Shown in pieces: positions 1-64,000 of a stretch of 64,000 nt of DNA. The notes under the pieces were generated by a model. It was given only the letters and a program-made list of their open reading frames with translations. It was not told where the DNA came from and did not search any database. Positions within the stretch are counted from its first letter, which is position 1, and every line of letters begins with the position of its first letter. Origin of the DNA: a virus; IMG/VR virus record IMGVR_UViG_3300047494_000058, positions 1 through 64,000 of that record. The stretch is one strand, 5' to 3'. The position numbers and the translations under genes were made by a program.

Positions 1-1
1 C

Positions 2-535
2 GCCATCGGTGGCGCGGCACCCCTACAGGGCGCGGCTCAGGCGGCGTGGCTTGCCTACGCGACGCCCACCGGCCTCGCAGTGTTGCAGGGCTCGACGCTG
101 GCGTCGGCAGTAATGCGGGCCGCGGCCATCGGCACGGGCGCGATGGCCGGGCAAACGTTGGCTGGGCTGATCGGTCAGGCGCCCATCACGGGTTTCGTAC
201 CGCTCACCGCGGTAGTCCTGGGCGGTTCGCTCGCCCAGGGCGCGATTACTGGCGCCGTAGCGCTTACCGGCATCGCAGGCGACGTCTTCAGCACTTCGGT
301 GTCGGCGGGCAGCCTAGGTGGCGCCGGCAGCCTGGTCGGCGTGAGCCTGGCGGGCTGGTTCAGCTATGCCGGTACCGGGCGCATCATGCCTATGTACGGG
401 GCCGCGCTCGGGTTCTCGTATTCCTACGCCGATGGCGGCGCAACGCGGGTCGTGTACTCGTACACGCAGCGTCGTTTTGGCCATGGTTGGGTGGGTTTCC
501 GCGGTGCCGGCGGCGGCGGACAATGGACTTTTTAA
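2..535 (+). CDS. Gly/Ala-rich repeat fibre-associated protein, C-terminal part (5' end outside window)
   Basis: Frame is open from base 2. It has ~20-aa L-x-G-x-A...G-x-L repeats like those in 5282..8155 and 8377..11643. Confidence 0.6.
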   Translation, partial: AIGGAAPLQGAAQAAWLAYATPTGLAVLQGSTLASAVMRAAAIGTGAMAGQTLAGLIGQAPITGFVPLTAVVLGGSLAQGAITGAVALTGIAGDVFSTSVSAGSLGGAGSLVGVSLAGWFSYAGTGRIMPMYGAALGFSYSYADGGATRVVYSYTQRRFGHGWVGFRGAGGGGQWTF

Positions 536-551
536 CTCTTGAGGACTTATC

Positions 552-1325
552 ATGACGGCATCGCTTCAACTAGACGGACGCACGGATACGACCTTCCCGA
601 CCGGCGGCCAGGCGTCACTGTTTCTCAACCTCATGCTCGCGGGCTTGTTCGCCGAGTCGTACACCGACAACGTGACGGCGCACGCGGGCGGCGGGCAAGC
701 TGCTGCCACCGCGTTGACCACCGAGTTGAGCCGCATCACCACGGTCGCCACGAGCGGCGATTCGGTCAAGCTTCCGCCCTCCTTCGCGGGCGGCACGGTG
801 ATCGTCGTCAACCACACCACCAACACGTTGCAGGTATTCGGTGCGGGCACCGACATGGTGGACGACGTCGCCACCGCGACCGGTGTGTCGCAAATGCCCA
901 ACTCCACGTGCATCTACACGTGTTTCACGGCAGGCAACTGGTACACCGAGGGCCTCGCTTCCGGGTTCGTGCGCGGCCTGTCGTTGCAAACGATGTCCTC
1001 GGCGGTATTCGCGGCGAACGCGACCAACACCCAGGCGGCCGGAACGCCGATCACGGCGATGAGCAATCAAATCTCCGCTGCTGCCGCGAGTTACGCCTCG
1101 ACCTTGCCGCCCTCCTCGCCCGGTATGGAGATCACCGTCCATAATGTCTCGGCTTTCGCCACCAATGTCTATCCGAACGCGCTCAACAACCTGGGCGCGG
1201 CCGGGTCGGAGACCATTAACGCGCTGTCAGCTAATGCGCCGCTGTCGTTCCCGGCGAACACCTCGACGACGTTTTACTGCAACATCGCCGGGCAGTGGTA
1301 CACTGCGCCGCGCGTCCCGTCCTAA
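552..1325 (+). CDS. Putative virion decoration or fibre protein with two tandem ~120-aa beta-rich repeats
   Basis: GAGG RBS upstream. Internal duplication: GGQAAATALT..SVKLPPS..VVN..YTCFTAGNWYT versus NTQAAGTPIT..STLPPS..VHN..FYCNIAGQWYT. Confidence 0.7.
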   Translation: MTASLQLDGRTDTTFPTGGQASLFLNLMLAGLFAESYTDNVTAHAGGGQAAATALTTELSRITTVATSGDSVKLPPSFAGGTVIVVNHTTNTLQVFGAGTDMVDDVATATGVSQMPNSTCIYTCFTAGNWYTEGLASGFVRGLSLQTMSSAVFAANATNTQAAGTPITAMSNQISAAAASYASTLPPSSPGMEITVHNVSAFATNVYPNALNNLGAAGSETINALSANAPLSFPANTSTTFYCNIAGQWYTAPRVPS

Positions 1326-1338
1326 CAGGTACGACCTT

Positions 1339-4308
1339 ATGAAACTGTTCACCCGGCTGCTGTTGCTGTTTATGCTGGCAGGGCTCGCCCCTGCCTTCGC
1401 CCAGCAGCAGGTCGTCAACGTAGGCACTGGGGTTAACACGGGCGATGGCGACATCGCGCGGGTGGCCTTCCAGAAGCTGAACGCGAACGACGCCAACCTG
1501 TTCGCGTTTCTGTGGGCGCCGATCTTCGGCGACGTGACCACAGTATCCGGGTCGAACAACGTTACCATCGTGCCCAATGCGGTGACCCTGGCCAAGATGG
1601 CGCAGATGCCGTCGATGTCATTCATTTGCAACGGCCTGTCCCTGCAGGCCACCGGGCAGTATTGCACCGCGGCCCAGGCCGCGGCGATCCTGCAGCCCTT
1701 CATCACGGGCGGTGGCGGGACGACCGGCGGCCTGTCCAGCTTTTCGTTCGTCACCCCGTCCTGGATGACAATCTCGCCGGCAGTGGTGAACACCGCCGGC
1801 CAGGCGATCACGATCTCGACCCCGACGCTCGGCGCCGACCAGTTCCTGGCCTCACCCTGCGGCGCCAATGGCGTACTGAGCCCGCGGACGCTGTGTGCGG
1901 CGGACCTGCCGCCCTACTCGGGCGACATTGTCACCACCAACGGGGTCGCCAAGATCCAACCCGGCGTCGTGACCATCGCCGAAATGGTGAACGCGCCCGC
2001 GCAAGCGACTATTTGCAATCCGGCCAACGTGCTCGGTGTGTTGCAGTATTGCACCCCGCAGCAGATGCAGATCCTGATTGGGGCGACCGGCGGCGGCTCG
2101 TCGTCCGCATCGAACCTCACCGGCATTTACGATGAGTGCACCTCGTCAGGAATCGACAAGACCGGTGTCAACGACTCCACGGTGGCGCTCAACCGTGACA
2201 TCCAGGCGTACGCCGGCACCTCCATAGCGATCTTCATCAATTGCCCGATAAAGCACACGGTGGGAATCAACCCGGCCGCGCCAATTTTCGTGCACTCGAA
2301 CACGAACTTCATCTTCGGGCCTGCCGGTGTAATCTCCACCGACAACAACCTCATCCCCTCCTTCGTCTTCCTTAATACCGCCCACGTCCATTTCTACAAC
2401 GCGAACTTCCTGTACACGGGTGGCCTGGCCCTCAACAACAGCGTAGCACCGTACCTGGGCGTGAACGGTGCCTTCAACGACACGCAAGAAAAGGCGGAGT
2501 TGGTTAGCCAGGGCTATAGCTTCACTAATGGGGGGTCGAATCTATACAACGGGCCGACTAATGGCGCTGCCCTCATCCGCATTCAGGGAGCCTCGCACGA
2601 TATTTCATTTTTCAATAGCCGTTTCTACGTTCCCGACACGGCTAACGCGACCCAATTCATCGGCGTCGTTGTCGGTCTCGATCCGGAGTGGAAGTGCTGC
2701 GCCGTCAACACCAACGGAGGCGCTGCCTCGACCTGGACCTCGGCGAACACGAATGCACCGTACGACGTCAACTTTGTCGACTCGACCTTCGACGGATTTT
2801 TGATGGGCTTCACCGGGACCGGTGCGAGCGTCAACATCATCAACCAGAAGTTCCTGCGCTACTCGGATCTGCAGGATGCCTCCTACCTCACCAACGGGAC
2901 CGGCGGCTGTCAGGGCGGCGGCTGCAACACGGGCGCCGGCCTGTACTGGCTGGCGCCTCCGCACGCGGCATACCTGCAGGCCGGCGACGCCTCGCTCAAG
3001 GCGAACCGGCAGATTCACGGATACCGCGACTATGGCCCTTATGTGGGCGGCTCGGTGCGCCGGACCGCGTCGGGCTCGGGCACCATCCTGTCGCTCAAGC
3101 TGGACTACGTCCAGGGTACCGACGTCACCGACGTCGAGATCTACCGCCCTGACGGCTGCTTCGACGTCATCAACAACTTCCCTGGCCCGAATCAGCGCAA
3201 CGGCGGCATCAAGGACGCGGTCTGCTACTACGACTCCTCGACCAAGACCACCGATAACTCGAACGTCTGGGCGATGCGCTTTCCGTCCAACGGCCAGTAT
3301 ACCTTCCTGGCGTTCGACAACATCACAATCTATGACACGGCGGCCACGCCGACGTCCTTCCCAATCATCGGCAACGGGTTTTCGACGAACTCGGACATCA
3401 GCTTCCGCAACCTGCGGGTGTACCAGAACGACTGGTTCAACTGGAACCCGGGCTTCCGTATGGGCGGCACGAACATCAACGTGCAGGCCGAGTACCACTA
3501 CGCCCAGACCTCGGGCAACGGCGCGTACTTCAGCCCCGTCTTCGAGCAGGGCACCGACGGCTGTGATTCGTGCAACTTTGACATCACGCTGTTCGGCTGG
3601 CGGCAGGTGCCGGTGACGTTCACCACCTCGCCTGCGGCCGGCGCCACCTCGGTGGTGCTGTCGTCCTCCTGGCAGCTGGCGTCAGGCACGGCGACGCTGT
3701 TCCTGTCCGACGGCGAGACCCGTACGGTGGCCGTGACCAACGGGTCAACTGCGGTCGGCAGCTTCGCCGCCCTGTCGGGCGCCGTGTCGAACTCAGCGAC
3801 CGCGGGCAACCTACTGGCTGACAACTTCAGCGGCTACAAGCCCGGCATCCTCCTCACCCAGGGCTCGGCGTTTACCGCGTCGCCCTCGACCAGCCCGTCG
3901 CAGAACTCCCGCGCTCACATCTTGGATGTGAGCAATGGTTACGAGGCCACCGACGATAACGGCACCCTGGCCGAAACCTGGTCTCAGCTGTGGGTAGGTA
4001 ACGTGTCCGGCGCCTCGACCACGACCTCGATCTCCTGCCCCTCGACCATGTCGCTCGACCGGCGGTCGGTGCGGGTGCTGGCCGCCATCACGGGCGCCAC
4101 CTCGTTCAATGTCGGCTGGACCGGCGCACTCACTGGCCTGTACTCGGGCATCGGCATCAGCACCGGCACCAACCCGGTGACGCCGGCCAACCAGTCGACG
4201 CTGCTGCCTAACAACCCGACTACGCTAGTATTGACCCCGGTCGGCGGCAACTTCACGGGCGGCACCGTGCAGGTCGCGGCGCGCTGCGGCGACTATGTTG
4301 GCAACTGA
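1339..4308 (+). CDS. Large beta-helix (pectin-lyase-like) tailspike or depolymerase-like protein with N-terminal signal peptide
   Basis: The ORF-track start at 1144 overlaps the previous gene, so ATG 1339 is preferred (MKLFTRLLLLFMLAGLAPAFA|QQQ). It is followed by a VNVGTGVNTGDGD..RVAFQKLNAN motif and a GIDKTGVNDSTVALN beta-helix cap motif, with an Asn/Gly/Thr-rich body. Confidence 0.7.
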   Translation: MKLFTRLLLLFMLAGLAPAFAQQQVVNVGTGVNTGDGDIARVAFQKLNANDANLFAFLWAPIFGDVTTVSGSNNVTIVPNAVTLAKMAQMPSMSFICNGLSLQATGQYCTAAQAAAILQPFITGGGGTTGGLSSFSFVTPSWMTISPAVVNTAGQAITISTPTLGADQFLASPCGANGVLSPRTLCAADLPPYSGDIVTTNGVAKIQPGVVTIAEMVNAPAQATICNPANVLGVLQYCTPQQMQILIGATGGGSSSASNLTGIYDECTSSGIDKTGVNDSTVALNRDIQAYAGTSIAIFINCPIKHTVGINPAAPIFVHSNTNFIFGPAGVISTDNNLIPSFVFLNTAHVHFYNANFLYTGGLALNNSVAPYLGVNGAFNDTQEKAELVSQGYSFTNGGSNLYNGPTNGAALIRIQGASHDISFFNSRFYVPDTANATQFIGVVVGLDPEWKCCAVNTNGGAASTWTSANTNAPYDVNFVDSTFDGFLMGFTGTGASVNIINQKFLRYSDLQDASYLTNGTGGCQGGGCNTGAGLYWLAPPHAAYLQAGDASLKANRQIHGYRDYGPYVGGSVRRTASGSGTILSLKLDYVQGTDVTDVEIYRPDGCFDVINNFPGPNQRNGGIKDAVCYYDSSTKTTDNSNVWAMRFPSNGQYTFLAFDNITIYDTAATPTSFPIIGNGFSTNSDISFRNLRVYQNDWFNWNPGFRMGGTNINVQAEYHYAQTSGNGAYFSPVFEQGTDGCDSCNFDITLFGWRQVPVTFTTSPAAGATSVVLSSSWQLASGTATLFLSDGETRTVAVTNGSTAVGSFAALSGAVSNSATAGNLLADNFSGYKPGILLTQGSAFTASPSTSPSQNSRAHILDVSNGYEATDDNGTLAETWSQLWVGNVSGASTTTSISCPSTMSLDRRSVRVLAAITGATSFNVGWTGALTGLYSGIGISTGTNPVTPANQSTLLPNNPTTLVLTPVGGNFTGGTVQVAARCGDYVGN

Positions 4309-4366
4309 TCTTCCCGCGTAAAACCATCCCCCGCTTGCGCGGGCACATCTACATGGAGTCTCATCA

Positions 4367-5272
4367 ATGAATCTCTCGAACTACGAACAGAACAAGCTTG
4401 TGGACGGCCTCATCCGCGGCGGCGCGCTCAACTCGGGCGGCACGGTCAACTCAACTGCGGTAGTGACCGGCGTCTGGGCGGCCTCCACCGCGTACACTGT
4501 CGGCCAGGTCGTGGTCCCGGGCTCGGGCTTCACGGCCGGCGGTGGGAAGTTCCTGAAGTGCACCACGGCCGGCACGTCGGGCACCACCTCAACGTTGGCC
4601 GTGCCTAATCCTGGTTCGACCTTGGTCGACGGCACGGTGACCTGGACCGCAGTCTCGGGCATTCCGTCGGAACTTAACCTGTACGTCGCGCTGTTCGTCA
4701 TTAACAAGGGCCTGCGCGCCAGTTCGACCGCGTACAGCGTCGGCGACTGCGTGTCGCTCACCGCGACCGGCGGCGCAGGCGGAGACAGCCGGCAGCATCT
4801 GTACCGCTGCACCACGGCCGGCACCACCAACGCGTCGCAGCCGACCACCTATCAGGGCGTGCCGGGCGAGGCGATCACGGACGGCACGGTGATCTTCACC
4901 GAGATGTCGCCGGTCATCCAGACCGGGAGCGGCTTCCCGTCCGGTTTTACCGAGGTGTCGGGCGCGGGCTACGCCCGCGTCAACCTGGCGGCGTCGCTCA
5001 CCAACTGGTCCGGTACGCAGGCCGCGGCCAGCACCACGACCTCGACCGGCACCAACGGCACCACGTCGAATAACGGCGTCATCACCTACGGCAGCCCGAC
5101 CGCGGCCTGGGCCACCGGCCTGGCGGCCATCGGCGCGTACATCGTGTACGACCAGCTGACCGGCGGCAACCCGCTGTTCTTCGCCCCGCTCACCGTGCCC
5201 AAGACAGTGAACAATGGCGACGCCGCGCCGTCGTTCGCCGCTGCCGCGTTGTCGCTGCAGATCGACAACTAA
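4367..5272 (+). CDS. Fibre subunit (Gp80-like family) with two inserted W/R-A-S-T-A-Y-x-V-G carbohydrate-binding-like modules
   Basis: GGAG RBS. Core motifs LSNYEQNKLVD, LYVALF, EVSGAGYARV, YDQLTGGNPLF and KTVNNGD..F.AAAL. Confidence 0.65.
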   Translation: MNLSNYEQNKLVDGLIRGGALNSGGTVNSTAVVTGVWAASTAYTVGQVVVPGSGFTAGGGKFLKCTTAGTSGTTSTLAVPNPGSTLVDGTVTWTAVSGIPSELNLYVALFVINKGLRASSTAYSVGDCVSLTATGGAGGDSRQHLYRCTTAGTTNASQPTTYQGVPGEAITDGTVIFTEMSPVIQTGSGFPSGFTEVSGAGYARVNLAASLTNWSGTQAAASTTTSTGTNGTTSNNGVITYGSPTAAWATGLAAIGAYIVYDQLTGGNPLFFAPLTVPKTVNNGDAAPSFAAAALSLQIDN

Positions 5273-5281
5273 GATTGTCCC

Positions 5282-8155
5282 TTGACCAACCGTCCAAGCC
5301 AGGGAGCGGTATCCGTATATGCCGCGAGCGCGGACGGTAACTATTACCTGAGCTACCCGCAGGGGAATGCTAACACCCAGGGCGCGGCGCTGGCCGGCCC
5401 TGCTGCAGTCGCGGCAACGGCCGGCGGGCAGCTGGCGACCGGCGCCGGCTTCAACGGCGCCGTGGCAACTGCGGTGGCTATCGCACTCGGTATCCTCGCC
5501 AACAGCGCGCCGGGCAGGCCCACCAATGTGGTGGCGACCCCCGGCAACGCCCAGGCGTCGGTGGCCTTTACGGCGCCCGTGCAGAACGGCGGGCGCCCGA
5601 TTACATCGTATAAGGTCACGGCCAGCACGGGCCAGACCGCAACCGGCCCCACGACCCCGATCAATGTCCTGGGCCTGGCCAACGGTACGCTGGTAACGTT
5701 CACGGTTCAGGCGATCAATTCGGTGGGCACGGGCAACGCTTCGGCGGCCTCAAATGCGGTGACTCCGGTGGCCGGCACCGCGGGTTACGACGGTACCTGG
5801 AAACGCGGCTCGGGCGCGAACTCGTCGCAGTTCGTGAACTCGTCGGGCTCCGTGATCCAGATGCGCGGCTTCAACGTCGCGGGTCTTGAATCCTCGGCCG
5901 CGCAACAAACGACTGATTGGTATGGCACCCCGCCCAATTGGACTTACGCGGGAACGCTCAAGGCGAATTGCGTCCGCATTCCGTTGAATGCCGCCTCGTG
6001 GCTCGGTCTCACGTGCAACGTATTAAACGGCTCGGGCAACGGCTGGAGCGCGACCAACCAGCTGGCCGACTACTCGGGCACCTACCGGGCTACGGTCATC
6101 GCGGCAGTGCGGGCGGCCCAGGCGCAGGGGCTGTATGTCATCATCGACCTGCACTGGTCGGCGCCCAAGTTCACGTTCGGCGGCGTAACCGCTTACTGCA
6201 TGCCGCTGTGGCAGCCCGCGTTCATGAACTCGGACACCGACGGGCTGTTTTGGACGTCCATCGCCCAGATGTTCGGCACGCAGGCGACGCCGCAGTCGGG
6301 CATCAATAACGCGGGCGTCGCGTTCGAGTTGGTTAACGAGCCCACGCTCGACATCTTCAACGGTTCCAACGCCACCGCAACCTGGAACCTGATGCGCAAC
6401 GGCGGCGCGGCGTCGTCGTTCGCCACCAACTACGCCACTACCGCGGTGTCCCAGGGCTGGACGGTCTACGGCTACCAGCAGGCGCTCAACGCGATTCGGG
6501 CGACCGGCGCCACCAACGTCATCCTGATCGGTGGCTGCGGTTACTCGCACGCGCTGTCGGGTTACGCCACCTATATGCCGGCGGACACGCTGACGCCGTC
6601 ACAGGTAGCGCTTACCATGCACCCGTACCCGTCGGGCACCTACCCGTACTCGGACGGCGACGTATACGGCCTGTGTTACCCAGACAACAACAACGGCACG
6701 GCGCAGTGGGCCACCTACATGCTGGCCGCGATAGCCGCCGGCATCCCGGTGATCTGGACCGAGACCGGCGGCAGCTATGGGCCGCAGTGTACGGCCGGCG
6801 AACCGCATGTGACCTACATGACCAAGTTCGCCGACGCGAACAACGTCGCGGGGGCGATCGCGTGGACCTACTGGGATGGTAATCCGGGGCGACCGACATC
6901 GGGCGCGAACGGTCTTAACTACATCACGACCACGAGCAACGCACCGACGACCGGCCAGGGCGCGGTGTTCTGCTCGTGGATGGCGAACCACGGCGGCGCG
7001 GTCAACACGGTGCCCGGGCCGCCGACCAACGTTACCCTGGTGGCCGGCAACGGCCAGGTTACCTGCTCGTTCACGGCGCCCACCAACACGGGCGGCGCGG
7101 CGATCACGCAGTTTACGGTAACCCTGTCCAACGGCCTGAACGCCAGCGGCACGTCAAGCCCAATCGGCGTGACCTCGCCCAACGGCACGGCGGTTACAGC
7201 CACGGTCACCGCCACCAACTCGGTGGGCATCGGCTCGTCGTCGGCGGTGTCCAACAGCGTGACCCCGACAGCGGGCGGTACAGGCGCGACGGTGAACCCG
7301 CCGGTCAACCTTACCCTGAAATACATCGGCGTCACGAGCTTCGGCCAGTCGGGATCACCCAATGCGCCACCCGCGCCGAACTCATCGACCATCACCTGGT
7401 CGCCCGGCGCGAACGGCACCAACGGCGCCCCAACAGCGTACAACATCCAACGCAGCACCAACGGCGGCGCCTATACGCGGATCGCGAGCGCGGTCGCCTC
7501 GACGACCTATGTGGACAACGCAGCGTCGCAGTGCGCATCGTCGACAGCGGGCTCGGGGCCGCAGTATTACGTGTGCAACACGTACCTGTACCAGGTGCAG
7601 GCGATCGACTCCGCCGGCAACGTGTCGGCCTGGTCGAACACGCAGAACTTCTGGATCTACAAGAACGGGTACAACTGGGGTGGGGACTTCGACAACGTCG
7701 CCACCTCGAACTACGCCGACACGAGCGGCAACCCGGTGGGCGGCGGCACCGACATCAAGGTGCAGTTGCAAGGCCAATACGGCGAGACGTTGATGTACGC
7801 GGGCGGGTCCACGACTCTGTATCAGCAGTGGGTCGGTGCATTTACCTACCTTGAGTTTGACATGAAGATCACGCAGGCCAACCCTGCGTTTCAGGTCTAC
7901 TGCCTGCGATCCGGCGACGTCAACATCTACGGCTCGAATGGTCAACCGTACAACCGGCAGTTGTCGAGCTATGCGACGCTCACGGTCGGTAATTGGGTGC
8001 ATGTAAAGATCCCGCTGGCCGACATCATCACGGATTATGGTCCGGGCGGCGGCTCGTCCTCGGTGCGGCAGAACGCCTTCTACAAGTACGCGGTCCAGGA
8101 CCAGTCAGGATCGTCCAACAACGTCTGGTATTACAACAATATCCAGTTCACCTGA
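5282..8155 (+). CDS. Multidomain FN3-GH5 glycoside hydrolase-FN3-FN3-CBM-like protein
   Basis: GH5 motifs VRIPLN, IIDLHWS, FELVNEP (6335-6343), MHPY and IWTETG (Glu at 6761). FN3 repeats PGRPTNVVATPGN..FTAP..GG.PITSY. The TTG start is uncertain. Confidence 0.8.
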   Translation: MTNRPSQGAVSVYAASADGNYYLSYPQGNANTQGAALAGPAAVAATAGGQLATGAGFNGAVATAVAIALGILANSAPGRPTNVVATPGNAQASVAFTAPVQNGGRPITSYKVTASTGQTATGPTTPINVLGLANGTLVTFTVQAINSVGTGNASAASNAVTPVAGTAGYDGTWKRGSGANSSQFVNSSGSVIQMRGFNVAGLESSAAQQTTDWYGTPPNWTYAGTLKANCVRIPLNAASWLGLTCNVLNGSGNGWSATNQLADYSGTYRATVIAAVRAAQAQGLYVIIDLHWSAPKFTFGGVTAYCMPLWQPAFMNSDTDGLFWTSIAQMFGTQATPQSGINNAGVAFELVNEPTLDIFNGSNATATWNLMRNGGAASSFATNYATTAVSQGWTVYGYQQALNAIRATGATNVILIGGCGYSHALSGYATYMPADTLTPSQVALTMHPYPSGTYPYSDGDVYGLCYPDNNNGTAQWATYMLAAIAAGIPVIWTETGGSYGPQCTAGEPHVTYMTKFADANNVAGAIAWTYWDGNPGRPTSGANGLNYITTTSNAPTTGQGAVFCSWMANHGGAVNTVPGPPTNVTLVAGNGQVTCSFTAPTNTGGAAITQFTVTLSNGLNASGTSSPIGVTSPNGTAVTATVTATNSVGIGSSSAVSNSVTPTAGGTGATVNPPVNLTLKYIGVTSFGQSGSPNAPPAPNSSTITWSPGANGTNGAPTAYNIQRSTNGGAYTRIASAVASTTYVDNAASQCASSTAGSGPQYYVCNTYLYQVQAIDSAGNVSAWSNTQNFWIYKNGYNWGGDFDNVATSNYADTSGNPVGGGTDIKVQLQGQYGETLMYAGGSTTLYQQWVGAFTYLEFDMKITQANPAFQVYCLRSGDVNIYGSNGQPYNRQLSSYATLTVGNWVHVKIPLADIITDYGPGGGSSSVRQNAFYKYAVQDQSGSSNNVWYYNNIQFT

Positions 8156-8164
8156 GGCTAGGGC

Positions 8165-8356
8165 ATGGCAGCACTGACTACCGGCACGACGATGACGACC
8201 TTCAACGTGCCGGTAACGGTCACGCTGCCGGCCCAGGTCCTCACTCAGTTCCAGGTGTCGATCCCGGCGCAAACGTTCGAGACCGTGGTCGAGGTAAACC
8301 TGGCGGACCTTGCCGCGGCCCTGGCCAAGTATATGATGACAGCTGCTCCGGAGTGA
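8165..8356 (+). CDS. Small hypothetical structural protein
   Basis: Fills the gap between two large genes, with typical GC3 codon use. Confidence 0.55.
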   Translation: MAALTTGTTMTTFNVPVTVTLPAQVLTQFQVSIPAQTFETVVEVNLADLAAALAKYMMTAAPE

Positions 8357-8376
8357 TGGACAGCCGGAGATAATCG

Positions 8377-11300
8377 ATGGCCGTTGCAATTCGTCAGTAC
8401 GTCGATAGCGGGAACTCGAACGGCCCTTCAGGCGGCTATCCGTCCACGTGGAGTGTTTCTCCAAGCTCAGCGACGCTCGTCGGCTCGTGCTTGGTTATTC
8501 AATATTGTTTGTCCAACGACAACGGCGACGTCACCCTCACGTGTGCCGATTCGAAGGGCAATACCTACGTTAAGCGCGGCGACGTTGCCGATACGAGCAG
8601 CAACGGCGACGAGCGCTACGTCTGGTTCGTGTGTGATAGCGCGACGCACGCGCTCTCCTCGACCGATACGATTACCGTCACCGGGTCGGGCACCGACTAC
8701 AACGAGTCGCTGTTCTGGGAGTTGACCGGATCGACCGGATACCTCACCTACGCCGGCAACTGGCAGCAGGGCATCTCGGGTTCGAGCGCGAACAACCTCA
8801 ACACCGGCAGCCTGGCTTGTGGCTCCGCGTCGAGCGTATTTGTCCTCGCTTGCTCGATGAACTCCACCGGTAGCGGCACGACACCCTACTACCCGATAGT
8901 CGGCACCGGGCTCACAAACGGCGGCAACTGGTTTAAATTCGACCAGGCTGGCAACGTCTATACGGCGGTCTGGGGGTACGGTACCTTTGCGTCGCCCGGC
9001 ACGTTCTCGGCGAAGTTCACGTCGTCAAGCGGCTCATCGTCCGACAACTACGTCACCTCCGGTATCGCGTTCGGCGTATCGAGTGGCGGCGGCGGCTCGG
9101 CGGCGCTGGCCGGGCCGGCCCCGGCGATCGCATCGGCCGCGGGCGCGCTGCTCACCACCATCGCGCTGATCGGCGGTGGCGGCGGCTCGCTGTCGACGGG
9201 CTCGGGATCATTAACCACTTCCAAGCCGCTGGGTAGTGCGCCCGCGGCCTCGGTCATCACCGGCCAGGGCAGCCTCAGGGTCGGCGCCGCACTGACTGGC
9301 GCGGCCCGCTCCGTCGTGTCGAGCGGCGGCGGGTTCGTGAGTTCGGCGCCGCTGGCCGGCACCGGCCGGGCGCTGGTGGGCAGCCAGGCGGCGCTCACAA
9401 CCGGCGTGTCGCTGTCCGGCCAGGCGTTCATCCCGGGCCAGGCCGTCGGCGTGTTCACCGCCTCAACCGTGTCGGGCCTGAGCTTCGGCATCGCCCAGTC
9501 CGCACACGCGGGCACCGCGGTCACCAACATTACGACCACCCCGCTGACCTCGGTCAACGGCTCGGGGTTCGTGATCGGCGTGATCTCGCGCAACGGCGTG
9601 TCGCCGACAGTCGCCGACAGCTACGGTAACGCCTACGTACAGATCGGCACGACCCAGGTGTACCAGGGCGGCCAGGCGTGTTCGTCCCTATGGCTCTGCT
9701 CCAACGGCGTGGGCGGCGCGAATCACACCGCGTCGGCGTTTCAGGGTACGCCGGCCGACCTGTCGGTATACTTCCAGGAAGTCCGCAACAACGCCGGCTA
9801 TGGCGTGCTGCTCGACGCGCTGTCACAGGTCGACGCCTCGACCAGCCCGTACACCTCGGGGTCGATCAACACAGTCCACCCGCAGGAGGTGGTGCTGTCG
9901 TTCTTTGCCGGCTTCTCGGCGCAGAATCCGGCAACCCTGACAACGACGCTCGGCAATACGACCAATTCCCAGGTTAACGGTTCGACCGGCAACGAGGCGC
10001 TGGGCGCCCTGTCGGGCGCGATCTACACGATGCCGCAGACCGGGCTCACCGCGTCCTGGACGCAGGCGAGCAACCCGGCCGATGCGTCGGTGTCGATCCT
10101 GAGCTTTTACGCGACGCCGGTCCCGGGCATCTTTGTAGGCGGCGCGGCCTCGAATGTGGCCGCCTCGGGCGCGCTCACCACGACGACCGCGTTCCCGGCG
10201 TCGCAGGCCGCCGGGCTGGCGTCGGCCGCGGGCGCCCTGACCAACTTCGCGTCCATCGTCCTTACAACGCCGGCCACCGTCGGTATCGGATCGTTCTACG
10301 ATCCGTACCTGTGGGAGGATGAACAGCCCTTCCCCGGCTGCACCGCGTACTGGGACCCCACGTATCTGACGGTCCGGGCCGACGGCTCGATGCGCTCGAC
10401 CGCGGTCAACGTCCGGGTGCAACTGCAGTTCGTCGACCCGGCCGGCAACACCGGCCAGGCGGTCCTGGTCATCACCTCGGGCGAGGTGGGCGTGGCGCAG
10501 GGGCTGGCTAGTGCCACCGGCTCATTGACCACCGTCCCCAGTGTTTTCGGCGGCCTCGCGTCGGCCGTGAGCAGCGCATCCGGTACCATAGTGGCGGGTA
10601 TCCCCCTGGCGGGCGCCGCGGTGGCCGTCGCGACCGGCAACGGCGACACGATCCTGAACGGGATCAATCTGAACGGTGCAGCGTACGTCCTGGTAAACGC
10701 AACGCCGACGCTGATCAACCAGGTGGCGGTATTTACCGGCCCGGCATGCGCCACGGTGTCGGCAGCCGGCAACCTGGTACTCACCGCCACCCTGGCGGGC
10801 GGCGCGCAGGCCCGGGTGAACGCGGCCGGAGTGCTCAGCCACGGTGCGCAGCTGGTCGGCCCGGCGCCGGTCGTAGCTACCGGCGGCGCTGCCTTCACGG
10901 CGGCCATCCGGCCGTCCGGGGCGGCCCGCGGGCTGGCATCCGCTACTGGAGCCCTCCTTACCGGCTCGCGCCTGACCGGAGCCGCGGGAAGTACCACGAC
11001 GGGCACGGGCGCGCTGGTACTGCGGGCCGCGCTCGCCGGCCGGGCTCAGACGCTGGTGGCCGCGCCCGCGGCCCTGAGCGCGGGCGCGGGCTTCACCGGG
11101 GCGGCCCGTGCGGTGGTCACCGCGGCCGGCGCACCCCGCGTCGGGGCCGGGCTCAACGGCCAGGCTCGGGCAGTGGTGACAGCCCGCGGTGGCGGCCAGT
11201 CGAACATCCAGCTGGCGGGCGCGGCGTACTGCATCATCTACTCGGACCCTGAACTCACGACCGACCAGAGCCCGGTTGGAATGTACCATGGAGACCCCAA

Positions 11301-11643
11301 CCTCGTGATCGGCCCCAAGTTCTACCAGAATCCGGGATATGTGACCCTCGGACCTACCGAACAGCGCATCATCACCTGCGACTACACGGCGGACCTGGCC
11401 GAGGGCGAGACCCTGGTGGGCGTGGCCATCGCGGCGGTCGAGAACACCGCGGGCTCGGACCCGATGCTCGTATCGCTGGTGTCGGGCCTGCTGTCGTTCA
11501 ACGTAGGCCAGACCCAGGTGCTGGTACCGGTGAACGGCGCCAACGGCCTGCTCGATAATGACTACTACATCACCGTGACCTGCGCCACCAGCAACCCGCA
11601 GAAGGTGCTGGACCGGTTCGTACTGGTCATGGTTCGGAGTTAA
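8377..11643 (+). CDS. Large fibre protein: two beta-sandwich domains, long Ala/Gly repeat arrays and a C-terminal fibre-adaptor-like domain
   Basis: GGAG RBS. Repeats such as LAGPAPAIASAAGALLTT. The C-terminus PTEQRIITCDYTADLAEGETL..DYYITVTCATS resembles phage fibre-tail adaptor proteins. Confidence 0.7.
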   Translation: MAVAIRQYVDSGNSNGPSGGYPSTWSVSPSSATLVGSCLVIQYCLSNDNGDVTLTCADSKGNTYVKRGDVADTSSNGDERYVWFVCDSATHALSSTDTITVTGSGTDYNESLFWELTGSTGYLTYAGNWQQGISGSSANNLNTGSLACGSASSVFVLACSMNSTGSGTTPYYPIVGTGLTNGGNWFKFDQAGNVYTAVWGYGTFASPGTFSAKFTSSSGSSSDNYVTSGIAFGVSSGGGGSAALAGPAPAIASAAGALLTTIALIGGGGGSLSTGSGSLTTSKPLGSAPAASVITGQGSLRVGAALTGAARSVVSSGGGFVSSAPLAGTGRALVGSQAALTTGVSLSGQAFIPGQAVGVFTASTVSGLSFGIAQSAHAGTAVTNITTTPLTSVNGSGFVIGVISRNGVSPTVADSYGNAYVQIGTTQVYQGGQACSSLWLCSNGVGGANHTASAFQGTPADLSVYFQEVRNNAGYGVLLDALSQVDASTSPYTSGSINTVHPQEVVLSFFAGFSAQNPATLTTTLGNTTNSQVNGSTGNEALGALSGAIYTMPQTGLTASWTQASNPADASVSILSFYATPVPGIFVGGAASNVAASGALTTTTAFPASQAAGLASAAGALTNFASIVLTTPATVGIGSFYDPYLWEDEQPFPGCTAYWDPTYLTVRADGSMRSTAVNVRVQLQFVDPAGNTGQAVLVITSGEVGVAQGLASATGSLTTVPSVFGGLASAVSSASGTIVAGIPLAGAAVAVATGNGDTILNGINLNGAAYVLVNATPTLINQVAVFTGPACATVSAAGNLVLTATLAGGAQARVNAAGVLSHGAQLVGPAPVVATGGAAFTAAIRPSGAARGLASATGALLTGSRLTGAAGSTTTGTGALVLRAALAGRAQTLVAAPAALSAGAGFTGAARAVVTAAGAPRVGAGLNGQARAVVTARGGGQSNIQLAGAAYCIIYSDPELTTDQSPVGMYHGDPNLVIGPKFYQNPGYVTLGPTEQRIITCDYTADLAEGETLVGVAIAAVENTAGSDPMLVSLVSGLLSFNVGQTQVLVPVNGANGLLDNDYYITVTCATSNPQKVLDRFVLVMVRS

Positions 11644-11644
11644 T

Positions 11645-13024
11645 ATGCCCACGCTCGACCGCGCCACGATCCTGACCGGCAACCTGCCGGACGGCATCAA
11701 GCGCTACCGTTCGTCGGTGGAGGACCGCTCGGCGTTCCATGCGCCCACCCAGCTGGGCAAATCGCAGCACGAGACCCCGGAAGGGTACCTGCTGTGCAAG
11801 GATGTGTGCATCGCGCGCATCGGCGAGCAGCAGTACCACAAGAGCGAACTCGCGCTCGACGCGGACGGCTCGGGCAACATCACGGTCATGCGCGTCCCTG
11901 AGGAGGTGTTCGACGCCACCGCGCTGGCCTCCTTCGAAGGCAAGTCGGTCACGGTTGAGCACCCCAACGAGTTCGTTAATCCGTCCAACGTGCGGCGGCT
12001 CGAAGTCGGCACAGTGCACAATGTGCACCGCGGCGACGGCATCGAGGACGATATGGTGGTGGCGGACCTTCTGATCAAGGACCCGGCAGCCATCGCCTAC
12101 GCAAAGAAGATGAAACCCGAGGTCAGCTGCGGTTATGACTGCGAGTACGACCAGAAAGAACCAGGCCATGCGATTCAGCGGATGATCCGCGGCAATCACG
12201 TGGCGCTAGTAGATCGGGGCCGCGCCGGCCCTCGATGCGCGATAAAGGACCATATGGGCGGTCCCCCCGACACTGCAACATTTTTAAGAGGTTTATTCAC
12301 CATGGCAGACAACAAACCCCTATCCAAGCTCGCCCGCATCCGCGCAGCCTTCAAGGCTCAGGACGCGGTCGCGATGGAACAGGAACTCGGCACCCAAGAC
12401 GAAGAGGAAACAATGATGGACAGTTCTATGGACGCGAAGATCAAAGATGCGCTCGACTGGATCGCGGAACAGCGTTCACAGGACGCGGCGAAAAAGCAGC
12501 AGGACGCGGTTGACAAGGCTGTGAAGGACGCCCTCGAAAAGAAGGCCAAGGAGGAGTGTGACGCCAAGGATGCCGCCGACAAGGCAGCCAAGGACGCGAT
12601 GCTCAGCGCCGAGAAGGCCCCGCCGGCCCCGGACCTGGGCGTCCTGCACACGGGCGACTCCCTAAAGGCCGTACTGGGCCACGCCGAGATCCTCAGCCCC
12701 GGCATCAAGGCGCCGACCGTCGATGCGGCAAACGCGACCAAGGACGCGGTTCCCAAGCTCATGCTGCAGGCTCTGTCCGACGCGTACAAGACCGATATCG
12801 GCAAGGCGGCCATCGACCCGCTGCTGGCCGGCCGCACCATCGACGCCATCACGACTGTCAACGTTGCCGACATCTTCCACGGCGCGGCAGCCTTGGTGGC
12901 CGCGCACAACAACCGCGGCAATAAGCCCGCACCGTTGTCTACGCGGGACTTCGGCAAGCCCACGTCCATCGAGGACATGAGCAAACAGTATAGCGATTTC
13001 TGGGCCAAGCGCCTGCAGGCGTAA
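11645..13024 (+). CDS. Prohead protease/scaffold (DUF2213 family)
   Basis: TPEGYLLC..ARIG.Q.Y, SFEGKSVT.EHP, EVSCGY and GNHVALVDRGRAG motifs, followed by an acidic helical scaffold tail. Confidence 0.9.
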   Translation: MPTLDRATILTGNLPDGIKRYRSSVEDRSAFHAPTQLGKSQHETPEGYLLCKDVCIARIGEQQYHKSELALDADGSGNITVMRVPEEVFDATALASFEGKSVTVEHPNEFVNPSNVRRLEVGTVHNVHRGDGIEDDMVVADLLIKDPAAIAYAKKMKPEVSCGYDCEYDQKEPGHAIQRMIRGNHVALVDRGRAGPRCAIKDHMGGPPDTATFLRGLFTMADNKPLSKLARIRAAFKAQDAVAMEQELGTQDEEETMMDSSMDAKIKDALDWIAEQRSQDAAKKQQDAVDKAVKDALEKKAKEECDAKDAADKAAKDAMLSAEKAPPAPDLGVLHTGDSLKAVLGHAEILSPGIKAPTVDAANATKDAVPKLMLQALSDAYKTDIGKAAIDPLLAGRTIDAITTVNVADIFHGAAALVAAHNNRGNKPAPLSTRDFGKPTSIEDMSKQYSDFWAKRLQA

Positions 13025-13059
13025 CCCTTCTCTCCCACCCATAACGAGGTTTTCATCAC

Positions 13060-13572
13060 ATGGCTCAGAGCAATACGATTCTTTACCGTATGCCTTTCGG
13101 CGTACCCGGCGACCTGTCGCGCCCGTCAGTGGCGACGGTCGAAGCACAGCCCTACAACTCGTCCCTGCCGTTTGCCTCCTACGGCATCCCCGGCAAGATC
13201 GCCAACGGTCTGTTCGTCCCGATCTCAACGTCCGCCGACATCATCTACGGGTTCCTGGTCCGTCCGTACCCCACGACCGGCGCGAACGCGTCCGATCCGC
13301 TGGGTACCGGCGTGCCCCTGGCCTCGGCCCTGCTCGCCAATATCATGCGCCGCGGCTACATGAACGTGGTTTGCAATGCCGGCACGCCGACACTCGGCGG
13401 CGCAGTTTACGTGCGCTATGCCAACGGCACGCTCGGCACGCCCATTGGCGGCCTTGAGGCCACCTCAGTCGGCGGCTCGAATTTCGCGATCACCGCCACC
13501 AATGGCTCCCCGGTGTACTTCACCGGTCCCGCCGACGGCGCCGGCAACTGCGAAATCGCGTACAACATCTAA
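13060..13572 (+). CDS. Capsid cement/decoration protein
   Basis: YRMPFGVPGDLSRP..GFLVRPYP..MRRGY motifs. Lies between the protease and the major capsid gene. Confidence 0.8.
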   Translation: MAQSNTILYRMPFGVPGDLSRPSVATVEAQPYNSSLPFASYGIPGKIANGLFVPISTSADIIYGFLVRPYPTTGANASDPLGTGVPLASALLANIMRRGYMNVVCNAGTPTLGGAVYVRYANGTLGTPIGGLEATSVGGSNFAITATNGSPVYFTGPADGAGNCEIAYNI

Positions 13573-13608
13573 GCGCTCGGCGCACCAACCCCTCCGGAGT
13601 TCAATTAC

Positions 13609-14694
13609 ATGCTCATCTCTCAATCCGTATCGGCTGCGCTCGCCGCACGCAACGCGCAGCCCGCCATGAGTGTCGTCGACAGCGTCGACACTCGCCTCAC
13701 GCACCGTAAGCGGCTCGAAACCCGCGACGGCCTGATGACCTACGACGCGCAGGTCATCGACTCATCCGGCGTGTTCCTCGTCGGCGAGTTGGAAAAGCTG
13801 GACCAGCGGCTGCACATGCCGCTGGCATCGTACACCTGGGCGCGCGACATCGACCTGCGCCAGGACGTGTCGATGGCGGACGAAGAGTCCAGCTTCACGA
13901 ATTCGAGCTTCGCCAGCGCCCAGGGCGTCGCGGGCTCGAACAAGGCGTGGGCCGGCAAGGACTCCAGCGCCATCGTCGGAATGTCGCTCGACATCGGCAA
14001 GACCATCCAGCCCCTGCCCATCTGGGCGGTGCAGCTGTCATGGACGCTGCCGGAACTGCAGAGCGCTGCGAAACTCGGCCGCCCGGTCGACGCGCAGAAG
14101 TTCGAGGCGATGCAGCTGAAGTACCAGATGGACATCGACGAAGAGACCTACATGGGCGACAGCGTCCTGGGTATGAACGGTCTGTTCAATCACTCGGCGC
14201 TGACCAACGTGGGCAACGCGCTCACGGGCGGTTGGGCGAGTGCGTCGCCGGCCCAGATCCTGGCCGACATCAACGCGCTCCTCACCTCGGTGTGGGCCGC
14301 GACCGGTTATGCGGTCATGCCGTCCCGGCTGCTGGTCGACCCGGCCTCGTACACGCTGCTGCGCTCCACGCTGATCAGCACCGCGGGTAACATCTCGATC
14401 CTCAAGTTCGTGATGGAGAACAACGCGGCGGTCGGTGTCGCCACCGAACCGTTCCTGATCCTGCCCTGCAAGTGGCTCACCGGCACCAACAACGGCGGCA
14501 AAGGCCCGGCGGCGACGAACTCGATGTTCGCCTACGTCAAGGACCCGATGCGCGTCCGTCTGCCGCTGGTCCCATTGCAGCGCACCCCGATCGAGTACCG
14601 CGACATCCGGCAGATCACCACGTACTTCGGCCGCATCGGCGGCGTCGAAATGGTGTACCCGGAAGTGTGCGGCCGGCGTTCCAACCTGGGCTAA
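13609..14694 (+). CDS. Major capsid protein (DUF2184 / encapsulin-like HK97 fold)
   Basis: DSSGVFLVGELEKLD..PL..YTW.RDI.LR and KYQMDIDE..Y.GD motifs. Confidence 0.92.
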   Translation: MLISQSVSAALAARNAQPAMSVVDSVDTRLTHRKRLETRDGLMTYDAQVIDSSGVFLVGELEKLDQRLHMPLASYTWARDIDLRQDVSMADEESSFTNSSFASAQGVAGSNKAWAGKDSSAIVGMSLDIGKTIQPLPIWAVQLSWTLPELQSAAKLGRPVDAQKFEAMQLKYQMDIDEETYMGDSVLGMNGLFNHSALTNVGNALTGGWASASPAQILADINALLTSVWAATGYAVMPSRLLVDPASYTLLRSTLISTAGNISILKFVMENNAAVGVATEPFLILPCKWLTGTNNGGKGPAATNSMFAYVKDPMRVRLPLVPLQRTPIEYRDIRQITTYFGRIGGVEMVYPEVCGRRSNLG

Positions 14695-14742
14695 TAGGCG
14701 CCCGCAGTTCGATAAAATCTTGTAAATGTAGGGGTAAACAAT

Positions 14743-15405
14743 ATGACGATTCGACGAGTGTTGAAAGCATTCCGCTTCAGCCTGCCGGCCAAGCAGACCG
14801 GCAGGCTGTCAAGTGAACTCATCTTCGCACCGGGAGACCATGACATCCCGGACGAGGTGCTTGCCCACCCCTGGATGCAGGGAGGAGCGGACGGCTCTCT
14901 GGAGACGCACGAGGCCGCGGTCGAGCGCACCAAAAAGGCGCAAGTCCATGCGGAACATCAGGCCGACATAGCGGCCAAGGCCCAGCGCGATGCGCAGGCA
15001 GCACTATCCCGGCTCGAAGCGGCGCACAAGGCCGACGAGCCCAACCGCAGGTTAGCGGCCGATCAACTGAACCAGTCCGTCGGGACGATCCGCGCCCGGC
15101 AGGATGGGGTGAACATGGAAGACCCGGAGTTTCAGAAAGCGCTCAATACGCCGTTGAACGCCCTGCCGGTGTCCACGCCCGGCACGACCGGCGAGCAGTC
15201 CGACGCACAGGTGGCCGGCGCGACGCCCAATGGCGGCTCAAACCTGCCGGGCAGCCCGACGCAGTCCGACGTGACGAGTGGCGCGGCCGATCCCGGCGCA
15301 CCGCCTCCGGAGCTTACCGACAAGGAAACCTCGACCGATGAGGGTACCGAGACGGACGCTGAGGGTAAGCAGGTCCCCAAGGCCAAGGGCAAGAAGGGTA
15401 AGTAA
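14743..15405 (+). CDS. Phage head-associated protein with a disordered acidic tail
   Basis: N-terminal V.K.F.F..F.PG.HDIPDEV..HPW motif, typical of the gene after this type of major capsid protein. Confidence 0.7.
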   Translation: MTIRRVLKAFRFSLPAKQTGRLSSELIFAPGDHDIPDEVLAHPWMQGGADGSLETHEAAVERTKKAQVHAEHQADIAAKAQRDAQAALSRLEAAHKADEPNRRLAADQLNQSVGTIRARQDGVNMEDPEFQKALNTPLNALPVSTPGTTGEQSDAQVAGATPNGGSNLPGSPTQSDVTSGAADPGAPPPELTDKETSTDEGTETDAEGKQVPKAKGKKGK

Positions 15406-15828
15406 GTGGCAGTCACGCCCGCGAGCTTCCGGCAGGCGTTCCCGCAGTTCAAGAACCCGGACAAGTTCGGCGACTTTGCGATCACCATGTGGTCGGGCAT
15501 CGCCTACAACCTGCTCGATCCTGTGCGGTGGGACGTCATGCTCGACTATGGGGCGATGCTGTACACGGCCCACCGGCTGGTGCTGATGGAGCGCGACGTA
15601 CTGACTGCCATCGGCGGCGGCATACCGGGCGCAGTCACAGGAGTGCTGACCGCCAAGGCGATTGACAAGGTATCGTCCTCGTACGACGCCCAGTCAGTGA
15701 CCCTGGAAGATGGCGGCGACTACAACATGACCCGGTACGGCATCGAACTCCTCAAACTGATGCGGCAGTTTGGCATGGGCGGCTTGCAGATGTCAGGGGT
15801 CGGCGAGTATGGCCCAGGCTGCTGGTAA
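15406..15828 (+). CDS. Head-tail adaptor (DUF4054 family)
   Basis: FRQAFPQF, LYTAH.L, K.IDKVS.SYD and YN.T.YG motifs. Confidence 0.85.
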   Translation: MAVTPASFRQAFPQFKNPDKFGDFAITMWSGIAYNLLDPVRWDVMLDYGAMLYTAHRLVLMERDVLTAIGGGIPGAVTGVLTAKAIDKVSSSYDAQSVTLEDGGDYNMTRYGIELLKLMRQFGMGGLQMSGVGEYGPGCW

Positions 15829-16387
15829 GAACCTCGAAGTCAGGGATAACACCAGGCGGATCTTTCAGGCGCTGGAGACGTTGCTCGGGCACGAGATCCT
15901 GGTGGGCATCCCCGAGGATAAGAGCCAGCGGCCGGGCGACTCCGACATCACCAACGCCGCGCTCGCCTACATTCACGAGTTCGGCAGCCCTGCAGCCAAT
16001 GTGCCGGCCCGGCCGTTCCTGTTCCGCGGCATCGCGGCAGCCGAAAAGCCGGTGCTGCTGCAATTAAAGAAGGCTGGCAAGGCGGCCATGGACGGCGACG
16101 CGGGCCGCGCTCTGCAGTACATGCACGCGGCCGGCAGCGTGGCGAGCAACTCGGTGCGCGACACGCTCCTTAAGGGCGAGGGCTGGGACCCGCTGTCACC
16201 GCAGACGATCCTGAACCGCAACCGGTCGCGCGGCACCAAGTCGCACCGCAAGGAAGAGTTGTACTACCTGGCGCTGTACTCCTCAGGCATGGACGCGGCC
16301 GATGCCCAGAGCGCGGCCAACATTAAGCCTTTAATCAACACAGGCGAGATGTTCCGCGCGATCACGTATGTAATCAAGAAGGTCTGA
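15809..16387 (+). CDS. Neck / tail completion protein
   Basis: LVGIP, NAALAYIHEFGSPAANVPARPFL and KPLINTG motifs. The start is placed at ATG 15809. Confidence 0.8.
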   Translation: MAQAAGKNLEVRDNTRRIFQALETLLGHEILVGIPEDKSQRPGDSDITNAALAYIHEFGSPAANVPARPFLFRGIAAAEKPVLLQLKKAGKAAMDGDAGRALQYMHAAGSVASNSVRDTLLKGEGWDPLSPQTILNRNRSRGTKSHRKEELYYLALYSSGMDAADAQSAANIKPLINTGEMFRAITYVIKKV

Positions 16388-16388
16388 T

Positions 16389-16784
16389 ATGCCCCTGCTC
16401 GACATGTCGGACGTGCTGTACGACCCGGACTTCCTCGATATTAATCTGTCGTGCGCGCGTAACCTGCAGGTCGTGGGCAGTAACGGCGTCGCCACCGACA
16501 ATATTACGACCCTGCCGTTCGCGGCGACCGTCACCAGCTTCGGCGGTGACGAACTCAAGCGCTCGGCAGACGGTGAGTACATTACGCAGACCATCACGCT
16601 GGTTACCGCGTTCAAGCTTACCGATGGTAAGGCGTTCATCGACGGGCGCGTGTACACGGCCGACATCATCACCTACCGCGGCAGCCAGTACACGGTGATG
16701 CATGTAGATGATTACTCGGCGTACGGTCACGGCTTCATCCAGGCGACCGCGGAACTGCTGCCGCTGGCCGGACGCGACGATTGA
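16389..16784 (+). CDS. Head-tail stopper/joining protein
   Basis: MPLLD.SDVL.DPDF..D..AD.I.Y.G..Y.V..V.DYS.YG.GF motif and gene position. Confidence 0.75.
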   Translation: MPLLDMSDVLYDPDFLDINLSCARNLQVVGSNGVATDNITTLPFAATVTSFGGDELKRSADGEYITQTITLVTAFKLTDGKAFIDGRVYTADIITYRGSQYTVMHVDDYSAYGHGFIQATAELLPLAGRDD

Positions 16785-17389
16785 TGGGTAACAGTTCCCT
16801 CACCTACGGGTACCTGACGCCGAATACGCCCTACCCGGCGGACGACGACGCGCTCACTGCGATCCTGCAGGGCATGGTAGTCGGCATCACGGGGCTCGAC
16901 GGGACGCTGGTCCGGCCGCGCTGGCAGCCGGTGATCCCCAAGATGCCCGAACCGTCGACCAGCTGGTGCGCCATCGGGGTTTCCACCACCGTGCCTGACG
17001 ACGGACCGTACATAGGCTATGACCCCCTCAACGACGTTGGTCCCTACATCCGGCACGAGACCATCGAACTGGCTTGCACATTTTACGGCCCACAGGCCAA
17101 GCAGTACGTATCCATCCTGCGCGACGGCCTGGGCATCCCGCAGAACACCGACGTACTACGGGCCAATAACATGGCTTGGGTTTCGTGTGGCCCGATCCAG
17201 CAGGTCCCAGAACTGTTCAACCAGCAGTGGATACGGCGCCAGGATATGACGGTCACCCTGCGGCGTGAGGTCACGCGTACCTACAACATCACCTATCTCG
17301 CAATCGCTGCGGTCGACCTCAGAACCGACGGCACGCCGGCACTCGACTCGGAATCAGTAATTCCGCCCACAGCTACCTTGGAGCCTTAA
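16781..17389 (+). CDS. Tail/neck terminator protein
   Basis: GITGL.G.LVRPRWQP..P..P...WCAIG..FYGP motif. Lies directly before the sheath gene. Confidence 0.8.
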   Translation: MMGNSSLTYGYLTPNTPYPADDDALTAILQGMVVGITGLDGTLVRPRWQPVIPKMPEPSTSWCAIGVSTTVPDDGPYIGYDPLNDVGPYIRHETIELACTFYGPQAKQYVSILRDGLGIPQNTDVLRANNMAWVSCGPIQQVPELFNQQWIRRQDMTVTLRREVTRTYNITYLAIAAVDLRTDGTPALDSESVIPPTATLEP

Positions 17390-17393
17390 CAAC

Positions 17394-18872
17394 ATGTCTA
17401 ATCCCGGACTTTCAGTCAGCGACGTCGTCGGCGTCAGCGTCTCGCTTTCCCCGACGCCCGCGCAGCTGCGCAGCTTTGGGTCGGCTCTCATCCTCGGCGA
17501 CTCGGACGTCATCGACACCCAGACGCGGTACCGCACTTACACCGGCATCACCGGCATCGGGGCCGACTTCGGCACCAACAGCCCGGAGTACGCGGCGGCG
17601 CTGGAGTTCTTCGGTCAGACCCCGCAGCCCTCGGTGTGCTATGTCGGGCGCTGGGCGCGCACCGCGACCCACGGCACCTATGTGGGCGCCACCCTGGGTA
17701 GCGCTGCACAGGTCATCAGCAACTTCAACGCCATCACCAACGGCGGCGTCAACATTACGGTAGACGGCACGCTGCACGCACTGGCCGCCATCTCGCTGGT
17801 CGGCGTGTCGAACCTCAACGCGGTGGCGTCGGCGCTGCAGACGGCGCTGGCCGGCGCGGCTACCGTCGTCTGGGACTCGAACAACAACCGGTTTGTCGTT
17901 AAGTCCACGACCAACGGCTCGGGCTCCTCGGTCAGCGCGGCGCAGGTCGGCACCGGCACCGACCTGTCGGTCATCATGGGCCTGAACTCCTCGGTGCTGG
18001 GCGGGTACTCGGTCAACGGAATAGCGGCCGAAACCCCGCTCGCCGCGGCCCAGACCCTGGCGGCGCTCACCAATGCCTGGTACGGGCTCACGTTCTCGGC
18101 CTCAGTCCAGCCGGCCGACGCCGACTACCAGGCGGTGTCCGCCTTCATCCAGGCTTCCTCGCCAGCCCGCGTGTTCGCGGTCACCACCCAGGAGGCTAAT
18201 GTCCTCACGACCGGCGTCAACACGGATATCGCATCGGTGCTGACGGCCAACCGTACGTTCGTGCAATACTCCTCGTCCAGCCCGGTGGCGGCAGCTGCGG
18301 CCCTGGGACTCGCGTTCAGTACCAACTTCAACGGCGCCAACACGCTGTACACCCTGATGTTCAAGCAGGAGTCGGGCGTCCTGCCCGAGACCCTGACCGA
18401 GGCACAGTCAACCGAACTCCAGGCCGCGTACGGTAACGTGTTCGTGAATTACAACAACGGCGTGGCGATCCTGCAGAACGGCACCATGTCGGACGGTACG
18501 TTCTTCGATGTGATCCACGGCACCGACTGGCTGCAGAACGCGATCCAAACCGCGATCTTCAACCTGCTGCTCACCAGCCGCAAGATCCCGCAGACCGACG
18601 CGGGCGTGAACCAGATCGTATCGGTCGTCACCAACGTACTGGATCAGGCCGTGACCAACGGCCTGCTGGCGCCGGGCACCTGGACCGCGGCACCGTTCGG
18701 TGCCATCGTCACCGGGCAGTATCTCACCGCCGGATACTACGTGTACGCCCCGCCCATCGCGACCCAGTCCCAGGCCGCCCGTGCGGCCCGGCAGGCCCCC
18801 GTCCTCACCATCGCGGCCAAGCTCGCAGGCGCGATTCAGAGTGCGAACGTCATCGTCAACGTCAATCAATAA
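17394..18872 (+). CDS. Contractile tail sheath protein (DUF3383 family)
   Basis: DFG..SPEY.AA..FF.Q.PQP..YVGRWA, TLMFKQE.GV and G.DWLQN..KIPQTDAG motifs. Confidence 0.92.
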   Translation: MSNPGLSVSDVVGVSVSLSPTPAQLRSFGSALILGDSDVIDTQTRYRTYTGITGIGADFGTNSPEYAAALEFFGQTPQPSVCYVGRWARTATHGTYVGATLGSAAQVISNFNAITNGGVNITVDGTLHALAAISLVGVSNLNAVASALQTALAGAATVVWDSNNNRFVVKSTTNGSGSSVSAAQVGTGTDLSVIMGLNSSVLGGYSVNGIAAETPLAAAQTLAALTNAWYGLTFSASVQPADADYQAVSAFIQASSPARVFAVTTQEANVLTTGVNTDIASVLTANRTFVQYSSSSPVAAAAALGLAFSTNFNGANTLYTLMFKQESGVLPETLTEAQSTELQAAYGNVFVNYNNGVAILQNGTMSDGTFFDVIHGTDWLQNAIQTAIFNLLLTSRKIPQTDAGVNQIVSVVTNVLDQAVTNGLLAPGTWTAAPFGAIVTGQYLTAGYYVYAPPIATQSQAARAARQAPVLTIAAKLAGAIQSANVIVNVNQ

Positions 18873-18888
18873 TCGGAGTCCCTGATCC

Positions 18889-19329
18889 ATGGCTACTTAT
18901 AGTTTCAACGACGTCGTGGCGTCCATCGCCGGGCCGACCGGCATGATATCGCTGGGCTACGGCAATGCCGTGGCCGATGAGGGCATCTCGGTCGACATGG
19001 CCGGTGACAAGAACACCATGACCATCGGCGCCGACGGCTCGGTCATGCACTCCCTGCACGCCGATCGCTCGGGCCACGTGACCCTGCGCCTGCTCAAGAC
19101 GTCGCCGCAGAACTCGCTCCTGCAGGCAATGTACGACGCGCAGACGGCGTCCGCGGCGCTGCACGGCACGAACACCATCACGGTGTCGCATGCGGTGTCG
19201 GGCGACATCACGACCGCTTCCACCTGTGCGTTCAAGAAGAAGCCCAACATCAAGTATTCCAAGGACGGCGACGTCCTGGAGTGGCAGTGGGACGCGGGCA
19301 AGATTACCACGGTCCTGGGCACGTACTGA
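18889..19329 (+). CDS. Tail tube protein (DUF3277 family)
   Basis: TYSF.DV.ASI.GP.G, EGI...KNTMTIGADG.VMHSLHA and LLKTSP.N motifs. Confidence 0.9.
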   Translation: MATYSFNDVVASIAGPTGMISLGYGNAVADEGISVDMAGDKNTMTIGADGSVMHSLHADRSGHVTLRLLKTSPQNSLLQAMYDAQTASAALHGTNTITVSHAVSGDITTASTCAFKKKPNIKYSKDGDVLEWQWDAGKITTVLGTY

Positions 19330-19361
19330 TTCATCCGTCTTCTTAGGGGTTCTACAACAAA

Positions 19362-19838
19362 ATGGCTACACCTGACGGCGCACGGGCGCCCACCGAGTTC
19401 ACGTTCGGTGATCACCAATATCGCATTCTCAAGCTGTCGGCGATGAAGCAGCTGCACCTGAGCCGCAAGATCGCGCCGCTCATTCCGCCCCTGGCTCCGG
19501 TCCTCGCCAAGGTCTCGACCTCGCGCGACGACCGCCAGGGGCTGGTGGACATGGTGCAGCTGATGGGGCCGTTCGCGGAGGGCCTAGCGGAGCTTTCGGA
19601 CGAGATCTCCGAATACGTGGTCAACATCTGTATGGACGCGGTCCAGCGCGAAGTATCCCACAACGTATGGATGCGGGTGTGGTCGGCCGACTCCACCTCA
19701 CAGTTCCCGGAGCTCAACGACCTGGGGAACGTCCTGCAGCTGGTGGCCAAGGTCATCTGGGACGCCCTCGGCCCTTTTATACAAGGACTGCTTACCGACC
19801 AGCCGTCCGTGACTCCAGCCAAGACCCCGGAGCTATAG
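19362..19838 (+). CDS. Tail assembly chaperone
   Basis: YRI.KLSAM.Q.H.SRKIAP motif. Lies between the tube and tape measure genes. Confidence 0.85.
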   Translation: MATPDGARAPTEFTFGDHQYRILKLSAMKQLHLSRKIAPLIPPLAPVLAKVSTSRDDRQGLVDMVQLMGPFAEGLAELSDEISEYVVNICMDAVQREVSHNVWMRVWSADSTSQFPELNDLGNVLQLVAKVIWDALGPFIQGLLTDQPSVTPAKTPEL

Positions 19839-20017
19839 CCTACGACACGCTGCCCGGCGGCGAGGACTGGCTGCTCACTCCGGTGGCCGAGGGCATGTGT
19901 AAGTATGAGTCGCTCATCGACGGCACGCTCGACATCTGCGACGTCGCCCTCATGAATGAGGTACTCATGGTACGTGCAATTAACCGCAACCGGCCCCGGC
20001 CAACCGACGAGACCTGA
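19772..20017 (+). CDS. -1 frameshift extension of the tail assembly chaperone
   Basis: Slippery C CCT TTT at 19772-19778. The -1 frame is open to 20017 and encodes LPGGEDWLL.PV..G.C.YESL.DG..D..D.A.MN. Confidence 0.7.
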   Translation, partial: PFYTRTAYRPAVRDSSQDPGAIAYDTLPGGEDWLLTPVAEGMCKYESLIDGTLDICDVALMNEVLMVRAINRNRPRPTDET

Positions 20018-20020
20018 CGT

Positions 20021-21865
20021 ATGGCCGATGAAAACGTACTCAAATCGTTCCTCGTTAAGGTAGGCTTCAGCCACGACGAGGCTGCACTCACCAAGATCGA
20101 GAAGGGCATCGGCTCCGCGACCAAGGTGGTGGTGGGGTTCGCAGCGGCGGTCGAGGCCGCGGCCGACGCCGTGTTCTACGGCGTGGCGCGCTTCGCCAAC
20201 AGCTTGGAGAACCTGTACTTCGCGTCGATCCGGACTGGCACGACTGCGGCGAACTTGAAGGCCCTGGACCGGGCGTCCATGAGCTTCGGCACTGCGGCCG
20301 GCGAGGCGCTGGCCTCCGCGGATGCGCTGGCGCGGTTCTTCCGCAACAACCCCGGCGGCGCAACCTGGCTCAACGCCATGCTCGGTCAGGTGGGCGAGTC
20401 CGCGTTCGACAGTAAGGGCCAGGTGCGGTCCATCGAGGAGCTTGAACTCGCGCTGGGCAAGCTGTTCGCGCGTAACACGCGCGGCGGCCAGGGGTTCCTG
20501 AACACGCAGATTGCCGACATGATCGGCATGAGCGAAAAGCAGATGCTGGCGATCCAGTCGCCGGACTACGCCCGCAAGCTCGCCGAGGAAAAGGCGTACA
20601 TGCAGTCGTCGGGCCTTAACGACGCGGCCGACGGCGCGCACCGGTTCAACGAATCACTGCGCCGGCTCGATGACCAGCTATACGTGTTTGGCGTGCGCGT
20701 GGTCGACGTCCTGGAGAAAAAGCTCGGCTTCTCGCTCGACAAGGTAACGCAGTGGTTCGTGTCTAACGGCCCATGGCTCGCGAACGAAGTTGTCCGCCTG
20801 GTCGGTGCCTGGATTGATGAGTTCAACCGCTTCCTGCAGTGGGTCACGACCAACTGGCCGCGCATTAAGGCGCACATCATCCAGACCCTGTTCGAGATTA
20901 ACTGGGCGTGGCAGATGCACGTCAAGCCCGCGCTCGAATGGATGATCACCAAGTTCGAGCAGATGGACCAGAAGACCGGCGGCTGGTCGACTACTCTGAT
21001 CGGACTGTTGCTGGTCCTCAAGGAACTGGGCGCGACCCCGATCATCGCCGGCATCCTCGGACTTGGCCGCGCCATCACCGGCCTGGGGACCGCGGGAGCG
21101 GCCATCGGCACGGGCGGCGTGCTGGGATTCCTCGGGCTGGCCGGCGTCGCTGCCGGCGTCATGGGCGTGGGCGAGTGGCTGCGGCAGAAGCTGGGCATCC
21201 CGTCCGAGGCCGAGATGGTATCGGGCGCCTGGAACGTCATCAGCAACCCGGGCCAGACCATCGAGAATGTGGAGAAGTGGTGGGCCGGCTTCCGTAACCC
21301 TGCGGTCAAGTACAGCAACATGCTGCAGGCGCAGGGGTTGTCCAAGTCCCAGGCCGACGGCCTCACCTCCAACATCCTGACCGAGTCGTCCGGCGACAAG
21401 GACGCGATGAACACGGTAGTCGACCCCAAGACGGGTAAGAAGAAATACTTCATGGGCCTGTTCCAGCTGGGCCTCGGCGAGCAGCAGGAGTATTACAAGC
21501 AAATGGGGCGCCGTATCGACGGGCCGTTCGGCATGGATTCGGCCGAGAACCAGATCGCGTTCATGATGAAGCGTATGAAGCAGATCCCCGGACTCATGGA
21601 GGGGCTGCAGGCGCACCAGGGCGACGGCGCGTATAACGCGGCCTGGAACGCGGAGTTCTTCAACCACATGTACGAGAAGCCCGGCAACTATGCGGTGGAA
21701 GACCCCAAGCGTGCCGGCCGCGCGATTACGATCAACCAGCACACGGACGTCACGATCCACGCGCCCAACAAGGACGTCGCCGAGAGCGCGGTTGACCGGT
21801 TCCGCCGGCAGCTGAACACCGATGCCATGACTGCGATACGCCAGGCCGCAGGGGCGACGCAGTAA
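20021..21865 (+). CDS. Tape measure protein with C-terminal phage-tail-lysozyme-like domain
   Basis: N-terminal LKSFLV.VGF and a helical body. The lytic motif is GLS..QA.GL..NI..ESSG...N..GLFQ. Confidence 0.85.
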   Translation: MADENVLKSFLVKVGFSHDEAALTKIEKGIGSATKVVVGFAAAVEAAADAVFYGVARFANSLENLYFASIRTGTTAANLKALDRASMSFGTAAGEALASADALARFFRNNPGGATWLNAMLGQVGESAFDSKGQVRSIEELELALGKLFARNTRGGQGFLNTQIADMIGMSEKQMLAIQSPDYARKLAEEKAYMQSSGLNDAADGAHRFNESLRRLDDQLYVFGVRVVDVLEKKLGFSLDKVTQWFVSNGPWLANEVVRLVGAWIDEFNRFLQWVTTNWPRIKAHIIQTLFEINWAWQMHVKPALEWMITKFEQMDQKTGGWSTTLIGLLLVLKELGATPIIAGILGLGRAITGLGTAGAAIGTGGVLGFLGLAGVAAGVMGVGEWLRQKLGIPSEAEMVSGAWNVISNPGQTIENVEKWWAGFRNPAVKYSNMLQAQGLSKSQADGLTSNILTESSGDKDAMNTVVDPKTGKKKYFMGLFQLGLGEQQEYYKQMGRRIDGPFGMDSAENQIAFMMKRMKQIPGLMEGLQAHQGDGAYNAAWNAEFFNHMYEKPGNYAVEDPKRAGRAITINQHTDVTIHAPNKDVAESAVDRFRRQLNTDAMTAIRQAAGATQ

Positions 21866-22605
21866 TGGCTAACCTGGGCTCAGCCATCGGCGCGGCGCTG
21901 GTCGGCCAGGGTATTGCCGCGGGCCTCGACCTCGCGGGCGACACGCTCAACGCGGCCGGTTACGGCGGCTTCATTGACATCATCCCGACAGGCAGCCTGG
22001 GGTCGATCTCAATCCAGGCGACCTTCGAGGAGCGCCTGACCGACACGATCCAGATCACGGAACACCCGGTCGAGTCCGGCGTCCAGGTTTCGGACCACGC
22101 CTACGTGCGCAACCCCGAGGTTACGATCCGCTGCGGCTGGTCGAACTCCAACGGGTTCCTGGGCGCGCTCGGTGAGCTTGAGGGCATCGCCAGCGCGGTT
22201 AACCAGCAGCTGAACGGCGCGGGCCTGGACTTCGGCGCACTGACGGCCGACTCCTACCCCAGCGTCGGCGGCTACGTCTCCGGGATCTACCAGCAGTTGC
22301 AGGACCTGCAGCAGTCGCTCAGGCCGTTCACCATCGCGACGACCATCCGCACTTACCTGAACATGATGATGACATCACTGTCGGTGACGCGCGACCAGAA
22401 GACGAGCCAGGCGCTGATGGTAACCGCGGTGTGCCGGCAGATCAAGATGGTGTCGACCAGTTCGGCCACCCTGCCGCCGGCCAACAACATGGCCAACCCG
22501 ACCAACAGCGACACGGTAGACTCGGGAGTGCAGACCGCGGTCCCGGCGAGCGGGATTAACAGCAGCGGCGCTTATGATCCCAACGGCATCTTCCCGAGTT
22601 CGTGA
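21865..22605 (+). CDS. Baseplate/tail-tube initiator (Dit-like) protein
   Basis: EE...D..ITEHPVE.G..SDHAY..P motif and YQQL..LQ...PF.I.T..R.Y.NM. Confidence 0.8.
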   Translation: MANLGSAIGAALVGQGIAAGLDLAGDTLNAAGYGGFIDIIPTGSLGSISIQATFEERLTDTIQITEHPVESGVQVSDHAYVRNPEVTIRCGWSNSNGFLGALGELEGIASAVNQQLNGAGLDFGALTADSYPSVGGYVSGIYQQLQDLQQSLRPFTIATTIRTYLNMMMTSLSVTRDQKTSQALMVTAVCRQIKMVSTSSATLPPANNMANPTNSDTVDSGVQTAVPASGINSSGAYDPNGIFPSS

Positions 22606-22928
22606 TGCCCGCGCCCTCCGCCTACATCGTGCCGCTGCAGCCGAACCCGCAGACGTTCCAGATCACGCTGGGCAGTAATACCTACCGTTTCACGGCGCTG
22701 TGGCGTAACAATGCCTTGGGCGGCTGGTTCCTGGACATCGCAGACGCCAACAACAATGCACTGGTGAGCGGCATCCCGATGGTCACCGGCTGCGACCTGC
22801 TAGCGCAGTACAAGTACCTGAACTTCGGCGGGCAGCTGGTGGTGCAGACGACTTCGGACACCGACGCGGTGCCGACCTTCATCAACCTGGGGTCGGATGG
22901 CATGCTGTACTGGATACCCAACCCGTGA
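22602..22928 (+). CDS. Baseplate plug-like protein
   Basis: PL...PQ.F.I.L..GW.LDI.D....LV.GIP.VTG.DLL.QY.YL motif. Confidence 0.8.
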   Translation: MMPAPSAYIVPLQPNPQTFQITLGSNTYRFTALWRNNALGGWFLDIADANNNALVSGIPMVTGCDLLAQYKYLNFGGQLVVQTTSDTDAVPTFINLGSDGMLYWIPNP

Positions 22929-23932
22929 CCATAGCAGTGTCGACCATCCCGGGTACGGTCCAGTTCGGCCGCAAGTTCTCGTTTGTGGTGGGCACCACCG
23001 CGGGCGGCGGCCTCGAACTCGGCACGTTCCGCTGCGTGTTCCACATCCAGCGCGGTGACTTCCAGAATCCGAACACCTGCGACGTCCGCGTGTACAACCT
23101 GGCGCCGGCCACGGCCAACGTGTTGGCGCAGAAGGAGTTCACCCAGCTGGCCGTGCAGGCTGGCTACCCCGGCAACTACGGGCTCATCTTCCGCGGCGGC
23201 ATCACCCAGGTGAGGCTCGGACGCGAGAGCCAGACCGACTCATATGTGGACTTCACCGCGGGCGACGGCGACGAGGCATACAACTTCGCCAACGTCGTGA
23301 GCAGCCAGGTAGCGGGCGCCGATCATAACACGCGCATCCTGGGCGACATGCTCACGGCCATGGCGGCCAAGGGCGTGGCGCCGGGCGACTGCCGCGAAAC
23401 CGTATGGGGCAATGATAACAAGCCCCGCGGCGTCGTTACCTACGGCTCGGTCTGCCGGCGGCTGCGCGGCATCACGCGCGACAATGACTACATCTGGAGC
23501 ATCCAGGACGGCGTACTCAAGCTGGTACCACAGACCGCGTACCTACCGGGCGCCATCCCGTTGATCTCGCCCGACACCGGGCTCATCGGCATACCGGAGC
23601 AGACGCAGAACGGGGTCAACATGACCGTGCTGCTTAACCCCTCCATTAAGATCGGGCAGGCCATCCAGCTGGCCGACCCGCGCGGCGTCAATCAATACAG
23701 GTTCGGCGTCGGCCTGGCATCGTCGGTGTCGAACCTTAATGCCCAGCAGGCCAACAAAATCAGTAGCAACGGCCTGTACTACGTGATGGCGGCCACCCAC
23801 GTGGGCGACTCGCGCGGTAACGACTGGTACACCGCCCTGAACTGCCTGTCAATCAACGCCACCATAGCGCCGGGCGACCAGACGTACCTGCAGGCGTTCC
23901 AGGTGCCCAACGGCCCGCTCTTCAGGTACTAA
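22925..23932 (+). CDS. Baseplate hub protein
   Basis: PNT..VRVYNL, AGY.GNYG.IF.G, WSIQDG and TGLIG.PEQT motifs. Confidence 0.85.
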   Translation: MTIAVSTIPGTVQFGRKFSFVVGTTAGGGLELGTFRCVFHIQRGDFQNPNTCDVRVYNLAPATANVLAQKEFTQLAVQAGYPGNYGLIFRGGITQVRLGRESQTDSYVDFTAGDGDEAYNFANVVSSQVAGADHNTRILGDMLTAMAAKGVAPGDCRETVWGNDNKPRGVVTYGSVCRRLRGITRDNDYIWSIQDGVLKLVPQTAYLPGAIPLISPDTGLIGIPEQTQNGVNMTVLLNPSIKIGQAIQLADPRGVNQYRFGVGLASSVSNLNAQQANKISSNGLYYVMAATHVGDSRGNDWYTALNCLSINATIAPGDQTYLQAFQVPNGPLFRY

Positions 23933-23934
23933 CG

Positions 23935-24651
23935 ATGCACAGATCCGAACGCGTCCACAACCTACCGGAGATGCTGTACCAGGTCGCGCTCGCGGAGCGC
24001 TCCGACATGTGGACCGCACTACCCGGCTTCGTCGTGAAGTTTCCTGGGAGTGCGGGCGGCGCCATGACCGTGGACATTCAGCCGACGGTCAACGGTATGT
24101 ACACCGACGAGAAGGGCCTCAACCACTTCCAGCGCATGCCGGTGCTGCTCGACTGTCCCATCGTGTGGGCCGGCGGCGGCGGCGCCACGCTCACGTTCCC
24201 CATCACCGCGGGCACGGAGCAAACCGGCGACGAGGCCCTCGTGATCATAGCGTCGCGTGCCATCGACAGCTGGTGGTACCACGGCGGCATCCAGAACCCG
24301 GTGAGCCTGCGCATGCACGACCTGTCGGACGGGTTCGCGATCATCGGGCTCAAGTCACTGCCCAGATCGTTCGCCGTCGACACCTCGAACGTGTGCCTGA
24401 CGTCCAACGACCTGCAGACTTATGTCAAGATGAGCCCGGCCGGCAAAACCGTGGCGATCCAGGCCAGCAACGGCATCAATCTCAACGGCGTCACCATCGA
24501 CTCGGCGGGCAATATCGGCAACGTGAAGAATTTGACCGGCGCGGGATCGGGAGCCGTCACCGGCTTTACCGACGCGTCGAACACGGCGAACACGAGCCTG
24601 ACGACCCACTATCACACGGCGGGCGGACCTCCCCCGATACCGGGGAGCTAG
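23935..24651 (+). CDS. Baseplate central spike (Gp138-like)
   Basis: WTALPG, GGG.TLTFPI..GDE and R.HDLSDGFAI motifs, with a C-terminal HxH iron-binding tip (THYH). Confidence 0.88.
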   Translation: MHRSERVHNLPEMLYQVALAERSDMWTALPGFVVKFPGSAGGAMTVDIQPTVNGMYTDEKGLNHFQRMPVLLDCPIVWAGGGGATLTFPITAGTEQTGDEALVIIASRAIDSWWYHGGIQNPVSLRMHDLSDGFAIIGLKSLPRSFAVDTSNVCLTSNDLQTYVKMSPAGKTVAIQASNGINLNGVTIDSAGNIGNVKNLTGAGSGAVTGFTDASNTANTSLTTHYHTAGGPPPIPGS

Positions 24652-24652
24652 C

Positions 24653-25012
24653 ATGCGATACCGTCAGCTGGGCCTCGGCGGCGACTACACGGTCGACACG
24701 CCGTTCCTTATAAACTCGCCCGCGTGTGTCGCTCAGGCGATCCTCACGCGCCTGAAGCTGTTCCTGGGCGAATGGTTCGTGGACACCACCGACGGGACGC
24801 CCTGGTTCCAAAGCATCCTCGGCAAGAACTACAATAACCCGGACGCGCTCATCAAGCAGCGCATCATAGGCACACAAGGGGTGACCTCGATTGCCACATA
24901 TTCAAGCTCCTTTAACGGCCCGACGCGGGCGCTCACGGTGAACACCACGGCGAATACGCTGTACGGGATCACTGCCCCGGTCATTGTCTCACAGATATTG
25001 CCCACGGTCTGA
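24653..25012 (+). CDS. Baseplate wedge / sheath initiator (gp25-like)
   Basis: MRYR.L...GDY..VAQAI.TRL.LF.GEWF.DTT.GTPW motif. Confidence 0.85.
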   Translation: MRYRQLGLGGDYTVDTPFLINSPACVAQAILTRLKLFLGEWFVDTTDGTPWFQSILGKNYNNPDALIKQRIIGTQGVTSIATYSSSFNGPTRALTVNTTANTLYGITAPVIVSQILPTV

Positions 25013-25017
25013 CCTCT

Positions 25018-26190
25018 ATGGCATCCAAGTACGCCCCTGTGATCACCGCTGCCGGCATCACCTCGAACACCTTCGCCCAGAACCTGGCATACCTCACGGC
25101 GGACTACCAGACGATATTCGGGTCGGATGTCTACCTGGGGAATGACTCCCAGGACGGCCAGTTCATCGCGATCCTGGCCCAGGCGTTTACGGACCTCGGC
25201 GACGCGGCGGTGGCGGTGTACAATTCATTCAGCCCGGCCACCGCGGTCGGCGCCGGCCTGTCGTCCATTGTTAAGCTCAACGGCCTGGGGCGCCTGGTCC
25301 CGTCGTCGTCCACGGTCGGGCTCACCATCGTGGGCGTCGCCGGCACACAGATCTACAACGGGCAGGCCCAGGACACCGCCGGGAACCTCTGGAACCTGCC
25401 TCCCGTGGTCGTGATCCCGACATCCGGTACCATAGTAGTGACTGCCACCGCAGCGACCACGGGAGCTATTTCCGCGGCGACGGGAACCATCACGAAGATA
25501 GCGACCGCGATCTACGGCTGGCAGACGGTAACGAACGCGTCGGCCGCGGCCATCGGTGCCCCGGTCGAGATCGACGCGCAGCTGCGGGTGCGGCAGTCGA
25601 CCTCGGTGTCGCTGCCGTCGCTCACGATCTTCGAGGGCATCCAGGCGGCCATCGCCAACCTGACCGGCGTCACCCGCTCGCGCGGCTACGAGAACAACAC
25701 CGGCACGACCAACAGCAACGGCATCCCGCGTAACACCCTGTACTTCGTGGTCGAGGGCGGCGCGCAGTCGGATATCATCAATGCGATCGCGTCCAAGATC
25801 ACGCCGGGTATCGGCACCCAGGGCTCGATCAGCCAGACGGTGACCGACAGCTATGGCTCGACGCGGCTCGTTAAGTTTGACACGCCGACTGAGCAGACTA
25901 TCCAGGTCGCGATCACGGTCCACCCCCTGAGCGGCTGGTCGTCGACCACGATCCCGGTCATCCAGGCCGCGGTGGCGGCCTACCTGTCGAACCTGCCCAT
26001 CGGCACCAACGTAAGCTATACCGGCATGTTCCTGCCGGCGTACCTGCCGGGGACGATCTATGCCGGCACCTTCAGCATCACGTCGCTCACCCTGCAGGGC
26101 TCGGGCGGCGCTGCCGCGGCCGACGTCGCGTTGTCGTACAACACGGCCCCGGTGAGCGCGCCGGCCAACGTCACGATCACGGTGTCCTGA
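25018..26190 (+). CDS. Baseplate J-like wedge protein
   Basis: IFGSDVYL..DSQDGQ, YNSFSP.TA.G.GL and E.DA.LR.RQ..S motifs. Confidence 0.9.
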   Translation: MASKYAPVITAAGITSNTFAQNLAYLTADYQTIFGSDVYLGNDSQDGQFIAILAQAFTDLGDAAVAVYNSFSPATAVGAGLSSIVKLNGLGRLVPSSSTVGLTIVGVAGTQIYNGQAQDTAGNLWNLPPVVVIPTSGTIVVTATAATTGAISAATGTITKIATAIYGWQTVTNASAAAIGAPVEIDAQLRVRQSTSVSLPSLTIFEGIQAAIANLTGVTRSRGYENNTGTTNSNGIPRNTLYFVVEGGAQSDIINAIASKITPGIGTQGSISQTVTDSYGSTRLVKFDTPTEQTIQVAITVHPLSGWSSTTIPVIQAAVAAYLSNLPIGTNVSYTGMFLPAYLPGTIYAGTFSITSLTLQGSGGAAAADVALSYNTAPVSAPANVTITVS

Positions 26191-26191
26191 C

Positions 26192-26866
26192 ATGTCATGG
26201 TCAGCCGACAGCGGCGACATTACAGCCGACAGCGGCCTGGTCACCGCCGATGGCGCATACCTCACGAGCCCGACTGCGGCGCCGTACCTCGGGCTGATCA
26301 CCTCCGAACACCGCTTTCAGCCCAAGTTCGCCGCACTAATGGCAGTGCTGCTGAGCGCTGTGGGCGACACGACCGCGGTCATCAACTCGATGCCGGGTAA
26401 GTTCGACCTGGATACGGCAGTCGGCAACCAGCTGGACATCGACGGCGCCTGGGTCGGCCAGGACCGCGTCATTACGCAGGTGCTGCTGGTCGAATTTTTC
26501 GGGTTCGCGGACGACCAGGCGGCGCTCACCATGGGCGAGCTTACCAACCCGACCATCGGCGGCGTGTTCTACGAACTCGGCGCCACGTTCGCGCAGTCGA
26601 CCACGCTGTCGGACGACGACTACCGCACTATCATCCGGGCGCGCATCGTCCGCAACCAGGCCAACGGCACGCTGTCGGACCTGGAGGCCGCGCTGGAATA
26701 CATCTTCCAGGTGCCCTGCGCAGTGGCCGACATCGGTGACCAGTCCCTTGCCATCGAAGTCTCGGCCCCGATCACGCAGACCCAGGAGGCGCTGCTCAAT
26801 ACGCTCGACATATTGCCGCGACCAGCCGGTGTTGCCATCGGCTCGATCACGTACTCCCCACTATAA
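26192..26866 (+). CDS. Baseplate wedge protein (DUF2612 family) with N-terminal TAD(S/G) repeats
   Basis: LITSEH...PKF, FDLDTAVG.QLD..G.WVG, L.DDDYR..I.A.I..N and P.PAGV motifs. Confidence 0.85.
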   Translation: MSWSADSGDITADSGLVTADGAYLTSPTAAPYLGLITSEHRFQPKFAALMAVLLSAVGDTTAVINSMPGKFDLDTAVGNQLDIDGAWVGQDRVITQVLLVEFFGFADDQAALTMGELTNPTIGGVFYELGATFAQSTTLSDDDYRTIIRARIVRNQANGTLSDLEAALEYIFQVPCAVADIGDQSLAIEVSAPITQTQEALLNTLDILPRPAGVAIGSITYSPL

Positions 26867-26878
26867 CGAGACTCTTGA

Positions 26879-27982
26879 ATGACCAACATCGCCATCACCA
26901 AGCCGGTGGTCCGTCCGGTTTGGGCCAGCCTGGCAGCGGCAGCGGCTCTCGTCGATCCGGACACCATTACCGCGAGCTATGTTGCCAACGGCTGGCCACT
27001 GTCATCGACTCCGCCGGCCCGGCAGTTCTGGAACTGGGTACTCAACTACTGCATGAACGGCGTGGCGTACTTCAGCCGGCGCGGCATCACCGACTGGGAC
27101 TCGAACCAGACCTACTCGACATACGACGTGTGCCTGGCGACCAACGGCGTGGTCTACCAGTCGCTGCAGGCCAACAACACCAACAACACGCCGCAGACGT
27201 CGCCGGCCTTCTGGGGCGGGCTCAATGGCTACGCCCTGACCGGCGTGTTGGGCGGTTACGTCACCAGCGCGCAGCTGTCGGCGGCCCTGGGCTCGTACGT
27301 CACAACCGCGGCGCTGTCCGCGGACCTGTCAAACTACGTCACCAACGCGGGGCTGGCAGGGACGCTGTCGACATACGCCACCCAGGCGTATGTTAATGCT
27401 AACGGCGCGTCGGCGGTGTACCAGTCCGAGGCGTACACGCAGGCCGCGCTCGGGCCTTATGCCACCGCGGCACAGGTCACGGCGGTCCTGGCCAGCTATG
27501 CCACGCTGTCATACCTTCAATACGCGTACTATACCTCGGCCGCCGTGAACAGCCTCCTGGCCAGCTACGAGACGACGACCGTCCTCGACGGCCGGTTCGC
27601 CGGCTATGCGCCACTGGTCAGTCCTGCGATCCAGGGCTCGCCCACCTGCGGCACCCCCGGCATCGGCTCCAACAACGGGCAGATCGCGAACACGTACTAT
27701 GTCGCCGCGTACGTGAACTCGGTGTTCCCGGCGTACGGCGCGAGCCCCGGTTACATCCGGCTCAACAGCGGCGTCATCTTCCAGTGGGGCTCGTTCCCTG
27801 CCGGCGTCAACGCCCACTCTATCGCGTTCCCGGTCACCATGAGCAGCGTCTGGTTCTTCGGCGCCCAGGTCTCGGGCGGCAACCCGCTGCCCACCGGTAC
27901 GGTCGTCAACAACGGGGCCAGCGGCACCGTGTACTGCGCCTCGAACGCGGTGGCCGGTAACTGGCTCGTCATTGGCATATAG
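26879..27982 (+). CDS. Tail fibre protein
   Basis: N-terminal GW....P.RQ..NW anchor, LxxY(A/V)T coiled repeats, YAPL.SPA..G.PT, and a C-terminal GYIRL.SG.IFQWG (gp53-like) domain. Confidence 0.85.
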   Translation: MTNIAITKPVVRPVWASLAAAAALVDPDTITASYVANGWPLSSTPPARQFWNWVLNYCMNGVAYFSRRGITDWDSNQTYSTYDVCLATNGVVYQSLQANNTNNTPQTSPAFWGGLNGYALTGVLGGYVTSAQLSAALGSYVTTAALSADLSNYVTNAGLAGTLSTYATQAYVNANGASAVYQSEAYTQAALGPYATAAQVTAVLASYATLSYLQYAYYTSAAVNSLLASYETTTVLDGRFAGYAPLVSPAIQGSPTCGTPGIGSNNGQIANTYYVAAYVNSVFPAYGASPGYIRLNSGVIFQWGSFPAGVNAHSIAFPVTMSSVWFFGAQVSGGNPLPTGTVVNNGASGTVYCASNAVAGNWLVIGI

Positions 27983-28033
27983 TAACCACGAGCGCGTGTT
28001 CGCAAGGAGCGACTACGATGCGGAAAGCCCACC

Positions 28034-28465
28034 ATGAGTTCACCCGAGATGCCGTCATGGCAGACGATCTACAACTGGGCTGCGGGCGTATTCGGCATCG
28101 TCCTTACCGGAGCGGCCACCTTCATCGCCTTCTGGTTCCGGCGCTACATCGACAAGGTGGACGCGCTCGAACGCGTGAGCCACGAGTATATCAAGGACGC
28201 GGAACTCGCACAGCGCTACGCCTCACAGCTGCAGATGGTCGAGCTTGAAAAGAGGATCGCCGACTTGGTCTCCCGCAAGGAACTGCTGGCGCACCTGGAG
28301 GAACTGGCTGAACAGCGCCAGATCAACCACCAGGACAACGTCGAGCGGCTGGAGCGCAACGGCGAGGACATCCGCGAGGTGCGGCGCGAAAGCGGCGAGA
28401 CCCACAAGCGCATCGACGACATCTTCAAGCTATTGATGCGGAGGCACCGAGATGACGATAAGTGA
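28034..28465 (+). CDS. Single-TM coiled-coil membrane protein of the lysis cassette
   Basis: N-terminal hydrophobic helix followed by a charged coiled coil. Overlaps the endolysin start. Confidence 0.65.
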   Translation: MSSPEMPSWQTIYNWAAGVFGIVLTGAATFIAFWFRRYIDKVDALERVSHEYIKDAELAQRYASQLQMVELEKRIADLVSRKELLAHLEELAEQRQINHQDNVERLERNGEDIREVRRESGETHKRIDDIFKLLMRRHRDDDK

Positions 28466-28808
28466 CGAGCTTTCCCTACAGTTCATGCACACGCACCTGG
28501 TCGCGAAGCTGATCATGTGGGCCGGCACCCAGGACATCAACCTTACGTGGGGCGAGGCTTACCGCACTGCCGAACAGGCGCAGTGGGACTGCCAGCACCA
28601 TACCGGCATCAGCGCCAGCCTGCACTGCGACCGGCTCGCCGTCGACCTGCAGGCATTCGACGTTAACGGCAACTACCTCACCGACAAAAGTGCTTACCAG
28701 CCGCTCGGTGACTACTGGAAGTCGCTCGATCCGCGCTGCCGCTGGGGCGGCGACTTCACGACCGTCGACGCTGATCACTTTTCGATCACATTCCAAGGGA
28801 GATCCTGA
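28452..28808 (+). CDS. Endolysin, peptidase M15 (L-Ala-D-Glu type)
   Basis: GEAYRT.EQ, SLHCDRLAVDL and WGGDF...DADHFS zinc-peptidase motifs. Confidence 0.9.
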   Translation: MTISDELSLQFMHTHLVAKLIMWAGTQDINLTWGEAYRTAEQAQWDCQHHTGISASLHCDRLAVDLQAFDVNGNYLTDKSAYQPLGDYWKSLDPRCRWGGDFTTVDADHFSITFQGRS

Positions 28809-29110
28809 TGTCCGACCCCACGCCTGCGCCGGTAACCCCGGCAATGCCGTTTTATACCTCCAAGGTGTTCATCCTCGCGCTCGTCGATGCGGTGGCGTCA
28901 GTCGCGCTCGTGTTCGGCGTACACCTTAACACCGACCTGCTCACTAATGCGCTCGTCGCCGTCGCCGCCTTCGTCGCCGTGGGCGCTCCGATATGGACGG
29001 CCATCGCCCGCTGGCGCTCCAAAGTCCAACCCCTTACCACCACTCAAGGAAAAGCTGATGAAAAGAATATTGCCACTCCTCCTATCGTTCCCACTCCTCC
29101 TCAGCCTTAG
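28808..29110 (+). CDS. Probable holin (two TM helices)
   Basis: PFYTSK..I motif with two hydrophobic segments, directly after the endolysin. Confidence 0.7.
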   Translation: MSDPTPAPVTPAMPFYTSKVFILALVDAVASVALVFGVHLNTDLLTNALVAVAAFVAVGAPIWTAIARWRSKVQPLTTTQGKADEKNIATPPIVPTPPQP

Positions 29111-29537
29111 TGGCTGCGGCTCGATGGCCGCACTCGGCAAGGTCAACCAAACCCTAACGAGCCAGAAAAATCCGCTCATGACGCAGGCCGTCACGGCAGG
29201 CGTCACGCTCGCCATCGCCAAGCAGCCGAACGCGGCGAAGTTCGCGGCCGAACTCAACTCCATGGCGAAGATCATCGCGGCCGACGCGGCGAGTCCCACC
29301 GCCACGGTAGCGATGCTCGAAGCGACGCTCAACGCGGAGATCGGCAGGGTGTCCTCGACGCCGCAGGAGAAGGCAGCCTTCGCCGCCCTTGCGATCACGC
29401 TCGAAGCCGCGCTTAACACCTACATCTCGACGAACCCGGGCGGGCCGATCACCTCCGCCACGCTCGTCTCGATCCAGGGTCTTGCGCTCGCGGTCGAGAG
29501 CGCCACGCAGTTCTACGCGCCGGTACCGGGTGCGTAG
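29058..29537 (+). CDS. Lipoprotein (possible spanin function)
   Basis: AAGGA RBS and MKRILPLLLSFPLLLSLSG|C lipobox. Overlaps the holin by 53 nt. Confidence 0.75.
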   Translation: MKRILPLLLSFPLLLSLSGCGSMAALGKVNQTLTSQKNPLMTQAVTAGVTLAIAKQPNAAKFAAELNSMAKIIAADAASPTATVAMLEATLNAEIGRVSSTPQEKAAFAALAITLEAALNTYISTNPGGPITSATLVSIQGLALAVESATQFYAPVPGA

Positions 29538-29975
29538 GTGTTCGTCACCGACCTGTGCCTCAAGGCCGACAAACCGAACTACTGGCGCCTGACCCAGGAC
29601 CTGGTCTGGCAGGATGCCCAGTTCGGCGAGTTGATCGTCCCGGTCGGATTCCTGACGGACCTGGAATCCGTGCCGTTCATGATCCGCGGCATCCCGTGGG
29701 TCGACAGCGTGTTTGATCCGGACGGCGTAACCCGCAAGCCGGCCGCCGGGCATGACTTCCTGTATGCCTGGCACGCCTGGGGCAAAGAGAAATCGGACGA
29801 TTTCCTGCGGGTCGCAATCATCGCCGAGGGAGGCTCCAAGTCGGTGGCCGAGACCGTATACCTGGGCGTGCACCTGTTCGGCGGCTCCTCCTGGCGCAAG
29901 GATGACAACGCGCTCGACAAGTACAACTTCACCAACGACGCCACCTACCAGGAGTGGCTGGCGAAGCAGAAGTAG
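29538..29975 (+). CDS. DUF1353 family protein
   Basis: VPVGFLTDL.SVP, A..HDFLY, D..LR.A and Y.GV..FG motifs. Confidence 0.85.
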   Translation: MFVTDLCLKADKPNYWRLTQDLVWQDAQFGELIVPVGFLTDLESVPFMIRGIPWVDSVFDPDGVTRKPAAGHDFLYAWHAWGKEKSDDFLRVAIIAEGGSKSVAETVYLGVHLFGGSSWRKDDNALDKYNFTNDATYQEWLAKQK

Positions 29976-30027
29976 CCAGGAGCGGCCCGCTGTGGTAAAC
30001 TCGCGGGGCTTCACCAGGGGAACCGAC

Positions 30028-30381
30028 ATGAGTGTACTACACGAGTTGCTTCGGGCGGTGAATATCAACACCCGTACGCAAGAGTTCTTAACACAGGAGA
30101 TCAGAAAGATGACCGCAGCAGTAGATGCATTGACAGCAGCAGTAGCAGCCCAGACCACGGTCGAGGCCAGCGTGGTTACGCTCCTCCAGACCCTCACCTC
30201 CGACCTGCAGGCCGGGATCGATGCCAACGACCTGGCCGCCATCCAGGCCGCCACGACCGCCATCCAGGACGGCACGGCCCAGCTGGCCGCGGCGGTGACC
30301 GCCAATACGCCGGTCCCGGCGTCCTCACCGACTCCGCCGGCCGCCTCCACGACTCCGTCCACGCCCGCCACGGGCTCGTAA
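30028..30381 (+). CDS. Ala/Thr-rich coiled-coil protein
   Basis: AGGGG RBS before ATG 30028, with an alternative GGAG-preceded ATG near 30108. Contains LTAAVAAQTTV.AS..LL. Confidence 0.6.
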   Translation: MSVLHELLRAVNINTRTQEFLTQEIRKMTAAVDALTAAVAAQTTVEASVVTLLQTLTSDLQAGIDANDLAAIQAATTAIQDGTAQLAAAVTANTPVPASSPTPPAASTTPSTPATGS

Positions 30382-30478
30382 GGACAAGTCGCCCCTCACT
30401 GGCCTAGCCGCCTGAGGTACGCCGCGCTGGCCCGGCGCGTTATCAAAACGGGCTCTTATCCACCACCGGAAGAAACTG

Positions 30479-30667
30479 ATGTCAATGCTCGACGTTCTGA
30501 TCGTAGTCATTATCCTACTGTTCATCCTCGGTGGCCTGCCCGGCATCGGCCTGTATGGTGCGCACGTGTACGGTGGCTGGGGCGTGCCTGGCCTGGGTAC
30601 GATCCTGCTGGTACTGGTTCTATTGTACCTGTTTGGCGTGATTGGCAACCGCGGGCCGCGGCCTTAA
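30479..30667 (+). CDS. Small membrane protein (DUF3309-like)
   Basis: LIVVIILLFILGGLP...GWG..G.GTIL.V motif. Confidence 0.7.
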   Translation: MSMLDVLIVVIILLFILGGLPGIGLYGAHVYGGWGVPGLGTILLVLVLLYLFGVIGNRGPRP

Positions 30668-31171
30668 GTACCTGCCACTGGCCGCGGCGTCGGCTGCATC
30701 CGCGCTGGCCGCATCCGCGATGGCCGCATCCGCGCCCGCAGTCTCGGCCAGCGCCTCATCGAATCCCAATAACGCCGTCTTGTAAGTCAACGCTGACATC
30801 CTGTCGACGAACGGCGCCACCCGAACCACCTTATCGGTCACGAGCAGCGCCGGGTCCAGCTGCTGAAACATGGTCTGGCCTATGTACTCCGTAACCAACT
30901 GCCGGTCCCGCTGCACCAGGGTGAAACCGCCACCGGCCATGGCTGGGAACCAGCACCCTACGCCAACGTTCCCCGCCCAGAAATATCTAAACTCCAGCAT
31001 GGTGTCGCGGCCCATCACTTTCAAGGCGCACGGACGCCGCAGGTAGTAGGCGTACATCACTCGGTAAGGCCCCTGCTCGGGCTGAAATCCCCAAACCATA
31101 GCCTGGTCTTCAAAATCCGGCGCGGCCTGGGCCGCGGTCGTCAGCAGCAGAATAGCGAATAAAGCTCTCAT
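30620..31171 (-). CDS. Exported hypothetical protein
   Basis: AGAGGAG RBS and signal peptide MRALFAILLLTTAAQA|APD. Confidence 0.6.
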   Translation of the reverse strand: MRALFAILLLTTAAQAAPDFEDQAMVWGFQPEQGPYRVMYAYYLRRPCALKVMGRDTMLEFRYFWAGNVGVGCWFPAMAGGGFTLVQRDRQLVTEYIGQTMFQQLDPALLVTDKVVRVAPFVDRMSALTYKTALLGFDEALAETAGADAAIADAASADAADAAASGRYLRPRPAVANHAKQVQ

Positions 31172-31277
31172 CTCGAATCTCCTCTATATGTCTAGGTACC
31201 CCGACCGTCCGCACGGGATGGGTCGTCCTTGGGCGCTGGGGCGGGGGTCGCTACGTGTGTACCGACCCCCTATCTCA

Positions 31278-32057
31278 TCAGGCGTCGACGGCCTCCCGTT
31301 TGGGACGCAGCGCTGCCTCGCTCTCGGGCCAACTATTTGGATACACTGTCGAGTACGCCAGCGCAGCGATGGTTTCGACCTGCCGGCGCATGCCCTCGGT
31401 CACCTGCATCTGTTCCGAGCCAAGGGTCTCCGCTGGCGTCATGTCACCAGCCCACCGGTAAAACCTATTATGGGTCACCGTGCGGCCGGCGTCGAGTTCG
31501 CCGGGCGGGCTGACCCAACGCTGAAACAGGTCGGACAGGTCTTCGGCCATTCGCCTGGGCGACTCGATGTGGACATTCACGGTGACCATGCCCAGAGGGT
31601 CAACAGCCTGGGCCGGCTCCGGGATCTGGAACCCGCGCTCGCGCAGCTGCGGCCTCGGCGCATGCAGGTTGCCAATATCAAGCGGTGTGTGGAACCGCAG
31701 CGCGTACAGGCGCAGCGCTGCCGCAATCAGCTGCCGCTGGCCGTCGGTCGCGAACCCTGACATGTGCTGGAGGTCGAACCCCAGGATGGTCTCGAACTTC
31801 CTGTAAAACTCAAACGGGTTGCCCTCCCCAATCCCGAGGAGCGGCAGCGCGGCCAGATACCCTGAGTTATTGGAGGTAGCCGGAAATCCGGCGAACGCCG
31901 CGATCCACCCTAGGGCGCAGCCGCAACTGCTACCGAATCCGCCACCGCCGCCGTTGTTCGGCGTGCTAGGTATGTTGCCCATAGAATACGCGAAGCTGTG
32001 CGGCGTCCGCTCGATATGGTCGGCTGCCGCCATTATTGCTGATCTAATATCCATCAA
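31278..32057 (-). CDS. Hypothetical protein
   Basis: AGGAG RBS. The N-terminus (AI..AADHIE..P..CGCALGWI) is phage-like. Confidence 0.6.
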   Translation of the reverse strand: MMDIRSAIMAAADHIERTPHSFAYSMGNIPSTPNNGGGGGFGSSCGCALGWIAAFAGFPATSNNSGYLAALPLLGIGEGNPFEFYRKFETILGFDLQHMSGFATDGQRQLIAAALRLYALRFHTPLDIGNLHAPRPQLRERGFQIPEPAQAVDPLGMVTVNVHIESPRRMAEDLSDLFQRWVSPPGELDAGRTVTHNRFYRWAGDMTPAETLGSEQMQVTEGMRRQVETIAALAYSTVYPNSWPESEAALRPKREAVDA

Positions 32058-32081
32058 TATCTCCTGTTATTGCCCTATCAC

Positions 32082-32468
32082 TCATTCCGGCCGGCCGGCC
32101 GACACGATCTCGAAAAACTTGTCCATGGTACCGGCCGTAATGCTCGGATCAGGCGGCGTGGCATCGGCCGCCTCGGCCGCCTTCATTGCCTGGGCCTGTG
32201 CGGCCAACATTTCCTGGGCCTGCATCCATGACGCGATGTCACCCATGATCACCAGCTGCGCCGTCGTGAGCCCGCCCTGCCGTGGGTCCACCTGCGGCTC
32301 ACCTCCATAGCGCATAAAGAACACGATGATATTACGCAGGTCTCCCACCTCGGCGAGCAATCGGTTGCAGTCGAAGTGTGCCTGGGCGAAGTCGCCGAAC
32401 GTCGGCGTCTTCATGTCCAGCGGCGCCTTCGCCCGCTTCTCGATCTCCTGGTGTTCTTGCATGTTCAT
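32082..32468 (-). CDS. Hypothetical protein
   Basis: AGGAG RBS and ATGA overlap with the upstream gene. Confidence 0.6.
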   Translation of the reverse strand: MNMQEHQEIEKRAKAPLDMKTPTFGDFAQAHFDCNRLLAEVGDLRNIIVFFMRYGGEPQVDPRQGGLTTAQLVIMGDIASWMQAQEMLAAQAQAMKAAEAADATPPDPSITAGTMDKFFEIVSAGRPE

Positions 32469-32719
32469 GTATCAATCTCCTGTAACTCTTTCGCCCGGTA
32501 CTGGGGCCGTACCACGCCGGGCCGCACCGGGGTCTCCCACCGGAACTCAACCAGGCCCAGGTCCTGCAACTTGGCCAGGTGTATGTAAATCGTCGACCGC
32601 GATGCGAGCCCGGCTTTAACCAAATCCAGGCCATAATGCCAACCCGGGTCCGCGCGCATCCAGTCAAGAATACGTTGCCTGCGGGTCGCAGCCGACCATC
32701 TCTTAAAAAACCCAAACAT
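32465..32719 (-). CDS. PadR-like winged-helix DNA-binding protein
   Basis: YGLDL.......STIYIHLAKL.D.GLV..RWE....R..Y motif. Confidence 0.65.
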   Translation of the reverse strand: MFGFFKRWSAATRRQRILDWMRADPGWHYGLDLVKAGLASRSTIYIHLAKLQDLGLVEFRWETPVRPGVVRPQYRAKELQEIDT

Positions 32720-35657
32720 CACAGTGCCTCGGGCATCTTGTAGTCGTTCGCGACCTTCCACGCGTCGTTCCATGCTGCCAGCGTTATCACCAGCAGCGCC
32801 TCGGGCCAGGCGTACAGCCGGCCGGGCTCACCGGGCACGTGCCGGAAGTTGTCCAGCATGCGGAAGAACAGCACGCGCCGCGCCAGCGACATCCGCCCGA
32901 CCGACTCGATGATCTCGTCGCGGGTCTTCATTCCAGCACGACTGGGAACACGTTGCGCCAGCCCTGGTGTTGCCGGCCCTGCTCGTTGGCGGCGATGAGG
33001 GCATCCTGGTGCACTTTGAGGAGTGCCTCAGCATTGGCCGCCCGCAGCAGCAGCCGGTCGCGCTCGGCGACCACCGCGGCGTGCTTGTCCGCGTGCACAT
33101 TATGCGAGTCGCGGTGGGCCTCCAGGGTCTTGAGCATATGGCTCACGTCCGACTCCAGCACGTACCAGACCCCCGGGCCCTGCGGCCCGCGGTCGGCCGC
33201 GTTATGAATCGCCTCGCCGTTTGCCACCTGCATCTCGACCGTGACGTCGAGGACGCCCTCACCCGTACGCCGGACTATCGGGCTGTATCGCTTCGTCATG
33301 TGCTACCTCCGGATTCCTGATTCTTTCGATTGACTTGTCCACGGCCCGCTGCACTTCGAGCGGCGCATTCGCCAGGTCGATCAGCCCGTACTTGTTCAGG
33401 GCGTTGGACACTATCCAGTCCAGGGCTTCGTTCGCCCGACTCAGTTTGCGGCCCAGGCGCATCAGCGCCTCCTTGTCGGGCGTCATGGTAGCCGCACCGC
33501 GTAAGCCAGGCCGCAGAACCCGCGGTCGCCTGCTGGGTAATCGTCCATCTTGCGCCACATCATGCAGTCGCTGGCAATGCAACGCCCCAGTGGGCCGGTC
33601 GCGACCGCGTTGTACGACGTATGCTCGATATGTGGCCGTGCAGCGATGCGCATCCATGGGCACCACTTCCCCAGCGCCTCACCCTCCGTGATTACCATGA
33701 CCCTATCTGCTTGATTGCTTCCATGATCCTCGTCCTCTCGGCCTTGAGGGCCTTTTCGACTGCCTTATTCACCTCGCGCTCCTGCCGGCGCATGTCGGCC
33801 AGGATACCCTGCACGCGCACACACTCCCTGCGGGCCGCGTCCTCGATGGAGTGCGACACGTTGAGCCGCGCCTCCATCTCGATCATCGCGGCCCGGTGGT
33901 CGATCCACAGCATCCAGTTACCGCCCGCCTCCTCCACCATCTTCACCTGACCGGTCGCCAGCATGGCCACCGCGTCCATGCCGTGGGCCAGCTGACTGTA
34001 GCGCTTGACTATGGTCGCCAGGGTTCCCGGCGCACGGCCTTCAGAAACGCCGTCGTCGTCTTGGGCTTGGTGTCGAGGTAATTGTGCTGGAACGGGCGCT
34101 GCTTGAAGCGGTCCAACCGCTTCTGTAAGCGTCGGGATTCGCGGATCGACCGGCTCCGGTTCCATCGTCCAATCGCGCAGGCCAGTAGCGACAGCCCCAG
34201 TGCCGCCAGCAGGGTCTTCAGTGTGTTGCTCATACATTCTTCGTCCTCTCGTGTTCGGGCGCATCATGCTGGCGGCCCGAGAATTTAAGCCCTTTATTAC
34301 TGAGCAGCTGCCGGATGCAGTCGAGCCAGGTGTCGAAGTCCTCCTTGTTCGGCATATACTTGGCATCGATGGTCGATACCAGCGAGGCCCCGACCAGCGT
34401 GTCGGGCGGCGCCAGGTACACGCTGACGAACGCGCCCTCGACGCGTACCGCGAGCCGCATCGGCACCTGTGTTCCGCTCACTGGTCCACCGCGAGTTCGG
34501 CCCCGACCAGCGCCAGGGCGACGCCGGCCGGCGCCCCGTTGAGGACCAGGTAGTTGCGTAGGTGCCGGGCGTGATTGTCAACCGCATCCTGGTCCGCCTG
34601 GGGCAGGGTCTTGATGAACGCCTGGACCTCGCGCAGAGTGTAAGTTTCGGGTGTCGGCATTACAGCACCAGGATGAAGAACGAGACGATGGGGAACAGTA
34701 TCAGTCCCAGGATCATAAGCAGTGTGTGCCGCGGCATCATGGCTACGACACCCAGCAAAACAATGGTCCACAACCAGGCCGCCACGGTACTCATGACTGG
34801 CCGCCCTCAAACGAATTGAGCGCAAGCATCGCCAGCAGGAACGACCGAGACTTGAGCGACCCGCCCTCGTTCCGGGCCTGGCGCAGCAGCACCATGCCCT
34901 CCTGGAAGTTGGGCGCCGGCACCGGCACCGGCACGGCCTGCACGACCGTGACCGCCCGGCCGGACGTCTTGCCCTTCTTGCGGGCGCGGTTCACGATCTT
35001 CTGCGGCGCCTTGTGCCGGTGTACGGTCGAGGGCGACACCTTGAGTTTCTTGGCGGTCTCCACTATCGTCGCCCCTGCCGCGGTGTTGTCATAGATCGCC
35101 TGCTTCACCGCAGGGTCGAGGTCGCGGCTCATGACGCCTTCCTCGGCTGCCGGCGCTGGCCCTTCTTGCGTGACGGCCCCTTGGTCGCCAGCCGGGCCTG
35201 GTACAGCCGCAGGCGCTGGGTCCGCTTAGTGACATCGCTCGTCGGCCTGAGTTCCCACGACGCCATGTTGGCCTCACAATTGCTGCAGAACGGCCCCTTA
35301 GTTTCGTTGGGATACGGGCACGGTCCCGGCATTTCACATTTTTTGCTCATTGACACTATCCTCTATATGGTACGGGTGATCTTTCGGCTTCAAACAGATG
35401 TGACATATCTTCGAACGGACGCGCTCCATGAAAACATGCTTGAGATCGCGCTGGAATTTCTTCTGTGCATTAACCAGGCACAGATAGTGGAACCTCTCGA
35501 ACGGGTGACCGATGGATACGCGACCCTGCAGCACCGGGTCCTTCCGCCGGCCCGGACGGCCACAGATGTGGCATACCGGACCGGTGGTAGCCACCCCCGA
35601 TCCTAAGGCGGAGGGCGACCCCTCCGCTTTGGCCGTCTTGGGCCTCGTCAGCCTCAC
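32719..35657 (-). CDS. Run of about 11 small, tightly coupled hypothetical genes (32719-32931, 32928-33299, ~33259-33486, 33483-33698, ~33692-34012, 34009-34233, 34230-34481, ~34478-34659, 34791-35132 HTH, 35129-35356, 35334-35657)
   Basis: Chain of ATGA/GTGA stop-start overlaps. Several products are Cys-rich (putative Zn binding) and one is an HTH (ATIVETAKKLKVSPSTVHRH). Individual starts are uncertain. Confidence 0.55.
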
Positions 35658-37117
35658 TGCGGCATCTCAATCAGGATCAGGGTCTCCATGGCGCGGGTCG
35701 TGGCGACGTAGCACAGGTTGCGCTCCTGTTGCTGCTCCCAGGGCTGACGGGCACGCTTCGAGGGGCACTGGCTGGAGTTCAGCCAGAACACGCGCTTCGC
35801 CTCCAGGCCCTTGGCCTTGTGGATTGTCGCCAGGTGCACGGCGTGGCTGCGCTCGGCGAACATGGAGTCGATGACGGCCAGCAGGCCGGCAACCGTGAAC
35901 TTGTCCTCGTCCAGGCCGTCGATGATGCACATGATGCAGTCGGTCTTGTCCTGGATGTTCTCGGCCTTGTCTTCCTTGTTCTTGGCACGGGCCTTCTCGA
36001 CCTCGCGCTCGGTCCAGGTCGTCAGCTTCTGGGTGAGCAGCTTGACGTCGTCGCCGGCCCGCATACGAGCGATCAGGGCCTTGAGGCCCTGGCCGATCTC
36101 GCGGCCCATGATGTGCGCCGGGACGCGAGCCTTGAACAGCTGGAAGGCCAGGCTGACGAGCGGCTTAGCAGTGCGGCAGACGACCAGGTCCTGGGGCTGG
36201 AACGTGGCCGGCGTGAACTCGGTACCCATGTACCGCACTTCCCCGGCGGGCGCGTTCGGGGCGGCCTCGATGTGGCTCACCCACTGGCGGGCATGCTCGA
36301 CAATGGCCGTCGGGCAGCGGTAGGAGACCGTCAGCGGCAGGCGGATGCAGGCGAACTCCTTGGCCATCGTCGCCAGCGACTCGGAGTCTGCGCCGCGGAA
36401 CCCGTAGATGGCCTGGGCCGGGTCACCGACCGCGATCAGGCGGGCGCCGGGCTTCATGACCTTGCGCAGGATGGCGCGCTGCAGGGCGTTGGTGTCCTGA
36501 GCTTCGTCAACGAACACGAAGTCGAATTTCGGCAGCACCAGGCCGTCGCGCACCGCGACGTACAGCAGGTCGTCGAAGTCCACCTCGTGGGAGGCGTTGC
36601 TCTTCTCCAGCAGCGCCTGAGCGTACTCGACCGCGGTGGAGTAGCTGGCCTTCTCATCGTCCAACTCCAGATCGAAGTGGTCGACCAGGTCGCGCCAGAC
36701 CATGACTTGGTCGATCTCGGTCCAGATGCCGATGCCGACCTGCTTGGCCAGGCTCACCAGCCGGCAGGCGAACCGGCCGTACATCTTGGCGTCCTTCTCG
36801 GTCATCATGCCGTCGACCAGGTCGCGCAGCTTGTCGCCGTTAACGTCGCGGACGTTCTTGTGGCGGGTGACCGCGCTGTAGGTCAGGGAGTGGAACGTGC
36901 GGGCATTGACGCCGCGATTTTTGAGTTCGGTGGCGATCGACTTGTTGAAGGCCAGGAACAACGTGCTGCCCGTCACGCGCTTTAGCGCCTCGACAATCGT
37001 GGTGGTCTTGCCTGAGCCGGCGACGGCCTCGACAATCGCGTTGCCTTCGCCGCTCTCGGCGAAGTTGAAAACATTGGTCTGAAGCGGCGACCAGCTGCGA
37101 ATCATTGAATTGTCCAT
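35654..37117 (-). CDS. Superfamily 1 (UvrD-like) DNA helicase
   Basis: AVAGSGKTT, VDEAQD, VGDP.QAIYGFRGA, SYRCP, TIHKAKGLE and YVATTRA motifs. Confidence 0.92.
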   Translation of the reverse strand: MDNSMIRSWSPLQTNVFNFAESGEGNAIVEAVAGSGKTTTIVEALKRVTGSTLFLAFNKSIATELKNRGVNARTFHSLTYSAVTRHKNVRDVNGDKLRDLVDGMMTEKDAKMYGRFACRLVSLAKQVGIGIWTEIDQVMVWRDLVDHFDLELDDEKASYSTAVEYAQALLEKSNASHEVDFDDLLYVAVRDGLVLPKFDFVFVDEAQDTNALQRAILRKVMKPGARLIAVGDPAQAIYGFRGADSESLATMAKEFACIRLPLTVSYRCPTAIVEHARQWVSHIEAAPNAPAGEVRYMGTEFTPATFQPQDLVVCRTAKPLVSLAFQLFKARVPAHIMGREIGQGLKALIARMRAGDDVKLLTQKLTTWTEREVEKARAKNKEDKAENIQDKTDCIMCIIDGLDEDKFTVAGLLAVIDSMFAERSHAVHLATIHKAKGLEAKRVFWLNSSQCPSKRARQPWEQQQERNLCYVATTRAMETLILIEMPQ

Positions 37118-37184
37118 GTCTCTATCCTCTATATTGATGAACCGACCGAGATTTTATTAGAACATGCCGGCCGGGGTTTGTCAA

Positions 37185-37445
37185 TTATCTCAGCTGCGAG
37201 TCCATCGGAGCGCGGCGGTTGTGCTGCGTGGCGCGAAACTCGGCGTCGTGTTCAGCCTGGCAGTGGACGCAGCGCACGGCGTGCGGCATCAGCTGCCGGC
37301 GCTGCACCGGGATCAACTCGCCACAGCCCTTGCAATCCGCCCGGCCGGGGCCGGCCGCCTGGCCGCGGGCACGGGCAACCGCGTCCGCGATCGTTGCATC
37401 GATCTGGTCCTGCACCGCCCCGTCCCGTGTGAATCCGCTGCTCAT
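37185..37445 (-). CDS. ybiI: DksA/TraR C4 zinc-finger protein, YbiI-like
   Basis: SG...D.AV..QI..TI.DA.ARAR, CxxC.IP..RR...P...CxxCQ and NRR...DSQLR C-terminus, all closely matching bacterial YbiI. Confidence 0.85.
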   Translation of the reverse strand: MSSGFTRDGAVQDQIDATIADAVARARGQAAGPGRADCKGCGELIPVQRRQLMPHAVRCVHCQAEHDAEFRATQHNRRAPMDSQLR

Positions 37446-37496
37446 AAACCCCGCCCCGTGCTGTGTGTCGATTTTACCACGCCGTCCCGCGGTGTA

Positions 37497-37811
37497 CTAG
37501 TAGCCGCGGTACCGGAGTTTGAACCCGTCCTTGCCCAGGGTCTTGAGGTCGGCCAGGCGCTCCTCGCACACCGACACCAGCCGCTCGTACTTGCGGACCC
37601 GCATGGTCGCCCGCATCTTAGCGCCCAGCCAGGTCTTGCCCTTGTAGGCGTCCGTGCGGGACTTGTCGACGCGGGCCTCCGCCAGGTTGCGGCGATAGTT
37701 GTCCAGGACTTCGGTGAGCCCCTTTTCGCCCGACTCCTGCGTGGCGTAATATGCGAACGCCTGCTCTGTAACGAGGCCGATCAGCTTCCAGTGGTGACGT
37801 GCGATCTTCAT
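37497..37811 (-). CDS. Hypothetical protein
   Basis: Preceded by a conserved promoter/RBS cassette. Confidence 0.65.
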   Translation of the reverse strand: MKIARHHWKLIGLVTEQAFAYYATQESGEKGLTEVLDNYRRNLAEARVDKSRTDAYKGKTWLGAKMRATMRVRKYERLVSVCEERLADLKTLGKDGFKLRYRGY

Positions 37812-37847
37812 TGCTTCTATCCTCTATGTTGAAATCCCGAGAGCACA

Positions 37848-38314
37848 TTACACCACACCTCGGGCTCTTGCACAATTCCCCGGGCGCAGCAGCGCCTCGC
37901 CAGCACAGGTGGGGCAATAAGTCTCGGACACGGGGTCATATGGGTCGCCCTCGCAGGTCGGGCACTTGTCGTAGACGGTGCAACCGGCGGCAGAGTTTAC
38001 CTCCAACTTGAGTGACCGGATGCGGCCTAGCAGGAACTCCTTCTCGCTGTATGTCTCCTTTACCATCAATTCGTCGTCGCCATTTTGAGCTCGTGATCGC
38101 CGCACCAGTCGCGCATCGGGTCGACGGTCATCCAGCACGTGGCATGGATCGGCTGCGGTCCGTTAGGCGACTGAATGAACGTGCCAATGACCTGGCCCGG
38201 CCGGCGTCGGCAGGCACAAAGCGTCGACAGGTCCGGCAGGACCATCCGGTCCATGTACAGGCAGGTCGAGCATGAGCGCGGGTTCAGTTGGTCTTCGTAC
38301 TTGGTCTTATCCAT
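37848..38314 (-). CDS. Two small Cys-rich hypothetical proteins (37848-38066 and 38066-38314)
   Basis: TGATG overlaps. Motifs CPTC x2, and CxxC..CRR.P..DWCG. Confidence 0.6.
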
Positions 38315-38610
38315 CAGGGCCCCAAGGTGTTGGCAATCAATGTGGCATAGCCAGCGATGTCGTGCCAGCTGTCATAATGGTATGGGTCGCCGTTCAAGAT
38401 GCGCGCGATCTTTACCGAAATTATCGAAAGTGCTTCGCGCATATGCGGCGGGATCGGACGCCACCCGGCATCGTCAACTTCACTCTGCGGGTGCCAGTTC
38501 GGCGTGTTCATCATCACGGCCAGGAGCGCCTGCGAGATCTCGGACTGCTCGATGAAGCTGCCGTAGGTCTTGCCACGCTCCGCCAGTGTGGCCTGAATGT
38601 TATCAGTCAT
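38314..38610 (-). CDS. DUF6378-like phage nucleotide-metabolism-associated protein
   Basis: TL.ERG..YG.F and EAL..I..KIARILNGDP...DSW.DIAGYA.L motifs. Confidence 0.8.
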   Translation of the reverse strand: MTDNIQATLAERGKTYGSFIEQSEISQALLAVMMNTPNWHPQSEVDDAGWRPIPPHMREALSIISVKIARILNGDPYHYDSWHDIAGYATLIANTLGP

Positions 38611-39181
38611 TGGCTGCTCCTCGCGTCACATCGTCCACCATGACAGCCCATACCTCGTCGGCCGGCAGGCACGATTTCAGGACCCCGGGAACCTTCCCCC
38701 ACTGATAGGAGCCCTGTTTGGCCGCGGCCCCGTATGCAGCCCGGAATTGGTCGCGCAGGGACACCATGACGTGCCGGCGGTCCAGGCCGCCGTTTTGGTA
38801 GGCGAACAACGCGGTTTCGGTAATGTCGGCCAGCTTTACCACGGCGTCGACTATGGTGCCCTTATGGCCACGACCGCCCCGGACCTCGATCACGTCGCGG
38901 GCGTTCTCCTCGATCAGCCGGTAGACGTCGGGAGCCACCGCCTTGGCCGTGGCCGGGATGTCGCCCGTCAGCACTTCATGCAGGTCGTGGGCAAGTGCCC
39001 AGCGCTCGATGGCGGCCATGTCCAGCGAGTTGTGGTGATCAACGCCGATCGCCTCCGCGATGGCGCAGGCGATGTGGTACACGCGGTACTGGTGTTCGGC
39101 CAGCGACTGTGGGCGCGTGAGCGCTACAATCGTCCAGCGCTTGACCTCGGTCGCGCGCAGTGCTAATTCAAGGTTGGGCAT
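38603..39181 (-). CDS. datZ: HD-domain dATP phosphohydrolase (DatZ-like)
   Basis: LRA..V.RW.IV....Q..AEH..RV, AL.HDL.E..TGD.P...K and K.AD..E..LF motifs. Co-occurs with purZ. Confidence 0.8.
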   Translation of the reverse strand: MPNLELALRATEVKRWTIVALTRPQSLAEHQYRVYHIACAIAEAIGVDHHNSLDMAAIERWALAHDLHEVLTGDIPATAKAVAPDVYRLIEENARDVIEVRGGRGHKGTIVDAVVKLADITETALFAYQNGGLDRRHVMVSLRDQFRAAYGAAAKQGSYQWGKVPGVLKSCLPADEVWAVMVDDVTRGAAND

Positions 39182-40233
39182 CGGGTAGATCCTTCGGGGT
39201 CACGGTAGAGGAGACCGCTGCGCATATGATAGCAGCGGCCGAAAGCGACGAAATCGCGGTCCACGTCCTTCGTCAGCGGCGCGCATTCGTGCGGTATGAG
39301 CCCGGAGTCCGGGCATACGATAGCGGGCTTGTCGGCCAGCGCCTGGTCGGGGTCGTCGCTGCGCATCACGCCGGTAGCGTGCAGGAGTGCGAAGACGCCT
39401 GCCCCTATAAGGCCGCCCAGCGCCGGCAACGCGATCTTGGACTCCCTCATATTACTCCAGGTACTCATAACAGCGTCACCTTGCGACCCAGGCGCTGCGA
39501 CAGGTCGGCCTCGTAGTCCTGCACCTCGCGCCTCATGGCGTCGCGCACGGCCCGGTGGTATTCGATCTCGGTGAACACGCCTTTTTCCATGAGCAGCCGG
39601 GCCAGCGCCGCGTCGTTCACCATCGCGGAATTGATTCCGACCCGCACATGCTTGGGGTCGGCTATGTCCTGGTCGTACTGCAGCAGCATCTTAACGCCGG
39701 TCTGCATCGCGTGGGCCAGCGCCATGTACTCCTGGCGCAGCGTGTCGATAATGTCTTCGTTCATTTCTTCTCCTCGGGTTCGGGGATGCCCAGATGTTCG
39801 CGGATTAGCCGGCGCAGCTTGTAGGCGCGGGTAAAGTTCGGGGCCTTTAGGGCCTGCTGCAACAGGTCCTGGGCCACTAGTAGCTTAGCGTGCACGCGGT
39901 CGCGGTCGGCGACCATGGCCGTGAACCGCTGGTCCATGACCTTAAGCTCGTTCATCATGGCTTTGAATCCGGTTCGGAAGTAGCCGCAGGGCTAGATTGT
40001 GTCGGTTTGACGAAGTTGGGCAGCCCCACACTGCGAAGAATCTCGTTACAGGCGTCCAGCAATCGGGGGTGAAAATAATACAGCCCAGCCATCTTCGTCA
40101 GCGCCGCCTCCAGCGCAGCAACGCGGTCGCTTGCGGCGAACAGGGCATCCCTATAACCAGGATGGGGAAAGCACACCTTGTCGTTTACCGCTCGAATGAT
40201 GGGCACCAAATCGTCCGATGTTCTGTCATCCAT
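39163..40233 (-). CDS. Four small hypothetical genes (39163-39468, 39465-39764, 39761-39958, 39955-40233)
   Basis: Chain of ATGA overlaps on the minus strand. Confidence 0.55.
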
Positions 40234-40756
40234 GAGGCACCTCTGTCTGAGATGCTGTCACTTCGCTCATCAGGATCGGCGCGAGGCCGGTCCATTCCGC
40301 CGACACACAAACGTAGCGTTCGTCCGGCTCATCGTCGTAGGCTTCGTGTGTTTTCATGACTCGCTTGCTGTGCATGTGGCCGTGGATGTTCTTGGCATAC
40401 CGGTACATCTGGTTCTGGTGGATCGGTACGTGGGTCAACAGGCAACCGTTGTACTCGGCGGCTCCGTAAATCTTGCCGAAGTAGGTTTGATAAACCTCCA
40501 GCGGATAGTGATCGTGGTTGCCCAGCACGAGGCGCTTGTAGCCATTCAGCGAAGCCAGCACCTTGTGCCCGTCCTTGCCGAAGAACACGTCCCCTAGATG
40601 CCACACGGTGTCCCGCTTGGTAACAACCGCATTCCATCGGGCCACCAGTTCGGCGTCATGGGCTTCGATTGTGTCGAATGGCCGCGCCTCCTTCTCGAAC
40701 TCTATGACCCGCTTGTGCCCAAAATGGGTATCCGAGATTACGAATACGCGGCTCAT
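40226..40756 (-). CDS. Calcineurin-like metallophosphoesterase
   Basis: SDTHFGH, HLGD, GNHD, THVP and IHGHMH motifs. The start is placed at MSRVFVISD. Confidence 0.9.
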   Translation of the reverse strand: MSRVFVISDTHFGHKRVIEFEKEARPFDTIEAHDAELVARWNAVVTKRDTVWHLGDVFFGKDGHKVLASLNGYKRLVLGNHDHYPLEVYQTYFGKIYGAAEYNGCLLTHVPIHQNQMYRYAKNIHGHMHSKRVMKTHEAYDDEPDERYVCVSAEWTGLAPILMSEVTASQTEVPHG

Positions 40757-40963
40757 GCGGCTGGGTCTTTTATGGGCGGTGGGCGAATCTCTGATCGCGC
40801 CAATTCCAGCGCCTGGTCCCAAGGCATTTCGCAGCCGTCGTACAGTTCGCGCGCCCTTCGACCTATCGCCAAATCCTCAGCGGTGGGTCCGCACAACCTC
40901 GTCGGGCTTTGCCTATACCATTCATCGAAGTTCACTACTCACCTCCCTTTGCAGATGCGGAGT

Positions 40964-41251
40964 TCACCGCGAACTCTCCAGATTACTCGCTGCAGTGAAC
41001 CCCAATTCATACGCGGCCTGCCTTATAGCCTCCTCGTCCAACTCGGCCTTAATGGCCCGCGACAGCCAGGAGCCCCACATCCGGTTGAGGTTCCCGTCCC
41101 GGTACTGACCGATGAACTCACCCGCGGTGTCGTAGGTGCCGCCCTCGGCGGGCCAGGAACCGGCCATGACCCGGCGCACCCAGCCCTCGAAGATCGGACG
41201 CTCCCTGTCCATCAGGGCGACGCGCTGCTCCATCGACTTGAACTCTTTCAT
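40964..41251 (-). CDS. Hypothetical protein
   Basis: ATAGAGGATAG leader before ATG 41251. Confidence 0.6.
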   Translation of the reverse strand: MKEFKSMEQRVALMDRERPIFEGWVRRVMAGSWPAEGGTYDTAGEFIGQYRDGNLNRMWGSWLSRAIKAELDEEAIRQAAYELGFTAASNLESSR

Positions 41252-41262
41252 ATTGCTATCCT

Positions 41263-41523
41263 CTATTTGATAGACGCAAAACCCGCCGCCCACAACCGGT
41301 TTGACTCGTTACCGTCCGGATAAGGGTTCGTGCGCCCATCGTTCTGAATCGCATCCCGTTGTCCGCGCTCGTAGGCGCCCTGCACTCGATAATGCTCCAG
41401 TTCGGCGGCATCGGCGACAAGTAACCGCTCAACATCTCGCAACTCGACGTAATCGCCCATACCGCGGTCTTCGCGCATACCAACCACGGTCCAGTGTAGC
41501 ACACGGAGGTTTCTCGGCGTCAT
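41263..41523 (-). CDS. Hypothetical protein with C-terminal Rmf-like motif
   Basis: AYERG..DA...G..NPY.......W.AGF motif. Confidence 0.5.
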   Translation of the reverse strand: MTPRNLRVLHWTVVGMREDRGMGDYVELRDVERLLVADAAELEHYRVQGAYERGQRDAIQNDGRTNPYPDGNESNRLWAAGFASIK

Positions 41524-41885
41524 CACCGCACCACCACCGTGATCTGCGTCGGGACACCCGGCGTCTGGAACGGGATCGCCGCGCAGGCCGTCGCGCTCTG
41601 TGCCCCCTCCTGGCCATTTGCAACCGCAGTGACTGCAAAACACTGCGTCGTGCCGGGCGTGAGGCCCGCGCTGATCAGCACCCCAGTGTTGGCCAGGGCC
41701 GACTGCACCTTGACCAGGGTCGAGCCCTGTGCCGCCTGGTACACGTTGTAGGTCAGCGTCGCCGTGATCGTTGAGCCGTCGCTGTTGAGCGTCGGCGCCG
41801 TCCAGGACAACGATGCAGTAGGCGATGCCCAGGCTGCTGCAGCGATCACACAGCCAATCAACATACTGATAATCCGTTTCATCAT
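41523..41885 (-). CDS. Secreted single fibronectin type III domain protein
   Basis: GGAG RBS, signal peptide ending AAWA|SP, and LSWTAPT.N.DGS...YNVY..GL.PG...FAVTAV...EG..S. Confidence 0.75.
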   Translation of the reverse strand: MMKRIISMLIGCVIAAAAWASPTASLSWTAPTLNSDGSTITATLTYNVYQAAQGSTLVKVQSALANTGVLISAGLTPGTTQCFAVTAVANGQEGAQSATACAAIPFQTPGVPTQITVVVR

Positions 41886-41905
41886 TCATCTCCATGTGTA
41901 AGAAA

Positions 41906-42466
41906 CTATAATGCTCCGTCGGGCCCCAGCGGCGGACATTCGATGCAGTCGCAGCCCGGCGCCTCGCAGTGGTGCGGGTTATCGTGCTGGGTCCAGGAGT
42001 GCCCACATGTGGGGCACGCGGCAGGGCGCGGCAGGTTCGTGATCTCCGGCCCCTCATTGTGCGGCGTCGGTGTCGGGTTCAAGGGGTCGACGCGCCGCGG
42101 CAGGGCCGGATTCTCAGGGTCGTTGTCCTGCTCGCCGGTCGGCAGTGGCGGTATGCTTGTGCTCATGGGTCGCTCCTCGATGTGTTGTGCCAGGCCGGTG
42201 ACCTCGTCGAACACCCAGCGCCTGGCCTCGTTTATTTCCATCTTCTCGGCGATCGCCTTCGCGATGTTGATGTGGTTCATGCTGCAGTAGTCGAGCAGCA
42301 GGATGAAGACGTCGGCCGCCTCGTGCGGGCTCGACGGGTCAGCGATAAGCTCGCCCACCTCCTGGTATAGTTTGAGGAACACGCCGGCCGACGTGCGCTT
42401 GGGGAACTGCCGGCTGGCCCAGGCCGTCACGGCGCGCTGGACGTCGGAGAAGCTGTCCCAGTTCAC
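41906..42466 (-). CDS. mazZ: MazG-like (d)GTP diphosphohydrolase MazZ (DUF550-type) with a C-terminal Pro-rich/Zn-finger extension
   Basis: GTG start overlapping the purZ stop. Motifs W...QFP, KL..EV.EL..P....E.AD..ILLLD and KM.IN..R.W. Confidence 0.78.
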   Translation of the reverse strand: MNWDSFSDVQRAVTAWASRQFPKRTSAGVFLKLYQEVGELIADPSSPHEAADVFILLLDYCSMNHINIAKAIAEKMEINEARRWVFDEVTGLAQHIEERPMSTSIPPLPTGEQDNDPENPALPRRVDPLNPTPTPHNEGPEITNLPRPAACPTCGHSWTQHDNPHHCEAPGCDCIECPPLGPDGAL

Positions 42467-43608
42467 TTGAACCACCTGCTGAAGCTGCCCTGGCTGAGCC
42501 ACTGCGCGGTGAACACGTCGTCCACATAGATCGCGTCCGCGGCTGTGGGCCCGAACGTGAGGATGCGCGGCCGGACGCCGGTCCAACTCTCAATCTCGAC
42601 CAGCCACTTGGACAGCTTCTCGCCGATGTTCTGCCCGTACTCGGGCTGCGGCGCCACATAGTCGGCAAACGTCAGTACCAGGTGGTTGGGGCTGCAGATC
42701 CAGGCGGCCTCGCGGGCCTGCTGAGCGCTGAACGTGAACACGCGCCGCGGCAGCCGAGTTACGGTCGTGAGTTCGGGCTCGCGGCCGAGGTCGGCCTGCC
42801 AGTCAAGTTCTGTCTGGTCGTCGTAGCATGCGCCGGACGTTCCGACGAGGCTTCCGTCGGCCGCGTCGTAGCGATTCGCTACTCTGATGGGGAATGTGCG
42901 CATCGTGCCCCAGACGGTGGCCCCCCGTGCGGTGTCGAACGGTATCCTGCAGTCGGCCAGCAGCTGCGTCACGCTGACGTCGCGCGAGGTCGTGTGCGGC
43001 CAGAACTTGGTGTGGCTGCCCAGCGAGAACCCCTGGGCGCCCTCGATCAGGATGTGCCGGGCGGTCGCGACCTCGGAGTTGTACAACTGCTCGGACACGC
43101 AGAACTGCACGTCAATCATCGCCAGCGCCTTCTGGATGTCGCGATACAGGGCCATCGGGGCGTCGCGGGCCAGCGGCGACTTGTACGGGTCGCGCCAGAT
43201 CTTGTCGATGGTCGCGGCCGAGGTGCCCTTCATCGTGGAGCCGATGCGCGCCAGCACCTTCTCGGCCTCGGCGTGCCGCGGCTGCAGGATGCAGGCGTTG
43301 GGGTGAATCACGATACGCTTACCGGCCAGGTAGCTGCGGGCCGCCTTGGCCTCGGCCAGCAGCGAGTCCAGGTTCACCACCGACCCGGGGCCGATCAGCT
43401 GCGTGCACACGCTGTGGCACACCAGGCTGTTGGCCAGCATTGTGTGCACGAACTTGTGGCCCGCGGCGTTGATCGCCGTGTGGCCGGCGTTCGGGCCCCA
43501 AGCCGTCATCGCCACGTCGGGCTGCAGCTGTTCGCCCAGGAGGTGTGCCAGCGCGCCCTTACCGGTGCTGCCGTACTGCATATCGACCACTATATCAAGC
43601 TTTGTCAT
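42463..43608 (-). CDS. purZ: 2-aminoadenylosuccinate synthetase PurZ
   Basis: PurA fold with QYGSTGKG (Ser in place of the catalytic Asp of PurA GDEGKG). Also PNAGHT, EGAQG.SL, TSRD, RTFPIRVANR and TTVTRLPRRVF. Confidence 0.93.
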   Translation of the reverse strand: MTKLDIVVDMQYGSTGKGALAHLLGEQLQPDVAMTAWGPNAGHTAINAAGHKFVHTMLANSLVCHSVCTQLIGPGSVVNLDSLLAEAKAARSYLAGKRIVIHPNACILQPRHAEAEKVLARIGSTMKGTSAATIDKIWRDPYKSPLARDAPMALYRDIQKALAMIDVQFCVSEQLYNSEVATARHILIEGAQGFSLGSHTKFWPHTTSRDVSVTQLLADCRIPFDTARGATVWGTMRTFPIRVANRYDAADGSLVGTSGACYDDQTELDWQADLGREPELTTVTRLPRRVFTFSAQQAREAAWICSPNHLVLTFADYVAPQPEYGQNIGEKLSKWLVEIESWTGVRPRILTFGPTAADAIYVDDVFTAQWLSQGSFSRWFK

Positions 43609-45446
43609 TTTGCCGTCGCCTCGAACCAGTTCTTACCAGTCTTGCCTTTGCAGAGTATGGGAACCCTGAACTTCAGGGGTGTCTTTTCGCCATCGAACCG
43701 TTGCAACAGGTCGAGGATGTCGACCTGCTTGACCTGCTTGCCTAGCGAGATGCACAGTTCGTCGTGCACCGACAGCATCAGGCGCGAGTCGGTCCCGTGC
43801 AGCATCTCGGCGACCTCGATCATCTTGTATTTGATGATGTCGGCGCAGGCGCCCTGGAACAGGAGCCCTGCGGCCTTGTGCGCGCCCTGACCTCGCGGGA
43901 AGTGCAGTCGGCGCTTCAAGGGCGTAAGGATGTAGCCGCGGGCCTTGGCCACGGACTCGGCGCCGTTGGTCATGCCCTTGATGCCAGGGATCGTCGCGTG
44001 GTATTTCTTGAAGATCGCCTCCGCGGCCTCGCCGGCCCGGAAGTAGCCGCGCTCGTCCACCCAGTAAGGCAGGCCCATCTCGCGCGCCAGCTTCCCCTGG
44101 CCCATACCAAACACCATCGCAAGGTTAATCTGCTTGGCGTTAGCTCCGCCGGTCTTCTGGTCGCGGTTACGCGGCACGCCCACCAGCTTCGACACCAGGC
44201 CGTGGAAGTCGACCATGGGGTCGGCCGCGTAGGCGTCGAGCAGTACGGGCTCCTTCACGTAGTGCGCAAAGCAGCGAAAGTCGATCTGGTCGTAGTCCGC
44301 GCTCAACCAGCTGTTGCCGACGTCGGGCAGGAACAGCGACCGCACTATGCGGGCAAGCTTCACGTCCCTCGCGTGGATCTGTTGCAGTGCGGGCTCGGTC
44401 ACGCTCATGCGGCCGGTGGTCGTGCCGGAATCCGCCTCGGTCTTGGTCTGGTTGATGTTGCAGTGGATGTAACCCTTGTAGCTGTCGCCCAGCACGTACC
44501 GGTTGACGAACACGTCGCGGGCCTTGATCATGCCGCGGATATTCGCGATCAGCCCGGCCTCGGGGAACTTCATATTGTTGAGAGCATGCGTCCGGACCGA
44601 CGCGTTGCCGCCGTCGGTGGGCTCCAGCGGCGTGCCGTCCCGCGCCCGCCACTGGCCCTGGTCGTCCTTCACGGGCGCCACGATCTTGAGCACCTGCGGC
44701 CCTGAGTTCACGTTGACCTTGGAGCCCACCAGGCGGTCGAGTTCGCGCTGGTCGGCCTGGACCTGGCGGTCGAGCTCCTTGGAGGCGATCTCGGCGCGCT
44801 CCAGGTCCACGCGTACGCCGCGCTTCTCCAGGTCCAGCACGACGCCCAGCAGCTGCCGCTCGACACCGCAGATGTAGCGCAGGTCCTGCTTCTCGATCTC
44901 GCGCTCCTGGGCCAGCCAGACGCGCAGCGCTATCGCGGCGTCCGGGCAGGCGTACGTCGCTACCATCTCCTCGGGCGCGTACTGCAGGTTCAGGATCTGC
45001 GCATCCCGCGTGGCCTTGCCACCGTGGGCCTGCGCCAGGGCGCCCCATATCTCGACGCTCTTTTTACCGGCGTCGTACTTGCCACCCAGCGAATCCAGGC
45101 TGTACTCGTGCCGGTGTTCGTCGATCAGCGCCTCGCGAATCATGGTGCAGTCGATCTTGGCCGGGTCGAGCGGACAGCCGGCCTCGCGCAGGAAGTGCGC
45201 GTCGAACTTGATGTTATGGTTGACGACCTTGCGCGCCCGGCGCAACTGGTCAAAAGCCCAGCGGCGCTGGTTCTCGATGCGGATGTCGACGTAGATGCTG
45301 TCGACCTTGGTGCCGCCAGCAAACCAGGCGAAGGCCAGGCCGAACGGCTCGTCCTTCCAGAACTTCAGGCCCGTGGTCTCGGCATCACACGCGATCACGT
45401 GATGGCTCGACAGATCAGGGAGAAGCTTGAGTCGCTGTTGCGTCAC
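43605..45446 (-). CDS. dpoZ: Family A DNA polymerase with 3'-5' exonuclease (DpoZ-like)
   Basis: Exonuclease motifs DAETTG, HNIKFD and YA..D. Polymerase motifs TTGRMS..P.LQQI, ADYDQIDFR, AKQINLAMVFGMG and SVHDE. Translationally coupled to purZ. Confidence 0.88.
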   Translation of the reverse strand: MTQQRLKLLPDLSSHHVIACDAETTGLKFWKDEPFGLAFAWFAGGTKVDSIYVDIRIENQRRWAFDQLRRARKVVNHNIKFDAHFLREAGCPLDPAKIDCTMIREALIDEHRHEYSLDSLGGKYDAGKKSVEIWGALAQAHGGKATRDAQILNLQYAPEEMVATYACPDAAIALRVWLAQEREIEKQDLRYICGVERQLLGVVLDLEKRGVRVDLERAEIASKELDRQVQADQRELDRLVGSKVNVNSGPQVLKIVAPVKDDQGQWRARDGTPLEPTDGGNASVRTHALNNMKFPEAGLIANIRGMIKARDVFVNRYVLGDSYKGYIHCNINQTKTEADSGTTTGRMSVTEPALQQIHARDVKLARIVRSLFLPDVGNSWLSADYDQIDFRCFAHYVKEPVLLDAYAADPMVDFHGLVSKLVGVPRNRDQKTGGANAKQINLAMVFGMGQGKLAREMGLPYWVDERGYFRAGEAAEAIFKKYHATIPGIKGMTNGAESVAKARGYILTPLKRRLHFPRGQGAHKAAGLLFQGACADIIKYKMIEVAEMLHGTDSRLMLSVHDELCISLGKQVKQVDILDLLQRFDGEKTPLKFRVPILCKGKTGKNWFEATAK

Positions 45447-45550
45447 TTACGTCCGCCGGTCCATATCGACACGATTGTCGGTACCAGTATAACCAGGGTA
45501 AGGCATAAGGCCGTGATCGCGTGGTCGATTTGCTCAGGTGCCCAGCACAT
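45443..45550 (-). CDS. 35-aa membrane peptide (MCWAPEQIDHAITALCLTLVILVPTIVSIWTGGRK)
   Basis: Read by eye. It has an ATAGAGGATA leader and its stop overlaps the polymerase GTG. Confidence 0.55.
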   Translation of the reverse strand: MCWAPEQIDHAITALCLTLVILVPTIVSIWTGGRK

Positions 45551-45592
45551 GTCAGTATCCTCTATGATCGAAAACGCATTTTACCACAGGCG

Positions 45593-45700
45593 TCACGCGG
45601 CGTCTACCAGCAGCAGTGTCACCGTAATGATCGCAATAGTAGCCATCAACCAGATCGCATGTTCCCAGGTGAACTGCGGCCGGCGGGGCTTCGGTATCAT
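45593..45700 (-). CDS. 35-aa membrane peptide (MIPKPRRPQFTWEHAIWLMATIAIITVTLLLVDAA)
   Basis: Read by eye. ATGA overlap with the helicase stop and GAGG upstream. Confidence 0.5.
   Translation of the reverse strand: MIPKPRRPQFTWEHAIWLMATIAIITVTLLLVDAA

Positions 45701-64000: not shown

Follow-up and report, generated by a model that had tools for sequence, protein, structure and literature searches.

We asked whether a complete gene set for 2-aminoadenine (Z) substitution and the virion genes of a contractile-tailed phage can be combined on one molecule, a question raised by the window analysed here, a 64-kb stretch of DNA that is part of the circular 72.1-kb genome of an uncultured phage from a moss metagenome. 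The reading we favour, and regard as quite probable from sequence comparison, is that an intact Z gene set of known type resides inside the replication module of a complete, circular contractile-tail phage genome.

Arrangement of the Z gene cluster

Four genes on the minus strand make up the proposed pathway, as a first-pass annotation had noted, and for each of them the best structure match is a characterised Z enzyme, with the housekeeping counterpart far behind. These are dpoZ (43605-45446; 613 aa, GTG start), for a family A polymerase of the phiVC8-DpoZ type with a 3'-5' exonuclease, purZ (42463-43608; 381 aa, ATG start), for a 2-aminoadenylosuccinate synthetase, mazZ (41906-42466; 186 aa), for a MazG-like (d)GTP pyrophosphohydrolase of the S-2L (MazZ-1/DUF550) type, and datZ (38603-39181; 192 aa), for an HD-domain dATP triphosphohydrolase. 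The listed ORF of mazZ spans 41906-42586, its likely start being the GTG at 42466. The coupling claimed for dpoZ, purZ and mazZ can be read directly in the sequence, an ATGA being common to the dpoZ stop and the purZ start and a GTGA to the purZ stop and the mazZ start. datZ, which had been placed about 3 kb downstream, begins 2,725 bases beyond the mazZ stop, in agreement with that estimate. The region originally delimited (38314-45446) ends on the right with dpoZ, but its left end is that of a DUF6378 gene rather than of datZ.

The order purZ-mazZ-datZ is kept, with six ORFs between mazZ and datZ. In the published Z cluster of S-2L relatives datZ is contiguous with purZ-mazZ, whereas here it is set apart, and we count this against an intact Z cluster of known type. 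The insert begins with a 210-aa ORF (41263-41895, minus strand) that had no PHROG match and only one sub-threshold Pfam match, and that was found in 0 of 83 PurZ loci from IMG/VR. It also includes a 198-aa Calcineurin-like metallophosphoesterase (40226-40822, minus strand; Pfam Metallophos, 6.6e-06; phrog_547, 2.3e-51; PDB 1xm7, 1.2e-08), present in 1 of the 83 loci, and four small overlapping ORFs (39163-40233, minus strand; 101, 99, 65 and 92 aa), each occurring in 0 of 83; the two of these four that were scanned matched no Pfam or PHROG family. Up to 10 kb from purZ, the same 83 loci contain datZ-like genes in 77 cases, mazZ-like genes in 72 and dpoZ-like genes in 73. The UvrD/PcrA-like helicase identified by Pfam and PHROG scans directly upstream of dpoZ (45697-47097, minus strand) is present in 61 of the 83 loci, and the DUF6378 gene in 38. 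The latter (38314-38610, minus strand; 98 aa; Pfam PF19905, 1.1e-07) shares 8 bases with datZ, its ATG overlapping the datZ stop, and its product has 38% identity to the N-terminal portion of a protein that phage Bm1 encodes two genes after its own datZ.

Conservation of the four Z enzymes

PurZ matched the PDB entries for phiVC8 PurZ (6fm1, 7.7e-60) and S-2L PurZ (7odx, 8e-57), as against about 1e-10 or weaker for PurA entries, as well as phrog_1211 (1.1e-75); among the six reference proteins aligned, identity was highest (44-45%) to that of SH-Ab 15497. Its S14 (QYGSTGKG) aligns with the catalytic Asp13 of E. coli PurA (GSTGKG vs GDEGKG), and serine in place of this Asp is a PurZ feature according to the accessible text of PMC8515928 and 10.1101/2025.10.22.683976. 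Residues Y12, T281, F314 and Y317 correspond to F12, T262, F295 and Y298 of phiVC8, position 12 being Tyr also in S-2L and Bm1, and the catalytic K17, N40, H43, T125, R139, Q192 and R288 are retained in the alignment, with residue roles as given in the accessible parts of 10.1101/2025.10.22.683976, PMC8515928 and PMC8342488.

MazZ (Pfam PF04447, 6.3e-11; PDB 7ody, S-2L MazZ, 3.2e-12) retains four of five metal ligands, E36, E39, E49 and D52 corresponding to E35, E38, E50 and D53 of S-2L, while the position of S-2L E34 is occupied by Q35. The accessible portion of PMC8342488 describes the metal ligands of MazZ-1 as strictly conserved, and we count this change against the reading of an apparently intact pathway. 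Also kept are I55, D59 and R82, the equivalents of S-2L I56, D60 and R83, of which I56 and D60 are given in the same portion as guanine-specificity residues. The last 86 or so residues of the protein form a C-terminal tail rich in Pro and in Cys/His. DatZ matched PDB 6zpa (DatZ, 5.2e-11), phrog_7076 ('dATP triphosphohydrolase', 2.3e-19) and the Pfam families HD_3 and YfbR-like. Its H30, H65-D66, D74 and D119, including the HD metal-binding motif, are invariant in a six-sequence alignment, and W16 and I18 (RWTIV) are the equivalents of S-2L W20 and I22 (RWGIV), the DatZ specificity pair in S-2L numbering (10.1101/2025.10.22.683976).

DpoZ combines a Pfam DNA_pol_A domain (2.8e-52) with a 3'-5' exonuclease domain, and matched phiVC8 DpoZ (PDB 7pbk) at 8.8e-114 and Klenow at 7e-36; its best 30 phage matches all (30/30) come from PurZ-carrying phages. 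Residues that we take to be ExoI-III-like are visible in its alignment. The features of the phiVC8-like clade, namely three insertions together with L455, F459 and G548 (PMC8599892), all have equivalents here, insertions 1 and 2 each being one residue longer than in phiVC8 and insertion 3 about 8 residues shorter. Motif C reads HDE, vs HDS in phiVC8; S583 is not specific to the DpoZ clade, and phage phiJL001 encodes a related polymerase without Z genes (PMC8599892). The shorter insertion 3, the HDE motif and the phiJL001 precedent all speak against the Z reading. Judged by their alignments, the four genes are orthologues of characterised Z enzymes, with specificity residues kept save for the one MazZ ligand, and the earlier description of a complete Z pathway gene set is borne out at this level.

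Predicted pathway and extent of substitution

By analogy with the characterised systems, MazZ would convert (d)GTP to (d)GMP, and PurZ would join dGMP and aspartate, with ATP or dATP, into a succino intermediate from which host enzymes would complete dZTP synthesis. PurB, Gmk, Ndk and NDT families were all absent from the 72-kb genome in searches that detected the controls. DatZ would break down dATP, and copying of the genome with Z opposite T would fall to the DpoZ-type polymerase and its proofreading exonuclease. Gene content makes Z substitution of the virion DNA likely. A bolder addition is that the DUF6378 gene or the Cys/His-rich tail of MazZ may represent a further, uncharacterised component of Z metabolism.

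Alternatively, the genes may be real and the DNA only partly or not at all Z-substituted, the cluster then acting chiefly on the host nucleotides, through depletion of dATP and dGTP, or the pathway being impaired in this lineage. Such a scenario could draw on the 2.7-kb insert that parts datZ from purZ-mazZ, each of whose genes recurs in at most 1 of the 83 other PurZ loci, on the Gln at the E34 position of MazZ and the shortened DpoZ insertion 3, and on the fact that no single residue accounts for the Z preference of DpoZ, which sequence alone does not predict (PMC8599892). However, the reading frames of all four genes are uninterrupted and encode the specificity residues, and in the MazZ alignment Bm1, BCSR129 and SH-Ab 15497 likewise differ at the E34 position. 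Moreover, datZ-mazZ-purZ of S-2L sufficed by themselves for the incorporation of Z into E. coli DNA, as reported in the accessible part of PMC8342488. We therefore consider partial or absent substitution improbable.

A contractile-tail module on the same circular molecule

The virion genes, all on the plus strand, include a tail sheath (17394-18872; Pfam DUF3383, 6e-126; phrog_205, 7.6e-120), a tail tube protein of the KPP10 ORF10 family (18889-19329; PF11681, 4.7e-55), and, across 19362-26866, a tail chaperone, a tape measure protein (20021-21865), and Dit-like and DUF2612 proteins. Within this stretch lie a baseplate hub (22925-23932; PF22759, 8.6e-08) and a baseplate wedge (25018-26190; phrog_6 'baseplate wedge subunit', 2.7e-45). 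A prohead protease, a structural protein and the major head protein (13609-14694) are encoded at 11645-14694, and the large terminase (62975-64000; phrog_2, 7.2e-28) continues to genome position 64570, outside the window. The module had been described as sheath plus baseplate J, and sheath, tube, hub and wedge are indeed present. No Pfam Baseplate_J domain was found; because the wedge protein matched no Pfam family at E-values up to 0.01, the baseplate J label derives solely from the PHROG match. From the genes alone, we infer a contractile-tail morphology.

A prophage or tailocin-like element with incidental Z genes, rather than a free contractile-tailed virus, is suggested by the closest sheath relatives from bacterial genomes (44-55% identity, 33 loci), which sit in large chromosomal contigs, and by the many sheath relatives in IMG/VR that are classed as provirus. 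Yet the record is a closed circle of 72.1 kb without host flanks, terminase, portal, protease and major head protein are all encoded, and PHROG and Pfam scans of part of the ORFs revealed no integrase-like family, which together make an integrated or tailocin-like origin highly unlikely.

Mosaic origin of the genome

The replication-plus-Z module (35654-57368, minus strand), to which a second UvrD-like helicase (35654-37117), a further helicase (50856-52484) and a primase (53581-55107) also belong, all on the minus strand, has its nearest relative in, and is colinear throughout with, a sheath-less IMG/VR genome of 59.6 kb that is rated complete (G001). Matches to G001 were found for 11 of 98 crude ORFs, all within 35654-57368, with 50% identity for DpoZ and 48% for PurZ, and PurZ and DpoZ trees alike pair the window with the G001 locus (L014), each with a support of 99. 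G001 has neither a phrog_205 sheath nor any virion gene in common with the window. Conversely, the virion module, which runs from about 61.8 kb through the genome end/start to 29.1 kb, is colinear over its whole length with two other IMG/VR genomes (G053 and G096), its nearest relatives, which match 27 and 23 of the 98 ORFs, respectively. These matches are all virion genes except for one weak helicase match; identities reach 70-75% for the major head protein and 58-59% for the sheath, and the terminase is 65% identical to that of G053. Neither genome contains a match to purZ, mazZ or datZ of the window, and what G053 carries instead is a PurA-like gene whose GDEGKG loop contains the Asp.

Different nearest relatives for the two modules are also what would be expected if the contig were an assembly chimera of a Z-phage replication module and an unrelated myovirus virion module. 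The metagenomic origin of the assembly fits this as well, and the 127-base identical ends of the IMG/VR record (72,224 letters) may stem from overlap in the assembler and need not be genuine terminal repeats. However, the Logan assembly of the probable source run, the only run in which the sequence occurs, yielded one contig of 72,127 letters whose ends overlap by 30, and since 72,127 minus 30 and 72,224 minus 127 both equal 72,097, the two assemblers close an identical circle; being built from the same reads, they do not constitute independent data. The Logan contig spans the stretch between baseplate genes and purZ without a break; it is identical to window positions 24000-43999 and evenly covered there at a depth of 20-22.6. 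G+C across the whole window is 0.575-0.69 with no step at module borders, CheckV rates the record 100% complete, and the isolates Bm1 and BCSR129 show the same combination of Z genes and sheath. Taken together, these observations make an assembly chimera extremely improbable.

Hence, comparison with its relatives clearly points to a mosaic genome, with a Z replication module shared with sheath-less kin and a virion module shared with kin that gave no match to its purZ, mazZ or datZ, and the proposed joining of a Z module to an unrelated myovirus-type module holds on a single circular molecule. Z genes and contractile tails are each known; the new element here is the module swap, and the interest lies in the combination. 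With somewhat better than even confidence, we further propose that a replisome-plus-Z cassette, comprising primase, helicases, DpoZ, PurZ, MazZ and DatZ, may be a mobile unit across unrelated virion types that entered contractile-tailed phages several separate times. If so, sheath-bearing Z phages would form a recurrent class, undescribed in the literature searched, and Z-DNA would set no limit on packaging and ejection machinery.

Comparison with known Z systems

In gene order the cluster agrees with that of SH-Ab 15497 (helicase - DNA polymerase - SSB - PurZ - DUF550 protein - HD dATPase), both sharing the succession of UvrD/PcrA helicase, DpoZ (42% identity), PurZ, MazZ/DUF550 and DatZ. Unlike the window, SH-Ab 15497 is without a phrog_205 sheath, its MazZ-like protein has a long N-terminal domain in place of the C-terminal Cys/His-rich tail, and its dATPase gene follows directly, whereas six ORFs (2.7 kb) intervene here. 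With S-2L, the window shares the type of MazZ, including the equivalents of I56 and D60, the W20 and I22 pair of DatZ, and the PurZ Tyr at the phiVC8 F12 position. S-2L however has no sheath, carries datZ-mazZ-purZ contiguously, and, according to the accessible part of PMC8342488, replicates via PrimPol without a DpoZ. phiVC8 provides the best structure matches for PurZ and DpoZ and has the DpoZ clade insertions and residues in common with the window, but it encodes a MazZ-2 variant, has no sheath and a 39-kb genome, and its PurZ is 38% identical.

A parallel in overall design comes from the Burkholderia phages Bm1 (PP183292.1) and BCSR129 (MW460247.1), whose 66-67 kb genomes encode a baseplate and a sheath picked up by the same phrog_205 profile, and, on the opposite strand as in the window, DNA polymerase - PurZ - MazZ-like - DatZ; Bm1 likewise has a DUF6378-like gene near datZ. 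In the accessible text of PMC12003559, electron microscopy identifies Bm1 as a myovirus, and the terms adenylosuccinate, aminoadenine and diaminopurine do not occur there. Both phages are distant kin: Bm1 matches 10 of the 98 crude ORFs, identities to the window are 42% for PurZ, 38% for DpoZ and 22% for the sheath, and on the PurZ tree they form a separate, well-supported clade. A phrog_205-type sheath was also found in 7 of the 50 PurZ-bearing IMG/VR records searched. The combination of Z genes with a sheath is not unique to the window, and the rarity implied by the first-pass annotation was overstated, since Bm1, BCSR129 and these seven records share it.

Assembly of the genome

The window comprises bases 1-64000 of an IMG/VR record of 72,224 bases that is classed as carrying direct terminal repeats, with a CheckV completeness of 100%, and whose two ends are identical to each other over 127 bases. 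Logan separately assembled the one public run found to contain the sequence, a moss metagenome that is probably the source, into one contig (72,127 letters) wrapping with a 30-letter overlap, and both assemblies therefore describe the same circle of 72,097 bases. Between window positions 24000 and 43999, the Logan contig displayed no differences and an even depth of 20-22.6. Although the two assemblies were built from the same reads and are not independent data, their agreement rules out an assembler artefact; the observation of 2-aminoadenine (Z) genes together with contractile-tail genes is confirmed. The G+C content lies between 0.575 and 0.69 along the whole window, in which no tRNA gene was detected. 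Two other runs of the same study contained almost none of the window's words, and near-identical DNA was absent from the phage collection.

Identity and layout of the Z genes

All four Z genes are encoded on the minus strand and were assigned from the ORF list and Pfam: dpoZ (43605-45446), a family A polymerase of 613 aa that also contains a 3'-5' exonuclease domain; purZ (42463-43608), a 381-aa adenylosuccinate-synthetase homologue; mazZ, a MazG-like protein (PF04447) within the ORF 41906-42586; and datZ (38603-39181), a 192-aa HD-domain protein. The first-pass annotation had described a translationally coupled dpoZ-purZ-mazZ with datZ about 3 kb downstream, and this layout holds: direct reading of the bases shows dpoZ ending and purZ beginning within a shared ATGA, the purZ stop and a GTG at 42466 overlap as GTGA, and 2,725 bases separate the mazZ stop from the datZ start. 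Since the MazZ alignment starts 6 residues past this GTG, the most likely extent of mazZ is 41906-42466 (186 aa). The span initially attributed to the pathway, 38314-45446, does enclose all four genes, but position 38314 is the end of a DUF6378 gene.

The gene identities proposed at first pass were also borne out, as the top match of each protein among all solved structures was a characterised Z enzyme, namely phiVC8 DpoZ for dpoZ (8.8e-114, vs 7e-36 for Klenow), phiVC8 and S-2L PurZ for purZ (7.7e-60 and 8e-57, vs about 1e-10 or weaker for entries of its counterpart PurA), S-2L MazZ as the sole match for mazZ (3.2e-12), and S-2L DatZ for datZ (5.2e-11). PHROG annotations concur for PurZ (phrog_1211, "2-aminooxy adenylosuccinate synthetase", 1.1e-75) and DatZ (phrog_7076, "dATP triphosphohydrolase", 2.3e-19), and all 30 of the polymerase's 30 best phage matches also occur in the PurZ match list.

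Residues linked to specificity were compared in alignments of the window proteins with those of phiVC8, S-2L, SH-Ab 15497, the Burkholderia phages Bm1 and BCSR129, and E. coli PurA. The window PurZ carries S14 (QYGSTGKG) at the site of the PurA catalytic Asp, a Tyr at position 12 as in S-2L and Bm1, and T281, F314 and Y317 in place of phiVC8 T262, F295 and Y298; P240, Y262, W270 and G275 are likewise PurZ-type, and the common catalytic residues of the family are retained (roles of PurZ residues are discussed in parts of 10.1101/2025.10.22.683976, PMC8515928 and PMC8342488). DatZ retains the HD motif and, as W16 and I18, the W/I pair described in a section of 10.1101/2025.10.22.683976 as determining sugar and base specificity in S-2L DatZ. 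MazZ E36, E39, E49, D52, I55, D59 and R82 correspond to S-2L E35, E38, E50, D53, I56, D60 and R83, with Q35 at the S-2L E34 position, and these residues along with the PF04447 family assignment point to an S-2L-type MazZ. DpoZ includes all three clade-specific insertions (the first and second each one residue longer, the third about 8 residues shorter), equivalents of L455, F459 and G548, and a canonical HDE motif C; according to a passage of PMC8599892, no single residue accounts for the Z preference of DpoZ.

Searches that detect PurB, Gmk, Ndk and nucleoside deoxyribosyltransferase families in control genomes found none of them in the 72-kb genome, so the host must provide the later steps to dZTP; following the published model, late dZTP synthesis would be carried out by host enzymes. 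Ten more minus-strand ORFs were scanned with Pfam for additional nucleotide-metabolism genes, and no families were returned. As far as sequence can tell, the Z module interpretation is thus supported, with Z substitution of the DNA itself a prediction. The pathway chemistry is already known, and this genome brings no new pathway.

Genes surrounding the Z module

The interval between mazZ and datZ holds, on the minus strand, a calcineurin-like metallophosphoesterase (phrog_547, 2.3e-51), a 210-aa ORF without a Pfam or PHROG family, and four small ORFs. We compared this neighbourhood with 83 IMG/VR loci comprising purZ and its two flanks, each up to 10 kb long. While genes like datZ (77/83), dpoZ (73/83), mazZ (72/83) and the UvrD-like helicase (61/83) were found near most purZ genes, the phosphoesterase was found at a single locus and the other five insert ORFs at none. 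Going by these 83 loci, the insert is therefore private to this genome. A metagenomic association preprint makes no mention of DUF, metallophos, phosphoesterase or calcineurin.

MazZ itself ends in a C-terminal tail of about 86 aa (41906-42165, minus strand), built from a Pro-rich linker plus a Cys/His-rich stretch and covered by none of the 72 MazZ matches; the Cys/His stretch resembles a small zinc-binding motif. Tails in other Z phages are unrelated and 22-73 aa long, a few of them Cys/His-rich. Loci L013, L015, L016 and L025 display an N-terminal MazZ fusion domain with a Walker-A-like start, and in eight other loci MazZ is fused instead to a DUF5664-like domain.

The DUF6378 gene (98 aa, ending at 38314, minus strand) and datZ overlap by 8 bases, at the ATG of the former and the stop of the latter. 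DUF6378 has relatives near purZ in 38 of the 83 loci and, in Bm1, near datZ. Kinship with the DUF5664-like MazZ domain was rejected (profile-profile probability of 0.5%). The AlphaFold2 model is a four-helix structure (pLDDT 87.6) whose top Foldseek match in the PDB has an E-value of 2.8, and a MazG-like fold was not assigned; by sequence, nothing in the PDB fell under E 0.08. Two papers list DUF6378 phages in texts without PurZ or adenylosuccinate, and we make no case for a Z-specific role. Elsewhere in the replication module lie two UvrD-like helicases of the same family (phrog_1967; 35654-37117 and 45697-47097, minus strand; 1.3e-121 and 1.8e-62) and an HNH endonuclease gene (47128-47631; phrog_1492, 4.3e-19). 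Two hydrophobic 35-aa ORFs (45443-45550 and 45593-45700, minus strand) sit between the UvrD-like helicase at 45697-47097 and dpoZ; by eye, the end of this helicase gene and the ATG of the first ORF share ATGA, and the end of the second ORF and the GTG of dpoZ share GTGA.

The virion module

On the plus strand, PHROG and Pfam matches identified a prohead protease, major head protein and neck protein, followed by the sheath (DUF3383, 6e-126; phrog_205, 7.6e-120) and tube (PF11681, 4.7e-55), and a tail region with a chaperone, tape measure, Dit-like protein, baseplate hub and wedge (wedge phrog_6, 2.7e-45), DUF2612 protein and tail fibre protein; terminase and portal lie at genome positions 62975-67464 (PHROG). 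The sheath reported earlier is confirmed, together with tube, hub and wedge, but the label "baseplate J" is not, as Pfam returned no family for the wedge. Relatives of the sheath (44-55% identity) are found on chromosomes of Proteobacteria and Acidobacteriota.

Four very large ORFs occupy the region between a head-morphogenesis gene and the prohead protease. One spans the genome end and start (genome 69564-72224 plus window 1-555, an estimated ~1,030 aa), and the others lie at 1144-4308 (1054 aa), 5282-8155 (957 aa) and 8377-11643 (1088 aa). Only the one at 1144-4308 had a match in our scans, to a pectate-lyase-like PHROG (8e-23); a 131-aa piece of the fourth (8377-11643) is matched in G096, an IMG/VR relative of the virion module.

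A module swap between virion types

The two halves of this genome have different nearest relatives. For both PurZ and DpoZ, this is locus L014 of IMG/VR record G001 (59.6 kb, rated complete, G+C 0.61), paired with the window at a support of 99 in the PurZ (87 rows) and DpoZ (33 rows) trees. The 11 of 98 crude ORFs found in G001 all fall within 35654-57368, in the same order, including primase, helicases, DpoZ (50% identity), PurZ (48%) and DatZ (39%), whereas no virion gene is in common and G001 is without a phrog_205 sheath; ten ORFs of G001 gave no morphotype assignment. On long IMG/VR contigs, the nearest sheath relatives are instead G053 (71.9 kb) and G096 (66.2 kb), which share 27 and 23 of the 98 ORFs, colinearly, with identities of 70-75% for the major head protein, 58-59% for the sheath, 59-61% for the portal and, for G053, 65% for the terminase. 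Except for one helicase match (25%), all of these belong to the virion module, and purZ, mazZ and datZ have no match in either genome. G001 carries the cassette but no such sheath, and G053 and G096 carry the virion module but no cassette. The window genome reads as a clear, well-resolved module swap that would have placed a Z replication cassette on a different virion type.

Among the sheath relatives, the PurZ/PurA profile phrog_1211 matched 2 of the 50 searched (G053 and G052, with equal score and frame length) and none of the five nearest cultured ones. The G053 protein, encoded by a short gene (L238 1420-2484, 354 aa), was rejected as PurZ: it has a PurA-type GDEGKG loop, and its top PDB matches are bacterial PurA.

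Across the Z-module phylogeny, tail type appears scattered in a qualitative sense. In the PurZ tree, which omits 3 of the 83 loci lacking a usable PurZ frame, 10 sheath-bearing and 27 complete sheath-less rows need 8 state changes, with at least 6 forced on well-supported branches when unknown-state rows are counted as sheath-less. In the DpoZ tree, restricted to known-state rows, 8 sheath-bearing rows need 7 changes, and 243 of 500 shuffles of the labels perform no worse; both trees come from a quick search that drew on the best 80 loci of the alignment-based scan, with weak deep branches. The DpoZ proteins of L025 (G010) and L015 (G002) are closely related (branch lengths 0.2, support 100), one genome being sheath-bearing and the other (complete, 39.7 kb) without sheath, an apparent second module swap.

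Comparison with other Z phages

Two 2021 structural papers place Z phages in the Siphoviridae and Podoviridae (PMC8599892, PMC8342488), and a 2026 paper counts at least seven Z-phage groups (PMC12884076). In our full-text searches, none of the papers connected PurZ or Z genomes with myoviruses or contractile tails. An exact-pattern PurZ scan of IMG/VR retrieved only 3 distant loci, and an alignment-based scan, used instead, retrieved 283 contigs with a PurZ relative (at most 51% identity to the window). Among the 50 longest contigs (49 from the best 80 of these 283 plus one from the exact-pattern scan), a phrog_205 sheath was found in 7, and in 4 of the 29 at least 90% complete; none had a PF04984-type sheath. 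With the phrog_205 profile a sheath is detected in Bm1 and its relative BCSR129, whereas phiVC8, S-2L and SH-Ab 15497 give no match. The first-pass pairing of a Z module with a myovirus module stands, both being on one circle, but not its implied rarity: the combination is not new, and carriers are already in public data.

Bm1 (67.5 kb) is annotated with tail sheath, baseplate, DNA polymerase, "2-aminooxy adenylosuccinate synthetase" and "dATP triphosphohydrolase"; its Z gene set lies at L001 32727-37748, and a 111-aa protein aligns to MazZ (E 1e-13). The Bm1 paper (PMC12003559) reports a contractile tail in electron microscopy and never uses the terms adenylosuccinate, aminoadenine or diaminopurine. 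GenBank entry PP183292.1 thus names PurZ and dATP triphosphohydrolase while the published description is silent on the gene set. The combination of Z genes with a contractile tail is also relevant to candidates for phage therapy, among them Bm1, whose DNA is likely modified.

Bm1 is not close to the window (10 of 98 crude ORFs match, sheaths 22% identical), and five sheath-bearing IMG/VR PurZ genomes share 12-21 of the 98 ORFs at 21-50% identity. The most useful feature of the window is its well-resolved module swap, a clean natural example of a Z-DNA replication cassette exchanged between virion types that bears on how far Z-DNA may spread among phages.
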